A DNA stretch of 64,000 bases from Candidatus Latescibacterota bacterium (GCA_965203175.1 OZ241867.1:5504001-5568000); one strand, 5' to 3'; shown: positions 1 through 64,000, numbered from the stretch's first letter. Numbers and translations are program-made. The notes: generated by a model from the sequence alone, not told the origin.

Positions 1-2
1 AC

Positions 3-221
3 AAAGGCGAGCGCGCCGGCGTCCGCGAGACGCGCAAGCACCTCGCGCTCTACTTCAAAAGCCTACCCCGCGCCTCCGAGTTGCGCCGCCGCCTGCTGAC
101 AACCGCTTCTCTCGCCGAGTTAGCCGATCTGCTAGCCGAGTGGAAAGAACCAGCCGCCGAAGAAGCCGATCTTACCCTGTCAGCAGCCGAAGCCGAAGCC
201 CTCGCTTGGGGAGGTAATTGA
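3..221 (+). CDS. dusB: 3' end of tRNA-dihydrouridine synthase (Dus family), partial
   Basis: Frame from nt 3 reads KGERAGVRETRKHLALYFKSLPRASELRRRL..., resembling the DusB C-terminal RKH..WY.K motif. Stop TGA at 219-221. Confidence 0.6.
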   Translation, partial: KGERAGVRETRKHLALYFKSLPRASELRRRLLTTASLAELADLLAEWKEPAAEEADLTLSAAEAEALAWGGN

Positions 222-229
222 TAACAGCA

Positions 230-1450
230 ATGAAAATCAAATCCATCGACCTAGTCCGCATCCAGCGCCCCGACGGCCCTTCGCTCCGCGCCCGTTCTCA
301 AGCCGGCTCGACGCTTTCCGCCTCGACGGCCCCTGCCCAGCAGAGCCAATCCCGCCGCAAGGCCTGGCCCACCGAAATTGAAGTAGCCAACCCAATGTCG
401 CGCTTTCCGCGCTTCAAGCCCCGTCGCCAACTCTACGCCGCCCAGCAATGGCCCGGCTTCGCAGTCAAAGTCACGGCTGAAGACGGCACTTGGGGCTTGG
501 GCACGGCGGCGGGTCGCCCAACTGCCGCTGTAATAGAAGACGCTTTCGCCCATATCCTCGTAGGCGAAGACTGCTTAGCCATCGACAAGCTGTGGGATAT
601 GATGTTCCGCGTCTCCAAATCCTTCGGCACCGTCGGCATTGCCACCGTTGCCATCAGCGCCGTGGACTTAGCGCTGTGGGATCTGGCTGGCAAGCTGCAA
701 CAAAAGCCCGTGTACCAGCTCATCGGCGGCCCAGCCCGCGAGCGCATTTTCACCTATGCCACCGGCGACGACGTCGATTGGTATCGCGAATTGGGCTTCC
801 GCGCCTTCAAACTGCCCTGCCAATACGGCCCCGCCGACGGCCTGTGGGGTCTAGACCAAAACGAGCGGCGAGTTGCCGAAGTCCGCGAGTTGATCGGCGA
901 CGATTGCGAGCTCATGCTCGACTGCTACATGGCCTTTGACGTCGAATACAGCGTCCGCCTAGCCGAGCGCCTCAGACCCTACAAGTTGCGCTGGCTGGAG
1001 GAGTGCCTGATCCCCGAAGACGTCAAAAGTCACATCAAACTCAAAGAGTGCCTGCCCTGGCAAACGCTGGCCAGCGGCGAGCACTTCTACACCCACTATC
1101 CCTACCAGCAAATGATCGAGCACCGCGCCCTCGACGTGCTGCAACCCGATATCCACTGGGTCGGCGGGCTAACCGCCTGTATCAAGATCTGTCACATGGC
1201 CGAGGCCGCTGGTCTTGAAGTCTGCCTCCACGGCGGCGGGCGTGACCCCTATGGCCAGCACTTGACTTGGGCAATGCCCAACACGCCCTGGGGCGAATAC
1301 TACATCGGCTCAGATCCGGGAATCCCACTGGAGGAAGTAGCCGAGCCGGGGGCGCTGGTGCCCAAAGACAGCTATCTGGAATTTGTGCCGCGCGGACCGG
1401 GTTTCGACTTGGGGATCGAGGAGGATTGGTTGGTGCCATTCGAGGCCTAG
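230..1450 (+). CDS. Enolase-superfamily (mandelate racemase subgroup) acid-sugar dehydratase, L-rhamnonate dehydratase-like
   Basis: Motifs AISAVDLALWDL, LMLDCYM, WLEE, SGEH and LQPD. ATG at 230 is taken as the start. Confidence 0.8.
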   Translation: MKIKSIDLVRIQRPDGPSLRARSQAGSTLSASTAPAQQSQSRRKAWPTEIEVANPMSRFPRFKPRRQLYAAQQWPGFAVKVTAEDGTWGLGTAAGRPTAAVIEDAFAHILVGEDCLAIDKLWDMMFRVSKSFGTVGIATVAISAVDLALWDLAGKLQQKPVYQLIGGPARERIFTYATGDDVDWYRELGFRAFKLPCQYGPADGLWGLDQNERRVAEVRELIGDDCELMLDCYMAFDVEYSVRLAERLRPYKLRWLEECLIPEDVKSHIKLKECLPWQTLASGEHFYTHYPYQQMIEHRALDVLQPDIHWVGGLTACIKICHMAEAAGLEVCLHGGGRDPYGQHLTWAMPNTPWGEYYIGSDPGIPLEEVAEPGALVPKDSYLEFVPRGPGFDLGIEEDWLVPFEA

Positions 1451-1518
1451 GCCACTTGTCCAGACGACCGATTTTGTGTATCTAACTGTAGGTACCCGTC
1501 TCCCAATGAGTCCTGCCC

Positions 1519-3531
1519 ATGCGTTTCATCTTTGCCATCCCCTTTTCGTTTCTTCTGCCCAGTGCTCTGTCGGCGCAAATAAGCACTTGGCAGCTCGGCG
1601 GCAGCGACGGCCTTGCATGGTCGGCAAGCGATTCAGTGCACATCTTCATCGACTTCGATTCCATCCCCGGGGCCATCCAGCCCATCTACCTGACTTCTGC
1701 CCAAACTGTCTTTTCTCACCTCGACAACTGGTCTCCGTGGAAATTCCCCCGCGAGATGGGCTATGTCGATGGCCAGCGGCCCCGCGCTTGGAAGCACGGC
1801 TTAGGAGACTCGCGAACCGTACACAATGCCACGTACCTAGTCGATGGCGACAGCACCACCTACAACCCTCCGTCCTCAGACCTGCGGAACTTCGACTGGT
1901 TTACCTTTGACGTGGCAGTGCCCGTCCCGGCCACCCGCTTCGGCTTTTTCACGCCACCGCGTGGTTTCCGCTCGGATGGTACTCCACTAGCCGACGATGC
2001 TGTCCCTGCCTTTGAAGTGAGCGTTGCCACCGAAGCCGATCCCGCATGGCATGGGCACAATTCCTACGCGCGCATCGGGCCGCTTATCGCCGACGTCGCC
2101 GAAAACCTGTCTCCCACCGTGCGAATCGACCTGCCCCGCCAATATGTCCGCTTCATCCGCTGGCGGCGCAACGAGTCCGTACTCGATCCGACCTTGGTCG
2201 TCCAAGAGAACTCGCTGTCGGGTCAAGCGCGGCCAGGCACCATCGGCGACTTTGAACTCTACGCCCACGGGGTCCCGCAGCGCGTGCTGTATCTATCCAA
2301 CATCATCGATCTCGGCGCGGAAGTGAACTTTGGCCGATTGTTCTGGTCGGCGACTTCCATGCGGATGGCAGACGGCACCTTGGTCCCGGCACCTGAAGCG
2401 GCTGTCGGGTTGCGCGTCGAGGTGCGCACCGGTAGGGATCAAGACCCCAATATCTACCGCGAATTCGACGACAAGGGCCGCGAGGTTGAAGTCTCGCGCC
2501 AGCGTTACGAGTTTGAACTCAAGGAGGCGCAAGGCTACGGCTACGTCGCCGGCGAGCGGCCTGGGGTCCGCGCGTCAATAGCCTATGACGAGGACAACTG
2601 GACCTTCTGGTCGCCCGCCTTCTCCGCGCCTGGCCAGCCGCTCAACCTGCACAATGGCTCCCATATCCAAGTCAAAATCACCCTCGATAGCGCGGATTTC
2701 GACGCCTTTACGCGCCTAGATTCACTGTGGATCGAGCAGGCACCCCTCCTAGCGCGCCAGATCGTCGGCGAAGTAGCCCGCCTCGACGACCCGCAACCGA
2801 GCGGTTTCACCGAAGTGGCCCTAGGGCAGGCGACGAGTTTCAGCTACGATATTCGCGCCGACTTTGCAGCCTCCGAGTCGGGCTTCGACGCGCTGCGCAT
2901 TCGCACCGGCAGCCGAGTCCACCTTCAGACGCTGGCAATGGGCGACCCATTGGTGTCCGTCGAGCCCCTCCGGGTCGAGATCAACGACGACGAATTCCGC
3001 ATCGAGTTGCCCGAGCGGGTCCACGCTGCCAACAACGTGCCCATCCGCATCGAGTTCACAACCGATGTCTTCGTCTTCGCCACGACCTTCGAAGGAGAAG
3101 CTATCGACACGACGACCGAACGCCTGCCCCAACCTATTCGGGGCGGCGATGCCACAGCCGCCGTATCGACCAACAGCCTGCGCGTGCTGAGTGCGAAGAC
3201 CGGCCCCATCAATGCAATCCAGAACCTGCGCTTTTCAACACCGGTTTTGACCCCCAACGGCGACCATGTAAACGACCTAGTGCAGGTCTCTTATTCCCTC
3301 TTCCGCCTACCTGCTAGCGTACCCGTCGAACTGCGGGCCTATTCTCTGGATGGCCGGCAAGTCGCACGCCTATCGTTTGCGCCGCAGGCTGCTGGACCGC
3401 AGCACCTTCGCTGGGACGGACGAGACGAGTTGGGACAACTCCTGCCACCCGGCCTCTACCTGCTTGAAGTAGGGCTGCAATCCGACGAGATCAGTGATCA
3501 CCTACTGCGTCCGCTGGGCATCGCCTACTGA
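1519..3531 (+). CDS. Array family A protein A1: secreted, discoidin-like domain plus FlgD-Ig/CTD-like C-terminus
   Basis: Signal peptide ending SA-Q, then WQLGG..G.AW, DLG..VNFGRL.W, TPNGDHVND, WDGRDE.G..LPPGLY. Ends GIAY. Confidence 0.8.
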   Translation: MRFIFAIPFSFLLPSALSAQISTWQLGGSDGLAWSASDSVHIFIDFDSIPGAIQPIYLTSAQTVFSHLDNWSPWKFPREMGYVDGQRPRAWKHGLGDSRTVHNATYLVDGDSTTYNPPSSDLRNFDWFTFDVAVPVPATRFGFFTPPRGFRSDGTPLADDAVPAFEVSVATEADPAWHGHNSYARIGPLIADVAENLSPTVRIDLPRQYVRFIRWRRNESVLDPTLVVQENSLSGQARPGTIGDFELYAHGVPQRVLYLSNIIDLGAEVNFGRLFWSATSMRMADGTLVPAPEAAVGLRVEVRTGRDQDPNIYREFDDKGREVEVSRQRYEFELKEAQGYGYVAGERPGVRASIAYDEDNWTFWSPAFSAPGQPLNLHNGSHIQVKITLDSADFDAFTRLDSLWIEQAPLLARQIVGEVARLDDPQPSGFTEVALGQATSFSYDIRADFAASESGFDALRIRTGSRVHLQTLAMGDPLVSVEPLRVEINDDEFRIELPERVHAANNVPIRIEFTTDVFVFATTFEGEAIDTTTERLPQPIRGGDATAAVSTNSLRVLSAKTGPINAIQNLRFSTPVLTPNGDHVNDLVQVSYSLFRLPASVPVELRAYSLDGRQVARLSFAPQAAGPQHLRWDGRDELGQLLPPGLYLLEVGLQSDEISDHLLRPLGIAY

Positions 3532-3541
3532 AGGTGGAGCT

Positions 3542-5887
3542 ATGCGCTTCCTCGTTGCCTTTGCAGCTTGGCTCGCTTTGCCGACCGTTTCCGGCTGGAC
3601 CGAAATGCTGAGTTTCGACAGCGCAGAAAAATGGCAAAGCTGGACCATGCCTGCCGGGCTAGTACAGGTGGATGCAGAGGGCATGCTGCGTCTGACCAAA
3701 TACCGCAAGGAAGTGGACGCCATCCGCGATGCCCATCTCTTCACCCATTCCACCCAAAAACGCGGCGAAGTGGCAGGCGGAATCTGGCAGGTCGGCAGCG
3801 GAAGCGCGACTGCCGCAAACGCCATCGACGGCGATCCTGCGACCTTCTGGCAGCCCAATCCAGCCGACAAGCTCAAAGATTGGTTCCTCGATATCGACTT
3901 GGGCCGCGCCGTACTCGCCCGCCACATTCGTCTGACCTTTCCCGATCAAGAGGGTGCCCGCCCGCTGCGGCAGTTTACCGTCTATGGCACCACCGGCGCG
4001 CGCATCCAAGCCACGGCCGATGTCTTCAAATACGAGCCAGTCTATCGCACCACCCTGCCCAACCGCGCCACTTCCCTGACCATTCCCCTCGAGTACCCGG
4101 CCGCCGACACCGTCCTGACGGTTGATCCAGACATGGCCATTGATCGAACCTTTGAAAACCGCTACCAAGTGATTCAGTACATTAGTATCGTCGTCGAAGC
4201 CCAGAGCCCAGATGCGGCACTCGCCGAAGTCGAAATACTCACTGTGGGCGACAATATCAGCATCGGCACCGCCGAGCGCGGCACCTTCCTCAACGGCACG
4301 GTAGCCGCGGCCCCCAATAACCTCTTTGACGCCGATATCAACACCACCAACCTCATCACCTCTGGGCGCGGCGACCAAGGTTGGGAGAAGGCCGGGACCT
4401 GGTTCTACGTCGATCTAGGGGCCGTGTTCTTCGTCGATGAACTCTTCCTCTACGTACTCCAACCTTTTGAGGGCACTGCGGGCCATCACCGCGGCTCGGC
4501 CGGCCCAGGTCACAACATCCTAGTTTCGGACGGCTCGCTGAGCGTGGGCACTTCCCTACCCGTACCTGCGCCGCTCGACTACAGCGATCTGCTCACGCAC
4601 GTCAATCCCAAGGCGGATGGCCTCTATCGCATACGCTATAAATTTAGGCCGCGCAGGATGCGCTATATGTTCTGGCACGGCCTGACCGACCGCGATTGGC
4701 AGGAATCCAAATGGGGCGAGTTCATGCTGTTCTCGCCGGGCTATCCCGCTCAAGTCTCACTGCGCTCCGACTTTATCGACCTCGGCCAGATCACCGGCGA
4801 CGAGCGGCCTAAAGTCATCAAGGGCCTGCACTGGGACTCCGACCTGCCTCCTGAAACTAGAATGCAACTGCGCTCGCGTTCGGGCAACGCGCTGGCACCG
4901 ATCTATACCTTCCACAACAAGATCGGCGAAGAGATCACCGAAGAAAAATGGAACAGCTCGCCCAAAGTGCTGCGCGGCCCCATCGACACCACGCTAGTCG
5001 TCGGCGAGGACTGGGACGCTTGGAGCAATGTGTACCAGTTTTCCGGCGAAACCTTTAAATCGCAAAGCCCGCGTCGCTTCGTGCAACTGGAGCTGATTCT
5101 CGCCACCGACCACCCCGAGGTCGCGCCCACAGTCAACGCGCTGTCGATTGAATTCGACGCGGCACTGCTCCAGAGTGCCCGCGGGCGCGTCGAGCCGCGC
5201 AGTGCCTCACCCAACGAGGAGACGGCCTTCACTTATACCCTGTTGCCCAGCGCCAGCCCCGCTGACGTCGGCTTCGACCTAATGCGCTTTGACCTGCCGG
5301 GTCCGATCAATCTGCACAGCGTGAGCGTGGAAAAGGGTGCCGAAACCACCTCGGCGTCGGCCTCCCTGCGCGGAGACTCCCTACTCATCGCTTTACCCGA
5401 ACCAGTCAGAGACGATTCGCTCCACGTCAACTTTACCACCCGCTTAGTGCGCAATGCCACGCTTTTTGCGTTGGACTTAGGCTCCAGCGCGCATCCAGGA
5501 CTGTGGCAGTCGGTCGAACCGGCAGCGCGCCGTGCCAATATCGTCATGCTGCCCGAACTGACCAGCAGCAGCCAGCTCATCGACGACTTTTTCATCTCCT
5601 CGCCGACACTCACGCCCAACGGCGATGGTATCAACGATCAGCTAGAGGTCCGATTCATCGTCCTCAAAGTCGAAGGCCGCGAGCCGCGCGTGAATGTCTT
5701 CGACCTCGCCGGGCGCAAAGTAGCCGTTCTCACGCCAGTCGCCGAGGGATTGCACCGCCTCTTCACATGGGACGGCACCCAAGCCACAGGCGCAGTCGTA
5801 GAGTCTGGCATCTACGTCCTGCGCGTCGATCTGGGTGCCGACTCCGGTGACGATACGGTCCTGCACACCATCTCCGTCGCCTATTAG
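3542..5887 (+). CDS. Array family B protein B1: secreted, two discoidin-like domains plus FlgD-Ig/CTD-like C-terminus
   Basis: ATG 10 nt after the A1 stop, with GGAG upstream. Motifs FDSA..W, AIDGD..T.WQ...W..IDLG, RSRSGN, SPRRFVQLELIL, TPNGDGIND. Ends SVAY. Confidence 0.8.
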   Translation: MRFLVAFAAWLALPTVSGWTEMLSFDSAEKWQSWTMPAGLVQVDAEGMLRLTKYRKEVDAIRDAHLFTHSTQKRGEVAGGIWQVGSGSATAANAIDGDPATFWQPNPADKLKDWFLDIDLGRAVLARHIRLTFPDQEGARPLRQFTVYGTTGARIQATADVFKYEPVYRTTLPNRATSLTIPLEYPAADTVLTVDPDMAIDRTFENRYQVIQYISIVVEAQSPDAALAEVEILTVGDNISIGTAERGTFLNGTVAAAPNNLFDADINTTNLITSGRGDQGWEKAGTWFYVDLGAVFFVDELFLYVLQPFEGTAGHHRGSAGPGHNILVSDGSLSVGTSLPVPAPLDYSDLLTHVNPKADGLYRIRYKFRPRRMRYMFWHGLTDRDWQESKWGEFMLFSPGYPAQVSLRSDFIDLGQITGDERPKVIKGLHWDSDLPPETRMQLRSRSGNALAPIYTFHNKIGEEITEEKWNSSPKVLRGPIDTTLVVGEDWDAWSNVYQFSGETFKSQSPRRFVQLELILATDHPEVAPTVNALSIEFDAALLQSARGRVEPRSASPNEETAFTYTLLPSASPADVGFDLMRFDLPGPINLHSVSVEKGAETTSASASLRGDSLLIALPEPVRDDSLHVNFTTRLVRNATLFALDLGSSAHPGLWQSVEPAARRANIVMLPELTSSSQLIDDFFISSPTLTPNGDGINDQLEVRFIVLKVEGREPRVNVFDLAGRKVAVLTPVAEGLHRLFTWDGTQATGAVVESGIYVLRVDLGADSGDDTVLHTISVAY

Positions 5888-5983
5888 AACCTCTATCTCA
5901 GCGGTAATTATTTAATTCGGCGCATGGCTCTTTTTGCGTTATCTTCCCGCTAGCATTTCACCTCGACGGAGGTACAGTGTCCG

Positions 5984-7993
5984 ATGCGCAGTGCTTGGCC
6001 TTTGATCCTAGTCCTCGCCGTTGCGCCCAGCCATGCTCAAGTAGAAAAGTGGCAACTGGGCGGTAGTGGGGAGGCGTGGGACCAGCGCGACTCTCTCCAA
6101 GTCCTCGTCGATTTTGCCGACGGTGCAATCCAGCCGCTCTATTTGCAGCCGCACCAAAACGTCATTCACCTGCTGGAAAACTGGGAATTCTGGCGCGAAC
6201 CCTTCTTACACAACCTCGGCTACGTCGATGGCCAGAAGCCGCGCTTTTGGAACCGCTGGGGCGGTGCCGGCGGCGATCCGACCCAGAGCGGCGTATTCTT
6301 AGTCGATCGCGATTCCACAACCTACAACGCCCCTAAGAGCCAATCGATAACCAGTACCTTCTTTTCGATTGACACCGCCGTGCCAATCCCCGGTGTCGGC
6401 TTCGGCTTCTTCACGCCCTCGCAGGGTTTTCGCTCCGACGGCACGCCGCTGCCTTTCGACACCACGCCGGCCTTCGACGTCTCCATCGGTTCAGACTTAG
6501 AACCCGCGGTCAACTGGGGCGGCAGAGACCTGTTCGAACAGGTCATCGCCAACGTGGGTGCCAACTTCGACCCCGTCGTCCGCATCGACTTCCCGCGCCA
6601 ATACGTGCGCTTCTTTCGCTGGCGCCGACAGACCTCGCTGGCCGACGAGGAAGCCCTCAACATCTGCCGCGACTGCGGCGGCCAAGGCAACCAAGCCATC
6701 GCGCTCAAAGGCTCAATCGGGGGATTTGAGGTCTTCGGCCAAGGCATACCCCAGCGCGTCGTGTACCTCAGCCAAGTTGTCGATCTGGGCCAAGTCGTGA
6801 ATTTCGGTCGCCTGCACTGGGCGGGCACGCCGCTGCGCCTGGTCGATGGCGAGATCGTCGAAGATGCCAACGCCCCCGTCTGGCTCAAGGCCAAGGTCCG
6901 CGTCGGTCGCGACGACAGCCCGGCGACCTACCACGAATACACCAACATCGGCCGCGAGAAGGAGGTCTCGCGCGAGCACTACGAGTCGCTCACCGCCCAA
7001 CTCAACCGCGATCCACGGCCCGGGATTCGCGCCTCCATCGGCTACGATTCCGCCAACTGGTCCTTCTGGTCGGTGCCTTTTACCGAATCGGGCCAACTCA
7101 TCCGGCTCAGAAGCGGATCGCATCTACAGGTGGACCTTTCTCTGGAAAGCCGCGACTTCGACGCTTGGATGCGGATTGACTCGCTGTGGATTGAGACCGC
7201 GCCCCTATTGGCCGCCGAGGTTTTCGCCGAAGTGGCTCGGCGCGACGACCCGCAGCCCAAGCGCGGTTTTACTGAAGTGGCCTTGGGCCAAGAGACCGAA
7301 TTCGTCTATCAGGTGCGAGCCGAATTCGACGACGCCAGCACGCCTGGCTTCGACGCGCTCAGGATCCACACCGGCAGCCGCACCGCCTTTCGCCGCCTCG
7401 AAATGGGCACCCCGCTCGCTCCCGTCGATCCAGTCGCAGTAGCGGAAGACGACGGGTTGGTGATCCAATTGCCCCAGCGCGTCACTAGCACCGACAACGC
7501 GCCGGTCCGCGTGACCTTCGCCACCGCAGTTTTTGAATTCGCCTCCACCTTTACCGGCGAGATATTTGCCGCCGACAGCGAATCACTCCCCCAGCCGATT
7601 CTCGCCGGCGACGCCGACGAAGCAGTCTCCACCAATAGCCTACGGGTGCTGGGCGCGAACGACGAAACACCTGATTTCATCCAATCGCTCGCTTTGTCCA
7701 CCCCGGTGCTGACCCCCAATGGCGACGGCGTCCACGACCAACTCCAGATGCGTTATTCGCTCTTCCGCCTCCCCGGTGCAGTACCCGTAGCACTGGAAGT
7801 GTACGCCTTGGACGGCCGTCGCATCGCCCGCCTCGACAAGGGCCTGCAAGACTCGGGCGCGCAGGCGATCACGTGGGACGGCCGCGACGAGACCGGCCAA
7901 CTCCTCCCGCCGGGCCTCTACTTGCTCTCCATCGCGCTGCAAACCCAGTTCGTCCAGGCCAAACAACTATTGGCCGTGGGCATTGCCTATTAG
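5984..7993 (+). CDS. Array family A protein A2
   Basis: Same motif order as A1 (SHA-Q, WQLGG, GFRSDGTPL, VNFGRL, TPNGDGVHD). Ends GIAY. Confidence 0.8.
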   Translation: MRSAWPLILVLAVAPSHAQVEKWQLGGSGEAWDQRDSLQVLVDFADGAIQPLYLQPHQNVIHLLENWEFWREPFLHNLGYVDGQKPRFWNRWGGAGGDPTQSGVFLVDRDSTTYNAPKSQSITSTFFSIDTAVPIPGVGFGFFTPSQGFRSDGTPLPFDTTPAFDVSIGSDLEPAVNWGGRDLFEQVIANVGANFDPVVRIDFPRQYVRFFRWRRQTSLADEEALNICRDCGGQGNQAIALKGSIGGFEVFGQGIPQRVVYLSQVVDLGQVVNFGRLHWAGTPLRLVDGEIVEDANAPVWLKAKVRVGRDDSPATYHEYTNIGREKEVSREHYESLTAQLNRDPRPGIRASIGYDSANWSFWSVPFTESGQLIRLRSGSHLQVDLSLESRDFDAWMRIDSLWIETAPLLAAEVFAEVARRDDPQPKRGFTEVALGQETEFVYQVRAEFDDASTPGFDALRIHTGSRTAFRRLEMGTPLAPVDPVAVAEDDGLVIQLPQRVTSTDNAPVRVTFATAVFEFASTFTGEIFAADSESLPQPILAGDADEAVSTNSLRVLGANDETPDFIQSLALSTPVLTPNGDGVHDQLQMRYSLFRLPGAVPVALEVYALDGRRIARLDKGLQDSGAQAITWDGRDETGQLLPPGLYLLSIALQTQFVQAKQLLAVGIAY

Positions 7994-7999
7994 CGGCCA

Positions 8000-10336
8000 A
8001 TGCGTGCTTTGTTGCTCTCGGTTCTTTGTTCGGCGACAGTGCTCGCCGCCGCGGAATTCCGCTTCGACAGCGCTGCTAGCTGGTCAACCTGGAAGATGCC
8101 CCATGGCTTGATCGAATTTGACGACCGCGGCCAGTTGCGACTGATCAAATTCCGCAAGGATATCAACGCCATCGCCAACGCGACCGAATTCACTCATCTC
8201 ACTCGCTCGCGCGGTGCCAACGTGCCGGGCGGGATCTGGGAAGCCGGCAGCAACCCGGCCGCAGCCGGGCGGATCATTGACGGCGACCGCAAGACCTTCT
8301 GGCAGGCCTCTGCCGACGACGACTTAGGCGATTGGTTCGTGCAGATTGACCTCGGCCGCACCGTGCTAGCCAACGAGATCCGCCTGCACTTCCCCGACCA
8401 AGCAGGGGCACGCCCCTTCCGCCAGTTCACCGTTTTCACCGCCACGGGCATTACTTCCGACGCCCTCGACGATCTTTTTATTTTTCGCCCGGTCTATCTC
8501 ACGACTCAACCCAACCGGGATACCACCATCTCGATTCCCCTCGCCTTCGACCTCCAAGACAGCGCCCAGGTCCTCGACCCCAATCGAGACGTCGATCTGG
8601 AAAAATTCAACCAATATCGCCTCATCCAGTACATCAACTTTACCGTTGAAGACTTCGATCCCGAAGGTGCCCTAGCCGAGGTCGAAGTCTTCGCCGTTGG
8701 CGACAACGTCAGCTTGGGCAACGACCAGCGCGGCGGCATCATCGACGGGCTTACCGCCCGCTCCACCGAGAATATTCTCGACGGCGACATGAACACCGCC
8801 AGTTCCATCCTGCCCGTGGGCTTTGAGGGCCGCGTCCGCACTTGGGAGGATCAGGGCACTTGGTTTTTCATCGACCTAGGAGCCGTATTCTGGATCGACG
8901 AGCTTTTCCTCTACGCGCTCAGGCCGCGCGAGGGCACGGTCGGGAGCGTGGCCAGCCCGCCGCGAGGCTTTACCTTCCTCCACTCAGACGGCACCCGCGT
9001 CATCAGCTCCCAACTTCCCATCCCCGAATCCTTCGACTTCGCTACCCTCATCGACCAACCCGACGCCGATCCCATGCGCTATCTGCGCTATCTGTTCCAA
9101 CCGCGCAGAGTCCGCTACCTGTTTTGGCACGCCCACATCCCCCAAGGGTGGGGTTCGCGCTGGACCGAACTGATGCTGTTTTCGCCGGGCCATCCCGCCG
9201 AGGTCGTCATGCGCTCGGACTTTATCGATCTCGGCAAGACTGCTGGCGATGGACGTCCCAAAGTCATCAGCAACCTCTCTTGGGACGCCGACATCCCACC
9301 TAGCACTCGCCTGCTAGTGCGCTCGCGCTCGGGCAATACCCAAGGCGAAGTCTATGCTTTCCACGACAAGATCGGCGAGCCGATCACCGAGGAGAAATGG
9401 CTCAGCCTACCCAAAGTGCTGCGGGGAAGGATCGACACCTCCGTCGTGGTCAGCGAAGACTGGGATGCGTGGAGCGAGGCGTACAACTTTTCCGGCGAGT
9501 CATTCAAGTCGCAAAGCCCGCGCCGCTTCGTACAGTTGGAACTGATCCTGTCAACCGATGATCCACAGGTGGCACCCGCGATTGACGCGCTGTCCCTCGA
9601 GTACGAGGACGCGCTGTTGCAGGGCGCACGCGGCCTGATTGCCCCCAGAGTCGCCCTGCCCAACGAGGACACCCGCTTCACCTATACCCTGTTGTCCGCA
9701 GCCGATGCCGAGGACACGGGTTTCGACATACTGCGCTTTGACCTTCCCGCTAAGGCTGCCGATGTCGAAATTCGCGTGAGCGATGCCCATATCGAGCCAT
9801 CTTCCATAGCCATCCGCGCCGACACCCTCCAGATCGGCCTGCCGCGTGCGATCACCGCCGACTCCGTCCAAGTCAGCTTCACCACCCGCGTAGTACACAA
9901 CGCCACGCTCTTCGGCCTCGACTTGGGTTCGAGCACCCATCCAGATCTGTGGCAATCGGTCGAGCCGCTGATGCGCCGCGCCAATATCGTCATGCTCCCC
10001 ACTCTGACCGGCACCACTCAGCTCATCGACGAACTCTCGATTTCCTCACCGATACTCACCCCCAACGGCGACGGCATCAACGACGCAGTGGTTATCCGCT
10101 TCGTCGCCTTCAAGGTCCAGCAACGCACGCCCCAAGTGCGCATTTTCGATCTCGCCGGACGGCCAGTCACTGAACTGGCGACTCCGGTCATCGACGGCGT
10201 GGCCTACGTTTTCACCTGGAACGGACGCGCTACTCAAGGCAACCTCGTACCGCCCGGCACCTATCTCTGCCGCATCGACCTAGCGGCTGACGCTGGCGAC
10301 GATACAGCGCTGCGCACCATCGCCGTAGCGTACTGA
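8000..10336 (+). CDS. Array family B protein B2
   Basis: Starts 6 nt after the A2 stop and has the same motif order as B1. Ends AVAY. Confidence 0.8.
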   Translation: MRALLLSVLCSATVLAAAEFRFDSAASWSTWKMPHGLIEFDDRGQLRLIKFRKDINAIANATEFTHLTRSRGANVPGGIWEAGSNPAAAGRIIDGDRKTFWQASADDDLGDWFVQIDLGRTVLANEIRLHFPDQAGARPFRQFTVFTATGITSDALDDLFIFRPVYLTTQPNRDTTISIPLAFDLQDSAQVLDPNRDVDLEKFNQYRLIQYINFTVEDFDPEGALAEVEVFAVGDNVSLGNDQRGGIIDGLTARSTENILDGDMNTASSILPVGFEGRVRTWEDQGTWFFIDLGAVFWIDELFLYALRPREGTVGSVASPPRGFTFLHSDGTRVISSQLPIPESFDFATLIDQPDADPMRYLRYLFQPRRVRYLFWHAHIPQGWGSRWTELMLFSPGHPAEVVMRSDFIDLGKTAGDGRPKVISNLSWDADIPPSTRLLVRSRSGNTQGEVYAFHDKIGEPITEEKWLSLPKVLRGRIDTSVVVSEDWDAWSEAYNFSGESFKSQSPRRFVQLELILSTDDPQVAPAIDALSLEYEDALLQGARGLIAPRVALPNEDTRFTYTLLSAADAEDTGFDILRFDLPAKAADVEIRVSDAHIEPSSIAIRADTLQIGLPRAITADSVQVSFTTRVVHNATLFGLDLGSSTHPDLWQSVEPLMRRANIVMLPTLTGTTQLIDELSISSPILTPNGDGINDAVVIRFVAFKVQQRTPQVRIFDLAGRPVTELATPVIDGVAYVFTWNGRATQGNLVPPGTYLCRIDLAADAGDDTALRTIAVAY

Positions 10337-10403
10337 TATTGCTCAAATAGGACAATTACTTACGTCGCATTATATTAATCCTTTCTTCGGAAGGAGAGCC
10401 ATT

Positions 10404-12437
10404 ATGCGCCGTGCCACAATCGTCCTGTTCACCCTAATTCTAGCGCAAAGTGCCACCGCCCAGATTTCCCACTGGCAACTAGGCGGCAGCGGCCTAGCCT
10501 GGAGCGAGAACGACACCACCCGCCTCTTCGTCGATTTCGCAACGACCCCCGGTGCCATCCAGCCCACGTACTTCACGCAGGACGAGACGGTTTTTTCCCA
10601 CATCGGCAATTGGGCCTTCTGGCGCGACCCCAGTGACCGCATCTTCGACTACCTCGACGGCGAAACACCCCGGATGTGGAAGTGGAACCACGGCGTGCCC
10701 GATCCATCGGAAAACGGCTCCTGGCTCATCGACAGCGACCCTATCACCTACAATCCGCCCAAAGCCGACCGCATTGAAAAGGAAACTTTCACCATGGATT
10801 TGGCCGTGTCGGTGCCAGCGGTGGCCTTTGGCTTTATCCCGCCCAGCGAAGGCTTTCGATCCGACGGGACCCCGCTGGAAACGGACTTCGTTCCCGCCTT
10901 TCAGGTGACCGCCTCGGTCGCGCCCGAACCTCCAGTCCTCGAAGGCAATGTCAACCCACTCTCCACCGTCATCGCCGATGTTGACAACAATTTTACCCCG
11001 CGGGTCCGCATTGACTTCAACCGCCAGTATCTGCGCTTTTTCCGCTACCGAAGGACGCTCTCGCTACTGGATGAGGACGCCCAAGCCAAGAGCGGCAATG
11101 TCGCCTTTGCTCTCATCGGCTCGATCAGCGAATTCCAGCTCTTCGCCCAAGGCGTGCCGCAGCAGGCCATCTACAAGACCAAGATAATCGACCTCGGCAA
11201 ACCCGTGAATTTCGGGCGGCTGTTCTGGCAGGCGACGAAATTCCGCATGGTCAATGGGACCCCGGTGGAAACCCCCGACGCGGCGGCGCAACTTAAGATT
11301 GAGGTGCGCACCGGCTTAGACGACGATCCGGCCGTCTATCACGAATACATGGACACCGGACTGGAGCGGGTAGTCTCGCGCGACCACTACGAAAATGCCC
11401 TGCGCACCCGCTTCGTGCGTATTACCGCTGCATCCGACCTGAGCGAACGCCAGCCCAAGCCGGGCGTCCGCGCGTCCATCGGCTACGATTCAGACAACTG
11501 GACTTTCTGGTCCGCACCCTTCGTCGAATCGGGCCAACCGATCAACCTGCGCAACGGCACCCATTTGCAGTTCCGCGTCACCATGGAAAGCGATTCCTTC
11601 GACGACTTCGTGCACCTCGACTCGCTGTGGCTCGAAACCGCCCCGCTGTTGGCCGCCAACGTGCGCGGCGAAGTGGCTCCCCTAGACGATCCACAGCCCG
11701 CCAGCGGGATCACTCAAGTCCCCTTGGGCGAAGCAATAGAATTTGTCTATGATCTCCAAGCCGATTTCGCGACAGTTGACGCACCCGGCTTCGACCTGTT
11801 GCGCATTCGCACGGGGCACCAAACCGAACTCAAAAGCCTACAACTAGGCGAGAGCCGCACGGAAACTGCGCCTGCTGAGATCACCCAAGAGCCCGAGGGC
11901 CTACTCATCCACCTGCCCGAGCGCATCACCCGCGCCAACAATCCGCCGATCCGCATTGTCTTTGGCACGGAGATCTTTGAATTCGCAACCACTTTCCAGA
12001 GCGAGGTCCTAGACAGCGAACGCGACGTTCTGCCGCAACCTGTAGTCGGTGCTGATGTCGGCGCGGCCCTCTCGACCAACAGCCTGCGCGTGCTCGGCAC
12101 CACGGGGCAAACAACCGCCTTCATCCAGAACCTGACCTTTTCCTCTTCGGTCTTTACGCCCAACGGCGACGGTATCAACGACGAACTGCGCGTGGCCTAT
12201 TCGCTGTTCCGCCTGCCCGAAACCGTTCCCGTCGTCCTCGAGGTCTATAGCCTCGACGGGCGGCGCGTGGCCCTCGTCGAGGCCGGCTTGCAGAGCGCGG
12301 GGCCGCAGAGCCTGCAATGGGACGGGCGCGATGAATCGGGTCGGCGGCTGACGCCCGGTCTCTACTTGGTGGCTTTAGACCTGCGCTCGGAATTTGCTGC
12401 CGATCCCCAACTCCGTCCCTTGGGCATTGCCTACTAA
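10404..12437 (+). CDS. Array family A protein A3
   Basis: GGAG RBS, ATA-Q signal cleavage site and family A motifs. Ends GIAY. Confidence 0.85.
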   Translation: MRRATIVLFTLILAQSATAQISHWQLGGSGLAWSENDTTRLFVDFATTPGAIQPTYFTQDETVFSHIGNWAFWRDPSDRIFDYLDGETPRMWKWNHGVPDPSENGSWLIDSDPITYNPPKADRIEKETFTMDLAVSVPAVAFGFIPPSEGFRSDGTPLETDFVPAFQVTASVAPEPPVLEGNVNPLSTVIADVDNNFTPRVRIDFNRQYLRFFRYRRTLSLLDEDAQAKSGNVAFALIGSISEFQLFAQGVPQQAIYKTKIIDLGKPVNFGRLFWQATKFRMVNGTPVETPDAAAQLKIEVRTGLDDDPAVYHEYMDTGLERVVSRDHYENALRTRFVRITAASDLSERQPKPGVRASIGYDSDNWTFWSAPFVESGQPINLRNGTHLQFRVTMESDSFDDFVHLDSLWLETAPLLAANVRGEVAPLDDPQPASGITQVPLGEAIEFVYDLQADFATVDAPGFDLLRIRTGHQTELKSLQLGESRTETAPAEITQEPEGLLIHLPERITRANNPPIRIVFGTEIFEFATTFQSEVLDSERDVLPQPVVGADVGAALSTNSLRVLGTTGQTTAFIQNLTFSSSVFTPNGDGINDELRVAYSLFRLPETVPVVLEVYSLDGRRVALVEAGLQSAGPQSLQWDGRDESGRRLTPGLYLVALDLRSEFAADPQLRPLGIAY

Positions 12438-12447
12438 GGAAGGCTCG

Positions 12448-12564
12448 ATGCGACGCGCAACCCAAGGAGACCTCGTACCACTCGGCACCTATCTCTGCCG
12501 CATCGCCCTAGCGGCTGACGCTGGCGACGCTACAGCGCTGCGCACCATCGCCGTAGCGTACTGA
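12448..12564 (+). pseudogene. Chimeric 38-aa B-family remnant: B start codons fused in frame to the B2-like C-terminus
   Basis: Translates MRRATQGDLVPLGTYLCRIALAADAGDATALRTIAVAY*. The 5' part matches the B3 start (14678) and the 3' part matches 10224-10336. Confidence 0.85.
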
Positions 12565-12633
12565 TTGTTTAAATAGGATAATTGATTCCGGCGCATTATA
12601 TTACCCATGCTTCCCGCAAAAAGGAGGGTCATC

Positions 12634-14667
12634 ATGCGTCGAGCCACAATCGTCCTGTTCACCCTAATTTTAGCGCAAAGTGCCACCGCCCAGATTTCCC
12701 ACTGGCAACTAGGCGGCAGCGGCCTAGCCTGGAGCGAGAACGACACCACCCGCCTCTTCGTCGATTTCGCAACGACCCCTGGTGCCATCCAGCCCACGTA
12801 CTTAACGCTAGACGAGACGGTTTTTTCCCACATCGACAATTGGGCCTTTTGGCGCGACCCCAGCGACCGCATTTTCGACTACCTCGACGGCGAAACACCC
12901 CGGATGTGGAAGTGGAACAACGGCGTGCCCGATCCATCGGAAAACGGCTCCTGGCTCATCGACGGCGACCCTCTCACCTATAACCCCCCAATGGCCGACC
13001 TCGTCGAAAAAGAAAGCTTCACCATGGATTTAGCCGTGGCGGTACCAGCGGTGGCCTTTGGCTTTATCTCGCCCAGTGAGGGCTTTCGTGTCGATGGGAC
13101 CCCTCTGGAAACGGACTTCGTCCCCGCCTTTCAGGTGACCGCCTCAGTCGCGCCCGAACCTCCAGTCCTCGAAGGCAATGTCAACCCACTCTCCACCGTC
13201 ATCGCCGATGTTGACAACAATTTTACCCCGCAGATCCGCTTCGACTTCAACCGCCAGTATCTGCGCTTCTTTCGCTACCGCCGGATTATCTCGATACTAG
13301 ACGAGGACGCCCAAGCCAAGATCAGCAAAATCACCTTCTCCCTCATCGGCACAATCAGCGAGTTCCAACTCTTTGCCCAAGGAATACCGCAGCGGAGCAT
13401 CTACAAGACCAAGATAACCGACCTCGGCAAACCCGTGAATTTCGGGCGGCTGTTCTGGCAGGCGACAAAGTTCCGCATGGTCGATGGGACCCCAGTGGAA
13501 ACCCCCAACGCGGCGGCCCAGATCAAGGTCGAGGTGCGCACTGGCCTAGACGACGACCCGGCCGTCTATCACGAGTACATGGATACCGGACTGGAGCGGG
13601 TAGTTTCGCGCGACCACTACGAAAACGCCCTGCGCACCCGCTTCGTGCGCATCGGCTCCTCATCCGACCTGAGCGAACGCCAGCCCAAGCCGGGCATCCG
13701 CGCATCCATCGGCTATGATTCAGACAACTGGACTTTCTGGTCCGCACCCTTCGTCGAATCGGGCCAACCAATCAACCTGCGCAACGGCACCCATTTGCAG
13801 TTCCGCGTCACCATGGAAAGCGATTCCTTCGACGATTTCGTGCGCCTCGACTCGCTGTGGCTCGAAACCGCCCCGCTGTTGGCCGCCAACGTACGCGGCG
13901 AAGTGGCTCCCCTAGACGATCCACAGCCCGCCAGCGGGATCACTCAAGTCCCCTTGGGCGAAGCAATAGAATTTGTCTATGATCTCCAAGCCGATTTCGC
14001 GACGGTTGACGCCCCCGGCTTCGACCTGTTGCGCATTCACACAGGGCACCAAACCGAACTCAAAAGCCTGCAACTAGGCGAGAGCCGCACGGAAACTGCG
14101 CCTGCTGAGATCACCCAAGAGCCCGAGGGCCTACTCATTCACCTGCCCGAGCGCATCACCCGCGCCAACAATCCGCCGATCCGCATTGTCTTTGGCACGG
14201 AGATCTTTGAATTCGCAACCACCTTCCAGAGCGAGGTCCTAGACAGCGAACGCGATGTTCTGCCGCAACCTGTAGTCGGTGCTGATGTCGGCGCGGCCCT
14301 CTCGACCAACAGCCTGCGCGTGCTCGGCACCACGGGGCAAACAACCGCCTTCATCCAGAACCTGACCTTTTCCTCTTCGGTCTTTACGCCCAACGGCGAC
14401 GGTATCAACGACGAACTGCGCGTGGCCTATTCGCTGTTCCGCCTGCCCGAAACCGTTCCCGTCGTCCTCGAGGTCTATAGCCTCGACGGGCGGCGCGTGG
14501 CCCTCGTCGAGGCCGGCTTGCAGAGCGCGGGGCCGCAGAGCTTGCAATGGGATGGCCGTGATGAAACAGGTCGGCGGCTGACGCCCGGTCTCTACTTGGT
14601 GGCTTTAGACCTGCGCTCGGAATTTGCTGCCGATGCCCAACTCCGCCCCTTGGGCATTGCCTACTAA
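12634..14667 (+). CDS. Array family A protein A4 (recent paralog of A3)
   Basis: AAGGAGG RBS before ATG 12634. Colinear with A3. Confidence 0.85.
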   Translation: MRRATIVLFTLILAQSATAQISHWQLGGSGLAWSENDTTRLFVDFATTPGAIQPTYLTLDETVFSHIDNWAFWRDPSDRIFDYLDGETPRMWKWNNGVPDPSENGSWLIDGDPLTYNPPMADLVEKESFTMDLAVAVPAVAFGFISPSEGFRVDGTPLETDFVPAFQVTASVAPEPPVLEGNVNPLSTVIADVDNNFTPQIRFDFNRQYLRFFRYRRIISILDEDAQAKISKITFSLIGTISEFQLFAQGIPQRSIYKTKITDLGKPVNFGRLFWQATKFRMVDGTPVETPNAAAQIKVEVRTGLDDDPAVYHEYMDTGLERVVSRDHYENALRTRFVRIGSSSDLSERQPKPGIRASIGYDSDNWTFWSAPFVESGQPINLRNGTHLQFRVTMESDSFDDFVRLDSLWLETAPLLAANVRGEVAPLDDPQPASGITQVPLGEAIEFVYDLQADFATVDAPGFDLLRIHTGHQTELKSLQLGESRTETAPAEITQEPEGLLIHLPERITRANNPPIRIVFGTEIFEFATTFQSEVLDSERDVLPQPVVGADVGAALSTNSLRVLGTTGQTTAFIQNLTFSSSVFTPNGDGINDELRVAYSLFRLPETVPVVLEVYSLDGRRVALVEAGLQSAGPQSLQWDGRDETGRRLTPGLYLVALDLRSEFAADAQLRPLGIAY

Positions 14668-14677
14668 GGAGGGTTCG

Positions 14678-17029
14678 ATGCGACGTGCAATCATCGCCTA
14701 CCTCGTGCTAGCCGTCCCACTCGCCGCTGACATGCTCTCCTTTGACAGCGCCGAGGAATGGGCCCAATGGCAACAGCCCTTCGGTTTGGTCCAGGTCGGC
14801 GAACAGGGCCAGCTCTCACTCGTCAAATTCCGCAAGGATATCAACCTCGTCGAGAACGCGCACCTCTTCGTCCACGAGACCCGTACCCGGGGCGATGCCG
14901 TCGCCGGTGGGCTCTGGCAAGCCGGCTCCAACGAGGCCGACGCCCCGCTGGCCATCGACGGCGATCCAACGACCTATTGGCAACCCAGCCCGGACGACGC
15001 CCCCGAGGATTGGTTTATCACCATCGACTTAGGCCGCGCTGCCCTGGCCCGCGAGATTCGCCTAAAATTCCCCGACCAAGAGGACGCGCGTCCATTCCGC
15101 CAATTCCGCGTCTTCACAACCTCCGGCGTGCGCATCTCGGCCACCGAAGACCTCTTTCTCTACCGCCAAGCCTTCCGCACCACGCGCCCCAACGCCGAAT
15201 CAGAAATTGTCATCCCGTTGCGCTACGCTGGTCGCGACAGCGCGCTAGTGTTTGACCTTGATTTGGATCTAACGCCCACAGAACGCAACGACTACCGGTT
15301 AATCCAGTACATCCAAATCATTTCCGAAGAGCAGAACGCCAACGCCGCCCTCGCCGAGGTCGAGGTCATCGGCATTGGCGACAACATTGCCATAGGCACC
15401 AGCCTACGCGGCAATTTCAAAGAAGGCGATGGCACCGGCTCCACCCCCAACCTCTTCGACGCCAACCTCAACACCAACAATACCGTCACCGGCTGCCGTG
15501 GTAATCTGTCGGGATGGGCCGAAGGTGGCACGTGGTTCCGCGCGGATCTAGGAGCGACATTCTTTATCGACGAGATGTTCCTCTATTCCATGCGGCCAGA
15601 CGAAGGCACATTGGGTTTCACCGTCTCTGGGGCTGGGCCAGGACACACCATCCTCTTTTCCGACGGCACCCCGGCCACGGGCACCGCCCCACCCGTCGAA
15701 GTGCCCGAAAACGTCGATTACGAAGAGGTCTTCTCCCATCCGGCCCCCAACGCCGACGACCTGCTCTACATGCGCTATCTGTTTGAGCCGCGCAAGGCCC
15801 GCTACCTGTTCTGGCGCGGAATTAGCTGCAAGGGATGGGGTATCGTCAAGTGGGGTGAGTTACAACTATTCTCACCGGGTTATCCGGCCCAAGTCGAGTT
15901 GCGGTCGGACTTTATCAACCTCGGCGAGGTAGCCGGCGATGGGCGGCCCAAAGTCATCAAGGCCCTGCACTGGGACGCCGACTTGCCTCCGGGCACCCGC
16001 TTGCAATTGCGCTCCCGCTCGGGCAATGCGCTCAGCGCGGAGTTCACCTTTTACAACAAGAAGGGCGATCTGGTCACCGAGGAGAAGTGGAACAGCTTGC
16101 CCAAGGTGATCAGGGGACCTGTTGACTCGACCTTAGTCACGGGCGAAGACTGGAACGAGTTCAGCAATATCTACCAGTTTTCGGGCGAGGCCTTCAAATC
16201 GGCCAGTCCGCGCCGCTTCATATTGCTGGAGATGATCCTCTCCACCGACGACCCCGCCGTCGCCCCGACCGTCAATTCAGTCTCCGTCGAGTTCGAGGAG
16301 GCTCTAGTCCAAGGCGCGCGCGGCAGCGTCGCTCCCCGCGAGGCCAACCCCAACCAAGACACGCACTTCACCTACACCCTCTGGCCCGAGACCGACGAAC
16401 TCGACAGCGGCTTCGACCTAATGCGCTTCACCGTCCCCGAACCTGTTGATCTCCAGAGCGTCTCGGTGATGGTAGGTGCAGAATCGGTCGTTCCGGCTAC
16501 CCTGGACATGCAGGCCGACTCGCTGCTCATCGAGTTGCCGCAGGCGATTTCCGGCGACTCGCTGCAAGTGAGCTTCACTACCCGCCTGCTGCAAAACGCC
16601 ACCGTCTTTACCCTCGACCTCGGCTTGAGCGAAACACCGGGTCTATGGCAATCGGTCGAGGCGGCCGAGCGCCGCTCCAACATCGTCATGCTACCCGAAC
16701 TGACCAGCAGCGGCCAGCTCATCAGCGACCTGCAACTAGCCTCTACGACCGTAACCCCCAACGGCGACGGCATCAACGACCAGCTAGAGGTGCGATTTGT
16801 CGCCTTCAAAGTCGAGGGCTCGGAGCCAAGAGTGGAAGTTTTCGACCTAGCCGGACGCCAAGTAGCAGTCCTCACCCCAAGCGCCGAAGGCTCGCAACGC
16901 CTCTTCACTTGGGACGGCCGCGACGCCGACGGAGCGAGCGCCGCACCCGGCCTGTACGTCCTGCGCGTCAATCTGGGTGCCGATGCAGGCAATGACACTG
17001 CGTTCCGCACCATTGCCGTGGCGTACTAA
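14678..17029 (+). CDS. Array family B protein B3
   Basis: AAGGAGG RBS, ATG 10 nt after the A4 stop, and family B motifs. Ends AVAY. Confidence 0.8.
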   Translation: MRRAIIAYLVLAVPLAADMLSFDSAEEWAQWQQPFGLVQVGEQGQLSLVKFRKDINLVENAHLFVHETRTRGDAVAGGLWQAGSNEADAPLAIDGDPTTYWQPSPDDAPEDWFITIDLGRAALAREIRLKFPDQEDARPFRQFRVFTTSGVRISATEDLFLYRQAFRTTRPNAESEIVIPLRYAGRDSALVFDLDLDLTPTERNDYRLIQYIQIISEEQNANAALAEVEVIGIGDNIAIGTSLRGNFKEGDGTGSTPNLFDANLNTNNTVTGCRGNLSGWAEGGTWFRADLGATFFIDEMFLYSMRPDEGTLGFTVSGAGPGHTILFSDGTPATGTAPPVEVPENVDYEEVFSHPAPNADDLLYMRYLFEPRKARYLFWRGISCKGWGIVKWGELQLFSPGYPAQVELRSDFINLGEVAGDGRPKVIKALHWDADLPPGTRLQLRSRSGNALSAEFTFYNKKGDLVTEEKWNSLPKVIRGPVDSTLVTGEDWNEFSNIYQFSGEAFKSASPRRFILLEMILSTDDPAVAPTVNSVSVEFEEALVQGARGSVAPREANPNQDTHFTYTLWPETDELDSGFDLMRFTVPEPVDLQSVSVMVGAESVVPATLDMQADSLLIELPQAISGDSLQVSFTTRLLQNATVFTLDLGLSETPGLWQSVEAAERRSNIVMLPELTSSGQLISDLQLASTTVTPNGDGINDQLEVRFVAFKVEGSEPRVEVFDLAGRQVAVLTPSAEGSQRLFTWDGRDADGASAAPGLYVLRVNLGADAGNDTAFRTIAVAY

Positions 17030-17033
17030 TCCT

Positions 17034-18164
17034 ATGGCCGAACAAACCTACGACCTCTTGGTGCGCGCCCCGCGTCTCTTCTGTGCGGATAGCGGCCTAG
17101 ATGGCCCTGGCGCAGTCGCCATTCGCGGCGACCGCATTGTCGCCTCCGGCCCCGCCGTCGAGGGACCGGTCCACACCGTACTCGACTTCCCCGATGCCCT
17201 CCTCCTCCCCGGCCTAGTCGATCTGCACGCCCATCCGGCCCGCGGCCAATCGCGCTTTGGCATCGACCCAGACATCCACTTTTTGCCGCGCGGCGTCACC
17301 ACCGTCATGTCCCAAGGCGATGCCGGGGCTGTGAACATCGACGACTATCGCCGCACCGTGATCGAGGCCTCGCGCACCCGAGTGCTCCTAGCCATCAACC
17401 TGTGCAAACGCGGCGAGACCCACCCCGTGCGCTGCTTCAACGACTTGGCCGACGCCGATGCCCAAGCCTGCGCCGACGCTATTGCCGCAGACGACCGCAG
17501 CATTTGGGGCATTGCCGTCACCGTCACCGGCGGGGCCTGCGCCGACGGCCTCGACCCGCGTCCCATTATGGCCGCCGGGCTAGAGGCCGCGGAATTGAGC
17601 GGCAAACCACTGCTGGTGGGCACTCGCCTCAAACCCGACTGGCCCCGCCGCGAACAACTCCCCCTGTTGCGCCCCGGCGACGTGGTGACCTACTCCCTCA
17701 ATGCCTTGCCAGAAAACCTGATGGACGGCGACCGCATTGCCGACGACGTATGGGAAGCTCGCCAGCGCGGCGTCCTCTTCGACTTGGGCCACGGCATGAA
17801 CTCCTTCAGCTTTCCCATTGCCGAGGCCACCATTGCCGAGGGCTTCCTCGTCGATACGGTTTCGACCGACCAGTACCACCGCCACGTTGACAGCCGTCCC
17901 CAGCACGACCTCCCCCGCACGATGTCCAAGCTCATCGCCGCTGGCATGGACGAAGCAGAAGTATTCGCCCGCGCCACGGCCCGCCCCGCCGCCGTGCTGG
18001 GCCTAGAGGGCGAAGTCGGCAGCTTGGCTCCGGGTGCCTGCGCCGACCTAGCCGTGCTGCGCTGGAACGAAGAAGCCCTGCCCCTGCGCGACGTCAACGG
18101 CGAGGAGCGGCCCGGCGGCTGTTGGGAACCGGTGGCTACTATCCGCGGCGGCCAAGTGGTTTAG
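17034..18164 (+). CDS. Metal-dependent amidohydrolase/deacetylase (dihydroorotase-like family)
   Basis: Motifs PGLVDLHAH, RGVTT, FDLGHG..SFSF, STD, and G.LAPGACADL. Confidence 0.85.
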   Translation: MAEQTYDLLVRAPRLFCADSGLDGPGAVAIRGDRIVASGPAVEGPVHTVLDFPDALLLPGLVDLHAHPARGQSRFGIDPDIHFLPRGVTTVMSQGDAGAVNIDDYRRTVIEASRTRVLLAINLCKRGETHPVRCFNDLADADAQACADAIAADDRSIWGIAVTVTGGACADGLDPRPIMAAGLEAAELSGKPLLVGTRLKPDWPRREQLPLLRPGDVVTYSLNALPENLMDGDRIADDVWEARQRGVLFDLGHGMNSFSFPIAEATIAEGFLVDTVSTDQYHRHVDSRPQHDLPRTMSKLIAAGMDEAEVFARATARPAAVLGLEGEVGSLAPGACADLAVLRWNEEALPLRDVNGEERPGGCWEPVATIRGGQVV

Positions 18165-18199
18165 GGCCGTCCATTTCAACAATCGAGGATCAAAACACA

Positions 18200-19099
18200 A
18201 TGGCCGACAAACTAGCGCGCGGGATCTGGCCTGCGCTCGTCACCCCGTTCACCGACGACGGCAGCGCCTTGGCCCCTGCGCGCGTCGAGCCGCTCGTCAA
18301 GCACCTGATCGACGCTGGCTCAAACGGCTTTTTCGTCTGCGGTGGCACGGGCGAGGGAAGCGCCATGAGCGTACCCGAGCGCAAAGCCATGACCGAAGCG
18401 ACCATCGCTGCGGTCGCCGGTGCCGTGCCGCTGATCTTCCAAGTCGGCGCGACATCCACGGCCAATGCAGTGGAATTGGCCCAGCACGCCGCAGCCGCCG
18501 GTGCGGACGCCGTGGCTTCGGTCGCGCCGGTGGATCAGCCCAACGACCTCAAAGCCGCGGTCGCCCACTACGCAGCTATTGGCGCGGCTACCGACCTGCC
18601 CTTCTACGTGTATTGGCTCGCCCACACAGCCGACAAGAATGTTACCGCCGAACAGTTCCTCGAAGCCATGGAAGCCGTGCCCAACTTCAGCGGCCTCAAG
18701 TTCACCGACAGCAACTTCTACTTCTTCCAACGCCTCGTGCAACTAGGCGGCGACTACCTCAACCTCATCTCCGGCCCCGACGAAATCTGCCTCGGCGGCA
18801 TGGTCGCCGGCAGCGACGCAGCCATTGGCTCGACCTACAACATCATGCCCAAACTGTTCGTGGAAATGCGGCAGCACTTTGAAGCGAGTGATATCCAGCC
18901 AGCCATGGCCCTGCAAGCGCGCGCCAACGAGGTCATCTCCACCTTGTTCCACTTTGACCTGCTAGCGGCCGTCAAGGAAATGTTGACCATGCGCGGGCTA
19001 CCCGTAGGCCCTGCCCGTCCTCCTCGCACCCCGTTCGACGATGCGGGCCGCGCCGCGCTGTGCCAAGCGCTGGACGACCTCGGCTTTGCAGTGGAATGA
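18200..19099 (+). CDS. DapA/NanA-family class I aldolase
   Basis: Motifs PALVTPF and GGTGEG, Schiff-base Lys in GLKFT, and AIGSTYN. Confidence 0.85.
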   Translation: MADKLARGIWPALVTPFTDDGSALAPARVEPLVKHLIDAGSNGFFVCGGTGEGSAMSVPERKAMTEATIAAVAGAVPLIFQVGATSTANAVELAQHAAAAGADAVASVAPVDQPNDLKAAVAHYAAIGAATDLPFYVYWLAHTADKNVTAEQFLEAMEAVPNFSGLKFTDSNFYFFQRLVQLGGDYLNLISGPDEICLGGMVAGSDAAIGSTYNIMPKLFVEMRQHFEASDIQPAMALQARANEVISTLFHFDLLAAVKEMLTMRGLPVGPARPPRTPFDDAGRAALCQALDDLGFAVE

Positions 19100-19704
19100 G
19101 GGCCATTCCCCTCCCGGACGGCGACCTGCGCTACGCCCCTGACTTTTTGGCCCCTGCCGAGGCCGACCAATTCATGCGGCAACTGTTGGACGGTATTGAG
19201 TGGCAACAGCACCACGTCGTCATCTTTGGCCGCCAGCACCCCACACCGCGTCTCTCGGCGTGGCATGGCTCCCCAGAAGCCCACTACGCCTATTCGGGGT
19301 TGGCCCTTGAACCGCGTCCGTGGACCAAACCGCTGCTAGACCTCAAGACGCGGCTCGAAACCGCTGCCGACTGTCCCTTCAACAGCGTCCTGCTCAATCA
19401 GTACCGCGACGGCCGCGACAGCATGGGTTGGCACAGCGACGACGAGCCAGAGTTGGGAGCCAACCCGACGATTGCCTCGCTGAGTTTCGGCGGAACGCGG
19501 CGCTTCCTCCTACGGCACAAGCGCCGCGACCATCCCCCGGTCGAAATCCCCCTCGAACACGGCGCGCTCATCATCATGCGCGGCTCGACCCAAGCCCACT
19601 GGCAGCATCAAGTCCCCAAGACTCGACGCCCGTGTGCCCTGCGCCTCAACCTCACCTTCCGCTACATCGTCGCTACTGGACAACCTCCCACCGATGCGCC
19701 TTAA
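19096..19704 (+). CDS. AlkB-family 2OG-Fe(II) dioxygenase (ALKBH2/3-like)
   Basis: Motifs LLNQYRDGRDSMGWHSDDE, WQHQVPK and RLNLTFR. ATGA overlap with the upstream stop. Confidence 0.9.
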   Translation: MRAIPLPDGDLRYAPDFLAPAEADQFMRQLLDGIEWQQHHVVIFGRQHPTPRLSAWHGSPEAHYAYSGLALEPRPWTKPLLDLKTRLETAADCPFNSVLLNQYRDGRDSMGWHSDDEPELGANPTIASLSFGGTRRFLLRHKRRDHPPVEIPLEHGALIIMRGSTQAHWQHQVPKTRRPCALRLNLTFRYIVATGQPPTDAP

Positions 19705-20575
19705 CCCCCTGTCCTTGCACTGCCGCTAGCGACTCTACCCACTGCCTGCACCATTCGTCGTAATCCCTCAACTCAGACGCGGGATTGGACCGGCTGCGGG
19801 CCACGAAGTCGGGATAGAAGGGGCGACCGGTCGGCGTCCCCGTCTTCTGATAGCGCAAATCCATGCTCCAGCGCACCGTGTCCGCGTTGTTGGGCGTCGA
19901 GCGGTGTGGGGTCTGCTTGTCCATTAGCAGCACGTCGCCTTTGTCCATCGGCAAGGTAAGCGACTCAGCCTGCGGCATTTCCTCGTCGATGATCACCGTG
20001 CCCAAACCCTGCTTGATATGGTGCTGCACCAGCCCGTTCCGGTGCGCTCGTGGCAAGATCTGCAAACAGCCGTTTTCCGGCGTCGCCGCGCACAGCGGTA
20101 GCCATACCGTGAGGATGAAGTGCGGGTCGGCCTCTTCCCAGGTAACTCCGGCGTCTTGGTGCCAAGGGGCCACGTGCGGGTCGCTGCCGCTCGGCGTCAC
20201 ACCCGCGGGCAGTTTGGCGCGGGTGTGCTGAATCGGACTACAAGTGATCTCCGGCCCGACCAAACTTTCGATCATATCGAGCAGGCGGTCGTTGCGCAAA
20301 AATTCAAACGAGGCCCGCCCGCGCAAGTACATGATGTCGAGTTCTCTGTAGATCGCTTCGTCTTCGCGGCAGATCGAGATGAGGCGACGGTCGAAGGGTT
20401 CGTCCGCATACAGGGCCGAGATGTGGCCGGCCGCCAACAACTCCTCGGCGCGGCGGCCGATGTACTCTTCGTACTCGGCGATGATCGGGTCGAGGTCGGC
20501 GTCGGTCAGTGCACCGCGCAGCAACAGATAGCCGTCCTCCGCAAATTGGGCGGCTTGTTCGGGGGTTAGTTGCAT
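19673..20575 (-). CDS. Phytanoyl-CoA dioxygenase (PhyH) family protein
   Basis: Motifs F.EDGY, PWHQD, ENGCL..LP..H and TPHRS.PN...RWSMDLRY. Confidence 0.9.
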   Translation of the reverse strand: MQLTPEQAAQFAEDGYLLLRGALTDADLDPIIAEYEEYIGRRAEELLAAGHISALYADEPFDRRLISICREDEAIYRELDIMYLRGRASFEFLRNDRLLDMIESLVGPEITCSPIQHTRAKLPAGVTPSGSDPHVAPWHQDAGVTWEEADPHFILTVWLPLCAATPENGCLQILPRAHRNGLVQHHIKQGLGTVIIDEEMPQAESLTLPMDKGDVLLMDKQTPHRSTPNNADTVRWSMDLRYQKTGTPTGRPFYPDFVARSRSNPASELRDYDEWCRQWVESLAAVQGQGVKAHRWEVVQ

Positions 20576-20662
20576 GAGACTTCTCCTGATGGATGGTAGC
20601 GTGCGGCGATAATTTACAATCTACAACCTAAGATGCCTATGAGAGAATCATGCTTAACCGAG

Positions 20663-20720
20663 AAAGTGCATATATGTACACAATAACCTTGACATGATTT
20701 TCAAAAAAGTGCATATATGT
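20663..20720 (+). promoter_or_regulatory. Putative hicAB promoter/operator
   Basis: AAAGTGCATATATGT occurs twice (20663-20677, 20706-20720) with a near-palindromic core, flanking TTGACA at 20689-20694. Confidence 0.6.
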
Positions 20721-20740
20721 GTGCATGTTGGATTGCGAAG

Positions 20741-20932
20741 ATGGAAACTAGAACCAACCTGATCAAAAGAAAATTGGAGAGAGAAGGTTGGTACATGGCA
20801 CGCCACGGTGGCAACCATGACATTTACCGACATCCTTTCATCAAGGGCATCATCACCTTGCCAAGACACAACAAGCTGTCGCTAGGTGTCGCCCGCTCCA
20901 TTGCAAAAAAGGCCGGATGGCTGGAAGAATAA
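20741..20932 (+). CDS. hicA: HicA-family toxin
   Basis: Small basic protein with LEREGW...HGGNHDIYRHP....TLPRH. Confidence 0.9.
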   Translation: METRTNLIKRKLEREGWYMARHGGNHDIYRHPFIKGIITLPRHNKLSLGVARSIAKKAGWLEE

Positions 20933-20956
20933 GCGACCAAGGAGACAAGAGAGACC

Positions 20957-21343
20957 ATGATCCGATATCCTGCACTGATCGACGGTGAAAAAGGTGCCTA
21001 TGGCGTGACTTTCCCGGACCTTCCCGGCATCGTGGCCATGGGCAAGACGATGGATGAGGCGCTGATGAATGCCGAAGAGGCGCTTCGCGATGGTGCGCTC
21101 GCAGCGGAAAAAGACGGCGAAACCCTTGCTGCACCGAGTGCCTTCGAAGACATCGAGACCCTCGCTGGACAAGCGCTGGTATCCATTCCCCTGATCCGTC
21201 TGTCGGGTCGCAGTGTGCGCGCCCACTTAAATCTCGATGAAGAGGTAGCCGCTTTTATCGACTCCGAGGCTCGAAGACGCAAAATGACCCGCACGGCCTA
21301 TATATCTTGGATGGCGCGAAGAATCGCGCAGATGGGCGGTTAA
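20957..21343 (+). CDS. hicB: HicB-family antitoxin with C-terminal ribbon-helix-helix (RHH) domain
   Basis: Motif YGVTFPDLPG..AMG.T.DEA..NAEEAL, followed by an RHH-like tail. Confidence 0.9.
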   Translation: MIRYPALIDGEKGAYGVTFPDLPGIVAMGKTMDEALMNAEEALRDGALAAEKDGETLAAPSAFEDIETLAGQALVSIPLIRLSGRSVRAHLNLDEEVAAFIDSEARRRKMTRTAYISWMARRIAQMGG

Positions 21344-21482
21344 ACTACTTCTGCAAGGCCTGAATTCTCTTCAAAGACAATTTTGGGACGCCCTGTCTGA
21401 AGGCTATAAGCCTTATCCTTGTAAAGCCAATAACCCGAGACCAGTCCTTTGTGCGTCGGACTAAAAAAGAAAGAAAAGGATC

Positions 21483-22721
21483 ATGCCGTGTAATGCCCCA
21501 CGAGCCGCCGCCTATATGCAGCGCTGCGGCCTAGACGGAATCATTGCTAGTTCGCCGGTCAATATCACCTATTTCACTGATTACCATTGCTGGTTGGACG
21601 GGCAGTTCAAGGAATTCATGGTCAAGCCCGGCGGCAGCGGCGATTTGCTGCCCGCGTTTGCCTTGTATCGGCCGGAGGGACGCCCCGGTCTGACCGTGTC
21701 GGCGCTATTGGCGGTCAATGCCTTGGACTTGCCCGTGGATTTGTGTCCTTGGGGCGATGCGCCTCTTGAGTGGGACGCGCCCTTGGGGCCTATGAACGAG
21801 GCGCAGCGGCAGTTGTGGCAACAGTTGCGGGAGATGCGTTCGGAGACGACGGCAGTGGATGCCCTAGTACATCTGGTGCGGCAAGCAGGCTCGGTCAAGG
21901 CGCGGCTGGGCTTGGAGACGGAGGGCCTACCAGCGCCTCTGTTGGCCGCAGTGCGAGCGGCTTTGCCCAAGGCCGAACTAGTCGATTGCTCCAACGCGAT
22001 CCGCCTAATCCGCATGGTCAAAAGTCCCGCTGAACAGGCGCTGTTAGCCGAGGCGGCGCGCATTGGCGAACAAGCTGCCGCCGCTGCTTTCGCAGATGCC
22101 CGGCCCGGCGTGCGCCTGCGCGATATGCAGCAGCGCTTCCGGGCCGAAGTCGGGCTCTTGGGCGCGGATATCGATCACTTTGCCTATGGCATTCGGGGCC
22201 TAGGGCTGGCCACGGAACCGGACTACGCCTTGATAGAAGGCGACGCCCTGTACGTGGACTACGGTTGCCTGTACCGCAACTACTGCTCGGACAGCGGAGT
22301 GACGCTGGCGGTGGGCGGGCTAGAAGGCGAATGGGTCGGCAAATACCAAGCGTTGTACGAGTGCATGCGGGCCGGACAAGCCGCTCTACAAGTCGGAGCC
22401 AAGGCCGCGGACGCACCGCAAGCTATGGGAGACGTTCTCGGCGAGCGCGGCGTGGCGGCCTCTTTCCCCCACGGCCACGGCATCGGCTTGGAAGTGCGGG
22501 ACTATCCCATCTTAGTGCCGGACAAGGGCGGCCGCATCGCCGACGAATGCGTTGACGAGGCCGCGGACTTGCCGCTGGAGGCCGGCATGGTGCTCAACCT
22601 GGAGGCGATGATCTTTGCGCCGGGGCGGGCTTCTTTGCACATGGAACAAAGCTTTGTCGTCGAGGCCGACGGCAACCGGCCCTTAGTGGAACAGGACCGC
22701 GCACAACCCGTAGTGCCCTAA
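21483..22721 (+). CDS. M24-family (Xaa-Pro) peptidase-like protein
   Basis: Creatinase-like N-terminus, IRMVKS..E, D.G....YCSD, HGHGIGLE and LNLE. Confidence 0.85.
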   Translation: MPCNAPRAAAYMQRCGLDGIIASSPVNITYFTDYHCWLDGQFKEFMVKPGGSGDLLPAFALYRPEGRPGLTVSALLAVNALDLPVDLCPWGDAPLEWDAPLGPMNEAQRQLWQQLREMRSETTAVDALVHLVRQAGSVKARLGLETEGLPAPLLAAVRAALPKAELVDCSNAIRLIRMVKSPAEQALLAEAARIGEQAAAAAFADARPGVRLRDMQQRFRAEVGLLGADIDHFAYGIRGLGLATEPDYALIEGDALYVDYGCLYRNYCSDSGVTLAVGGLEGEWVGKYQALYECMRAGQAALQVGAKAADAPQAMGDVLGERGVAASFPHGHGIGLEVRDYPILVPDKGGRIADECVDEAADLPLEAGMVLNLEAMIFAPGRASLHMEQSFVVEADGNRPLVEQDRAQPVVP

Positions 22722-23143
22722 CCCGCCAATCCCTCGGGCAAGGTCTCGATATAAGCACCAATCTCGTCGCGCACTCGCCGATAAGCCCCCAGCGCTTCTT
22801 CTTCACTGCGCGCATTCTGCGCCAGTTTCGGCGGATCGTCAAAGGCCCGATGGACCACCCGGGCGCGCCCCGAAAAAACAGGACACTGTTCAGCCGCGTG
22901 ATCGCAAACCGTGACCATCCAGTCGAAGTCGATGTGGCGGAGCTGGTCAACGTGCGTCGATTGCTGATCCGAGATATTAATGCCGACCTCGGCCATCACT
23001 TGCACGGCATTGGGGTTGAGGCCGTGGGTCTCGATCCCCGCTGAGTAGGCTTCAAAACGGTTGGATTTTAGCGCGCGGGCAAAACCCTCGGCCATTTGAC
23101 TGCGGCAAGAGTTGCCGGTGCAGAGAAAGAGGATCTTGGTCAT
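22718..23143 (-). CDS. arsC: Arsenate reductase (LMW-PTP fold)
   Basis: Motifs LFLCTGNSCRSQMAEG, TVCD....CP and DDP. Confidence 0.9.
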   Translation of the reverse strand: MTKILFLCTGNSCRSQMAEGFARALKSNRFEAYSAGIETHGLNPNAVQVMAEVGINISDQQSTHVDQLRHIDFDWMVTVCDHAAEQCPVFSGRARVVHRAFDDPPKLAQNARSEEEALGAYRRVRDEIGAYIETLPEGLAG

Positions 23144-23158
23144 ATATTAGAGGCCGTC

Positions 23159-24349
23159 TTAATCGTACAGCCACGCGATCGGCCGGATGACAATTTTGCG
23201 GTGACGAGGCCAAGAGGGTGGATCTGTGGAAGCATCCAGTTGCGGGCCGAAATCGTAGAGCAGTACCACTTCATCCCCGAAGAAATGCGCGTTCGGATAC
23301 GACACGTATATCATGTCCGCCGGCAGCTCCCCGAGTTCTTTCTCGCCGCGCACCATACCGATTTCGTCGTCAGGAGCAACGCGGTCTGATCTATCCGCCG
23401 GGCCACCAACTTCGAGCGTCTTAAAGTTCTCCCAGCTAACCCCGTCATCCGTCGAGATGGCGAGCGATAAGCGCGAGCGGCGAAAGCCACGGCGGATCTC
23501 ATCGCCGCTCACCTGATTCCACACGCAGAGCAGATCGCCCGTAGTTGGGATCGTGCGCAGGCGGCATGGCGAATACGAGTTAGCCAGTTCCGTCGGCTGC
23601 GGCAACGACCAAATGAGTCCCTCGTCCTCGCTGACGCTCTGGTACAGGCGGCCCAGCGTCGTGCGGAACATCATCAGAAGCCGACCATCGCGGAGTTGGG
23701 CTGCGCCCGGTTCGTCGCACGGCCACATGCCGCCGTACCCGTCCTCGTGCCAAATCACAATGTCCTGCGGACCCCGTTGCCAAGTGGCACCCTCGTCGTC
23801 CGAAAAGTACACTTGGCTCGTGTCAATCTCCGGACTGTGAGCGTGGCCCTCTGTTTTGAAACGCTTCCCTTGGAAGGTGCCGTAAGCACCGGCGTCTCTC
23901 AGTTCTAGAAACCTGCAGGGCGGACAAAATCGCGTGGGCAAAACTAAGCGGCCCGACTGGAGTTGGAAGAGTACGTCGTGATAGTTGCTTGCGGTCTCAC
24001 CAAGCAGGTTGATGGAGACTTCTGCGGACCATGACTCACCTTCATCGTCGGAGGTGCGAAAACAGAGCGCATAGCCGACCAATGTTCCACCGCCTTGGCC
24101 ACTAAAGCGACCATAGAGGAGACCAAGCTTGCCCGACTGCAACCGCACCAAGCAGGTTGGATCGCCGGTCCCAATGATAGGCTCGCCACAGGTCTGAAGA
24201 GGTTCACTCTCCGACCAAGTTCTCCCCCGGTCTTTGGAGTAACTAACATTCAGTCCAGACCAAACCAACATCCAGCGCCCGTCCTTCAATTCGACCATAC
24301 CCCCGTGCGCTTGCGGGGCGCGGCCTGCAAACATCTTGGAATTTGCCAT
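23159..24349 (-). CDS. Sialidase/BNR-repeat beta-propeller protein
   Basis: Multiple Asp-box repeats (S.D.G.TW/SW), DEP...QL.DGRL.M.FR and SYP. Confidence 0.8.
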   Translation of the reverse strand: MANSKMFAGRAPQAHGGMVELKDGRWMLVWSGLNVSYSKDRGRTWSESEPLQTCGEPIIGTGDPTCLVRLQSGKLGLLYGRFSGQGGGTLVGYALCFRTSDDEGESWSAEVSINLLGETASNYHDVLFQLQSGRLVLPTRFCPPCRFLELRDAGAYGTFQGKRFKTEGHAHSPEIDTSQVYFSDDEGATWQRGPQDIVIWHEDGYGGMWPCDEPGAAQLRDGRLLMMFRTTLGRLYQSVSEDEGLIWSLPQPTELANSYSPCRLRTIPTTGDLLCVWNQVSGDEIRRGFRRSRLSLAISTDDGVSWENFKTLEVGGPADRSDRVAPDDEIGMVRGEKELGELPADMIYVSYPNAHFFGDEVVLLYDFGPQLDASTDPPSWPRHRKIVIRPIAWLYD

Positions 24350-24411
24350 TATACGCGTCCTTTCCGAATGCTAACCCTTTCGTTTCAGTCACTTCGGTTT
24401 TGCATACCCTT

Positions 24412-25776
24412 TCACGCAGTTCGCACGGCAAACAAATCAGCGTCCTGTAACACCACCCGCAGACGCACCGGACGGCCCTTGAGCCCAGACAAGTCACCGC
24501 CTGCTTTCCAAGCCACTGGCGCGTCGAGTTGGTCGCCGTAGATCGGGTCCATTTCCTCCAAAGCATATCCAGACAGGGGCTGGCCCGACTCGTCTTGGAT
24601 TTCCACGCGTAGCGACCCCGCCGCTGAGGTCGCGTAGTTGAGGCGCAAGGCGGCCCCTTCCAACAGCAAGAGACGAGTGAGCAATTCACCGCCTCTATAC
24701 CCGGCCCGCACCGAGGCAAAACCATGTGGCCGCACCACCACGCGGCGCAAGCGGTTAGTTGACCAACCGTAATTTTCCGAAAGGTACATGGACCATTCGT
24801 CGTCGGCCGTTTGCACCAAGCCGGGAGCAGGCGTGCAACTGCGGTGGGACCAGTTGCGCTGATCCGTACCGGGGCGCACCCAAGCTTCCATGAAGGGGCG
24901 GTCCCAGTGGACGCCGTCGCGGCTGCTCATAAACACCGCGTCGGACAGACCCGACCCAGGATAATCCATCGCCGCGATGTCGAGCTGACGCTCGGGTAAA
25001 AAGCGCATGGGAAACGACAGCAAGATGTGCTCGGCACCGGGACAAGGCGTGGTGGCGTTGGTGTAGAAGTGCTCCAGCGATACGTCGGCGGCGTACTGGT
25101 GAGGCTCCGGTGCTGTCCAGTGGATGAAGTCCTCGGAGGTGCAACTCTGGATGGCTCGCACCCGAGCGCCAGTGGTGTCGGAGTAGCGGCTGAAGAGGCG
25201 ATAGCGCCCGATGTAGTCGTCCCACAGGGCGACGTTGACCGAGTCGAAAGCACCTGTGACGTCCAAGGGGCCTTCTTTGACCGGAGTCCAATGGAGGCCG
25301 TCGGGCGAGGCAAAACCGTGCAAGTTGGACTGGCCCGTGCCGCCCACGGCCTTGAAGCGTTGGCTCGGATCGGCTGCGGGATTGGCGTCGAGGAAGACGC
25401 AGAAATTGTGGCTCTCGTGGCCTTGGATGAGAACGTTGTTTTTGCGCGTGCCGTTGAATTCGACCAAGCCTAGTTCAGGTTGCTCAAAGTGGATGCCGTC
25501 GGTGCTGACGGCTAGGTTGGTAGTCTGGCTGGCGGCACCGTCGGCGTAGTCCGCGCCAATCGGATAGAAGCCTCGGTAGTACAGGAGGATACGGCCCCCG
25601 TCCTGAGTGAGATTGTAGCAGCCCGTGCAGGCATTGTCCCAGGGCTGGGAGACTTGATAGACTGCTTCGCGACGGACGGGCGAATGCAGGTGTAAAGCGG
25701 CCCCATCGAGATGTTCAATGAGAAAGTGATCGACGAATAATTCGCGGCGGGATCCCAAGGCGATGGGCGTGGTCAT
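24412..25776 (-). CDS. Five-bladed beta-propeller glycoside hydrolase-like protein (GH32/43/130-clan-like)
   Basis: Repeated S.DG.HW/F motifs, FDS.N, and a C-terminal LNYATSAAGSLRVE beta domain. Confidence 0.6.
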   Translation of the reverse strand: MTTPIALGSRRELFVDHFLIEHLDGAALHLHSPVRREAVYQVSQPWDNACTGCYNLTQDGGRILLYYRGFYPIGADYADGAASQTTNLAVSTDGIHFEQPELGLVEFNGTRKNNVLIQGHESHNFCVFLDANPAADPSQRFKAVGGTGQSNLHGFASPDGLHWTPVKEGPLDVTGAFDSVNVALWDDYIGRYRLFSRYSDTTGARVRAIQSCTSEDFIHWTAPEPHQYAADVSLEHFYTNATTPCPGAEHILLSFPMRFLPERQLDIAAMDYPGSGLSDAVFMSSRDGVHWDRPFMEAWVRPGTDQRNWSHRSCTPAPGLVQTADDEWSMYLSENYGWSTNRLRRVVVRPHGFASVRAGYRGGELLTRLLLLEGAALRLNYATSAAGSLRVEIQDESGQPLSGYALEEMDPIYGDQLDAPVAWKAGGDLSGLKGRPVRLRVVLQDADLFAVRTA

Positions 25777-25909
25777 GGCGAGGCTCCGGTTAGGGGACGA
25801 TTGAAAAGCGTAGTTTTGCAAGGAAAATACTGCGCTTTATAGCACCGTCAAAATGCTGGTAGAACACGATCTAGCGCAGGCCGTCGAATATCTCCCTTGT
25901 GTTGCTCCT

Positions 25910-25929
25910 TGTAACCGCATATAGTTACA
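25910..25929 (+). promoter_or_regulatory. Putative operator of second hicAB
   Basis: Inverted repeat TGTAAC-N8-GTTACA ending 3 nt before the hicA ATG. Confidence 0.55.
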
Positions 25930-25932
25930 TAC

Positions 25933-26178
25933 ATGGTCAGTCAGCAAAAGCTGCTCGACAAAGCAATCCGCAATACCAACGGGTTGCGCTTCAACGAATT
26001 TGAAACCTTGCTCAAACAATCTGGCTGGACCTTTGACCGACAACGGGGGTCGCACCGCATCTGGTACTCGCCCCAAGGGGTGCGCTTGTCAATACAGCCT
26101 AAGGGCAATCGGGCCAAAGGCTATCAAGTCGAGCAATTTTTACAATACTATGAGGAGGAACAAAGCGATGGCGGATAA
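25933..26178 (+). CDS. hicA: HicA-family toxin
   Basis: Motif F.E...LL...GW....RGSH..W......SIQP....AKGYQV.QF. Confidence 0.9.
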   Translation: MVSQQKLLDKAIRNTNGLRFNEFETLLKQSGWTFDRQRGSHRIWYSPQGVRLSIQPKGNRAKGYQVEQFLQYYEEEQSDGG

Positions 26179-26509
26179 CTTCGACGGCTTCTCGGTCAAT
26201 CTCTTTCAAGATGAAGACGGCGATTGGTTGGCGCACTTAGTAGAAATGCCCGGCATTTCGGCCTTTGCCGATACGCCGACCGCAGCGCTGGCAGAGTTGA
26301 CCGTAGCTTGGGAAGCGGCCAAGGAAAGCTACCGGGCGCACAACGAGCCGGTGCCGGTCGCCCCTGCCCGGAAAGAATACAGCGGTCAATTTAACGTGCG
26401 GATTGATAAACGCCTGCATCGACGGCTGGCAATGGAGGCCGGGCGGGCTGGTATTAGCATGAACGCCTTGGTAGCCCAAAAACTAGCTCGAGATTCACCG
26501 AGTCTTTAG
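26168..26509 (+). CDS. hicB: HicB-family antitoxin
   Basis: Motifs E.PG.SAF.DT...AL and YSGQFNVRI...LHR.L..EA...GISMN. Overlaps the hicA end. Confidence 0.9.
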   Translation: MADNFDGFSVNLFQDEDGDWLAHLVEMPGISAFADTPTAALAELTVAWEAAKESYRAHNEPVPVAPARKEYSGQFNVRIDKRLHRRLAMEAGRAGISMNALVAQKLARDSPSL

Positions 26510-26584
26510 TCGTGACAACGGCTCCATATACCAGCTCTTATTATCGCAAAGCAAGACGACCACCTCTGACAGCCCCAGCGCGTG

Positions 26585-27319
26585 TTATTCCATCACCTCG
26601 GCCTTGACGATGACTGCGTAAGTACGCCCGTCGATATTGGACCCCCCGACGATTACGGAATTGCCGTTTTTGATGTTGAGCGTGGTATTCAATAGTCTGC
26701 GAACCGGTCCGGGGCTTGTGCGTGTGATGGCAAGGTTCTGCACGCGAATTACTCCCTCGCCCTCGCCGATGAAAGTAGGCTCTACCCAAAAGCCGAAAAC
26801 CTCCACCTTGTGAGGGTAATGTGTATTGTCTAGCGGCACACCCTCCAGCTCTGACTCGACCCGCTGGCCGGATTTGGCGACCCAATAGCTGCTGCTCAAG
26901 ATGTAATAGCGCGGAAACTTGAAGATTTCTCTAAGCTGACCGCGTATTCCGTCGTCATCGGGGAGGTTCACTGCGTCAATCTCATTGTCTGTTGCCAGGA
27001 TCAATTGAACGTGCAGGGCGATGTCCTTGAGCGGCACATCAATCCGCGCCAAAATATCCCGCGCTCGCGCCAGCTCCTCCGCGCTCCCAAAGCGGATATA
27101 GTGCTTGTCGCCGATCGACTCACCCGTGCTGGTTCTGAGACCCATCACCTTCATCATCCCAATGAATTCTTGGAGCGTGATGCTTTGAAACTCAAACAGT
27201 CCGACTCCGGCGGGCAGGATCTCCTCAATGCGGTCCCCGTTCTGCGCTCGAGCTGGAGCAGTTAGGATACTGCTGCTTACTGCGGTAATTAGAGCACATA
27301 TAAAAATTCTGGCGTCCAT
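26585..27319 (-). CDS. Secreted protein with secretin N-domain-like and short secretin-like beta segment
   Basis: Signal peptide ending ARA-Q, G..EEL..A..IL..ID.P motif, and C-terminal NTTLNIKNG.SVIVGG. Confidence 0.5.
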   Translation of the reverse strand: MDARIFICALITAVSSSILTAPARAQNGDRIEEILPAGVGLFEFQSITLQEFIGMMKVMGLRTSTGESIGDKHYIRFGSAEELARARDILARIDVPLKDIALHVQLILATDNEIDAVNLPDDDGIRGQLREIFKFPRYYILSSSYWVAKSGQRVESELEGVPLDNTHYPHKVEVFGFWVEPTFIGEGEGVIRVQNLAITRTSPGPVRRLLNTTLNIKNGNSVIVGGSNIDGRTYAVIVKAEVME

Positions 27320-27333
27320 CGCATTATCTCCTT

Positions 27334-27963
27334 TTACAAGAGAGTGTGGGGCAGAATCCAGACGACGTCAGTGTTAGAATCCTCCAAGTGTAGAAAAACC
27401 TGGGTACCCGACGGATACGCTATGGATTCGACCGTAGGGTACTTGCGCTCCAGTTCGGCGTCGCTGAGATCTTTTTTGCGGTCCAGCCGCTTGAGTAGCA
27501 ACCGGATTTGGCTGCTGCTCAATTCCTCAAACTGACTGGCGTAGTCGGCTGCCGGATTTTCCTCATCGAGCGCAGCGGTCGATGGCACGGCTTGCACGAC
27601 AGGCGCATCGGCTAGCGGTGTGGTCCCCTTTTCCCCACTCTCCCGCAACAGTCCCACCCCCGCGACTATTGTCGCTATCGCTGCCGCCACCCCTATCTTG
27701 ACAGGCCAAGCAAAGCGTCCCCTGATCTCCGTCGCGTCCGTCGCTAGTTTGGCAATTGTCCGCCCCGCTAGGTCTGCTGATGGTCGAGGCGCTGTCTGCA
27801 TCGCTAACTCGCGCACTTGATCGCGTGCAGCCGACAACGCCTCATACTCGGCTAGGCACCCCGGACACTGGCTTAGGTGCCGCTCCGTCCAACCCATCAG
27901 TCCCTTTCCCCAGTCCCCTCCCGCGTACAGGGGCAACAGCCTCTTCACTATGAGACAAATCAT
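27334..27963 (-). CDS. Zinc-binding (zf-HC2/ZAS) transmembrane anti-sigma factor
   Basis: C...LL.LY..G......HL..C..C followed by one TM helix. ATGA-coupled to the sigma factor stop. Confidence 0.85.
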   Translation of the reverse strand: MICLIVKRLLPLYAGGDWGKGLMGWTERHLSQCPGCLAEYEALSAARDQVRELAMQTAPRPSADLAGRTIAKLATDATEIRGRFAWPVKIGVAAAIATIVAGVGLLRESGEKGTTPLADAPVVQAVPSTAALDEENPAADYASQFEELSSSQIRLLLKRLDRKKDLSDAELERKYPTVESIAYPSGTQVFLHLEDSNTDVVWILPHTLL

Positions 27964-28481
27964 CGCTCGCTCTCCAATCGTTGGCGCAGCCGTTTCCGCG
28001 CCTGGTGCAGATGCACCCGTGCCGTGATCCCGCTGCAATCAAGTATCTCGGCCACTTCCTCGAACGGAAACCCCTGTAGGTCGCGCAGGACGAACGCACT
28101 GCGCTGTTTGGGCGTCAACTCGTTCAATACCTTCTCCAGACTCAATTGCCAATCCACCGCCTCCTCTCTTGACGCAACAGGTACCTCGTCTGGCAACTCG
28201 GCGCGATGCGTACGCTGCTGCCGCCGCAGCAAATCGATCGCAGTATGGGTCACTATCCGATAGAGCCACGTCGAGAATTTGTGCCGAGCCTGATAGCGTC
28301 CCAGATGCCGATACATCTTGACAAAACTCTCCTGACACACATCCTCAGCATCGTCCCAATCCCCGACGATCTGAAAGGCCACCCGCATGGCCATCTCTTG
28401 GTGCTGCCGCAACAGCGCGGCAAAGGCATTGGCGTCTCCCTCCTTAGCGCGTACTATCAACCTGCTTTCGTCGAGGCTCAT
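27960..28481 (-). CDS. ECF sigma-70 factor
   Basis: Motifs DAEDVCQE.F, F.TWLYRI and L...QR.AFVLR...G....EVA. The start could be further upstream (TTG 28526). Confidence 0.9.
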   Translation of the reverse strand: MSLDESRLIVRAKEGDANAFAALLRQHQEMAMRVAFQIVGDWDDAEDVCQESFVKMYRHLGRYQARHKFSTWLYRIVTHTAIDLLRRQQRTHRAELPDEVPVASREEAVDWQLSLEKVLNELTPKQRSAFVLRDLQGFPFEEVAEILDCSGITARVHLHQARKRLRQRLESER

Positions 28482-28807
28482 AGACCGCTTTCGAATCGGG
28501 ATCTCAATCCGCAACACCTCAGCCAAAACGCAATGCCCTAGTCAAATGCGCATACATTGTAAAATTCGCTCCCAACCCCTATCGATGATTAAACGATCCC
28601 AGATCACTTTTTGTTTAGAAGGGGACTTGTTTTTTCGTCACCTCAATTTCCTAATCTTATTCTCTATGCCCCAACTCGCACACGTCTCGGCGCAATCCCC
28701 GACTTGGCTGCCCAGGCCAAAGGATATCTACCGAGTAGCCAAAAGTTGGAGATAAACCGGATGATCGCTATTCTTTAGTTGGAGTTAGCAAAAAAAGAGA
28801 GCCGACC

Positions 28808-29668
28808 ATGACTGAAAACGCAGTAGAAGACGAGAACGGAAGCGAAGCGTACGACCCCGATCTCTACGTCCCGACCGGAGAAGCCGAACCAGTCAACGGT
28901 TTGGAGCATATCAGCGACTCTGAGATCGAGCGCTTCAAAGCGCAGGGCTTCCTCGCCGTGGAGGGAGCCTTTTCGGACGCGCAGATGGCCGATGCCATCA
29001 AAGCGGTGGAAGATCTGATCGACGGCAAGAATCAGGGATTCAGGGGCGTGCAGTTCGAACGCGGCGTCAGGGATCAACTGGCGGGCGCTTCGGATGGCAA
29101 GCGACAGACATTGGTGCGCAAGCTGCAGCAGTGGGTCGGCTTCGATGCCCGCCTGGATTCACTGGCCCGGGATGCGCGCTTGCTGGACGTGCTCGGGGGC
29201 ATGATGGGCGAACCAGCCAAGCTCTACCGCCACCAAGCCATGCAGAAACCGGCCCGCATCGGCCGCGAGAAACCCTGGCACCAGGACCACGCGTACTTCG
29301 ATCTGCCCATGGACACAGAGATCATCAGCGTGTGGATCGCCTTGCAAGAGGCCCATCGCGACAACGGCTGCATGCACGTGATTCCGGGCAGCCACCTCGA
29401 AGGGCCCGTGATCCACTTCAGCAGACGGGACTGGCAAATCTGCGATACTGACGTGGCCAGGGAGCGCATCGTCGCCGTGCCGCTCAGGCCCGGGGGCATT
29501 CTGTTCTGGCACGGTCGGCTGCACCACGGATCGCCTGCCAACCGATCGGATCAAGGCCGGCGATCCCTGCAACTCCACTTCATCCCCTCCAGCGTCAGCG
29601 AGGACGAGACCTCAAGAGAGGAACGCCTCGCCGTGTACGGCAGCGAAGGCAAGGACGCGACCTGCTGA
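28808..29668 (+). CDS. PhyH-family dioxygenase
   Basis: Motifs KPWHQD, WIAL.....NGCM.VIPGSH and LHHGS..N.S...RR.LQ. Confidence 0.9.
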   Translation: MTENAVEDENGSEAYDPDLYVPTGEAEPVNGLEHISDSEIERFKAQGFLAVEGAFSDAQMADAIKAVEDLIDGKNQGFRGVQFERGVRDQLAGASDGKRQTLVRKLQQWVGFDARLDSLARDARLLDVLGGMMGEPAKLYRHQAMQKPARIGREKPWHQDHAYFDLPMDTEIISVWIALQEAHRDNGCMHVIPGSHLEGPVIHFSRRDWQICDTDVARERIVAVPLRPGGILFWHGRLHHGSPANRSDQGRRSLQLHFIPSSVSEDETSREERLAVYGSEGKDATC

Positions 29669-29718
29669 AGATTATTCATCGACTTCAACTGATATTGCAG
29701 TCCGGCACCTTGACATGA

Positions 29719-29748
29719 CGGAAAAGAGTACAGCGGTCAATTCAACGT
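29719..29748 (+). repeat. Short hicB-derived remnant, imperfect direct repeat of 26369-26397
   Basis: cggaaaagagtacagcggtcaattcaacgt versus cggaaagaatacagcggtcaatttaacgt. Both encode KEYSGQFNV. Confidence 0.7.
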
Positions 29749-30635
29749 TCTTTCTGTCTTCGCCAGTGCTTTTGTCGCACCAGCGGCATCCAGCCAAACC
29801 GCTGGTAAAACCTTCCTGCGCCCGCTTTTTCATCATCTCGCGCAACAGACAGCACGACCCGGTCGCACTTAGCTAGCCGTAGCCATTCAACGGCGTGATG
29901 GACGACCCACGAACCAACTCCCTGATTGCGCATCGTTTCGCTCGTTTCGACCTCCGAGAGCTCAGCCCATCCTGCCAATGCAGGCAACTGGCCGCCTTCC
30001 GTGAGATCTGAAATACATTCGCAGTGCGCAATGTCGTTTCCATCTAACCGTGCGACAAATCGCGTGCCGAATTCCCCCACATCGCGATGGATCGTTATGC
30101 CTTTTACTGGCGGCTCACTAAGAGCAGCAATCTCATTCAGCGTGCCACCATAGACGGATTCGTCAATGTCTTCATTCGCGGAGTAGCCAAATTGTTCCAT
30201 TAGGCCGCTTATGTGCGGCCAGACATCCGGTATTCCCACGCAAGCAGGAACCGGCAAAGGCCCCGAAATCTGCTCGTCCACCACCTGCCAAGCGTTCATC
30301 TGTCGGCGGCATTCTGCCATAACTGCCGCGCCAGCTTCGCGCTCTTCGGGCCAGAACAAGATCCAATCAATGTCTCCAATCCCCTTACTGGGCGTGTCGT
30401 CGCCGTATCGGAGAAGATGTGCCGCCGCGCAAACGCGATTCCTGACTATGCCAACAATGGACTTTCTTTCGACAACCCAAGGATCCGTAATGTACTCCTG
30501 CGGCTCGCTCTGCAGGCGCTCCCAAAAGTAATCAGCAGTCAAGCTCCACCCAGGTATCACGGTACTGAGATGACTGTTGACGAGCGCCAAGACCTGGGGA
30601 AGATGAGAGCGATCTAGTGGTGCTATTTGTACCAT
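29742..30635 (-). CDS. GNAT-family acetyltransferase (tandem GNAT)
   Basis: Motif A (RNQGVGS) and A.RFYQRFG. Confidence 0.8.
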   Translation of the reverse strand: MVQIAPLDRSHLPQVLALVNSHLSTVIPGWSLTADYFWERLQSEPQEYITDPWVVERKSIVGIVRNRVCAAAHLLRYGDDTPSKGIGDIDWILFWPEEREAGAAVMAECRRQMNAWQVVDEQISGPLPVPACVGIPDVWPHISGLMEQFGYSANEDIDESVYGGTLNEIAALSEPPVKGITIHRDVGEFGTRFVARLDGNDIAHCECISDLTEGGQLPALAGWAELSEVETSETMRNQGVGSWVVHHAVEWLRLAKCDRVVLSVARDDEKAGAGRFYQRFGWMPLVRQKHWRRQKER

Positions 30636-30674
30636 ATTTGGCTCCTCGGATAGATTGGTAGCTTCCCGTAGTTG

Positions 30675-31247
30675 CTAACCTTCGCCGTCCTCAAAATCCC
30701 GGTACGCGCGGCTAGCCGTGGGCACAGTCTGTCCCTGATATTTGCTGCCCAGCCCCGGCGAGCCGTAGGGATTGTCCGCTGGCGTCGATAGCTGCAGGAA
30801 CGAGAGCTGCCCGATCTTCATGCCCTGATACAGCGTGATGGGCAGATTCGCCACATTGCTCAGTTCCAGCGTCAGGTGTCCCTTCCAGCCGGGGTCCACA
30901 TACCCCGCAGTCGAGTGAATCAGCAGCCCGATGCGCCCCAGCGAACTCTTGCCTTCAAGCCGAGCCACCAAGTCGTCCGGTAGCTCTATCGTCTCAAGGG
31001 TGCTGCCCAGCACGAACTCGCCCGGATGCAGCATAAACGGCCGATCGCCAATCTCCTCCATCTCAGTTAGGTCGCTCAAGTCCTCGCGCACGTCGATGAA
31101 TGGGCGGCGCGAATTGCGGAACACGAGAATGTGCTTGTCGAGATGAACATCAACGCTGGCGGGCTGAATGCATCCCTCCCCCAGCGGCTCGACGACGATC
31201 TTGCCTTCTGCCAGTAGCGTCTTGATTACGCGGTCACTGAGAACCAT
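30675..31247 (-). CDS. dcd: dCTP deaminase
   Basis: Motifs [36 protein letters not shown] and KYQGQ. GGAGG RBS. Confidence 0.95.
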
Positions 31248-31395
31248 TTTTCCTCCAGACTTTTTATCGTTCACAACCCGATTTTAGCAACATAAGAGAT
31301 TTGCACCATCTTAAATAAGCGGTCGCCTCATTCTTCGCAAAACTGACGACGAGCGAAAACGCCAACCACCATTCCAACGCAGAAAGACTAACATC

Positions 31396-32352
31396 ATGGC
31401 TTTCAAATACAGCTTGCAGTGCGACACGCTTCCGTGGGTCGGCTACAACCTCCTCGAAGAACCCGATGTAGTAATACAAGCCGCCGCAGAAGCCGGGTAC
31501 ACCGGCATCGATCTGCCGGGTAACCCCGAGAAGATGGATGGCCGCGAATGGCGTCGTCGGGTGGAAGACGCCGGCCTCGTCGTCCCGGAAGTCCTCGCGG
31601 CTTGGGGATACTACCACGCCGGCGAGGAGCGCAACCTCGCCAGTTCCGACCCAGAGAAAAGGGCACGCGCCGTGCACTACGCCAAGGACACCGTCAATTT
31701 GGCGGCCGACGCTGGGGCCAGCTTCACGGAACTGTGCGCGGCCCAGCCAGCGGTTCCCCAGTTGCCGTTTCCCCTGGAGCCGGTGGAGACCCTGCGCAAC
31801 AACTTCCGGCAGTCAATCCGGGAAATCTGCGAACACGCGGCAAGCCGCGACATCACCATCCTGCTGGAACCGCTAAACACGTATGAGGGCCTCCCCGGCG
31901 TGCTGACGACGATCTACGAGGCGGTCAACTACGTCGATGAACTCGGGCTCGACAATCTAGGCGTGCAGCCGGACGTGTATCACATGAACATCGAAGAAGG
32001 CTCGATCCCGGATGCGCTGCGCTACGCTGGGTCGCGGATCAAACACTTCCACCTCAACGAAACCAACCACTGCCAACACGGGACTGGCCACGCCGACTAC
32101 CAAGAGATCTTCAGAATCCTAAAAGGAATCGGCTACGACGGGTACCTCTGCACGTACATGCCCAAGACCACGCAGGCGATCTTGCAGAGTGCGCCTGGCA
32201 ATCCCTACGTACCTGAAGGCGTCGCCACCAGCGCTGGAACGCGGCCCAATCTGGTCGTCCTCCTCAAGGGCCTGCTCTCCTTTCTGCAGGAGACGGAGAG
32301 AACCGTCGATCAGTCGCGCGAGTTCTACGAGGCCGACGGCTGGCGGAGTTGA
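31396..32352 (+). CDS. Sugar-phosphate isomerase/epimerase (xylose-isomerase-like TIM barrel)
   Basis: Motifs LEPLN.YE, D.YHMNIEE, HFHL.E.N...G.GH and GYDG. Confidence 0.85.
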   Translation: MAFKYSLQCDTLPWVGYNLLEEPDVVIQAAAEAGYTGIDLPGNPEKMDGREWRRRVEDAGLVVPEVLAAWGYYHAGEERNLASSDPEKRARAVHYAKDTVNLAADAGASFTELCAAQPAVPQLPFPLEPVETLRNNFRQSIREICEHAASRDITILLEPLNTYEGLPGVLTTIYEAVNYVDELGLDNLGVQPDVYHMNIEEGSIPDALRYAGSRIKHFHLNETNHCQHGTGHADYQEIFRILKGIGYDGYLCTYMPKTTQAILQSAPGNPYVPEGVATSAGTRPNLVVLLKGLLSFLQETERTVDQSREFYEADGWRS

Positions 32353-32398
32353 CGGTAACAAATGTAAATTCGCTACGACTCCCGAAAGGAGAAAACAA

Positions 32399-33688
32399 AT
32401 GACCAATAATTGGCTCACAGGAATTTATCTGACCACGGATGAGGTCCTCAAATACCCCGATTACGTCGAGCGGCTGCGCGATGAGATCGGTCTGAATACG
32501 GTGGTTCTGTCCTTTACCGGCCAGCTATCAGAGGAGGTGCTCGCCCTCAGTCCCTATGGAGGACGCACGCCGACAGAAGAGGAACTGGGCGAACTCGTCA
32601 TACGGCATTTCGATGGTCGGCCCATCGACCCGAGGGAATACCCGCAAGCCCAGGCCCTGTGCGGTCCCGGCGTTGCAGCCCAGGGTGACGACGAAGCGTT
32701 CAGAAGAGCTGTGGGACAGCTAAAGGAGGCCGGCCTGAACGTGTGGACGTACGGAGGAGCTTGGACGATCCGCCGCCTCATGTTCTGTCCAGCGCGACAG
32801 GATGTGCAAGACTGGATCGAGGCCGTGTGCGTGTACTGGGTGACTCAGTACGATCTCGACGCGCTCGACATCACTCACTTCCGCTATCCCATGGGCAGTT
32901 TTCCCCTAGGGCTTTTTGGCAGCACCTGTTCTTCTTGCACAGCCGCTGCCCAAGAGCTCGGTTACGACATGGAAGCGATGGTCGAGGACTTGCAGCGCGC
33001 CCGCGAAGGCCTGCGCCAGCTCGATGGTGCCCGCCTCGGCGAGGTAGTCCGTCTCGGGATTGGTTTCTTCGATGTGGTCCACGCACTCGGTCTGGGGTCG
33101 GGGGTACTCGACTGGGTCCGCTTCCGCTGTGATCTGGTCGTCCGCAATCTGGCGCGCTTTCGGGCGGCAGTGCACGCGGCGGCCCCTAACAAGGCCTTTG
33201 GCACCGACACCTACCCTGCCTCCATGGCCCTGACGGCGGGCCACGATTACCGGCGCTGGGGTGAGATGGCCGATTTTGCCAGCCCGCTGGTGTCCCACAT
33301 TTCCGCCTTTGTCTGCAACACGTTCATCGAGTGGGCCCGCTTTCTGCAAGAGGAAATTCCCAACCTGCGGGAAGAGGATGCCCTGCAACTCGTCTATCGA
33401 TTTACGGGATACGACGGCATGGGGTTGCCAGAGACCATTGCCGCATACGGCGCTGACGAGCCGGCGACGCTGGCCTATCGGATCCCCACGGCCGACTTGG
33501 TTTTGCGGGATCTGGTAAAGGCAAAACTGTACCTACCAGAGGACATGCCTTCCTATCCGATTATCCACGGAGAGGGTTGGCCACCAGAGGCAATCGACCG
33601 CATCGTCAGCGAAGCGCGGCGGCTGGGGCACAATGGTATCGTATGGCAGGGCACTGCCGAACTGATGGAGTACGACTTCAAGCGCTGA
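32399..33688 (+). CDS. Hypothetical protein, possible GH-like TIM barrel
   Basis: Long ORF with AAGGAG RBS. Patterns FCP....V, Y.LD..D....RY and C..C resemble GHL10-type proteins. Confidence 0.5.
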   Translation: MTNNWLTGIYLTTDEVLKYPDYVERLRDEIGLNTVVLSFTGQLSEEVLALSPYGGRTPTEEELGELVIRHFDGRPIDPREYPQAQALCGPGVAAQGDDEAFRRAVGQLKEAGLNVWTYGGAWTIRRLMFCPARQDVQDWIEAVCVYWVTQYDLDALDITHFRYPMGSFPLGLFGSTCSSCTAAAQELGYDMEAMVEDLQRAREGLRQLDGARLGEVVRLGIGFFDVVHALGLGSGVLDWVRFRCDLVVRNLARFRAAVHAAAPNKAFGTDTYPASMALTAGHDYRRWGEMADFASPLVSHISAFVCNTFIEWARFLQEEIPNLREEDALQLVYRFTGYDGMGLPETIAAYGADEPATLAYRIPTADLVLRDLVKAKLYLPEDMPSYPIIHGEGWPPEAIDRIVSEARRLGHNGIVWQGTAELMEYDFKR

Positions 33689-33823
33689 GAAGGTACGTCA
33701 AATCATCAGCCTGCATTTGTGCAAGGCCCAGACCGTCGAAAAACTGGTGTAGTTGAAGTAAGCCAGCGCCTTGGTCAGCGCCTGTCGAGAGAGATAGAAT
33801 TTAAAAAACAAGGAGCAGTAGCC

Positions 33824-34570
33824 ATGTGGGAAATAATTCAAAGTGGCGGACCAATGATGGTGCCCCTCATCGCCTGTGCGATTCTAGCCCTTGCCTATTC
33901 GATTGAACGCCTGTGGATCTTCAGTCAATTGCCCACCTCGGAAGAAGCCCAAACTGAGCTCGATCGGCTCGAAACCGCGCTGCGCAACCGCGGCGAACAA
34001 GCCGTCGTCGAAGAGTGCAACCAAGGCAAGGGGCTGCTCAATTACGTCTTTGCTTCGCTGTTGAAACGATACGATACGCTGATGATCGAACAGCGGGAAT
34101 TCAAAGACACCAACGAGGAGATCATCCGGCTAGCCGACGCCGGCGGCGGCGGGCAGGTCAGCCGGTTTATGGTCATGCAGCGGGAACTGGCCGATCTCAA
34201 AGACGAACTGGTCATTCAGACCGAGGCTGCCGCCCGAACCTATTTGGGCAAGAATCTGGCGATCCTGAATACCATCGGCAACATAAGCCCCTTGCTGGGC
34301 TTGCTCGGCACCATTATGGGGATGATCATCGCCTTTGAGTCCATCGCCACCGCCGGGGCCGGCGACCCCAAAGTCGTCGCGGGCGGTATTTCCCAAGCTT
34401 TGGTCACCACCGCATCGGGGCTGATCGTGGCCATCCCAACGATTGTCTTGTATCGCTATCTAGCGCGCAAAGCAGACAATCTACTCGAAGACGCTGAGAT
34501 GTACGGCCATGCCTTTGCCAATGCGCTGATCACGACCGGACAGCGCCAACAATACGAAACGACCGAGTAG
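33824..34570 (+). CDS. exbB: MotA/TolQ/ExbB proton channel
   Basis: Motifs GG..M.PL, SPLLGLLGT..GMI.AF and VAGGISQALVTTA.GL.VAIP. Confidence 0.9.
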   Translation: MWEIIQSGGPMMVPLIACAILALAYSIERLWIFSQLPTSEEAQTELDRLETALRNRGEQAVVEECNQGKGLLNYVFASLLKRYDTLMIEQREFKDTNEEIIRLADAGGGGQVSRFMVMQRELADLKDELVIQTEAAARTYLGKNLAILNTIGNISPLLGLLGTIMGMIIAFESIATAGAGDPKVVAGGISQALVTTASGLIVAIPTIVLYRYLARKADNLLEDAEMYGHAFANALITTGQRQQYETTE

Positions 34571-34594
34571 CTCCCGCCGGGAGGAGTCAACCTG

Positions 34595-35011
34595 ATGGCT
34601 AGACATCGCAAAGATCGTCCCGAGAGCTTTCTGGCCGAAGGCGGTCCGGATATGACGCCTTTGATCGACTGCGTGTTTTTGCTGCTGATTTTTTTCATGG
34701 TCACCACGGTGTTTCTCCACACCAAAGGGCTAGAAGTGGACATGCCAGCCCAAAGCGAGGCTACGGAAGAAAAAAAGAAAGATATCAACGTCTTGGTCGA
34801 TCGCGACGGCCAGATTCAGATCAAGGGCGAGGCCGTGCAGCCGACGGCCTTGGCGGCACGGCTGGTCACGGCCATGGACGAGGCCAATAACGACAATATC
34901 ATCATTCAGGCCGACGGCGAGTGCGCTCAGAAACACGTCGTGTTTGTGGTGGATAGAGCCAAGGAGGTTGGGGTTGAGGGCATCGCTTTTGTGCGGGAAC
35001 GGGAGGAGTGA
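34595..35011 (+). CDS. exbD: ExbD/TolR protein 1
   Basis: Motif MTPLIDCVFLLLIFFMV and I.AD. Confidence 0.9.
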   Translation: MARHRKDRPESFLAEGGPDMTPLIDCVFLLLIFFMVTTVFLHTKGLEVDMPAQSEATEEKKKDINVLVDRDGQIQIKGEAVQPTALAARLVTAMDEANNDNIIIQADGECAQKHVVFVVDRAKEVGVEGIAFVREREE

Positions 35012-35427
35012 GTCGGATGCCTAGGCGCAAATCCCTATACGAAGAGCAAGAATTGAACATGACGCCTTTGATCGACTGCGTGTTTTTGCTGCTGATCTTC
35101 TTCATGGTAACCACGGTATTCAAGCAGCCCTACAGTCTGCAGGTCGTATTGCCCGAAGCGCAACAGGGCGTGATCGTCGAAGAGAAGAAACTAGTCGCCT
35201 CGATCACCCAGGACGGCCGCATGGAAATCAACCGCCATCTGGTGACCTTGGACAATTTGGAGCAGGTTCTGTTGCGGGAAAAAGAAGGCACCCGAAGTCT
35301 GACGCTGGTGGTGCGAACCGATCAGGAGACCCCGCATAAGTACCTACTGGATCTCTTCGAGGTGGCTAAGCGCGTGGGAATTGAAAAAATACCCCTGGCT
35401 ACCGAGGACTTGCGCGAACAGCCGTGA
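35008..35427 (+). CDS. exbD: ExbD/TolR protein 2
   Basis: Motif LNMTPLIDCVFLLLIFFMV. GTGA overlap with the exbD1 stop. Confidence 0.9.
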   Translation: MSRMPRRKSLYEEQELNMTPLIDCVFLLLIFFMVTTVFKQPYSLQVVLPEAQQGVIVEEKKLVASITQDGRMEINRHLVTLDNLEQVLLREKEGTRSLTLVVRTDQETPHKYLLDLFEVAKRVGIEKIPLATEDLREQP

Positions 35428-35460
35428 GGTAGTTTTATACGGCCTAACAGGCTGCCACAA

Positions 35461-35513
35461 AAACCCGCCGGCACCATGCGCGCCATGCCATGCGTCGGCG
35501 GGTTTGGCTTTTG
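35461..35513 (+). terminator. Possible terminator hairpin after exbBDD
   Basis: AAACCCGCCG (35461-35470) pairs with CGGCGGGTTT (35496-35505), followed by GGCTTTTG. The loop is long (25 nt). Confidence 0.4.
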
Positions 35514-35538
35514 TAGAACTAACGTTAGGAGGACAACC

Positions 35539-36468
35539 ATGCTCATAGCCACCAACAATCAGGTCTTCACTTTGGAGAATGGCACGCCCACGCAACGCTT
35601 GGCCATCGACGGCATCCGCTGCCTAGACGAGGGCGTCCGCTGTTCCGCCATTGGTCTAGCCGATGGTCAAGTGATCGTCTTAGCCAATGGCCAAGCCCAA
35701 CCGCAGACCACTGGCATCGGCGATCCAGTGGAGAGCATCACTCTGCTGTCCGAAGAGCCGCTGCAAGTGCTGCTGGGCACCGAGCCGCCCCACGTGTACA
35801 GTCTCGACGGCGACGAGCCAGCGCGCCGGGTAGAATCCTTTGACGCTTTGGAATGCCGCCAAAGCTGGTACACGCCTTGGGGTGGGCCGCCAGCCGTGCG
35901 CAGTTTGGCGCACAGTGGCGACTGGGTTTTTGCCGATATCCACGTCGGCAGCATCATGCGCTCGCCCGACCGAGGCGCTACTTGGGAGCCAGTGACCCCG
36001 GACTTGCACGCCGATGTGCATCAAGTAGCGACCGCCCCTATGGAGGGACGCTTGTACGCCAACACCGCAGACGCGGTCTTTGCCAGCGACGACTACGGCG
36101 GCTCTTGGGAGCATCGGAAGGAGGGCTTGGCAAACCGCTATGGCCGCGCCGTGGCCGTCCACCCGCGCGATCCCGACTGCCTGCTGGCCAGCGTCAGCAA
36201 AGGACCTGGTCATGGCAGAGATGTGGAGGGCAAGCTCTACTTTTCGCACGACGCGGGCCGCACTTGGACCCAAGCGCTTGCCGGCTTCCCCGAGGCCAAG
36301 GGCAATATCGACACCTTCCACATCGCCTTTGACGCCGAGGGGATTGCTTGGGCCGCTGTCGAGGATCAGCTCTACCGCAGTGAGGATAGAGGCGAGAGTT
36401 GGTCTGCGTTTTGGCGCGCGCCCGCTGCTATTGTCGCCGTGGCCTGCGCCCGCTCGAACGGGGTCTAA
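35539..36468 (+). CDS. BNR/Asp-box beta-propeller protein
   Basis: Four S.D.G.(T/S)W repeats and DVH. AGGAGG RBS. Confidence 0.75.
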   Translation: MLIATNNQVFTLENGTPTQRLAIDGIRCLDEGVRCSAIGLADGQVIVLANGQAQPQTTGIGDPVESITLLSEEPLQVLLGTEPPHVYSLDGDEPARRVESFDALECRQSWYTPWGGPPAVRSLAHSGDWVFADIHVGSIMRSPDRGATWEPVTPDLHADVHQVATAPMEGRLYANTADAVFASDDYGGSWEHRKEGLANRYGRAVAVHPRDPDCLLASVSKGPGHGRDVEGKLYFSHDAGRTWTQALAGFPEAKGNIDTFHIAFDAEGIAWAAVEDQLYRSEDRGESWSAFWRAPAAIVAVACARSNGV

Positions 36469-36471
36469 GCG

Positions 36472-37842
36472 TTGCAACTCCTTCTGACGCTATTAATCCT
36501 AGCCAGTTGTTCCACCACCGGGAACATGCGGTCGCACTGGCCTGAATACCCCATAAATCCATTCGTCATCCGATTGGACATTCCCGGCCCTGAGAATTCT
36601 GCCGGCGGCCTCATTGTCGCCGATCTAAATGGCGATGGACGCATGGATTATTTGGTCACCGTTCCCAATCATCTCACAGCTCATGCCCACGATGGCCGCA
36701 AACTCTGGGTACTCGAAACCGACCTCTGGATAGGCGGCTCCTCAGAGCGCATCGGCCTGCCCGGGCATCACGGGCCAGGTGTTCAGGCTGCAGACATCGA
36801 TGGCGATAAACGAGTCGAAGTCCTGTTCCTTACTCAAGATGGCACGCTCCACGTGGTCGATGGCACCACGGGGAGCAAGCAGTGGACCGCAAAGCCGCCC
36901 ATCCCCAAAGGCACCCAACGCTGGGAGCATCTGGTCATCGCCAATTTCCGTGGCGCGGGTGATCGAGATCTACTCCTCCAAACCACCAATGCCGAGGGCT
37001 ACCGCATGGGTCGCTTTCTAGCAGCCTATGCGCTAGACGATCTCCGTCGCGGCCATTTTGTCCCCCTGTGGGAACGCGACGATTTCGTCTCCTGCGCCCA
37101 CAACGGCGCGCGGCTGGCGGATCTAAATAGAGATGGACAAGACGAGGTAATCGGCGCTACGGTCGTCTCTGCCGATGGCGAAATTCTACTACAAATTCCC
37201 CTGCGCGGTCACATCGACTCGATCTTCATCTACGATGTGCTACCCAATATACCGGGCCTAGAAATCGTCGCCTTAGAAGAAGGCGGCGGCAATCGCGTTT
37301 TCCTCTACAACCACGAACAACTCTTCTGGGAAACGCACTTCCGCCATCAAGAACCCCAGAATGCAGCAGTCGGCGAGTTCGACCTAGAGCGGCCGGGCCT
37401 AGAGATATGGTGTCGGAGCCGCTATAACGAGCATCAGAAACCTTTCATTTTTGACGCACAGGGTGAGAGGATCGCGGATTACCAGATGGACGATGTAGCG
37501 CCCGAGGGCTGGACCGTAAGAGGCGTCGAGGTCATCCACAAAATCGATTGGACGGGCGACCGCAAACAACTCGCCGCAGCCAAAGAGCGCCATACCTCCG
37601 GCGATATTGGCATCTTCGATCCGCTTAGTGGACAGTTTCTCCACCGCTTCGAGGAAAAAGCCGACCGGCTCTACGTCGCCGATGTGGCCGGAGATTGGCG
37701 CGAAGAGCTGATCGTCTTGCACGGCAACCAACTCCACATCCACTTCAATGAGTCCAAGAATCCGGGGTCTGACCATCCCCGCCTGTGGTCGCAAGACCAC
37801 TACCGCCGCAGTAAGATGACTTGGAACTACTACAGTCCATAA
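36472..37842 (+). CDS. FG-GAP-repeat beta-propeller, possible lipoprotein (PL11 lyase-like fold)
   Basis: Lipobox-like LASC, repeats ADLNGDG, ADIDGD and ADLNRDG, and ADVAGDWREELIV. Confidence 0.65.
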   Translation: MQLLLTLLILASCSTTGNMRSHWPEYPINPFVIRLDIPGPENSAGGLIVADLNGDGRMDYLVTVPNHLTAHAHDGRKLWVLETDLWIGGSSERIGLPGHHGPGVQAADIDGDKRVEVLFLTQDGTLHVVDGTTGSKQWTAKPPIPKGTQRWEHLVIANFRGAGDRDLLLQTTNAEGYRMGRFLAAYALDDLRRGHFVPLWERDDFVSCAHNGARLADLNRDGQDEVIGATVVSADGEILLQIPLRGHIDSIFIYDVLPNIPGLEIVALEEGGGNRVFLYNHEQLFWETHFRHQEPQNAAVGEFDLERPGLEIWCRSRYNEHQKPFIFDAQGERIADYQMDDVAPEGWTVRGVEVIHKIDWTGDRKQLAAAKERHTSGDIGIFDPLSGQFLHRFEEKADRLYVADVAGDWREELIVLHGNQLHIHFNESKNPGSDHPRLWSQDHYRRSKMTWNYYSP

Positions 37843-37854
37843 AACCAGGCAACC

Positions 37855-38868
37855 ATGTCCATTCTGCCGGGAAAAATCAGTGATTTTCTCAAGATCGCGG
37901 TCGGTGCCGCCGGGCGCGGCGACCTCCAAACGGTCCAGGCCGTATTGGCGCAGAAGCCAGCGTGGATCAGCCGCATTGGTTCGCACGGCCGCACCATGTT
38001 GTGGGAAGCTGCGTACCGGGGACGGCTCGCCATGGTCGATTACCTGCTCGATCAAGGCGCTGACATCCACGCCTGCGGCTGTCACTTCACGCCGCTGCTA
38101 GTCGAAATCTCCCCCTACTGCGCCGCGCGCTACAAGCACCACCACGCGGTCGCCGACCGCCTGCTAACACGCGGTGCAGCAACCGACATCTACACCGCTG
38201 CCTTCCTCGGCGATAGCGATGCAGTCGCCGACTATCTCGACCGCGAACCGGAGCTGGCAACAGCCGAGAAAGCCCAGCACGATTCCAGCCAGCGCATGAC
38301 AGTCTTGCACTACGCCGTCAGTGCCGGGCACCTCGCCATCGTCGCGATGCTGTTGGCGCGGGGTGCCGATCCGCAGCCGTACAGTGGCGGGCTGATTCGC
38401 TTTGCCGTGTGGCGGGATCGCGCCGACATCCTCAAGGCCCTGCTCGACGCCGGGGCCGACCCCACTCACGCCGAGGCCCCTCGTTCCGGCATCGTCAATG
38501 CCGATATCATCGAACTGTTGACCGCTCGCGGCGTCGCCATGGATGTGGACCACGCCGAAGGAGGCTGGCCGCCCCTCGTCTTCCAGTCGCGCGGCGACCG
38601 CGGCGGCAGTGTCCAGCGCGTGCGCGCCCTGCTCGACGCCGGGGCCGATGTCAACGTCAGGAACTACAAGGGCCAGACGGCATTGCACTGCGCCGCCAAA
38701 GCGGGATTCGACCAAATCGTCGCCCTGCTGCTCGACCGTGGGGCCGAGGTAAACGCCAAAGACGACAAGGGTGTAACGCCGCTGGCGACTGCGTTGCGTT
38801 CAAAAATCAAAGACAAGAATCGGCTCGCGGCTGTCATCGGCCTGCTCACCGACGCTGGTGGCGTTTGA
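37855..38868 (+). CDS. Ankyrin-repeat protein
   Basis: Repeated G.T.LH.A...G....V..LL..GAD.N motifs. Confidence 0.9.
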   Translation: MSILPGKISDFLKIAVGAAGRGDLQTVQAVLAQKPAWISRIGSHGRTMLWEAAYRGRLAMVDYLLDQGADIHACGCHFTPLLVEISPYCAARYKHHHAVADRLLTRGAATDIYTAAFLGDSDAVADYLDREPELATAEKAQHDSSQRMTVLHYAVSAGHLAIVAMLLARGADPQPYSGGLIRFAVWRDRADILKALLDAGADPTHAEAPRSGIVNADIIELLTARGVAMDVDHAEGGWPPLVFQSRGDRGGSVQRVRALLDAGADVNVRNYKGQTALHCAAKAGFDQIVALLLDRGAEVNAKDDKGVTPLATALRSKIKDKNRLAAVIGLLTDAGGV

Positions 38869-38869
38869 G
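38849..38869 (+). repeat. 21-bp direct repeat, left copy (3' end of ankyrin gene)
   Basis: CCGACGCTGGTGGCGTTTGAG, identical to 40170-40190. Confidence 0.95.
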
Positions 38870-38918
38870 TCCAGCTAAGAGAACATAGATAGCCTGCACC
38901 ATTACTGACGCTCATTCC

Positions 38919-38997
38919 TTGCATTCGACAATTCTTATTAGTATTTTAGCGTTAAATACTAATAAGAATACGCCTTATTACGTTGTGCTTAATAAGG
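38919..38997 (+). promoter_or_regulatory. fic promoter with two palindromic operator candidates
   Basis: TTGCAT-N17-TATTTT. Perfect 16-bp inverted repeat at 38931-38946/38954-38969 and 8-bp inverted repeat at 38973-38980/38990-38997. Confidence 0.7.
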
Positions 38998-39007
38998 AAA
39001 TCTCTCC

Positions 39008-40168
39008 GTGAAACGCGGCGAAACTGGCCGATACGAGACCACGATCGTTGGCGATGAGACAGTGCGGGCTTTCGTACCTGCGCCGCTTCCGCCCACGCCT
39101 GTACTGGATCTGGTAGCTCTGCAAGGGCCACTGGAAAAGGCATTACTGGCGCTAGGCCGGTTGGACAGTCTCTCCGTGTTACTACCCGATACGCACCTTT
39201 TCCTTTACACCTATGTCCGCAAGGAGGCCGTTCTATCCTCCCAGATTGAAGGCACTCAGTCTTCTCTGTCAGATCTTCTATTGTTCGAACTAGAGGAGAT
39301 GCCAGGTACCCCCCTCGATGATGTCGTCGAGGTCTCGAATTACGTGGCGGCACTGGAACATGGATTGCGCCGGATACGCGAGGGGTTCCCGCTCTGCAAT
39401 CGACTCATCCGCGAGATCCATGCCGAGTTGCTCGCACGGGGCCGCGGCAGCGACAAAACTCCAGGTGAATTCCGGCGCTCACAAAACTGGATTGGTGGCA
39501 GCCGGCCCGGAACGGCGCGCTTTGTGCCCGCGCCGGCACACGCCGTTGCAGAGTGCATGTCGGATTTGGAGCGATTTCTCCATACAGAGACTTGCGGATT
39601 GCCCGCGCTCCTGCGGGCGGGACTTGCCCATGTCCAATTTGAGACCATCCACCCCTTCCTCGACGGTAACGGACGGGTTGGCCGTCTGCTGATCACGTTC
39701 CTGCTGTGTCACGACGGCGTGCTGCGCGAGCCGCTGCTGTATTTGAGCCTCTACTTCAAACAACACCGAGAGAGCTATTACGAACTCCTCAATGATGTGC
39801 GGAAAAACGGTGACTGGGAGACGTGGCTTGCGTTCTTTCTCGACGGCGTGACGCAGACCGCAGAGGGAGCCGTCTCGACTGCACAGCGGTTGCTCTCCCT
39901 GTTTCAGGAAGACCAAGCAAAGATACAACAGATAGGGCGTGCGGCAGGGTCGGCGCTGCGCGTCCATCGGGCTTTGCAGGAGCACCCGATTGCATCGCTC
40001 CAAGACCTTGCCAAGCGCACGGAACTCTCTTTCACCGCGGTTACCGCCGGGATACAGGTACTCGAACAGATCGGAGTGGTGCACGAATTGACAGGCAAGA
40101 AGCGGAACCGGCTTTTTGGCTACGATCAATATCTTGCCATTCTCGGCGAGGGGACCGAATTACCATAG
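39008..40168 (+). CDS. Fic-family protein (class II) with C-terminal winged-HTH-like domain
   Basis: Catalytic motif HPFLDGNGRVGR, inhibitory SSQIEG, and C-terminal ELTGKKRNRLF.Y. Confidence 0.95.
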   Translation: MKRGETGRYETTIVGDETVRAFVPAPLPPTPVLDLVALQGPLEKALLALGRLDSLSVLLPDTHLFLYTYVRKEAVLSSQIEGTQSSLSDLLLFELEEMPGTPLDDVVEVSNYVAALEHGLRRIREGFPLCNRLIREIHAELLARGRGSDKTPGEFRRSQNWIGGSRPGTARFVPAPAHAVAECMSDLERFLHTETCGLPALLRAGLAHVQFETIHPFLDGNGRVGRLLITFLLCHDGVLREPLLYLSLYFKQHRESYYELLNDVRKNGDWETWLAFFLDGVTQTAEGAVSTAQRLLSLFQEDQAKIQQIGRAAGSALRVHRALQEHPIASLQDLAKRTELSFTAVTAGIQVLEQIGVVHELTGKKRNRLFGYDQYLAILGEGTELP

Positions 40169-40169
40169 G

Positions 40170-40190
40170 CCGACGCTGGTGGCGTTTGAG
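40170..40190 (+). repeat. 21-bp direct repeat, right copy
   Basis: Identical to 38849-38869 and begins 1 nt after the fic stop. Confidence 0.95.
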
Positions 40191-40271
40191 CGTGCGGACA
40201 TGAATGCTTGCGGCTTCACAGTCGAGTTGTGTTATTAGCGCATTCCAGCGTTAACGCTAATTAGGCCCGTT

Positions 40272-40295
40272 CTTGTTTTCACATCTGAAAACAAG
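40272..40295. promoter_or_regulatory. Perfect inverted repeat upstream of a PhyH-like gene (operator or hairpin)
   Basis: CTTGTTTTCA-catc-TGAAAACAAG. Confidence 0.4.
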
Positions 40296-40353
40296 GGAAC
40301 ATTGTAACACCCACACCTAGCTCCCAACCACCGGTCTAAGTAGGAAAAAAACA

Positions 40354-41445
40354 ATGCAACCAACGCCAATCACCCCAAACGTAAAGCAAGTCCCGCTCCT
40401 GACCGCGAGCCAGATAGCCCAGTTCAAGCGCGACGGCTTCCTCGTGCTCCCCTCTGTGCTCGACCCCGAACTCTGCCGCCGTGCCAGAGACGCAATGTGG
40501 GACGCGATTGCAACCCACCTGCCCCGCATGAAGCGGGACGATCCTTCCACTTGGGGACCGCTCACCGAAGAAGAAAGCGCCGAGCTAAACGCGCAGCGGC
40601 CCGAGGTCGGCGGAGACCCCTATTTCGGCGGCGGCGGCCACCGCTTCTACGTCCGCAACGGCGCCGAACAATTCATGCTCGACTTGGCCCCCCGGGCCTT
40701 GTGGCAAGTCGCCGAGCAATTGCTTGGCGGGGGCACGGTGGTGTGGCCCGCTGGAGAGGATGATTCCGGTACGACGACGGGTCCGTGCTTCATGTGCGAC
40801 GACGCCGTGGGAGGGCTGGCCACCCATTTGGGCAAAGAGATCGAGCGATGGCCAGAGAAGGGATCCTTCACCACCGAGGAAGCACTGCGCCTGCCCAAGA
40901 CCGGCCCAGTGTGGCTCAACGGCCAAGGGACGCGCGGCTTGTATTGCACCCTACCCAACAGCCCGTCTCCCGGCCCCGAATACCGCAGCGCCCACTCCGA
41001 CGGCGCCTGCTACGGCCGCTGGCGATTGCAAATGTCGGTTTACACCGACGACCTACCGCCCAACTCCGGCGGCTTCACCGTGTGGCCGGGCAGCCACAGC
41101 CGGATCTGGCACGATCAGTGGGATGCCTTCCTTGAAGGCGAAAAGCACACGGACAAACATTTGGCAGAACGCAAGGCCGGCGGCTACAACGACCCCGTCA
41201 TCCAGCGCATCAAGACCGATACCCAACCCTTTGATTGCCACGGCCCCGCTGGCACGGTGGTTTTGTGGCACACCAAAATTTTGCACATGGCTGGGCAGAA
41301 TCTATCTACCGACGTCATCCGCCAAGCGACCATCTACGGTTTCCTCAAAACACCAGCATCCCTCCCCGACCCACTCGTAGTGGACAACACCAACGGCGAC
41401 ATCTGGCGGGATTGGTCCGACGAAGTCCGCGCCATCAATGGGTAG
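40354..41445 (+). CDS. Divergent PhyH-like dioxygenase
   Basis: Motifs QI.QF.RDGF, AHSD, GGFTVWPGSH and G.AG.VVLWH...LH..G.N. Confidence 0.8.
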   Translation: MQPTPITPNVKQVPLLTASQIAQFKRDGFLVLPSVLDPELCRRARDAMWDAIATHLPRMKRDDPSTWGPLTEEESAELNAQRPEVGGDPYFGGGGHRFYVRNGAEQFMLDLAPRALWQVAEQLLGGGTVVWPAGEDDSGTTTGPCFMCDDAVGGLATHLGKEIERWPEKGSFTTEEALRLPKTGPVWLNGQGTRGLYCTLPNSPSPGPEYRSAHSDGACYGRWRLQMSVYTDDLPPNSGGFTVWPGSHSRIWHDQWDAFLEGEKHTDKHLAERKAGGYNDPVIQRIKTDTQPFDCHGPAGTVVLWHTKILHMAGQNLSTDVIRQATIYGFLKTPASLPDPLVVDNTNGDIWRDWSDEVRAING

Positions 41446-41454
41446 CGACGACCC

Positions 41455-42450
41455 TCAAGAGTCCAGCGGTTCGACGGCGACCGCGACACCTGAACTCGAT
41501 GAGGTGCGGGCAGCGTCGGAGACCGCCTGCACCCAGTAGCCACTCTCCGCATCACAGACCGGTTTTTCACTGCGCTCCGCGGCGGCGACGAAATCCTCAA
41601 TCATCGGCAGATCGAACAGCTTCTCCTGCAGCGGCTCCACCTCAATCCTCTCAGTTCCATCGGGCAGCTCCAGAATTAGGTGACCCGCCGTCAACTCCAG
41701 CGGGTCGATCAGTATCCTGCCGCCATCGCCGTCGATCTGGGCAAAGTCGCGACGCGGTGGCGAGGTCAGGATCGTCGAGTGCATGCCGATCCCGCCACCC
41801 TCGAAGCGCACGATCAGGGCGTCGGTGTCATCGACGGGCCAGTCGTGGTCGACCGCGTCAACCACAGCGCTCACCGACTGCGGTCGGCCGCCGAAGTTCA
41901 ACAGCACTTCGATGCGATGAGACGCCATTTCCATCAGGGCACCGCCGATGTCCGGTTCGATCCGCCAATCCCCCGCTTCCGGATCCCAGCGCCCGCTGTA
42001 ATGGGTGCGCGCAAAAACGACCCGTCCGATGCGGCCCGCAGCGATCAACCGCTTGGCCGCGACCACTTGCGGACAGGTGCGGCGGCGATAGGCGACCGCC
42101 AGAGTCACACCGTGAGCCCGGCACGCAGCGATCATTTCGCGACACTCGGCGGCGTTTCTCGCCATCGGCTTCTCGCACAGTACGTGCTTCCCGTGCTCCG
42201 CCGCCAGGCAGGTGTAGTCGCAATGGGTATCGGTCGGCGTCGACACGATGACAGCCTCCACCCGGTCGTCGCGCACCAGCTCCGCCGCCGAGCCGTACGC
42301 GCGCGGGCCATTGAATCGCGCCGCGAATGCCTTAGCGGCCTCGAGGTCGCGACGGCAGACGGCGACGAGGTCGGTCCGTTCCGAAGCCAGCAGACTCGGC
42401 CCGAACGAATTCTCGGCTATGGAGCCGCAGCCAATGATGCCAAATTTCAC
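41455..42450 (-). CDS. Gfo/Idh/MocA oxidoreductase
   Basis: Motifs GIIGCG.IA, V.TP...H, GKHVLCEKP and GGAL....H. GTG start inferred. Confidence 0.9.
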   Translation of the reverse strand: MKFGIIGCGSIAENSFGPSLLASERTDLVAVCRRDLEAAKAFAARFNGPRAYGSAAELVRDDRVEAVIVSTPTDTHCDYTCLAAEHGKHVLCEKPMARNAAECREMIAACRAHGVTLAVAYRRRTCPQVVAAKRLIAAGRIGRVVFARTHYSGRWDPEAGDWRIEPDIGGALMEMASHRIEVLLNFGGRPQSVSAVVDAVDHDWPVDDTDALIVRFEGGGIGMHSTILTSPPRRDFAQIDGDGGRILIDPLELTAGHLILELPDGTERIEVEPLQEKLFDLPMIEDFVAAAERSEKPVCDAESGYWVQAVSDAARTSSSSGVAVAVEPLDS

Positions 42451-42533
42451 GGTGAAGTCCTTTCCCGGTGAGGAAGCCCATCTTCGAGCCCGTCTCCCCG
42501 TCTCATGGTGCGCAGTCGCTGCACAGCCATGGT

Positions 42534-44033
42534 TCAGCGCTCGACTCCCTCGCCCATCTGCGCCGTGGCAGTCAGCTCTTCCCACTTCGTCTCCCCAAAG
42601 CCGACGTTGTACTCCATGTCGAAGAGCAGCCGGTCTGCGGCGAAGCGGAAAGCCAGCAGGGGGCGGAAGGGCGTCTCGTAGAAGCAGAGCCTCGCGTTGT
42701 AGGTGCCGTCCGCGCTCCATGCGCCACTGGCGGCGACCGGTTGAGAATGGTCGCTGTCGAATGAGGTGCTGCCCTCCACCCAAGCCCCATAGCCGATGCG
42801 GAGCGGGTGCTCGACGCCGGACGCGTCCTCGACGGTCACCAGCGTTTCCTCCTCGCCGAAAGCAAAAGTGACCGCCCGCAGGTTGCGCTCGTTGGGCGCA
42901 AACAGAAACCTCCGCCCCGAATGTTTGTCGGCCAGCGCGGCGGTGGACAACCCTTCTTGCGGCGCAAGGGACAGGCCCCTCAACCGCTCGGCCAGCGGGC
43001 CGTTATCGGCCGGCGGCAGGGCTTCATGCTCCATCGCTGGCAGCAGGTGATCCCAGACCAGATCGAGCACCCGCTGCATGTCGCTCACGCCGGCGGTTAT
43101 GGCCACCACTGCGTCCTGATCGGGCATGACGATGCAGTACTGGCCGAAGGCGCCGTCGCCCCGGTAGGCATTGTGCCGGCAGCGCCAGAACTGGTAGCCG
43201 TAACCCTGGTCCCAGTCGCTGTCGGGGTCGCTGCCATTCGCGGTCTGCAAGGCGGTGGCCTCCGTCACCCACCACTCTGGGAGCAGCCGCCGGCCATCCC
43301 ACATCCCCCGCTGTAGCAGCAACTGGCCGAAGCGGGCGATATCCTCAGTGCGTATTCTCAGTCCCCAGCCGCCGACATTGTAGCCCTCGTCATCGCTCTG
43401 CCAAGTGGCACCCTCGATCCCCAGGGGCGCGAAGAGCCGCGGTGTCAGATAGTCAATCAGGGTCCCGCCCGTCAGCCGCTGAACCATCAAGCCGGCCATG
43501 TAGGTAGCTCCCGTGTTGTAGACGAAGTGGGTTCCGGGCTTGAGACCCACCGGCACGGCGAGAAAAGACTCAGCCCAGGTGTCCCTCTCGGTCGACCAGA
43601 AGGCGTCGGCCTGCTCCTTCAGGTGGCCGGTGTTCATGCGCAGCAGATCCCGCACGCGCATCGACGCAAGGTTTTCGTCCGGCTCGGCAGGGGCTTCCTC
43701 GGGAAAGTGGTCGAGGACCAAGTCGTCGAGGCTCATCAGCCCTTCCTCGACCGCCAGACCCACCGCTGTGGAGGTGAAGCTCTTGCTCAGAGAGTAGAGG
43801 CGATGGGGACTGTCGGGGTTGTAGGGGTACCACCAACCCTCGGCCACCACTTTCCCTCCGCGCAGCAGCATGAAGCTGTGCAGGGCATTGATCGAATCCT
43901 CGGCCGCATCGACGAAGCCGAGAATGGCCCGACTGGAGATGCCCTGAGCCTCGGGGGTACTGCGCTCAAGGGCGGCGACTGGCTGATTGGCGTGAAGCAT
44001 CAGTATAAACAGCAGGAGAAAGGCGCGAAACAT
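42534..44033 (-). CDS. Secreted serine hydrolase, beta-lactamase class C-like
   Basis: Signal peptide, SxxK (SLSK), F.YN, L..RLF.PLG, YGYQFW and G..GQ. Confidence 0.9.
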   Translation of the reverse strand: MFRAFLLLFILMLHANQPVAALERSTPEAQGISSRAILGFVDAAEDSINALHSFMLLRGGKVVAEGWWYPYNPDSPHRLYSLSKSFTSTAVGLAVEEGLMSLDDLVLDHFPEEAPAEPDENLASMRVRDLLRMNTGHLKEQADAFWSTERDTWAESFLAVPVGLKPGTHFVYNTGATYMAGLMVQRLTGGTLIDYLTPRLFAPLGIEGATWQSDDEGYNVGGWGLRIRTEDIARFGQLLLQRGMWDGRRLLPEWWVTEATALQTANGSDPDSDWDQGYGYQFWRCRHNAYRGDGAFGQYCIVMPDQDAVVAITAGVSDMQRVLDLVWDHLLPAMEHEALPPADNGPLAERLRGLSLAPQEGLSTAALADKHSGRRFLFAPNERNLRAVTFAFGEEETLVTVEDASGVEHPLRIGYGAWVEGSTSFDSDHSQPVAASGAWSADGTYNARLCFYETPFRPLLAFRFAADRLLFDMEYNVGFGETKWEELTATAQMGEGVER

Positions 44034-44086
44034 GAGCAAAATCCGGGAAAGAGTTGGCAGTCTATAGAGAATGGATGGACATCCAA

Positions 44087-44455
44087 CTATTGGTTATGTC
44101 CTTGAAGAACGGTCAGTGCATCCCACGTCGCCGGAAATCCTCCGAAGGCGCTCATCTGCAACACGACCTCCTCAATCTCCGTCCTCGTGGCTCCACAACC
44201 AAGGGCCCGGTCGATGTGAACAGCAAGCTGTTCCGGCCTGCCGAGAACCGTCAAGGCCGCGATCGTGCACAGCAGACGGGTCTTGATATCCAGTCCCGCC
44301 CGTCCGTACAGGTCGTGCATCACGTGCGTCATCACGAGTCGCTCGAACTCGGGATGAAGTGTGCGCATCTTCTCGGCAGAGGCATCTGCAGCGGCTTCTC
44401 CGAGCATCGTCGAGAGCATTCTGCGCCCTGCTTCGTAGCGTTCACTTTCAGTCAT
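44087..44455 (-). CDS. Carboxymuconolactone decarboxylase family protein
   Basis: Motif R.GLD.KTR.L.TIAAL......QL..H...AL..G.T..EI.E. GGAGG RBS. Confidence 0.85.
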   Translation of the reverse strand: MTESERYEAGRRMLSTMLGEAAADASAEKMRTLHPEFERLVMTHVMHDLYGRAGLDIKTRLLCTIAALTVLGRPEQLAVHIDRALGCGATRTEIEEVVLQMSAFGGFPATWDALTVLQGHNQ

Positions 44456-44541
44456 ATATCCTCCCCTGATCGGTTGTGCTCTCGCTGGGTCTTTCGGGCA
44501 TATGCTGCGGTAGGTAGCCAGAGAGCGGGCGGAATCTGACC

Positions 44542-45369
44542 TCAGCCGTAGGCACCCTTCTCGTGACGGCCGAGCAAGCGCTGCAGACGCGGCGAGGCTC
44601 CCTCCATCACGTGCGGCGGCATGCGGTAGTCGACAAAAGGGTAGAAGCGCTGGGAGATAAAGCGCTTGCTGTACGTGACGCCGGCCATAAAGCGAGTGCG
44701 ATCCGAGGCATTGGGAGCACCCCGGTGCCAGATCTGGTTGTTGAACATGTACGCGTCGCCAGCCCGGGCGAATAAGGAAATCGGTCCAGTCCCACAAAAT
44801 GTGGGCTTGTCTTGCTCGGCGGGCCTGCGGCCAGCGCGGTGGCTGCCAGGCACGACCTGAGTAGGGCCGTATTCAATGCTCTCTACATCGCTAACCGGAG
44901 TAAAGATCTGCAGCACAAAGCAGGGCATAGTAATGCTCGGATCGTGCTGTTCCACCTCATCGGGCAGGGGAAAGTGGATCAAATCGTCGAGGTGCCAGCC
45001 GCCGGGACCGTCGGGCACTTTGCTGGAATCGGGCTCGGTGTACAGGGCGTTTTGCGACATGAGGTGGCAGTTGTCGCCCAAGATGGCTTCGGCCAAGCTG
45101 GCAAAGGGCTCGCGGACTACCAAGTCGCGGAATGCCTCGCTATATTCGAACATGCGCATGAGGCTGATGCCGCGGATATGATCGCCTGCTTCGTCGTTGA
45201 GGATGCGGGGATCTGCGACTTTGCGCGCCATGGCCCCGCGCAGGGCTTCGACCTCGTCGGCTGCGAGGACGGGCCCTAGGTGACAGTAGCCGTCTCGGTT
45301 GAACTGCTCGATGATGCGCTGGGTTTCTTCCGGCGAGTACGGCTGGCCTGCTGCAATGGGACTAGACAT
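44542..45369 (-). CDS. PhyH-family dioxygenase
   Basis: Motifs F.RDGY, WHLD, GPT.VVPGSH and AGD...F....WHRG..N.S...R. Confidence 0.9.
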   Translation of the reverse strand: MSSPIAAGQPYSPEETQRIIEQFNRDGYCHLGPVLAADEVEALRGAMARKVADPRILNDEAGDHIRGISLMRMFEYSEAFRDLVVREPFASLAEAILGDNCHLMSQNALYTEPDSSKVPDGPGGWHLDDLIHFPLPDEVEQHDPSITMPCFVLQIFTPVSDVESIEYGPTQVVPGSHRAGRRPAEQDKPTFCGTGPISLFARAGDAYMFNNQIWHRGAPNASDRTRFMAGVTYSKRFISQRFYPFVDYRMPPHVMEGASPRLQRLLGRHEKGAYG

Positions 45370-45407
45370 GGGATTTTAGCTGGGCAAAAGGGTGGACAGG
45401 TCGGCTG

Positions 45408-45443
45408 CAAAATAGGGCACGGCCTTGCTGACGCCAAATCAAC
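45408..45443 (-). promoter_or_regulatory. Putative sigma70 promoter for the 45369 gene, partly duplicated at 50078-50100
   Basis: Minus strand reads TTGGCG-N17-TATTTT. 45421-45443 matches 50078-50100 at 21/23 positions. Confidence 0.55.
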
Positions 45444-45485
45444 ACAAGAACGAATCTTGCGTCAGGTGCTGCAAAGGAGGCTCCT

Positions 45486-46997
45486 ATGAAAAGACGAGTC
45501 GCATGGCTATTAGCCGTCATCTGCCTAACGGGCAATGTCGCCGGAGTCTCGGGGCGAGAAATCGACGTGCACCTATCTAAAATCGACGCAGGGGTGGCTT
45601 GGGTTAGTTCGTACTGGGGCTACAACGCCCCCAAGTTAGTGTACGATGGCGAAAGCTATTACACGGTCGCTCTGTGGGGACCGGAACAGGCCACAGCACA
45701 GGGAGCGCTCTACCAATTGCGCGACGGGCAGTGGCACCGGGGCTACGAGTGGGACGGTTTGAACTACCAGCCGGGCATGGTATTGCTCGACGAGCAACGG
45801 CGACTGCTCCTGATCTACCCAAAGATCAACGCAAAGCCGGTCATTCTGCGGGCCACAGCGCCGGGGCAGATCGACCAGTTTGAGCAACTCGAAGTGCCGG
45901 ACGCTATTGGCAAGGCCGGGTACATGGGTGCTGGCATTTACGACGAGCGCCTAGTCATCGGCTATATCGGCGATCCAGCGACCTATACCTTCAAGACGGC
46001 TATGCTCGATTTGCGCACCGGCACTTGGGACGGCCCCTACGTCCTCGCGCCAGCGCAAAGAACAGAGGTGCCGTGGACGACTTGGCTCTACCCGGTCATT
46101 CAGCCAGATGAGACGGGTTATCACTTGCTAGTGAGCAATCAGCCCGACTCCCGGGCGCTCTACAACCGCATCCTCTACATGCACTTGCCCTATGGCGACC
46201 CCGGTCCGGTCGCGCCCGAGGTCGTAGTCGAGATCGCACCCGAAGGCGATTTTATCGCTTTCGGCGAGGCCATGTGGCGCGACTTAGATGGCTACATTTA
46301 CGTCACCGGACAATACCAATCCCCCGGACAGGCCAATCAACTATTCGTCTTTGTGCGCGACCCGCATACGGGCGCATGGACCCGCCAAGCGCTGAGCAAT
46401 GCGCAGGTGGCTGCGGCCTATCAAAGCCCCGGTGGAAGCCGTGCCGTGTGGGTAGCCAGCACGTACGGATCCGACTTGCGGCTCTATAAATCGGACGATC
46501 GCGGGGGTAGCTGGCAGGAGAAGCCGCTGGTCGATCTGGACAGCTACGGCCTAGTCTCCAGTTTCTTCCTCCACGGCATTTCCCCGGCCAGTGGCAGCCT
46601 GATGCCAAGCTTGCCCACGGCGGTATTCAGCGCCGGGCCTCACCCCAACTACGAGTTGTGGTTCGTCCAGTTCGACATCGCCGAGTTGGCAATGGCTACC
46701 GCAGTGGAGGAAGTAGAGTCACTGGACGCGACCGGTGCGCCGATTCTGGTCGCCAACGCGCCCAATCCCTTCAACAATTCGACCCAGATACGCTTTTGGC
46801 TGCCCGTGGCGGGGCTGGTTGATCTAGCGGTGTACAATCTTCAAGGCCAGCGCGTCGGACAGATAAGCAAGGGCCACCGGGAAGCTGGCTGGCATACCAT
46901 TACCTGGACAGCCGGCGATCTAGCGACCGGGGTGTACTTGTATCGCTTGCAGGCTGGCGGCACTGAAATCGCGCGCAAGTTGGCAGTGATCCGCTAG
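45486..46997 (+). CDS. Secreted propeller-like protein with T9SS type A-like (Por secretion tail) C-terminal domain
   Basis: Signal peptide, one Asp box, and tail N.PNPFN.ST.I.F.L....VYN..GQ.V....LATGVY.YRL......RKL..IR. Confidence 0.75.
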   Translation: MKRRVAWLLAVICLTGNVAGVSGREIDVHLSKIDAGVAWVSSYWGYNAPKLVYDGESYYTVALWGPEQATAQGALYQLRDGQWHRGYEWDGLNYQPGMVLLDEQRRLLLIYPKINAKPVILRATAPGQIDQFEQLEVPDAIGKAGYMGAGIYDERLVIGYIGDPATYTFKTAMLDLRTGTWDGPYVLAPAQRTEVPWTTWLYPVIQPDETGYHLLVSNQPDSRALYNRILYMHLPYGDPGPVAPEVVVEIAPEGDFIAFGEAMWRDLDGYIYVTGQYQSPGQANQLFVFVRDPHTGAWTRQALSNAQVAAAYQSPGGSRAVWVASTYGSDLRLYKSDDRGGSWQEKPLVDLDSYGLVSSFFLHGISPASGSLMPSLPTAVFSAGPHPNYELWFVQFDIAELAMATAVEEVESLDATGAPILVANAPNPFNNSTQIRFWLPVAGLVDLAVYNLQGQRVGQISKGHREAGWHTITWTAGDLATGVYLYRLQAGGTEIARKLAVIR

Positions 46998-47095
46998 CGC
47001 GACCACACCTTTGCGTGGCAGCGCGAGCAGTGCATCCTGCATTTGCTTCCTTTCTTGGTTGGTCGGCGCGGAAAGATGGCTGCATCCGCTCCACT

Positions 47096-47533
47096 TCAAC
47101 CAACTCGCAGTCGCATACCCCCCTCTACTAACTCCAGGTCGTAGCGATTGAGGGGATTCTGCGCCGGCCCTCGGGTGGGCTCTCCCGCCCGATTAAAGGT
47201 CGATCCATGGCAAGGACATACTAAAAAATGCTCTCTAGGGCGCACTTGACATCCCTGGTGCGGACAAGTGGCCCCCAGAGCTTGCAAGGGCGGTTCCCCA
47301 CCGCGCAACAAGACGATGGCTTCGGGCAAGTCAGGGCCTTGCAGGAGCCCGGCGTTGCCCTTTTTAAATAATTTGTTTAACTCGTTATCCGACAAAAAAA
47401 CAGCCCCGTCTTTTACCACTGCATAGTGCATGGGCACAGTAGCGCATCCGAGCAGGGAGTGGCCGGCTAGGCAAACTCCGCCCAAGCGGGCTAAGAAACT
47501 GCGCCGCGGCATTTTTTCGGCCCCGTTCTCCAC
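47096..47533 (-). CDS. Tat-exported Rieske 2Fe-2S protein, possibly a lipoprotein
   Basis: PRRSFL twin-arginine, LLGC, CPHQGC and CPCHGS.F. Confidence 0.9.
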   Translation of the reverse strand: MENGAEKMPRRSFLARLGGVCLAGHSLLGCATVPMHYAVVKDGAVFLSDNELNKLFKKGNAGLLQGPDLPEAIVLLRGGEPPLQALGATCPHQGCQVRPREHFLVCPCHGSTFNRAGEPTRGPAQNPLNRYDLELVEGGMRLRVG

Positions 47534-47541
47534 AACACCTC

Positions 47542-48690
47542 CTAGAAATAAGTAGCCGCACTGAAGAGGAAGGCGGCCCCGCGAATCAGGTTATCAAAGG
47601 CGTCGCGCTGCCAATTGCGCTGGTAGTCTACCTTGAACACGGCCTCCTCCTCGGGGCGGAAATTGAGCCCCAGACTGAGGCGGCGGTGGCTGTCGCCGTC
47701 GATATCCGCATCGAAATCCACCAAGCCATAGCGCACTATGCCAGTAAAATGGGAACGGGACAATTGAGCAATCCACCCACGGCCAAAGTGGGCGTTTAAT
47801 TGGGCGTAGTACCCGCGTTGACTCGACTGAAAAATGGCGCTTTGCTCGGGCACGTCAATGGCGGCCCAAGCGCATTCCCCCAACCATTCAAAGGGGCCTT
47901 GGAGGACTTCCCAATCGAGGGCGAAAATGCTCAGATTGCGCTTGTCGGCAATGGCCAAACCATCGGCTTCCCAGCTATTATAGGGGCCCGTGTGCAGAGA
48001 GACCCCCACTTCGACAGCGGGCCGCGGACTCAGACCCAAGCGCCCCACCCAGGAAGGGCGGTTGTTGTTGTCTGTAAAGTTGCCCCGTCCCGCGGCAATG
48101 CGGGTGCCCTCGGGCCGACCCCCTACTACTCGATCGTCAAATCCGTTTACTGCGTACAGCTCGTAAGTCATCCGGGCTTGGGGAGTGGGATGGACAGCGC
48201 CGTAAAATCCCATGCCCCCCTCTGACAGAGCCGTGGGGATGATCTGGGTGCTGACTAGGGGTCGGTCGGTGAAATCGTTGGTCGGGCTGTCGTGGGACAA
48301 ATTGAAACGCCCCAAGGGGGACAGGATAATGCCGCCCCTAAAGGTGAGGGATGGGTGGATTTCAAAGTCGATAAGGGCGAGTTCTATTTTGATCTCCTCG
48401 CCCCCCTCCTCAAATTCCAGTTCCGAGGCCACGCGGAGGCGGTCGGATACCGGCGTATAGGTAAAGATATTGAAGCGCTTGGGCTCAAAAGTCAGTTCCT
48501 CGGTAATTCCCTCTTCGCGCTCGTAGCGGAAGTGGACCTCAGTATAGCCGCCAAAGTACGTGCGGCCCCCAATCCCCTTGATAAAGGGCTTGTCGCCAAT
48601 GCCACCCCGCACCAAGGGCGTTTCGCCCTCTTGGGCTGCCGCAATCCCCACGAGCGGGCATAGCAGGCTCATCAGCATTCTCAATATCAT
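47542..48690 (-). CDS. Outer-membrane porin-like beta-barrel
   Basis: Signal peptide ending AA-Q, GGY.E, E.EFE.G....E, amphipathic strands and C-terminal ATYF. Confidence 0.75.
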   Translation of the reverse strand: MILRMLMSLLCPLVGIAAAQEGETPLVRGGIGDKPFIKGIGGRTYFGGYTEVHFRYEREEGITEELTFEPKRFNIFTYTPVSDRLRVASELEFEEGGEEIKIELALIDFEIHPSLTFRGGIILSPLGRFNLSHDSPTNDFTDRPLVSTQIIPTALSEGGMGFYGAVHPTPQARMTYELYAVNGFDDRVVGGRPEGTRIAAGRGNFTDNNNRPSWVGRLGLSPRPAVEVGVSLHTGPYNSWEADGLAIADKRNLSIFALDWEVLQGPFEWLGECAWAAIDVPEQSAIFQSSQRGYYAQLNAHFGRGWIAQLSRSHFTGIVRYGLVDFDADIDGDSHRRLSLGLNFRPEEEAVFKVDYQRNWQRDAFDNLIRGAAFLFSAATYF

Positions 48691-48712
48691 GGCTTACTTC
48701 TTTTTTTACTTT

Positions 48713-49921
48713 TCAAAGCGATTCCAAAAAGGCGACCAAGGCCTCCTGATCCGCCTGATCCAAGGCCATGTACGCGTCCCGGCTGGCCGCGGATTCGCCC
48801 CCGTGGCGCACAATGGCATCGTGCAAGGTGGTCGATTGGCCGTCGTGCATATAAAAGGCTTGCCCCCCCAGGAAATCGGGCACTAGACGCAGGCCCCACA
48901 AAGGCGCAGTGCGCCACTCTCGCCCCGTGGCGTCGCCGTCGGGGCGATTATCGGCCAATCCCTCCCCCATGTCGTGGAGCAACAGATCAGAGTACAGGTG
49001 GGCGTCCACATAGCTCAAGGCAGCCACCGAACTGGCCCCCGTGCGCATGGTAGGCGCGTGGCAGGTATGGCACTGAGCTTGGTGGAACAGGGCCTCGCCG
49101 CGCTCGACTTGGGGCGTGATAGGACCCCGTTTGGGCGGAGCCAGCAACCGCACGTACATCACCGTAGTCAGCACAGTGGCAGCCGAAATCTCTGGATCGG
49201 GCACTTGGTCGCCCTGCGCTACTCCGCCGGCCTGGGCATGGCTGTTCTCCTCGGGCAGAAAGTCACTGGTGATGCCTATATCCTCGTGATAGGCCTCCAC
49301 CACCTGCTGCAGTAGAGACGAGACCTGGGCCTTGCGCGAAAAGCGCCCGAGCTGGATCCCGTCCCCTCCGCCCACGTGGGCTGCGGAGACGTAGTCGGGC
49401 GAACTGACCCAGTGGGCCCGGCCCGATATGCCGTCGCCATCCGCATCGTCGGGATCTCCGCGCGCCAGGATGGTCTCCACTGGAATGGCCTCGATCAAAC
49501 CCACGCCAAATACCGGCGGCGGAATGCGGAAGGAGCGATCCACCTCGGGGGGCAGCATTTCGGGGGGCGCGCCGGGGATGGATTTGTCCTGGTGCTGGGC
49601 CCCGCCTTTGTCCAGGGCCAAATCTTCTCCTTCGCTAAAGCGGAAAAATCCCACTGCGGGGGTGCCTCGCCCATCGCCGGGATGGCAGCCTTCACAGCTA
49701 ACATTGTTGAAGATGGGCCCCAAGCCCTCATCAATGGTAAAGGCCTTGGCAAAATTCTCGTCTCCTGCGACGAAAACCGCGTTGAGGTCTGCGGACAGGC
49801 CCTCAAAGGGAGATTCGAAATCGTCGCCTGGGGGAGGGGGTTCGGTCATGAGCTGGCCACAGGCCCCACCGATCCAAGTCATAGCGCACAGGCCGACGGC
49901 AAAAATCGGACGCTTCACCAA
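48713..49921 (-). CDS. Di-heme oxidoreductase (DHOR) family lipoprotein
   Basis: GLGP.FN..SCEGCH, second heme motif CHTCH, YSDLLLHDMG, EWRTAPLWG, HDG...T...AI..HGGE. Lipobox-like GGAC. Confidence 0.9.
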   Translation of the reverse strand: MVKRPIFAVGLCAMTWIGGACGQLMTEPPPPGDDFESPFEGLSADLNAVFVAGDENFAKAFTIDEGLGPIFNNVSCEGCHPGDGRGTPAVGFFRFSEGEDLALDKGGAQHQDKSIPGAPPEMLPPEVDRSFRIPPPVFGVGLIEAIPVETILARGDPDDADGDGISGRAHWVSSPDYVSAAHVGGGDGIQLGRFSRKAQVSSLLQQVVEAYHEDIGITSDFLPEENSHAQAGGVAQGDQVPDPEISAATVLTTVMYVRLLAPPKRGPITPQVERGEALFHQAQCHTCHAPTMRTGASSVAALSYVDAHLYSDLLLHDMGEGLADNRPDGDATGREWRTAPLWGLRLVPDFLGGQAFYMHDGQSTTLHDAIVRHGGESAASRDAYMALDQADQEALVAFLESL

Positions 49922-49974
49922 TTGCCTCCTTTAGGCAGAGAATAAAATATAGTTATGTAATATACAACTTAAAG

Positions 49975-49990
49975 TTTAGTCATGGCTAAA
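49975..49990. promoter_or_regulatory. DtxR/MntR-like palindromic operator
   Basis: TTTAGTCATGGCTAAA is 14/16 self-complementary and lies in the AT-rich region upstream of the DHOR gene. Confidence 0.55.
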
Positions 49991-50112
49991 AATAAAAAAT
50001 GATCGAGCAAAAGACAAGGCCATCCATCCTTCGGGAACGACCTCGGCGGCTTTGAGTGCGACCGACCTTTTGCAATGGGCTTTGCTAACGCCAAATCAAC
50101 CTAGAAAACGGA

Positions 50113-50149
50113 CTATTGCGCCGCCTATTCACCCGCCGTACCTTGCCCC
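50113..50149 (+). promoter_or_regulatory. Sigma70-like promoter, homologous to 55478-55514
   Basis: TTGCGC-N17-TACCTT. 31/37 identical to the 55478 copy. Confidence 0.7.
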
Positions 50150-50178
50150 CATGATGCAGAGAGTTGAGCGATAAGTTC

Positions 50179-51471
50179 ATGAAAAATCGAGCCACCTCGC
50201 TTTGGATATTTCCCGCTTGGGTCCTGTGCCTGTTGCTAGCGGCCCCTGCCTTCTGCCGCACGGGATCAGTGCCCACAGGACCCGTGCCCGCCGCCCTGCA
50301 GCAGCCCGAGGTGGCCGACCTCGAACCGCTGTTCTGCTGGGCCACCCCGGTGCCCGATGAATACGCCAACAACAAGTCGGGGTACACTGCTTGCGTGGCA
50401 GGGCCCGACGGCAAAGTCTACCTAGGCACGGCCAACTACTACGATTACGGCGACTGGCTGGCCTATGATCCCCACGACCGCAGCATCGAAAGAGTAGTCA
50501 ACCTAAGCCAGACCATCGCCGAAAACCTGTACGACATCAATACCCAGGGCAAGACGCACACGCAGCTGGCCATCGGCCCCGACGGGCGCATATACGGCGG
50601 CACCAAGCAAGGGCACGAACTATTTGCCACCAGGCCCGAAATCGGCGAACAGGCCGGCGGTTATCCCGGCGGTCATTTAATCGCCTATGATCCGCGCACG
50701 GGCCTAGCCCAGGACCTGGGTATCCTGCGCGCCCAAGACGGTCTGATGAACGGCATTGTCGATCACGAGCGCCGCCGCATCTACTTCAAAACCGAACCGC
50801 GCATGCACTTTCTCATCTACGAGCTGGACACGCACCAAGTAATCGACAAAGGGCGAGTGGGCACCTGGAGCCGCTACATCGACATGGACGACCGAGGCGA
50901 TGTGTGGATACCCAATCGCGGCAGAATGACCCGCTACGACGTGGAAAGAGACGAACTCGTCGAGTACAAAGTGCGCGTCCCAGCAGGTGCCCCGCCCTAT
51001 GAAAAACCGTACGCCTGTGTAATTGGCGGCGGCGGCAGCAAGCTCGGAGCCGATTTCAACCGCCGCGGCATGAAGCTCTACGGAGGCGACCTCAGGCAAA
51101 TTCAGGAATTCGACCTGGCCAGCGCCGCCAGCGGAGTCGTGTCCATGCGCTATGTCTGCAATTCAGTCCCCGAGCCCTTTGCAGAAAGCAGCGATATCCA
51201 CACCATGATACAGGACGCCAAGGGCCGGATCTACTGGACTGCGGATGTGGGCCAAAACCCGAAGCAGACCCTGATTATGCGCTACGATCCGCACCAAGGC
51301 CAAGGCGAATGCCTCGGTTATGTCGTCGATGCGGAGTTTGTCCAACATCGGGATTTGCACAATGGCCTAGGCTCGATCCAAGGCTCGGCAATAGGGCCAG
51401 ATGGAACCCTGTACATCATGGCGACCTATCCGTATTACATCCTCGAATTTCCCCGGCTGACCGCGGATTGA
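50179..51471 (+). CDS. Secreted beta-propeller protein of unknown function
   Basis: Signal peptide and repeated GPDG.(V/I/L)Y blades, GKTH, YPGGHL..YDP. Alternative start TTG 50164. Confidence 0.65.
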   Translation: MKNRATSLWIFPAWVLCLLLAAPAFCRTGSVPTGPVPAALQQPEVADLEPLFCWATPVPDEYANNKSGYTACVAGPDGKVYLGTANYYDYGDWLAYDPHDRSIERVVNLSQTIAENLYDINTQGKTHTQLAIGPDGRIYGGTKQGHELFATRPEIGEQAGGYPGGHLIAYDPRTGLAQDLGILRAQDGLMNGIVDHERRRIYFKTEPRMHFLIYELDTHQVIDKGRVGTWSRYIDMDDRGDVWIPNRGRMTRYDVERDELVEYKVRVPAGAPPYEKPYACVIGGGGSKLGADFNRRGMKLYGGDLRQIQEFDLASAASGVVSMRYVCNSVPEPFAESSDIHTMIQDAKGRIYWTADVGQNPKQTLIMRYDPHQGQGECLGYVVDAEFVQHRDLHNGLGSIQGSAIGPDGTLYIMATYPYYILEFPRLTAD

Positions 51472-51477
51472 GAATCC

Positions 51478-54400
51478 ATGTATCGGATAAAATTCACAAG
51501 CTGCGCCCTGCTCGCTTTTTCCCCACTGCTCGCCGGCGCTGAACCCGCGCTGGACCTGGAGCGGGAAAGTGCTCGCATGGTGCCTCTGTTTGAGGCCCTG
51601 CCCGTCAATGAGTGCATGGTGACTGCAATGGTCCGCCGGCAGCGCGACGGCCTGATCATTGGGGCCACCTGCGGCAAAAAGGAAATCTGCCTGTTCAGCT
51701 TTGACCCCAGCAGCACGGCAGTGAAAAAACTCGACTGCTTCGAGGCCCTGTGGTGGGATGAGCCGCGCCTAGCGCTCGGACCCGAAGGGGACATTTATCT
51801 GGGTGCCCGACGAGCGTACGACAAGCAGTTCTTCTTCGAGCGCCCGCGGCAGCGCCCTCACACCCCCAGCACATTCAGGCGCCGCGACTCAGTGCCGCCA
51901 CCCCACCTGACGGATCCAACAGCCCCAAGCATGCCCATCCGGCACTACTCGCCCGCTGGCCGCTTGCTCGCAGAAATCGCCCTCCCTGAATTCCCCGAGC
52001 CGGACGGAGTAGGAGCCCTAGCCGTCGACGCCACCGGGCAAATGCTCTGCGGCCTTACCGCGCCCGGAGGGCGGCTTTTCACCGTGGCGCTGTCGTCCGA
52101 ATGGGAGGCACAAAAGGATTACGGCGAGGTAGTCCCCCTGCCCCAACACCACCATACCCGCCCAATCAGCAGAGTCCTGCTGGCTGCAGACAACGGCAAG
52201 ATCTACCTCAGCGGCACCAGCACCGGGGCGAGTGGCGACGACGACATGGGTCGCATCCTCGAACTGGATCCCCTCACAGGCGTCCTCAAGCCCCTCGATG
52301 CCAGATTGCCCGCCGTAGTGGGGCGACGGCGCTTCGCCGCCATCGACGCCGCGGTAAAACTGGACGACGGCAGCTTTCTCGCCGGCACGACAGATGGCTA
52401 TCTGTTCCGCTTTGACCCAAAAGCCGCATTGCTAGAGGGTTTTGGCAAGCCCCTGCGGCAGCACCGCATACCGGGGCTGGCCCGGGGGGTGGATAGCCTG
52501 ATCTACGGCGTGGGCGGCGAAGAGGAAGGGCTGCCGCGCTTGTTTGCCTTTGACCCGGTCCAACGCCGGATACACCTGGGCACCTGGCCGGGCGGCATGC
52601 AGCCGGAAGGAGGACACCAAACCTTCGGCGATATCGGCGCAGTCGTCAGCACGGCCGACGGCACCCTCATATGTGGCGAGCGCGAGCGGCGCGGTTACCT
52701 GCTGTTGTACTACCCAAAAGACAGGCCGATGTCCTCCGCTGCAGAGACCAAAGCGCGCTACACCGCTGCCACCGCAACCTCGTCCAAGTGGAAAAGCACC
52801 CTTGCGGGCGAGGCGCTCGCCAACTGCACCCGCGACCGTTTCATCGATTTTTCCGTCGCCTCTGGCACCCTTGGTCTAGCCCCCACCTATCTGATCGCCG
52901 ATGCCATGGCCCGCAGTTCGAAAATCAGCGAACCCCTGACGGACGCAATCCAAGTAAAAAAGGTCTTCGAACTGCCATCGGCAGTCGAAAAAGTCGAAAT
53001 CCTCTTTTTCGGCGGGGGTGGTAGCGAACAAACACCCATGCTCATCACAGTCAACGGGCACGAGATCCGCCACGTTCAGAACAGAGAAAAAATGCTCACG
53101 GGCGGCTGGGACCGGGAAACCATTCCCGGCCGCTACCTGCAGCAGGGCAGCAACGAACTGATCTTTTCGGGAGCAGGGTTTCTGCTCATCGATGCGGATA
53201 GGCCCGGCAAAAACAGTTTCAAGCGCCTTTCCGGGGAAAGCAGCGAGTGGAAGAGCGACATACTCGGGCCCGGGAACAATCTCTCAGGCGAGTACGTCGT
53301 CCGCATCCGGGTCCACGGCTATCCGCCCGAGGGTACCCTGACTTCCCCAATAATTGATATGGCCGCAGAATATGCCCTTTCCCCCAAGATAGAGGTGAGC
53401 GCCCTGCATCTGTCCGCCGATCTGGCACTACAGCCGCAGACCGCTGTCCGGTTCGCAGTGCGCACTGGCTCAACGGCCTGGTACGCGCCGGATAAATGGA
53501 GTCCCTGGCGGTCAGCCGACTCGGCCAATACCCTGCCCGGACAGCGCTTTGTGCAGTGGCGAGCGACCCTTTCCAGCCGGGATGCCCGCATCACGCCCTT
53601 AGTGAAAAAAGTGACCATTGAGGCTTCCGGCCGGATCAGCGGGGTAAATCACCCGGACATCGAGATGATCGAGGCACCGGACAATGCTATTGCGGTCTCT
53701 TCGTACGATTTCGACTACGCCGACCCGCACCACCCCCGCATGCGCCACCTGCGGGAAAAATACCGGCTGGAGGAAATAGTCGCCCCTGGCAAAACGGAGA
53801 TGGAAAAGTTTGCCCTTTTGCGTCAGTGGGTGCGCCGGCAGTGGGAGGGATGGAACGAAAACGAGTACAACTACTGCCCACAGTGGGACGCGCTGGAGAT
53901 CCTCGAACTAGCTCCGCAGAACCTGGCGCTGGGGATGTGTACCCACTATGCGGCTGTCTTTGCCCAGTGCGCCGCGGCCCTAGGGTACCACACCCGTCCC
54001 CTCATCGTCGACCACCACTGCCTGACCGAGATCTGGTCGGACCAGTACGGCAAGTGGATTCTCCAAGATCCGGGGCTTCTGCCAGGGCACCAAGTGGCTT
54101 TCCAGTACGAAAGGGCCGGTGTGCCCATCAATGCGCTCGAAATGCATCGCAGCGCCGCAGCCAACAAGGCCGGGAATATCGATATTATTCCCCCACCGCC
54201 CATTCCCGTGGACCAGATGCGGCGGATGTTTGTCGATCTGTACCTGCGCTTCGGCATACCGCTGCGCAACGACCACCTGTACCGCTCCGAGCCTCAAGAA
54301 CTGGAACAGGGCATGAATCAGTACCACTGGGACGGCCATCTGTGGTGGACCGACAGTCTCGACCCGAGGTACCCGGAATACTCACTCCAGACCACCCGGC

Positions 54401-54669
54401 CAGAGGATTTCTATTGGTCCTTGAACAAAACGAGGATCGACCTAGAGGACACCGAGACGACCGCGACCCTGTCCGTGCAATTGTCCGGCCCCATTCCCAA
54501 TCTCGCCCGCTTTGAGATCAGCTTGGACGAGGGCGCATGGCAGGAGAGCGATCCGTCTTTCGCGTGGAACCTGCGCCCGGGCAGAAACGCGCTGCGGGCA
54601 AAAGCGGTCAATACCATGGGCCTCCAAGGCCCTGTCAATCAGGTCGTACTCGAGTATCGCAGCAACTGA
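51478..54669 (+). CDS. Large secreted protein: propeller + array-like scaffold domain + transglutaminase-like domain
   Basis: GMCTHYA..F......LG..R...DHH...E.W......W...DP gives a Cys-His-Asp arrangement. C-terminal W.L.PG.N.L...AVN..G..G. Confidence 0.75.
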   Translation: MYRIKFTSCALLAFSPLLAGAEPALDLERESARMVPLFEALPVNECMVTAMVRRQRDGLIIGATCGKKEICLFSFDPSSTAVKKLDCFEALWWDEPRLALGPEGDIYLGARRAYDKQFFFERPRQRPHTPSTFRRRDSVPPPHLTDPTAPSMPIRHYSPAGRLLAEIALPEFPEPDGVGALAVDATGQMLCGLTAPGGRLFTVALSSEWEAQKDYGEVVPLPQHHHTRPISRVLLAADNGKIYLSGTSTGASGDDDMGRILELDPLTGVLKPLDARLPAVVGRRRFAAIDAAVKLDDGSFLAGTTDGYLFRFDPKAALLEGFGKPLRQHRIPGLARGVDSLIYGVGGEEEGLPRLFAFDPVQRRIHLGTWPGGMQPEGGHQTFGDIGAVVSTADGTLICGERERRGYLLLYYPKDRPMSSAAETKARYTAATATSSKWKSTLAGEALANCTRDRFIDFSVASGTLGLAPTYLIADAMARSSKISEPLTDAIQVKKVFELPSAVEKVEILFFGGGGSEQTPMLITVNGHEIRHVQNREKMLTGGWDRETIPGRYLQQGSNELIFSGAGFLLIDADRPGKNSFKRLSGESSEWKSDILGPGNNLSGEYVVRIRVHGYPPEGTLTSPIIDMAAEYALSPKIEVSALHLSADLALQPQTAVRFAVRTGSTAWYAPDKWSPWRSADSANTLPGQRFVQWRATLSSRDARITPLVKKVTIEASGRISGVNHPDIEMIEAPDNAIAVSSYDFDYADPHHPRMRHLREKYRLEEIVAPGKTEMEKFALLRQWVRRQWEGWNENEYNYCPQWDALEILELAPQNLALGMCTHYAAVFAQCAAALGYHTRPLIVDHHCLTEIWSDQYGKWILQDPGLLPGHQVAFQYERAGVPINALEMHRSAAANKAGNIDIIPPPPIPVDQMRRMFVDLYLRFGIPLRNDHLYRSEPQELEQGMNQYHWDGHLWWTDSLDPRYPEYSLQTTRPEDFYWSLNKTRIDLEDTETTATLSVQLSGPIPNLARFEISLDEGAWQESDPSFAWNLRPGRNALRAKAVNTMGLQGPVNQVVLEYRSN

Positions 54670-54760
54670 GCGCGTGGCCCGCGTCCCGGATCAATGTATA
54701 CCAGTAGAGGTAGCACTTCTACACGTGACTCCGGGAACGGTCGTCCACTAGACACTCCCC

Positions 54761-54798
54761 TTGCGCCTCGATTAAATGTTATTACACTAGTAGCAACA
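54761..54798 (+). promoter_or_regulatory. Promoter/operator of the AbrB-Doc TA pair
   Basis: TTGCGC-N16-TACACT, overlapped by imperfect inverted repeat TGTTATTAC-acta-GTAGCAACA. Confidence 0.55.
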
Positions 54799-54812
54799 AC
54801 AGGAGGTGCTTC

Positions 54813-55040
54813 ATGGTTGAACTCAAAGTCCGCAAATTCGGCAACTCACTCGGCGTCGTCCTGCCCAAGGAAGTCGTCAACCGGCTGCGCACCAAAGACG
54901 GGGATCCTCTATTCCTGATCGAAGGGCCAGACGGCAGCTACCAGATGACGCCCTACGATCCCACCTTTGCAAAGAAGCTGGCAAAGGCCGAAGACATCAT
55001 CGATCGCTATCGCAACACGCTCCACGTTCTGGCCCAGTGA
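54813..55040 (+). CDS. AbrB/MazE-family antitoxin
   Basis: Motif LKVRKFGNSLGVVLPKE.......GD.L, and TPYDP.F. Confidence 0.9.
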   Translation: MVELKVRKFGNSLGVVLPKEVVNRLRTKDGDPLFLIEGPDGSYQMTPYDPTFAKKLAKAEDIIDRYRNTLHVLAQ

Positions 55041-55438
55041 CGGAACCGGTTTGGATTGACGCACGCGACGCGCTGATGCTACACGACCGACTGCTCGCGC
55101 TGCACGGCGGCGCGGCGGGGGTGCGCGACGATGGCTTGTTGCAATCGGCTTTGGCCCGGCCACAGCAACACTACGCCTATGCGGATGCGCCCGATCTCAT
55201 CGAAATGGCAACCGCCTATACGGCGGGTATCGTGCGCAACCATCCTTTTGTCGATGGCAACAAGCGCACCGGCTTTGTAGTCGGAATCCTGTTTTTGGAG
55301 TTGAACGGCTATCGCTTCACCGCCATTCAAGAGAACGCGGCTCAAGCCGTCATCGCGCTGGCGGCCGGGACACTCGATGAAGCGGGCTACACGTCTTTCC
55401 TGCGCGCGAACACCGAAGTGCAACGCGAAAAACAATGA
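55037..55438 (+). CDS. doc: Doc (death-on-curing) family toxin
   Basis: Motifs H..L...HGG..GVRD.GLL.SAL.RP and NHPFVDGNKRT. Confidence 0.95.
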   Translation: MTEPVWIDARDALMLHDRLLALHGGAAGVRDDGLLQSALARPQQHYAYADAPDLIEMATAYTAGIVRNHPFVDGNKRTGFVVGILFLELNGYRFTAIQENAAQAVIALAAGTLDEAGYTSFLRANTEVQREKQ

Positions 55439-55477
55439 CAGCGCATTAGCACGGCTCATCCACCGCTTAAAAGCGGC

Positions 55478-55514
55478 CTATTGCGCCACCTCTCCACCCG
55501 CTATATCTTGCCCC
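55478..55514 (+). promoter_or_regulatory. Sigma70-like promoter of the transporter gene, homologous to 50113-50149
   Basis: TTGCGC-N17-TATCTT. Confidence 0.7.
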
Positions 55515-55582
55515 ACCATGAATTTACGCCTCAGCATCATCGCCCAGAGCTTTATTCCCCTCTGCAAAGCGCATCTCCTCGC

Positions 55583-57037
55583 ATGAACAAAGTAGAAATC
55601 CCGCCGCCCGAAGGCGTCTTCGCCCAGTCCTGGTCGCTGAAAAAACTTTTTGGTATGCTCGCCGTCTTCGGCCCGGCGGCCATCGTCGCCTCGGTCGCCA
55701 TCGGCGCTGGCGAGACCATCGTCGTGGTGCGGGCCGGGGCTTGGGCTGGTTACGGCCTGTTGTGGATGGTCTTGCTCAGTTGTCTGGTCAAGGGCGTCTT
55801 CTTCACCTACCTGATTGGCCGCTACACAGCCGTCAGCGGCGAGCTGATCGGCCACCGCCTCGTGCGTCTGCCCGGGCCGCGCGGGTGGCTGCTGTTGACC
55901 ATTTTGCTGTTTGAGATGATCGGCGCGCCCCTAGCTTGGGTACCCGTCTCCAAGCCCTGCGGCGACCTCTTTCACTTCCTGCTGCGCGACATGCTGCCCG
56001 CTGGCGAGGAAGAAGTCTTTTGGGAAAACGCCATAACCTCGGCCTTCATTGCCTTGGCGCTGTTCTTTGGCATCCGCCTGTCCTTTGAACGCCTCGAAAA
56101 GCAACAACTCCTCATCTGCGGAATCCTAGTCACGGGCACCATCGCCGGGACCCTCATCGTGCGTCCAGACTTTATCGCGGCGCTTGTCGGGACCTTCCGT
56201 TTTGGCGACCTGCCGCCCTTCCCAGAGTGGGCACCCGCGGACACCGTCGCGCATCCGCTGCTGACGTTGGGCACCACCTTTGGCTACGTCGGCGGCGGGG
56301 TCATTAGCTACATCGCCTACGCCAACTGGGTCGGCCTGCACAAGTGGGGGCTGACGGGCCACCAAGACATCGAGGCCATCCGCGACCGCGCCGGACGCAG
56401 CGAGACCATCGACTACCTACCCGACGATCCCCAGCAAATCCATCGCCTGCGGCAACGCGTGGCACCGCTGCGCTGGGACGTGGCGCTGGGGGCACTGGTC
56501 CTCTTCATCGTCACCGGGGCCTTTATGATTTCCGGAGCGGCCGTGCTCTTCCCGCTCGAAACCCGCTTTGAGGGCTGGAACTTGCTGACGCATCAAGCCC
56601 ACGTCTGGCGGCAGATTCATCCGACCTTAGTGTGGATTTACTACGTCTGCATCCTCGCCGCACTGTGGGGCACCCTGCAAGCCCTGCCCGAAATCTACGC
56701 CCGCGTGGCCCAAGAGTTTCTCTCCGCCCGCTGGCCCGACCGCACTTGGGAATACCAGGCGATCAAGCGCGTCATCTGCCTCTACATCTTCGCCACCACC
56801 ATGCTCATCGTCTGGAACAACATCCCCTTCGACATCCTGACCCAGATCGCCGGCTTCCTCATCGCCAACCTAGCCATTGCCATGATGATGGTGGCAGCTA
56901 TCTATCTCAACTTCAAGCTACCCACCTCCTACCGCACCCGCGCTTGGGTTCTCATCGGCGCGGTGCTCTCGACTGTGGTACTGATCGCCTCAGCCGCCGT
57001 CAGTGGTTGGGGACTGCTGGGAAAACTGGCGGGCTGA
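55583..57037 (+). CDS. Nramp-like/APC-superfamily membrane transporter
   Basis: About 11 hydrophobic segments, with FGP.......IG.GE......GA..GY.LLW and RY...SGE. Confidence 0.75.
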   Translation: MNKVEIPPPEGVFAQSWSLKKLFGMLAVFGPAAIVASVAIGAGETIVVVRAGAWAGYGLLWMVLLSCLVKGVFFTYLIGRYTAVSGELIGHRLVRLPGPRGWLLLTILLFEMIGAPLAWVPVSKPCGDLFHFLLRDMLPAGEEEVFWENAITSAFIALALFFGIRLSFERLEKQQLLICGILVTGTIAGTLIVRPDFIAALVGTFRFGDLPPFPEWAPADTVAHPLLTLGTTFGYVGGGVISYIAYANWVGLHKWGLTGHQDIEAIRDRAGRSETIDYLPDDPQQIHRLRQRVAPLRWDVALGALVLFIVTGAFMISGAAVLFPLETRFEGWNLLTHQAHVWRQIHPTLVWIYYVCILAALWGTLQALPEIYARVAQEFLSARWPDRTWEYQAIKRVICLYIFATTMLIVWNNIPFDILTQIAGFLIANLAIAMMMVAAIYLNFKLPTSYRTRAWVLIGAVLSTVVLIASAAVSGWGLLGKLAG

Positions 57038-57076
57038 CAGGCGGCGACGACACTGTTCATTCGCGCTTGTCCCTCA

Positions 57077-57553
57077 ATGAAAACTAAGATTAAGAAAAAC
57101 TACCTATACTACGCTGCCGGTCGGACATGGTCTGTGCCAGAGCTACGACTAGTTTCACTCCCCGATGGCACCGCTGCCATTTCTGAAGAGGAAATCCACC
57201 GGATCCACCGGGCGATCGCCAACGAAATCTGCGGAAATAACACCAGTCTATCTATGGAAGAATTGGAATTCCTCTGTGACGTAACGGACACCACCTTCTC
57301 GGATGTGGCAGACTGGCTACAGATCCACCGCAGCACGGTTACTCGATGGCGCAAATCTGGTGAAGTGCCGAAGAGCGTAATGAGCTTGGTACTCAAGAAA
57401 TGGTTTTGGTACCTTCTTTTCGGAGAATCTCTCCATGACGAAGCGATTCCGCTGAATTGCGCCGTCAACGAGACCAAATTCCTGTCTTTTGCCAAACAAG
57501 AGACCATTGATAAACACTTAGCAGACCCAGTCTCCCAAGCTAAAATTCTATAA
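57077..57553 (+). CDS. XRE-type HTH protein, MqsA-like orphan antitoxin/regulator
   Basis: Motif LS.EEL.FL......FSDVA..L.I..STV.RW. Confidence 0.6.
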   Translation: MKTKIKKNYLYYAAGRTWSVPELRLVSLPDGTAAISEEEIHRIHRAIANEICGNNTSLSMEELEFLCDVTDTTFSDVADWLQIHRSTVTRWRKSGEVPKSVMSLVLKKWFWYLLFGESLHDEAIPLNCAVNETKFLSFAKQETIDKHLADPVSQAKIL

Positions 57554-57687
57554 CATGGGTCGCGACGGAAGTATCGTTCGCTGGTGCTTAAGGAGACCCG
57601 ACCAGTGGCTTTGGGGTTCGGAAGGGTGCTGATGCCAGAGAGTGATGTACTTTGTGGAGATGGCGAGGAGGATTGGGGGATTTGCTC

Positions 57688-59232
57688 CTATATGTAATGT
57701 CTAAACGGTAAGGGCGGCAGATCGGGAACAGGTGCAGCAGTAAGAATTTCTCCTACAGCATCAGCAAATTTGAGTGTAACAGGTTGTCCGTCTGCGAACT
57801 GGCAGGTGTTGAAGTTGATCTTGGTTAGGCCCATCACATCCGTCATAACCCTGAGCAGATCCGCATCGCCTCTGTGGATTTCGATTAGAAGAGGATTGGG
57901 CACCTCCCAACCAGGATAGGTGTCGAGTCGAGGTATAAAACCCTTGGTCCAAAGGTATCCTCTCCCTCTTGTTGAAAGGTATGCAGTGCCACGCAGGACG
58001 GGCATTTTACCTGATCTATATAGCTTCAACTCACTGGTTGAGCGAATACGCACCCCGACTAGGTCGGTCTCTTTTGGGACAACGGATTTGAAACCTTCCC
58101 ACTCATCGTCGTTAAATCGCGTTTTGCCGTGAATAAAAAGCTCAGTAGGTGGCTTTCCGTGAAGGTTTAGATATGACCCCACCACTAGACTCATCAACTC
58201 GGAGGCTTTCTCTTTACTAAGGTGAAATTCGTGCGTATCCTTCGAGTACCAAGGGCCGACTGCACCTCGAAAAACAACGCCATCGCCCGAGTCCAAAAAC
58301 ATTTGGGCTCCGCAACAAGCATTGCCAGCGATTATGTCGGTACCGTCCATCTTGTAAACCAATCCTACGTAGCAGACCCCCGGGCGGACCGACGCCAGTT
58401 TCCATGGTTTGCCACTGGCCTTGAAGAATGCTGTTGTACAGAGATTCCAAGCGACTGTGGCAGGATCTTCAGGTTCACGGATGAGGCGGCCATCTTGAGT
58501 GAATCGGTGAGGTGTAAGTGTCGTGTCGCGTACAATCTGAAGGACAGCCCCTATACCTAAAAGGCGAGCTTTCATTTGGTGGTGAAAATTAAGCTCGTAG
58601 CGGTAAATTTCTGCGGCTTTCCGGTCTTCGGGAAAAAGCGAACCTTTACGGAGAATTCGACGTCCGTCCCTAGGTTCGAAAGGCTGATTTCCCTTAATGC
58701 GCTCTTCCTTCGGTACAACTGACTTAGGTCGCCCATATCGGTAAACCTCTTCCGGTATGATAACGAACCACATGGTAGGCGGTGCTTCGTCTTGGCGTAA
58801 ATGCCTGCGTATCGGCTCCTCAAAAAGCTCGACAGTCTTGTATATTGCTTCATGCCTATCAGTGATCCGAATCGAATCACGAACGTCATTTTCCAAGACA
58901 GTTAATTCGACTAGAGGATTTTCTGGCCACTGAGTGCCAAAAACTGCTTGGAATCCAGGCCAACCAGTGTGGTGGGGTTCATTCGGGGTCTTGGGTGGAA
59001 TATAGCGTCGAATACTTTCTACCCATTCACGAAAACAGCTCAAACCGTTCGGTGTCCCAATGACGCCGATACGCATTTCGGCAGGATTAGCTCTGTCATC
59101 CAAGGGTCCGAACAGAAAAAGCCCATCCTTCGGATGTTCCAATTCCTGACCGTAGCGGAAGCCTAATTGTGGCTCTTCGATGTGTTTGAGTGGAGAGTTT
59201 TCATACCGCCTCTCCGTATTTGTCGTCTTCAT
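57688..59232 (-). CDS. Short prokaryotic Argonaute (MID-PIWI), SPARTA type
   Basis: HIEEP.L.F..GQ....P.DGL.LFGP, FHHQ.KARLL, WNL....F.KA..KPW.L...RPGVCY.GLVYK, CCGAQMFLDSGDG.VFRG, FIHG, LTK.N.N.C...DG.PVTL.FA, and C-terminal PPLPF.HYI. Start codon uncertain. Confidence 0.93.
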   Translation of the reverse strand: MKTTNTERRYENSPLKHIEEPQLGFRYGQELEHPKDGLFLFGPLDDRANPAEMRIGVIGTPNGLSCFREWVESIRRYIPPKTPNEPHHTGWPGFQAVFGTQWPENPLVELTVLENDVRDSIRITDRHEAIYKTVELFEEPIRRHLRQDEAPPTMWFVIIPEEVYRYGRPKSVVPKEERIKGNQPFEPRDGRRILRKGSLFPEDRKAAEIYRYELNFHHQMKARLLGIGAVLQIVRDTTLTPHRFTQDGRLIREPEDPATVAWNLCTTAFFKASGKPWKLASVRPGVCYVGLVYKMDGTDIIAGNACCGAQMFLDSGDGVVFRGAVGPWYSKDTHEFHLSKEKASELMSLVVGSYLNLHGKPPTELFIHGKTRFNDDEWEGFKSVVPKETDLVGVRIRSTSELKLYRSGKMPVLRGTAYLSTRGRGYLWTKGFIPRLDTYPGWEVPNPLLIEIHRGDADLLRVMTDVMGLTKINFNTCQFADGQPVTLKFADAVGEILTAAPVPDLPPLPFRHYI

Positions 59233-60637
59233 TGTCAAGTAAGTCGTCAAAATCCCTTCCATCCAAGGCACTATCGAAATTATCCAGAGCGTCAGCCTCT
59301 GTTTCATCTTCTACATGGTCTTCTTCGGCTGTGGACACTGAGCCATTCTCAACAATAGACAAAGGAGCCTCAAAGCCCATCGGAGAAGCAGCTATTGTCG
59401 CCACGGCGTCACCGCCTAGAGATAGGGAGAATTCTTCTTTGCCGTTCGCTAGGTCAGCTACAAAAGCGCGAAGCAAGTCGCGCCAACGATCATTCCACCA
59501 ATTCTTACAGAAGCTCTTTCGTAGGCGATCAGCACTAGATTGGCTATCGAGCGGCGTCTTTCCATCTTGGGTGAAGACGACGTGGGTGCGCAAGGCAAGA
59601 TGCCGTGGGTCAGCTATGCTGATCTTGCCTGATACCGCAAAGTGCCAATGGACGCCTCTTGTTTCGCTTCGACCAACTAGCCGCCGTCGCCGTTTCTTGC
59701 CGTTCTCATCTTGAAAAGTGGCAATGTTCCCTTCGATCATATCGAGAGGGACGAACCACGCGCTGCCGTGTGCAAATTCACAAAGCAATAGACCCTGATT
59801 CCGTGCGAATTGCTCCCATGCTTGGCGTAGAAGTCTAGTTACTATGTTTCGAGCATCGCGCCACGAGACTTGTGGCCTGTTGTTCTTCTGACCATCGAGA
59901 AACTGTGTCAATGGAACACGATAAGCGTGTTCAAGTGGAATATCGGGAGTCTCCATTTGAAGCGTATCCGCATTAGCAAAGCTGACGGCCAGCCGCATAT
60001 ACGGGGCTGTGGGGCTTTGAAATTCATTAAACGCACGCTCCATGGCCTCCTGTGACGCATTGAAACGAGAAAAATAGATATGAGACGGTAGAGAACTGAT
60101 TTGGAACCAGTTAGAAAATATTGGCTCCGGTGTATCAGAGACGGAGGCGCTTTGCCGCAGCTTAAACTTTTGCCAAGAAGCCAAGGCTTCTCCGAAATCA
60201 CTAGTCGATTGCGGAATCTGGATATCCTTGAGAGTCTCCAGAAGTGTGCTGAATCCGTCCGCCCAGTTAGGAGAGAAGTCTATGGCGTTTAGGCGAATCA
60301 ACTGTTCGGGGAAGTCCGAGAACGGAAGATCATCAAGGCGGATAGGTATGACGAATTGTTGTTTGTTGAGTCGCCGACCTGTGTTTACAGCAAGAGCAAT
60401 TTCGTCAAGAACGCCATCTTTCTGATAAGAATCACGGGATAAGGCAACGATGACGGTGGCGGCTTCTTCCTTAATCGCGTCACCAATATCTCTCCAGAAT
60501 GTCTCGCCGCCGAGTAGGGTAAGGACATCTGCCCAGACTTCATAGCCAGCGGCGGTTAACCGTGTACCTAGCCAAGAGGCAAACTCGTTATCCTCGGGAT
60601 TAGCGTGGCTGATGAAGATAAGGTTACGTTCCTTCAT
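59201..60637 (-). CDS. TIR-APAZ effector of SPARTA (putative NAD(P)ase)
   Basis: N-terminal TIR domain (IFISHA.PED..F..WL...L...GY.VW.D, GVL.E with Glu79), APAZ motifs SNWF and KNWWNDRWRD, and an acidic tail. Confidence 0.93.
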   Translation of the reverse strand: MKERNLIFISHANPEDNEFASWLGTRLTAAGYEVWADVLTLLGGETFWRDIGDAIKEEAATVIVALSRDSYQKDGVLDEIALAVNTGRRLNKQQFVIPIRLDDLPFSDFPEQLIRLNAIDFSPNWADGFSTLLETLKDIQIPQSTSDFGEALASWQKFKLRQSASVSDTPEPIFSNWFQISSLPSHIYFSRFNASQEAMERAFNEFQSPTAPYMRLAVSFANADTLQMETPDIPLEHAYRVPLTQFLDGQKNNRPQVSWRDARNIVTRLLRQAWEQFARNQGLLLCEFAHGSAWFVPLDMIEGNIATFQDENGKKRRRRLVGRSETRGVHWHFAVSGKISIADPRHLALRTHVVFTQDGKTPLDSQSSADRLRKSFCKNWWNDRWRDLLRAFVADLANGKEEFSLSLGGDAVATIAASPMGFEAPLSIVENGSVSTAEEDHVEDETEADALDNFDSALDGRDFDDLLDNEDDKYGEAV

Positions 60638-60650
60638 ATCGACTCAGCGG

Positions 60651-61808
60651 CTAACTCGCACCCCGGCCCAAGCGGCAATCTTCGGCGGCGAGCCACTCCG
60701 CATACGGGCGCGGCATAGGGCTAGGCAAGCCCAAGCCGTGTTCCTCGCGCCAGCGCAATAGTGGGTGCTCGCGGTCTGCTTGCGGCAAAGCCACGCGCTT
60801 CCCACGCGCCCCCGACTCGAAAATCCCCATCAATATCTCCAGCACGTGGCGACCGGCCTCGCCCGAACACTCGTGCGCGCGGCCCTCGTCGAGCGCCTTC
60901 ACGTACTCGTCGGTGAACTGATAGTCCTCCACAGCAGCCGGGCCCGCCGGGTCGTAGTGTTCGGGCACTATGGGGTCGAGCGGCTGCCACTCGGATTGGC
61001 CAGGGGCAAAGTGCGGCGTGGACAAAAACCACGGCGCACCGCTCTTCCAGTAGAGCCGCCCCTCGGTGCCGTAGATCTCGATCATATAAGCCGTTGAATC
61101 CACCTTGGGAAAGCGGTGCTGCAAGAGCGTACCCGAAATCCCACATGCAAAGGCAAGGGCCGCAGTGACGTGCTCACCGGCAATGTAGCCCATGCCGCTC
61201 GGCGACGGCACCACATCCTCGGGCGTGATCGGTCGGCCATCGGTCAGGGCCACGGCTTGCACGCTCTGCACCGGCCCAACCACGCCGAGCATGGCATTGA
61301 GCGAGTGCGTGGCGATATTCATCAGGCCATAGCCTCCGTAGTAGCCCTTACCGCTGCCCTGCACATAGCGCAACTCGCCAATCCGGCCCTCGGCAATCGC
61401 CGCTTTGACCGCTTGCAGTGCACCGCCGCTGCGCCCTTGGTGATGCACGGCCACTTGCACCCCTTTCTCCGCGGCTTTGGCCAACACTTCATCGGCCTCG
61501 GCCAAGGTAATGCAAATCGGCTTCTCAATGTCGATGTGGACTCCGTACTCCAACACTCGCATAGCCAGCGGATAGTGGAACTCAGTGCCCGTGGGAATGG
61601 CGACAATGTCCGGGGCCTCGGCCTCGATCATCCGGTCGAGGTCGTCGTAGCGAGCCGCAACCCCCAACTCGTCGCCGAGGTTCGCCAACCGCTCGGGCAC
61701 AAGATCGCACAGAGCCACAACCTCGGTGCGGGGATGCTGATGGTACGCGCGGGCCGCGGCCGTGCCTCGGCCGCGGCAGCCCAAAATGGCAATTCGGTAT
61801 TGTTGCAT
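60651..61808 (-). CDS. Gfo/Idh/MocA oxidoreductase
   Basis: Motifs IAILGC.GRG, IEKP, G.IG and LMN..TH. AAGGAG RBS. Confidence 0.85.
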   Translation of the reverse strand: MQQYRIAILGCRGRGTAAARAYHQHPRTEVVALCDLVPERLANLGDELGVAARYDDLDRMIEAEAPDIVAIPTGTEFHYPLAMRVLEYGVHIDIEKPICITLAEADEVLAKAAEKGVQVAVHHQGRSGGALQAVKAAIAEGRIGELRYVQGSGKGYYGGYGLMNIATHSLNAMLGVVGPVQSVQAVALTDGRPITPEDVVPSPSGMGYIAGEHVTAALAFACGISGTLLQHRFPKVDSTAYMIEIYGTEGRLYWKSGAPWFLSTPHFAPGQSEWQPLDPIVPEHYDPAGPAAVEDYQFTDEYVKALDEGRAHECSGEAGRHVLEILMGIFESGARGKRVALPQADREHPLLRWREEHGLGLPSPMPRPYAEWLAAEDCRLGRGAS

Positions 61809-61854
61809 GGTGCTATCTCCTTGCGACGCCAATGCTGGCGTCGGACTGATTGAG

Positions 61855-62529
61855 TTACTTTTGATCGATTAACTCGGCCTTTTTCCAATACGCTGCAAGG
61901 TGCTTGCGCAGCCACGTCAGCGGCGCAAAGCGCAGCGCATTAAAGCCCCCCCAAGACCAGCGCAACGGCCACTCTTTCCGGCCAGTGAGCCATTGAAAAA
62001 GCCGTTTGCGCTCCGCGCCCGCCAACTCCACCTCGGCGCTGAGCCGCGCCAATTCGCGGTCGTACGTCCCCTCCATGATCATGCGGGCGTGCCGCGCGAC
62101 CTTTTCCGGCTCCAGCACGGCCACCCGTGGACACACCATGCCAGCCTCGCGCCGCACAAAGGCGCGAATTTGCGCCGACGGAAAATCGCCTTGATGCGCA
62201 ATAGCTTGGCGGGCGATCGAAACCGGATTCATCGCCCCGTACGTGCGGCAGATCAGCGGGCGCACCGGATAAATAGTACAGCTATGGTCCGCGCCGAGAA
62301 AGGGACAGCGGCGCGGCCGCTCCTCAGTAAAGCTCAGCAGCTCTTGGCGACGCTGTGGGGAAAAGTGCTTCTCCACATAGGCGACGATGTGGACGTATTC
62401 GGCTCGGTAGAGCGGGAACATGGTGGCGTAATAGTTGTCGAACTCCTCTTCCGTGAGCGCACAGCAGTCGCCCGTACCAGCGCACCGCGTCGCCGGAACT
62501 TGATCGTAGAGTACCTCTAGATCGCGCAT
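61855..62529 (-). CDS. YkgJ-family cysteine-cluster protein
   Basis: Motifs C..TG.CC and CPFL.....C.IY..RPLICR.YG. Confidence 0.85.
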   Translation of the reverse strand: MRDLEVLYDQVPATRCAGTGDCCALTEEEFDNYYATMFPLYRAEYVHIVAYVEKHFSPQRRQELLSFTEERPRRCPFLGADHSCTIYPVRPLICRTYGAMNPVSIARQAIAHQGDFPSAQIRAFVRREAGMVCPRVAVLEPEKVARHARMIMEGTYDRELARLSAEVELAGAERKRLFQWLTGRKEWPLRWSWGGFNALRFAPLTWLRKHLAAYWKKAELIDQK

Positions 62530-62547
62530 AACTCCTCCTGTTGTAAT

Positions 62548-63834
62548 CTAGCGCACCTTCGCTATCAACGCCGCGGCCCGCTGCCGTATCAGCGACTCGC
62601 TCTCCGGCGCGATCATCTGCACGCTCGGATAGAACTTGTAGGCTAGGTCGATCTCGTAGCCGCCGCGCGCGTACTCGTCGGCCGTGGGCACGTAGCCAAT
62701 GCAGCCATTGGCAAAGCCGCACAAGACGGCTGGCCCATGCGCGGCCTCCAAGTCGAGCTGATAGCGGGCAAAAAGCTCGCCCTCCACGCCCAAGAGCACC
62801 AGTTCGCCAAGGGCCAACGCCTGTATCTCAAAGGGCTGGACCCGAGCGCGCTCCGAGCCAGCCCGCACCCATTTGCACATAGCCATAGCCCATTCAAACT
62901 GCGCCTTGGCTACCTCGCTGCCCCGCGCCAAACGAGTCCGCAGGTGCCATTTGAGTTTCTCAACCTCAGCGCGCCAGCGCGTCGGCGGAGGTTGCAGCGG
63001 CAAGTCCAACCGCTCGTGCGCCCAGCTTATCGATGAAGTCTCCAAAGGCGCGGTCGCATCCCGCCCCTCCAGCACGGCCCGACCCAACTCCTGCCCCAAC
63101 TCCTCGACGTCGGCAAATGATCCGCTGGTTATTCGCGGGTTGACATCGCCGCAGGCACCGTTGATAAAGAGTGCTTTATCAACGGTCTGCTCCTCGATGT
63201 GGCGCACCGCCGCACCCGCAAAGTCGCCGCTGATCTGGAGGTTGTCGTGGCCCAAGATCACCGGATGACAGGTGTGGTTGAAGAGCGTAACCCCTGTGCC
63301 ATCGGTAGTGACAAAGCGCAGTACGTGCGCGTAGGGCACGACCGGACCGGCGGGATTTTGCCCGATCCGCGTGCCCTGGGGGTGTGGCTCGCGGCGATTG
63401 ATGCCTATCTGCACCGGAGGACGAGCATAGTACAGGCGGCCCGGTCGGCTGTCGGCAGCAGCAGCTACCACCGCCTCGACCACGGCGTCCGCAACTTGCT
63501 CCAAGTAGTAGTAGTCGATGCGACCCATGCCTCGGAAAGGGAAGGTCAACGGACCGGCGTGGGTGTGGGAGGCACAGACCATGATGGCCGCGTCTTCAAT
63601 GCCAGTAGCGCGCCTTATCTTCTCCCGAATCCCCCGCACGGCGTCCGCGTCCAACCCCACCAAATCGACGGCGACAAGAGCGACCCGCGCCGCATCTTGG
63701 CCACAGACGAGGGCCTTGGCCATGAGGCGATCGCGGATGTGCGTGGCTCCGGACCGCCGCCCCCAGTACCCGCCCATTGCAATGCCGACCGGCGGCGTGA
63801 TGTCAGCGGCCGCCGCGCCAAAGTGCAAGGTCAC
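62548..63834 (-). CDS. Neutral-ceramidase-like amidohydrolase
   Basis: Motifs G....DITP..G..MGGY, ASHTHAGP, .NRR, CHP, SGD..G, GACGD.NP, GE.F and GY.PT......GGYE. Confidence 0.8.
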   Translation of the reverse strand: MTLHFGAAAADITPPVGIAMGGYWGRRSGATHIRDRLMAKALVCGQDAARVALVAVDLVGLDADAVRGIREKIRRATGIEDAAIMVCASHTHAGPLTFPFRGMGRIDYYYLEQVADAVVEAVVAAAADSRPGRLYYARPPVQIGINRREPHPQGTRIGQNPAGPVVPYAHVLRFVTTDGTGVTLFNHTCHPVILGHDNLQISGDFAGAAVRHIEEQTVDKALFINGACGDVNPRITSGSFADVEELGQELGRAVLEGRDATAPLETSSISWAHERLDLPLQPPPTRWRAEVEKLKWHLRTRLARGSEVAKAQFEWAMAMCKWVRAGSERARVQPFEIQALALGELVLLGVEGELFARYQLDLEAAHGPAVLCGFANGCIGYVPTADEYARGGYEIDLAYKFYPSVQMIAPESESLIRQRAAALIAKVR

Positions 63835-63998
63835 TGCTGCGGTACCTCTCTCCAGTTGGCAGGTAGAACGACGAGCGGGGTGCCCGGGCTGCAGGCATTG
63901 TACAGAGCGCGCAAATCAGCGACTCCAATTTGCAGGTCCATAGCACTTGGTCGGTGCCACGCCGGACTGGCGTAGATCAGCAGCCCGCTCGCGAAATA
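63831..63998 (-). CDS. 3' end of unknown gene running off the window
   Basis: Open frame ending ...NWREVPQQ*, with its TGA overlapping the next GTG start. Confidence 0.45.
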   Translation of the reverse strand, partial: YFASGLLIYASPAWHRPSAMDLQIGVADLRALYNACSPGTPLVVLPANWREVPQQ

Positions 63999-64000
63999 CA

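Follow-up and report, generated by a model that had tools for sequence, protein, structure and literature searches.

A tandem array of short and long genes

Seven intact genes, all encoded on the plus strand, occupy positions 1519 to 17029 of the window, a stretch of 64,000 nucleotides from a Candidatus Latescibacterota bacterium (GCA_965203175.1, OZ241867.1:5504001-5568000). ORF calls place them in the order A-B, A-B, A, A-B, where A denotes a short and B a long form (Table 1), which bears out the original prediction that two gene families alternate here. The B genes begin 10 (A1-B1), 6 (A2-B2) and 10 nt (A4-B4) after the preceding A stop codon, as had been proposed (6-10 nt), and a Shine-Dalgarno-like motif, AAGGA(A/G)GG, overlaps the A stop codon. 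The A genes are preceded by spacers of 68, 96, 67 and 69 nt (A1, A2, A3 and A4, respectively). These lengths agree with the 67-96 nt given earlier; however, the promoter-like hexamers described in the same spacers are no commoner than chance. Positions 1-17500 contain two sigma-70-like sites, compared with 3.4 ± 1.8 in shuffled sequences, and the sole match located in a spacer lies at 10349-10376, between B2 and A3; both results depend on a consensus that may not suit this phylum. Neither sigma-70-like nor terminator-like sites were called in the spacer between B1 and A2.

Table 1. Features of the array and its flanks, in window coordinates
Feature	Position	Strand	Description
Enolase-superfamily (MR_MLE) dehydratase-type gene	218..1450	+	68 nt before A1; Pfam MR_MLE_C 153 bits
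A1	1519..3531	+	short form, 670 aa
B1	3542..5887	+	long form, 781 aa
B1-A2 spacer	5888..5983	+	96 nt
A2	5984..7993	+	short form, 669 aa
B2	8000..10336	+	long form, 778 aa; start 6 nt past A2 stop
B2-A3 spacer	10337..10403	+	67 nt
A3	10404..12437	+	short form, 677 aa
Duplication-junction ORF	12448..12564	+	38 codons; 10 nt past A3 stop
A4	12634..14667	+	short form, 677 aa, counted from ATG at 12634
B4	14678..17029	+	long form, 783 aa; start 10 nt past A4 stop
Amidohydrolase, DHDPS-family lyase, 2OG-Fe(II) oxygenase	16977..19704	+	Pfam; downstream flank

The small ORF that follows A3 had been read as the remnant of a B gene. Alignment with the B2 tail and spacer and with the B4 start gives it another origin: 12 nt from the beginning of a B gene are fused to the final ~105 nt of B2, and next comes the B2-A3 spacer, whose sequence recurs in this way ahead of A4. 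This composition is that of a tandem-duplication junction of A3, and a decayed full-length B gene was rejected at this position. A4 is a tandem duplicate of A3, to which it is 94% identical, and the relative G011 has the unduplicated layout A1-B1-A2-B2-A3-B4. Purifying selection acts on A3 as well as on A4 (dN/dS of 0.18 overall). Their synonymous divergence is uneven, with a dS of 0.32 in codons 56-250 and of 0.07 in codons 361-677.

The array is syntenic in genomes of the same genus. The upstream MR_MLE gene occupies the same position in three relatives (G010, G011 and G002), though it is unlikely to be a specific partner: 6 of its 53 paralogs in the genome stand beside members of the A/B family, against a background of 340/4472 (p 0.21), which is no enrichment. 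Downstream, the amidohydrolase gene follows B4 in G010 and G011, and the 2OG gene comes directly after B4 in G009. The array has no carbohydrate-active enzyme, transporter or regulator as a specific partner. Ankyrin-repeat, TIR and Fic proteins are also encoded in the window.

Domain architecture and probable export

Catalytic domains were found in neither A nor B by Pfam, NCBIfam or PDB profile searches, nor among the structure matches of A1 and B1, in keeping with the earlier reading that catalytic motifs are absent. NCBIfam placed none of the seven proteins above any cut-off, and the nearest clusters in the ESM Atlas are all hypothetical proteins. The PDB profile search returned nine chains, all on the tail (profile positions 580-668), representing FlgD-type Ig domains and, more weakly, C5a peptidase. 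In Pfam, FlgD_ig is the only match of A1 (26.5 bits) and scores at least 27 in A2, A3, A4 and B4, while CHU_C reaches 28.6-30.8 bits in B1 (29), B2 (30.8) and B4 against a cut-off of 27. The discoidin models are weaker: F5_F8_type_C (PF00754) gives 23.4-26.6 bits in B1, B2 and B4 (26.6 in B1) against a cut-off of 28.2, and F5_F8_type_C_2 (PF22633) gives 24.7-28.1 in the same proteins, B2 alone (28.1) passing the cut-off of 27.8. Neither of these two models matches any of the four A proteins.

Confident AF2 models of A1 (pLDDT 89.2, pTM 0.77) and B1 (pLDDT 94.3, pTM 0.88) consist, as predicted folds, only of beta-sandwich modules: CBM32/discoidin-fold, Ig-like and C-terminal domains. In A1 the leader is followed by N-terminal strands that combine with residues 251-410 into a beta-sandwich (D3), into which a CBM32/discoidin-fold domain (D2, ~58-250) is inserted; an Ig-like domain (414-560) and a type IX secretion system (T9SS)-type C-terminal domain (563-670) complete the chain. 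B1 has the same architecture with an additional N-terminal CBM32/F5-8C domain (D1, ~55-237), so that two discoidin domains, D1 and D2, stand in tandem. Comparison of the models with known structures by VIA-align superposed residues 62-250 of A1 on the CBM32 4a42_B (Z 13.1, rmsd 2.4 over 123 residues), and residues 55-237 of B1 match the same chain (Z 16.7, rmsd 2.0 over 125 residues). These CBM32 matches of the modelled domains are well above background. Residues 55-404 of B1 also match neuropilin b1b2 (2qqi_A, Z 13.6 over 272 residues), both proteins match 7me6_A (Z 10.4 for A1 and 11.9 for B1), and a SusE-like protein (7m1a/7m1b) is among the matches of the A and B models (Z 10.1-12.1).

The two forms are homologous. 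Profile-profile alignment places A 102-670 onto B 256-781 (probability 100, E 2.6e-77), which means that B carries one extra N-terminal CBM32-fold domain; this supports the earlier claims of ancient paralogy, a shared architecture, and one discoidin domain in A and two in B. All the motifs named earlier are readable in the translations and correspond to nearly invariant columns when 100 A-type and 78 B-type sequences are aligned. Variability among eight paralogous pairs is greatest in D2 (mean identity 0.44 in A and 0.46 in B) and least in D3 (0.55 and 0.66, respectively). The seven genes are short and long versions of one uncharacterised, non-enzymatic family with sugar-binding-type domains. 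Their likeness to classical CBM32 and F5-8 type C modules, such as those of Clostridium perfringens GH89, NanJ and ZmpB, lies in the fold of A ~58-250 and B ~55-237, and the tandem arrangement of B resembles that of ZmpB CBM32-1/2 and neuropilin b1b2. Classical CBM32s, however, are appended to an enzyme, which A and B lack, and the Pfam discoidin matches are at or under the cut-off.

Signal peptides had been predicted for both families, and leaders of this kind can be read by eye in all seven proteins: Met-Arg, a hydrophobic stretch of ~15-20 residues and an end site of small residues (for instance ...LSA|Q in A1 and ...AAA|E in B2). None of the seven has a lipobox cysteine at or near the leader end. 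Beyond the inner membrane, some features suggest a T9SS-like route. The modelled C-terminal domain of A1 superposes on that of PorU (6za2_B; Z 12.2, rmsd 2.4 over 99 residues by VIA-align), so that A and B, like T9SS cargo, would combine a signal peptide with a C-terminal beta-sandwich of ~100 residues. The genome encodes SprA (618 bits) and PorU (632 bits), both above their cut-offs, as well as a PorV-like gene adjoining porU (147 bits, under the cut-off of 250), and the PorU tail matches dozens of C-termini in this genome. Unlike known cargo, A and B fall below the curated sorting-domain models of type A and type B, scoring at most 19.6 bits with TIGR04131 (cut-off 35) and at most 18.1 bits with TIGR04183 (cut-off 23). 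Moreover, GldM (TIGR03517, PF12080, PF12081) and GldL (TIGR03513) have no match in the genome and GldK only partial matches of at most 84 bits (cut-off 350), so the export route may differ from the Bacteroidota system; the failures of the TIGRFAM models are weak evidence, because these models were silent in control genomes too. Type B cargo is described as anchored by PorP/SprF-like proteins (PMC9143113; PMC12618676), whereas no PorP/SprF-like gene adjoins this array. Export of A and B across the outer membrane is most likely type IX-like, with recognition of the C-terminal domain.

Repertoire and pairing in the genome

The array is a small part of a large family. The genome contains 169 paralogs, diverged to 25-55% identity, which make up 5.8% of its DNA, and the earlier suggestion of an expanded repertoire therefore holds well beyond this locus. 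This genus has the most copies, 117-277 first-look candidates in each genome compared with 12-37 in other families of the class. Since these ~170 proteins are presumably exported, non-enzymatic and of a sugar-binding type, they probably constitute a large cell-surface glycan-recognition repertoire.

Elsewhere in the genome, lectin-type paralogs share cassettes with a SurA-like chaperone and a ~900-aa protein that belongs to no known family. This protein represents a ~912-aa family without counterpart in Pfam or NCBIfam, with 60 copies beside members of the A/B family; SurA-like PPIases have 32 copies. The cassettes share with the array discoidin-like domains, an FlgD-Ig/T9SS-like tail and several paralogs in a row. 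The array, in contrast, consists of lectin genes only, and the four genes to either side of it include none for a ~900-aa protein, a lipoprotein or a chaperone. In the 169-member superfamily, nine stand-alone pairs form a monophyletic set that includes the three and a half pairs of the array (clade support of 100 for A and 99 for B in the respective trees); the closest paralog of A2 lies outside the array, in the pair at 4818215. The array is a stripped-down form of the larger multi-gene cassette system of the same genome. We found no published account of such Latescibacterota lectin cassettes.

The short-then-long order is widespread. A short gene lies directly upstream of 14 of the 16 'e' (B-type) genes, and of all 65 adjacent same-strand pairs 31 are short-then-long and 12 long-then-short. 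The same order, which the original prediction had proposed to look for elsewhere, recurs in 14 other genomes from six Latescibacterota families (f1, f6, f9, f11, f12 and f13), where a short form is immediately upstream of 21 of the 56 long-form matches listed. For 16 pairs, the A tree and the B tree have 8 of 13 splits in common, a number reached in none of 10,000 label shuffles. This congruence, another anticipated result, indicates that the pair duplicates as a unit.

Proposed surface glycan binding and competing readings

A characterised analogue exists for the paired organisation, and the earlier statement that none was known is overstated. The Bacteroides proteins SusE and SusF are surface glycan binders without catalytic activity that are adjacent and homologous in part; they carry two and three CBMs in tandem, respectively (PMC4173775). 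As in the starch utilisation system of B. thetaiotaomicron, the array pairs paralogous, multi-domain beta-sandwich proteins without catalytic function that carry n and n+1 binding-type modules in tandem. The differences are considerable: SusE and SusF are lipoproteins, whereas A and B have a T9SS-type tail and lack the lipobox cysteine; SusE and SusF are encoded in a regulated locus, next to SusC/SusD and an enzyme, whereas no SusC/D-type gene (SusD or TonB-dependent receptor family) was found among 41 window ORFs scanned with Pfam; and there is no detectable sequence relationship between the two systems. SusE and SusF can also replace each other and are not known to form an obligate pair.

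With moderate confidence, A and B are interpreted as co-expressed surface glycan-binding proteins (lectins) that are exported by a T9SS-like route and act side by side. Both would leave the cytoplasm by Sec as non-catalytic proteins and cross the outer membrane through a type IX-like pathway that recognises the C-terminal beta-sandwich domain. Outside the cell they would display their CBM32/discoidin-fold modules, one in A, on a stalk of conserved beta-sandwich and Ig domains, and two in tandem in B. Surface display and sugar binding are suggested by the predicted folds, and a shared fold is no proof of a shared function. Each A-B pair would be transcribed as one message, and because the putative ribosome-binding site of B overlaps the stop codon of A, translation of B is expected to be coupled to that of A. 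With such coupled expression A and B would appear together and act side by side on the same target. Their cooperation, by analogy, may be much like that of SusE and SusF, with mutual contact possible and not required, and the whole repertoire could provide the cell with many glycan specificities.

An obligate two-chain complex, in which A and B form a heterodimer or an alternating co-polymer and each paralogous pair is cognate, is rather unlikely. The tight coupling distances of 6-10 nt, the congruent trees and an order kept in six families of the phylum are all consistent with it, and D3, the most conserved domain of both chains, could be a shared interface. However, co-duplication of neighbours by itself yields congruent trees, and one well-supported conflict, in which A1 groups with the pair at 5029718 and B1 does not, suggests that partners can be reshuffled. 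Taken over the whole superfamily, solitary members of both forms speak against obligate pairing: a directly upstream short gene is missing from 12 of 14 long 'f' genes, 'c' genes stand alone at 1217895, 4962833, 5233468 and 6242551, and one locus reads c-e-e-e. A3 has lost its B through the duplication, yet it is kept under purifying selection and in several species.

That the proteins are adhesins, with eukaryote-like tandem discoidins that bind a host or neighbour surface or matrix and not nutrients, is improbable. The large repertoire would then reflect varied targets, and the neuropilin-like tandem, the ankyrin-repeat, TIR and Fic proteins of the window and the high copy number in this genus fit such a role. 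Against this, the family is spread over many Latescibacterota families, and the cassettes with the ~900-aa protein and SurA-like chaperone more closely resemble machinery for uptake or assembly. This reading and the one preferred here have surface glycan binding in common. A protective or S-layer-like lattice built from lectin-fold domains is scarcely credible: the proteins are all-beta, multi-domain, rigid (pTM 0.88 in B1) and present in very many copies, and the S-layer protein 7ptp_A is among the Foldseek matches, but TM-scores there do not exceed 0.17, and a lattice is usually the product of a single gene or a small number of genes with high expression, in contrast to the 169 diverged paralogs here.

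Metatranscriptome contigs from four libraries of one study are 93-95% identical to parts of A1, B1 and B2 and give a weak hint that such genes are expressed; they derive from a relative, could contain DNA and are unable to demonstrate a single transcript. One of them, 193 nt in length, extends from the B1 start back into L-R-P-L-G-I-A-Y-stop, the conserved end of A genes.

Paired genes in a large paralog family

On balance, we favor reading the short (A) and long (B) proteins of the array as lectins without catalytic function that are expressed together, exported, and work jointly on the cell surface. They belong to a family that extends far beyond the array. In the 6.58-Mb genome, 169 ORFs score at least 55 bits with hidden Markov models built from the seven window proteins. 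They amount to 384 kb (5.8%) of the genome's DNA and cluster into about 19 subfamilies; 58 members carry the extra N-terminal domain of the long form. The 65 adjacent same-strand pairs comprise 31 short-then-long, 12 long-then-short, 19 short-short and 3 long-long arrangements, and a short gene lies directly upstream of 14 of the 16 genes in 'e', the subfamily that holds the window's B genes.

The array itself consists of seven intact genes and one short ORF. Each B gene starts 10, 6 or 10 nt (in array order) after the A stop codon, which is overlapped by an AAGGA(A/G)GG motif, the usual picture of translational coupling. Longer spacers of 68, 96, 67 and 69 nt lie 5' of the A genes. The promoter-like hexamers reported there in the original prediction do not exceed chance: under a sigma-70 consensus that may not apply to the phylum Latescibacterota, 17.5 kb hold 2 sites vs 3.4 +/- 1.8 in shuffled sequence, and just one of the two falls inside a spacer. 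Terminator-like sites were not above shuffled expectation either (15 vs 14.7).

Features of the array and of other genes in the window
Feature	Position	Strand
MR_MLE (enolase-superfamily) gene	218-1450	
A1	1519-3531	+
B1	3542-5887	+
A2	5984-7993	+
B2	8000-10336	+
A3	10404-12437	+
ORF of 38 codons (duplication junction)	12448-12564	+
A4	12634-14667	+
B4	14678-17029	+
2OG-Fe(II) oxygenase	19060-19704	
PhyH-family dioxygenase	19673-20575	
BNR/sialidase-like protein	23159-24349	-
PhyH-family dioxygenase	28808-29668	
Sortilin/BNR-repeat protein	35476-36468	
FG-GAP protein with rhamnogalacturonan-lyase-11-like C-terminal domain	36472-37842	
Ankyrin-repeat protein	37855-38868	
Fic/DOC protein	39008-40168	
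PhyH-family dioxygenase	40354-41445	
PhyH-family dioxygenase	44542-45369	
503-aa protein with Por_Secre_tail	45486-46997	
TIR-domain protein	59201-60637	

A1, B1 and B2 are each covered in part by metatranscriptome contigs from four libraries of one study (runs X1-X4), which share 93-95% identity with the window; stretches of the window without contig cover are uninformative. One contig of 193 nt aligns with the first 141 nt of B1, and its upstream letters encode the conserved A C-terminus and stop. This fits co-transcription of A and B in a relative; such contigs are no proof of a single transcript, and the libraries may hold DNA.

The A and B trees, whose comparison had been proposed with the original prediction, proved congruent. 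Across 16 pairs, 8 of 13 splits are common to both trees, more than in any of 10,000 label shuffles (maximum 4), so A and B duplicate together as a pair. Nine close pairs joining an 'e' gene to a gene of 'c', the subfamily of the window's A genes, form one clade with support of 100 in the A tree and 99 in the B tree. The window's three pairs are not mutual closest relatives: the pair at 4818215 is closest to A2/B2 and the pair at 1831358 to A4/B4. One supported conflict between the trees, at A1/B1, hints that partners may occasionally be reshuffled. Co-duplication also agrees with a Mantel test on all 60 adjacent pairs of the family (r 0.33, 0 of 2000 permutations); the 16-pair comparison is preferred because the Mantel set mixes pair types and contains non-independent kin.

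Coupling, congruent trees and conserved order would also fit an obligate A-B heterodimer or co-polymer, as first proposed, but co-duplicating neighbors yield the same signals. Solitary members of both forms (12 of 14 long genes of subfamily 'f' lack an immediately preceding short gene, and a number of 'c' genes are isolated) and the B-less A3 speak against obligate pairing, and we consider such a complex possible but doubtful. A complex prediction for A1 residues 20-410 with B1 residues 20-545 (own alignments, Ig-like and tail domains omitted, no controls) returned a score of 0.00 and a mark of 0.32, which speaks neither way. With A1 as query, no fused A+B form was found at E <= 1e-20 among proteins of 1174-3350 aa, which is weak evidence.

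The short ORF after A3, previously taken for a B remnant, is a duplication junction. In the alignment, 12 nt from the beginning of a B gene are fused to ~105 nt from the end of B2, and behind them come the B2-A3 spacer, in a second copy, and A4. The junction was left by tandem duplication of the B2 tail, the spacer and A3 up to the B start. Within the genus, one genome (G011) retains the unduplicated form A1-B1-A2-B2-A3-B4, and another (G010) has the duplicated form. A3 and A4 are 94% identical and both under purifying selection (dN/dS 0.18); positive selection was rejected, with every segment at 0.08-0.22. Their dS is 0.32 over codons 56-250 vs 0.07 over codons 361-677, which suggests that the 3' two-fifths underwent later gene conversion, after an older duplication common to several species.

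Upstream of A1, the MR_MLE gene keeps a syntenic position in relatives. It is one of 53 paralogs in the genome, an unusually large set. A partnership between this dehydratase and the lectins was rejected, as its paralogs do not adjoin family members more often than expected (p 0.21).

Domain architecture and probable export route

Database models recognize little of these proteins. Pfam gives a near-cut-off C-terminal FlgD_ig or CHU_C match and, for the B proteins, F5/8-type-C at or below cut-off; none of the seven exceeds any NCBIfam cut-off. PDB matches of a 100-sequence A-type profile were confined to the tail and limited to FlgD-type Ig domains plus weaker hits on C5a peptidase chains. The sequence motifs listed in the original prediction are all present and occupy nearly invariant alignment columns.

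AlphaFold2 models from family alignments are all-beta and confident for A1 (pLDDT 89.2, pTM 0.77) and B1 (pLDDT 94.3, pTM 0.88). A whole-model Foldseek search against the PDB gave only generic multi-domain beta-sandwich matches (TM <= 0.17), which are uninformative. Exhaustive structural alignment of segments was more specific. A1 ~58-250 matches the CBM32 domain 4a42_B (Z 13.1, rmsd 2.4 over 123 residues), as does B1 ~55-237 (Z 16.7, 2.0 over 125); the tandem B1 55-404 matches neuropilin b1b2, 2qqi_A (Z 13.6, 4.9 over 272). The Ig-like structure 7me6_A is matched by A1 414-560 (Z 10.4, 3.3 over 114) and B1 547-675 (Z 11.9, 3.0 over 115), and A1 563-670 matches the PorU C-terminal domain 6za2_B (Z 12.2, 2.4 over 99). 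In profile-profile comparison A 102-670 aligns on B 256-781 (probability 100, E 2.6e-77); B is therefore A with one extra N-terminal CBM32-fold domain.

The third domain, D3 (A 251-410 plus N-terminal strands), is modeled as a beta-sandwich, and no finer assignment is claimed. Its matches, namely the phage tail proteins 9nwi_Y (Z 12.0, rmsd 2.3 over 122 residues) and 8jov_A, DDR1 (4ag4_A, Z 9.9) and the tandem CBM32 of ZmpB, all rest solely on alignment rows that cover several domains. Among eight c-e pairs D3 is the most conserved domain (identity 0.55 in A, 0.66 in B), and D2, the CBM32/discoidin-fold domain shared by both forms, is the most variable (0.44 and 0.46). The earlier remark that no catalytic motif is visible holds throughout: no enzyme fold or family appeared in any sequence or structure comparison made.

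All seven array proteins begin with a signal-peptide-like leader which, judged by eye, has no lipobox cysteine. The genome has genes for SprA and PorU, scoring 618 and 632 bits respectively and each above its cut-off; a PorV-like gene adjoins porU, and the PorU tail matches dozens of C-termini in the genome. For type IX secretion (T9SS), the array proteins stay below the cut-offs of the curated sorting-domain models of both type A and type B. GldL and GldM had no match in this genome with four models, and GldK had only partial matches below cut-off; because the TIGRFAM models were silent in controls too, absence of the three is not established. The A and B proteins are thus probable cargo of a T9SS-like pathway and fall short of proven substrates, since SprA, PorU and the tails speak for this route and the unreached sorting models and unfound GldL/GldM against it. 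The pathway may lack the known motor or have an unrecognizable one. Elsewhere in the window, a 503-aa protein ends in another tail type (Pfam Por_Secre_tail, 27.7 bits), so one window holds two kinds of T9SS-like tail.

Distribution and recurrent partners

All 12 same-genus genomes carry A1-like genes (E <= 1e-100), as against none of 8 genomes from other families of the class. A B-type profile (E <= 1e-20, 17 candidates scored per genome) matches in 36 of 61 Latescibacterota genomes, the window's own included, and in none of the 16 and 3 genomes of families f2 and f4. The A-then-B order recurs across genomes as predicted: a short form lies within 400 nt upstream on the same strand for at least 21 of the 56 long-form matches listed, and among these matches the arrangement is found in at least 14 other genomes from six families. 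Four of the remainder lie at contig edges and 31 have no short form listed; with a further 111 rows beyond those listed, the adjacency counts are lower bounds. The homologs seen carry no public name other than 'hypothetical protein' or 'FlgD immunoglobulin-like domain containing protein' and come from Latescibacterota or from genomes labeled Gemmatimonadota. A representative library contains 1462 clusters at E <= 0.001. In G009, a more distant genome of the genus, the first gene of the array (L048, G009:C1:440000-455000) is B1-like (67% identity) and precedes an A1-like one (59%), and a 2OG oxygenase directly follows B4, without the amidohydrolase and lyase.

Clustering the neighbors of all family members revealed recurrent partners: a ~912-aa family (60 copies) with no Pfam or NCBIfam match, a SurA-like PPIase of ~560 aa (32 copies), and two unknown families of ~313 aa (35 copies) and ~265 aa (14 copies). 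A further cluster of ~563 aa (53 copies) yielded an FG-GAP/ASPIC protein and a TPR protein in two sampled members. The recurrent partners build stereotyped cassettes, in which two or three lectin paralogs are accompanied by one or two of the ~900-aa proteins, for instance at L043 (G000:C1:200700-218800) and L044 (G000:C1:899800-917800); none of these families lies within four genes of the window array.

Proposed role and known systems

Latescibacterota are uncultured, widespread and thought to degrade polysaccharides. To our knowledge, how they recognize substrates at the cell surface has not been described. Here one undescribed family, whose genes lie in conserved short-long pairs and elsewhere in cassettes with ~900-aa proteins, fills 5.8% of the 6.6-Mb genome, which makes it the leading candidate for the phylum's surface recognition machinery. 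It also suggests that bacteria other than Bacteroidota make large-scale use of T9SS-type tails, here in a genome in which searches did not find the usual motor proteins.

The closest characterized analog in logic is SusE/SusF. These are adjacent, partially homologous proteins with two and three tandem CBMs (PMC4173775). Anchoring, locus type and sequences differ, so the A/B family is not a member of that system; at the domain level it consists of CBM32-fold modules on T9SS-type cargo. The pairs would thereby be a second, independent case of paired glycan binders with n and n+1 modules. In the literature searched, subscription journals and supplements lying outside that search, neither the family nor its scale or conserved pairing seems to have been described. 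No paper naming Latescibacter together with type IX secretion or discoidin was found, and the best 20 of 465 records on CBM32, FlgD or T9SS do not include Latescibacter. A term search of PMC12993501, the most relevant paper on Latescibacter, sponges and eukaryotic-like proteins, found no 'secretion system', 'discoidin', 'FlgD' or 'lectin' in the text it covered.

A more elaborate and rather unlikely proposal makes the A-B pair the minimal exchangeable 'specificity cartridge' of a Latescibacterota-specific system of glycan capture and import, in place of the SusC/D paradigm. The lectins of both lengths would leave by a GldLM-less T9SS-like route, assemble into cognate hetero-oligomers and dock, in cis or trans, on the ~900-aa proteins encoded in 60 copies. 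Stand-alone arrays would then widen the glycan range of a limited ~900-aa protein set. A role in adhesion or host recognition, which overlaps the favored lectin reading, seems improbable as a separate explanation. A structural coat is very improbable, 169 diverged paralogs being ill-matched to a lattice protein. For the favored reading of A and B as surface lectins acting together, the confident folds and clear domain boundaries make binding and complex formation directly testable with recombinant ectodomains.

The BNR/sialidase-like, sortilin/BNR-repeat and FG-GAP genes of the window are possible glycan-processing genes, none of them directly beside the array. The window also encodes ankyrin-repeat, Fic/DOC and TIR-domain proteins, a 2OG-Fe(II) oxygenase, and four PhyH-family dioxygenase paralogs within 26 kb.
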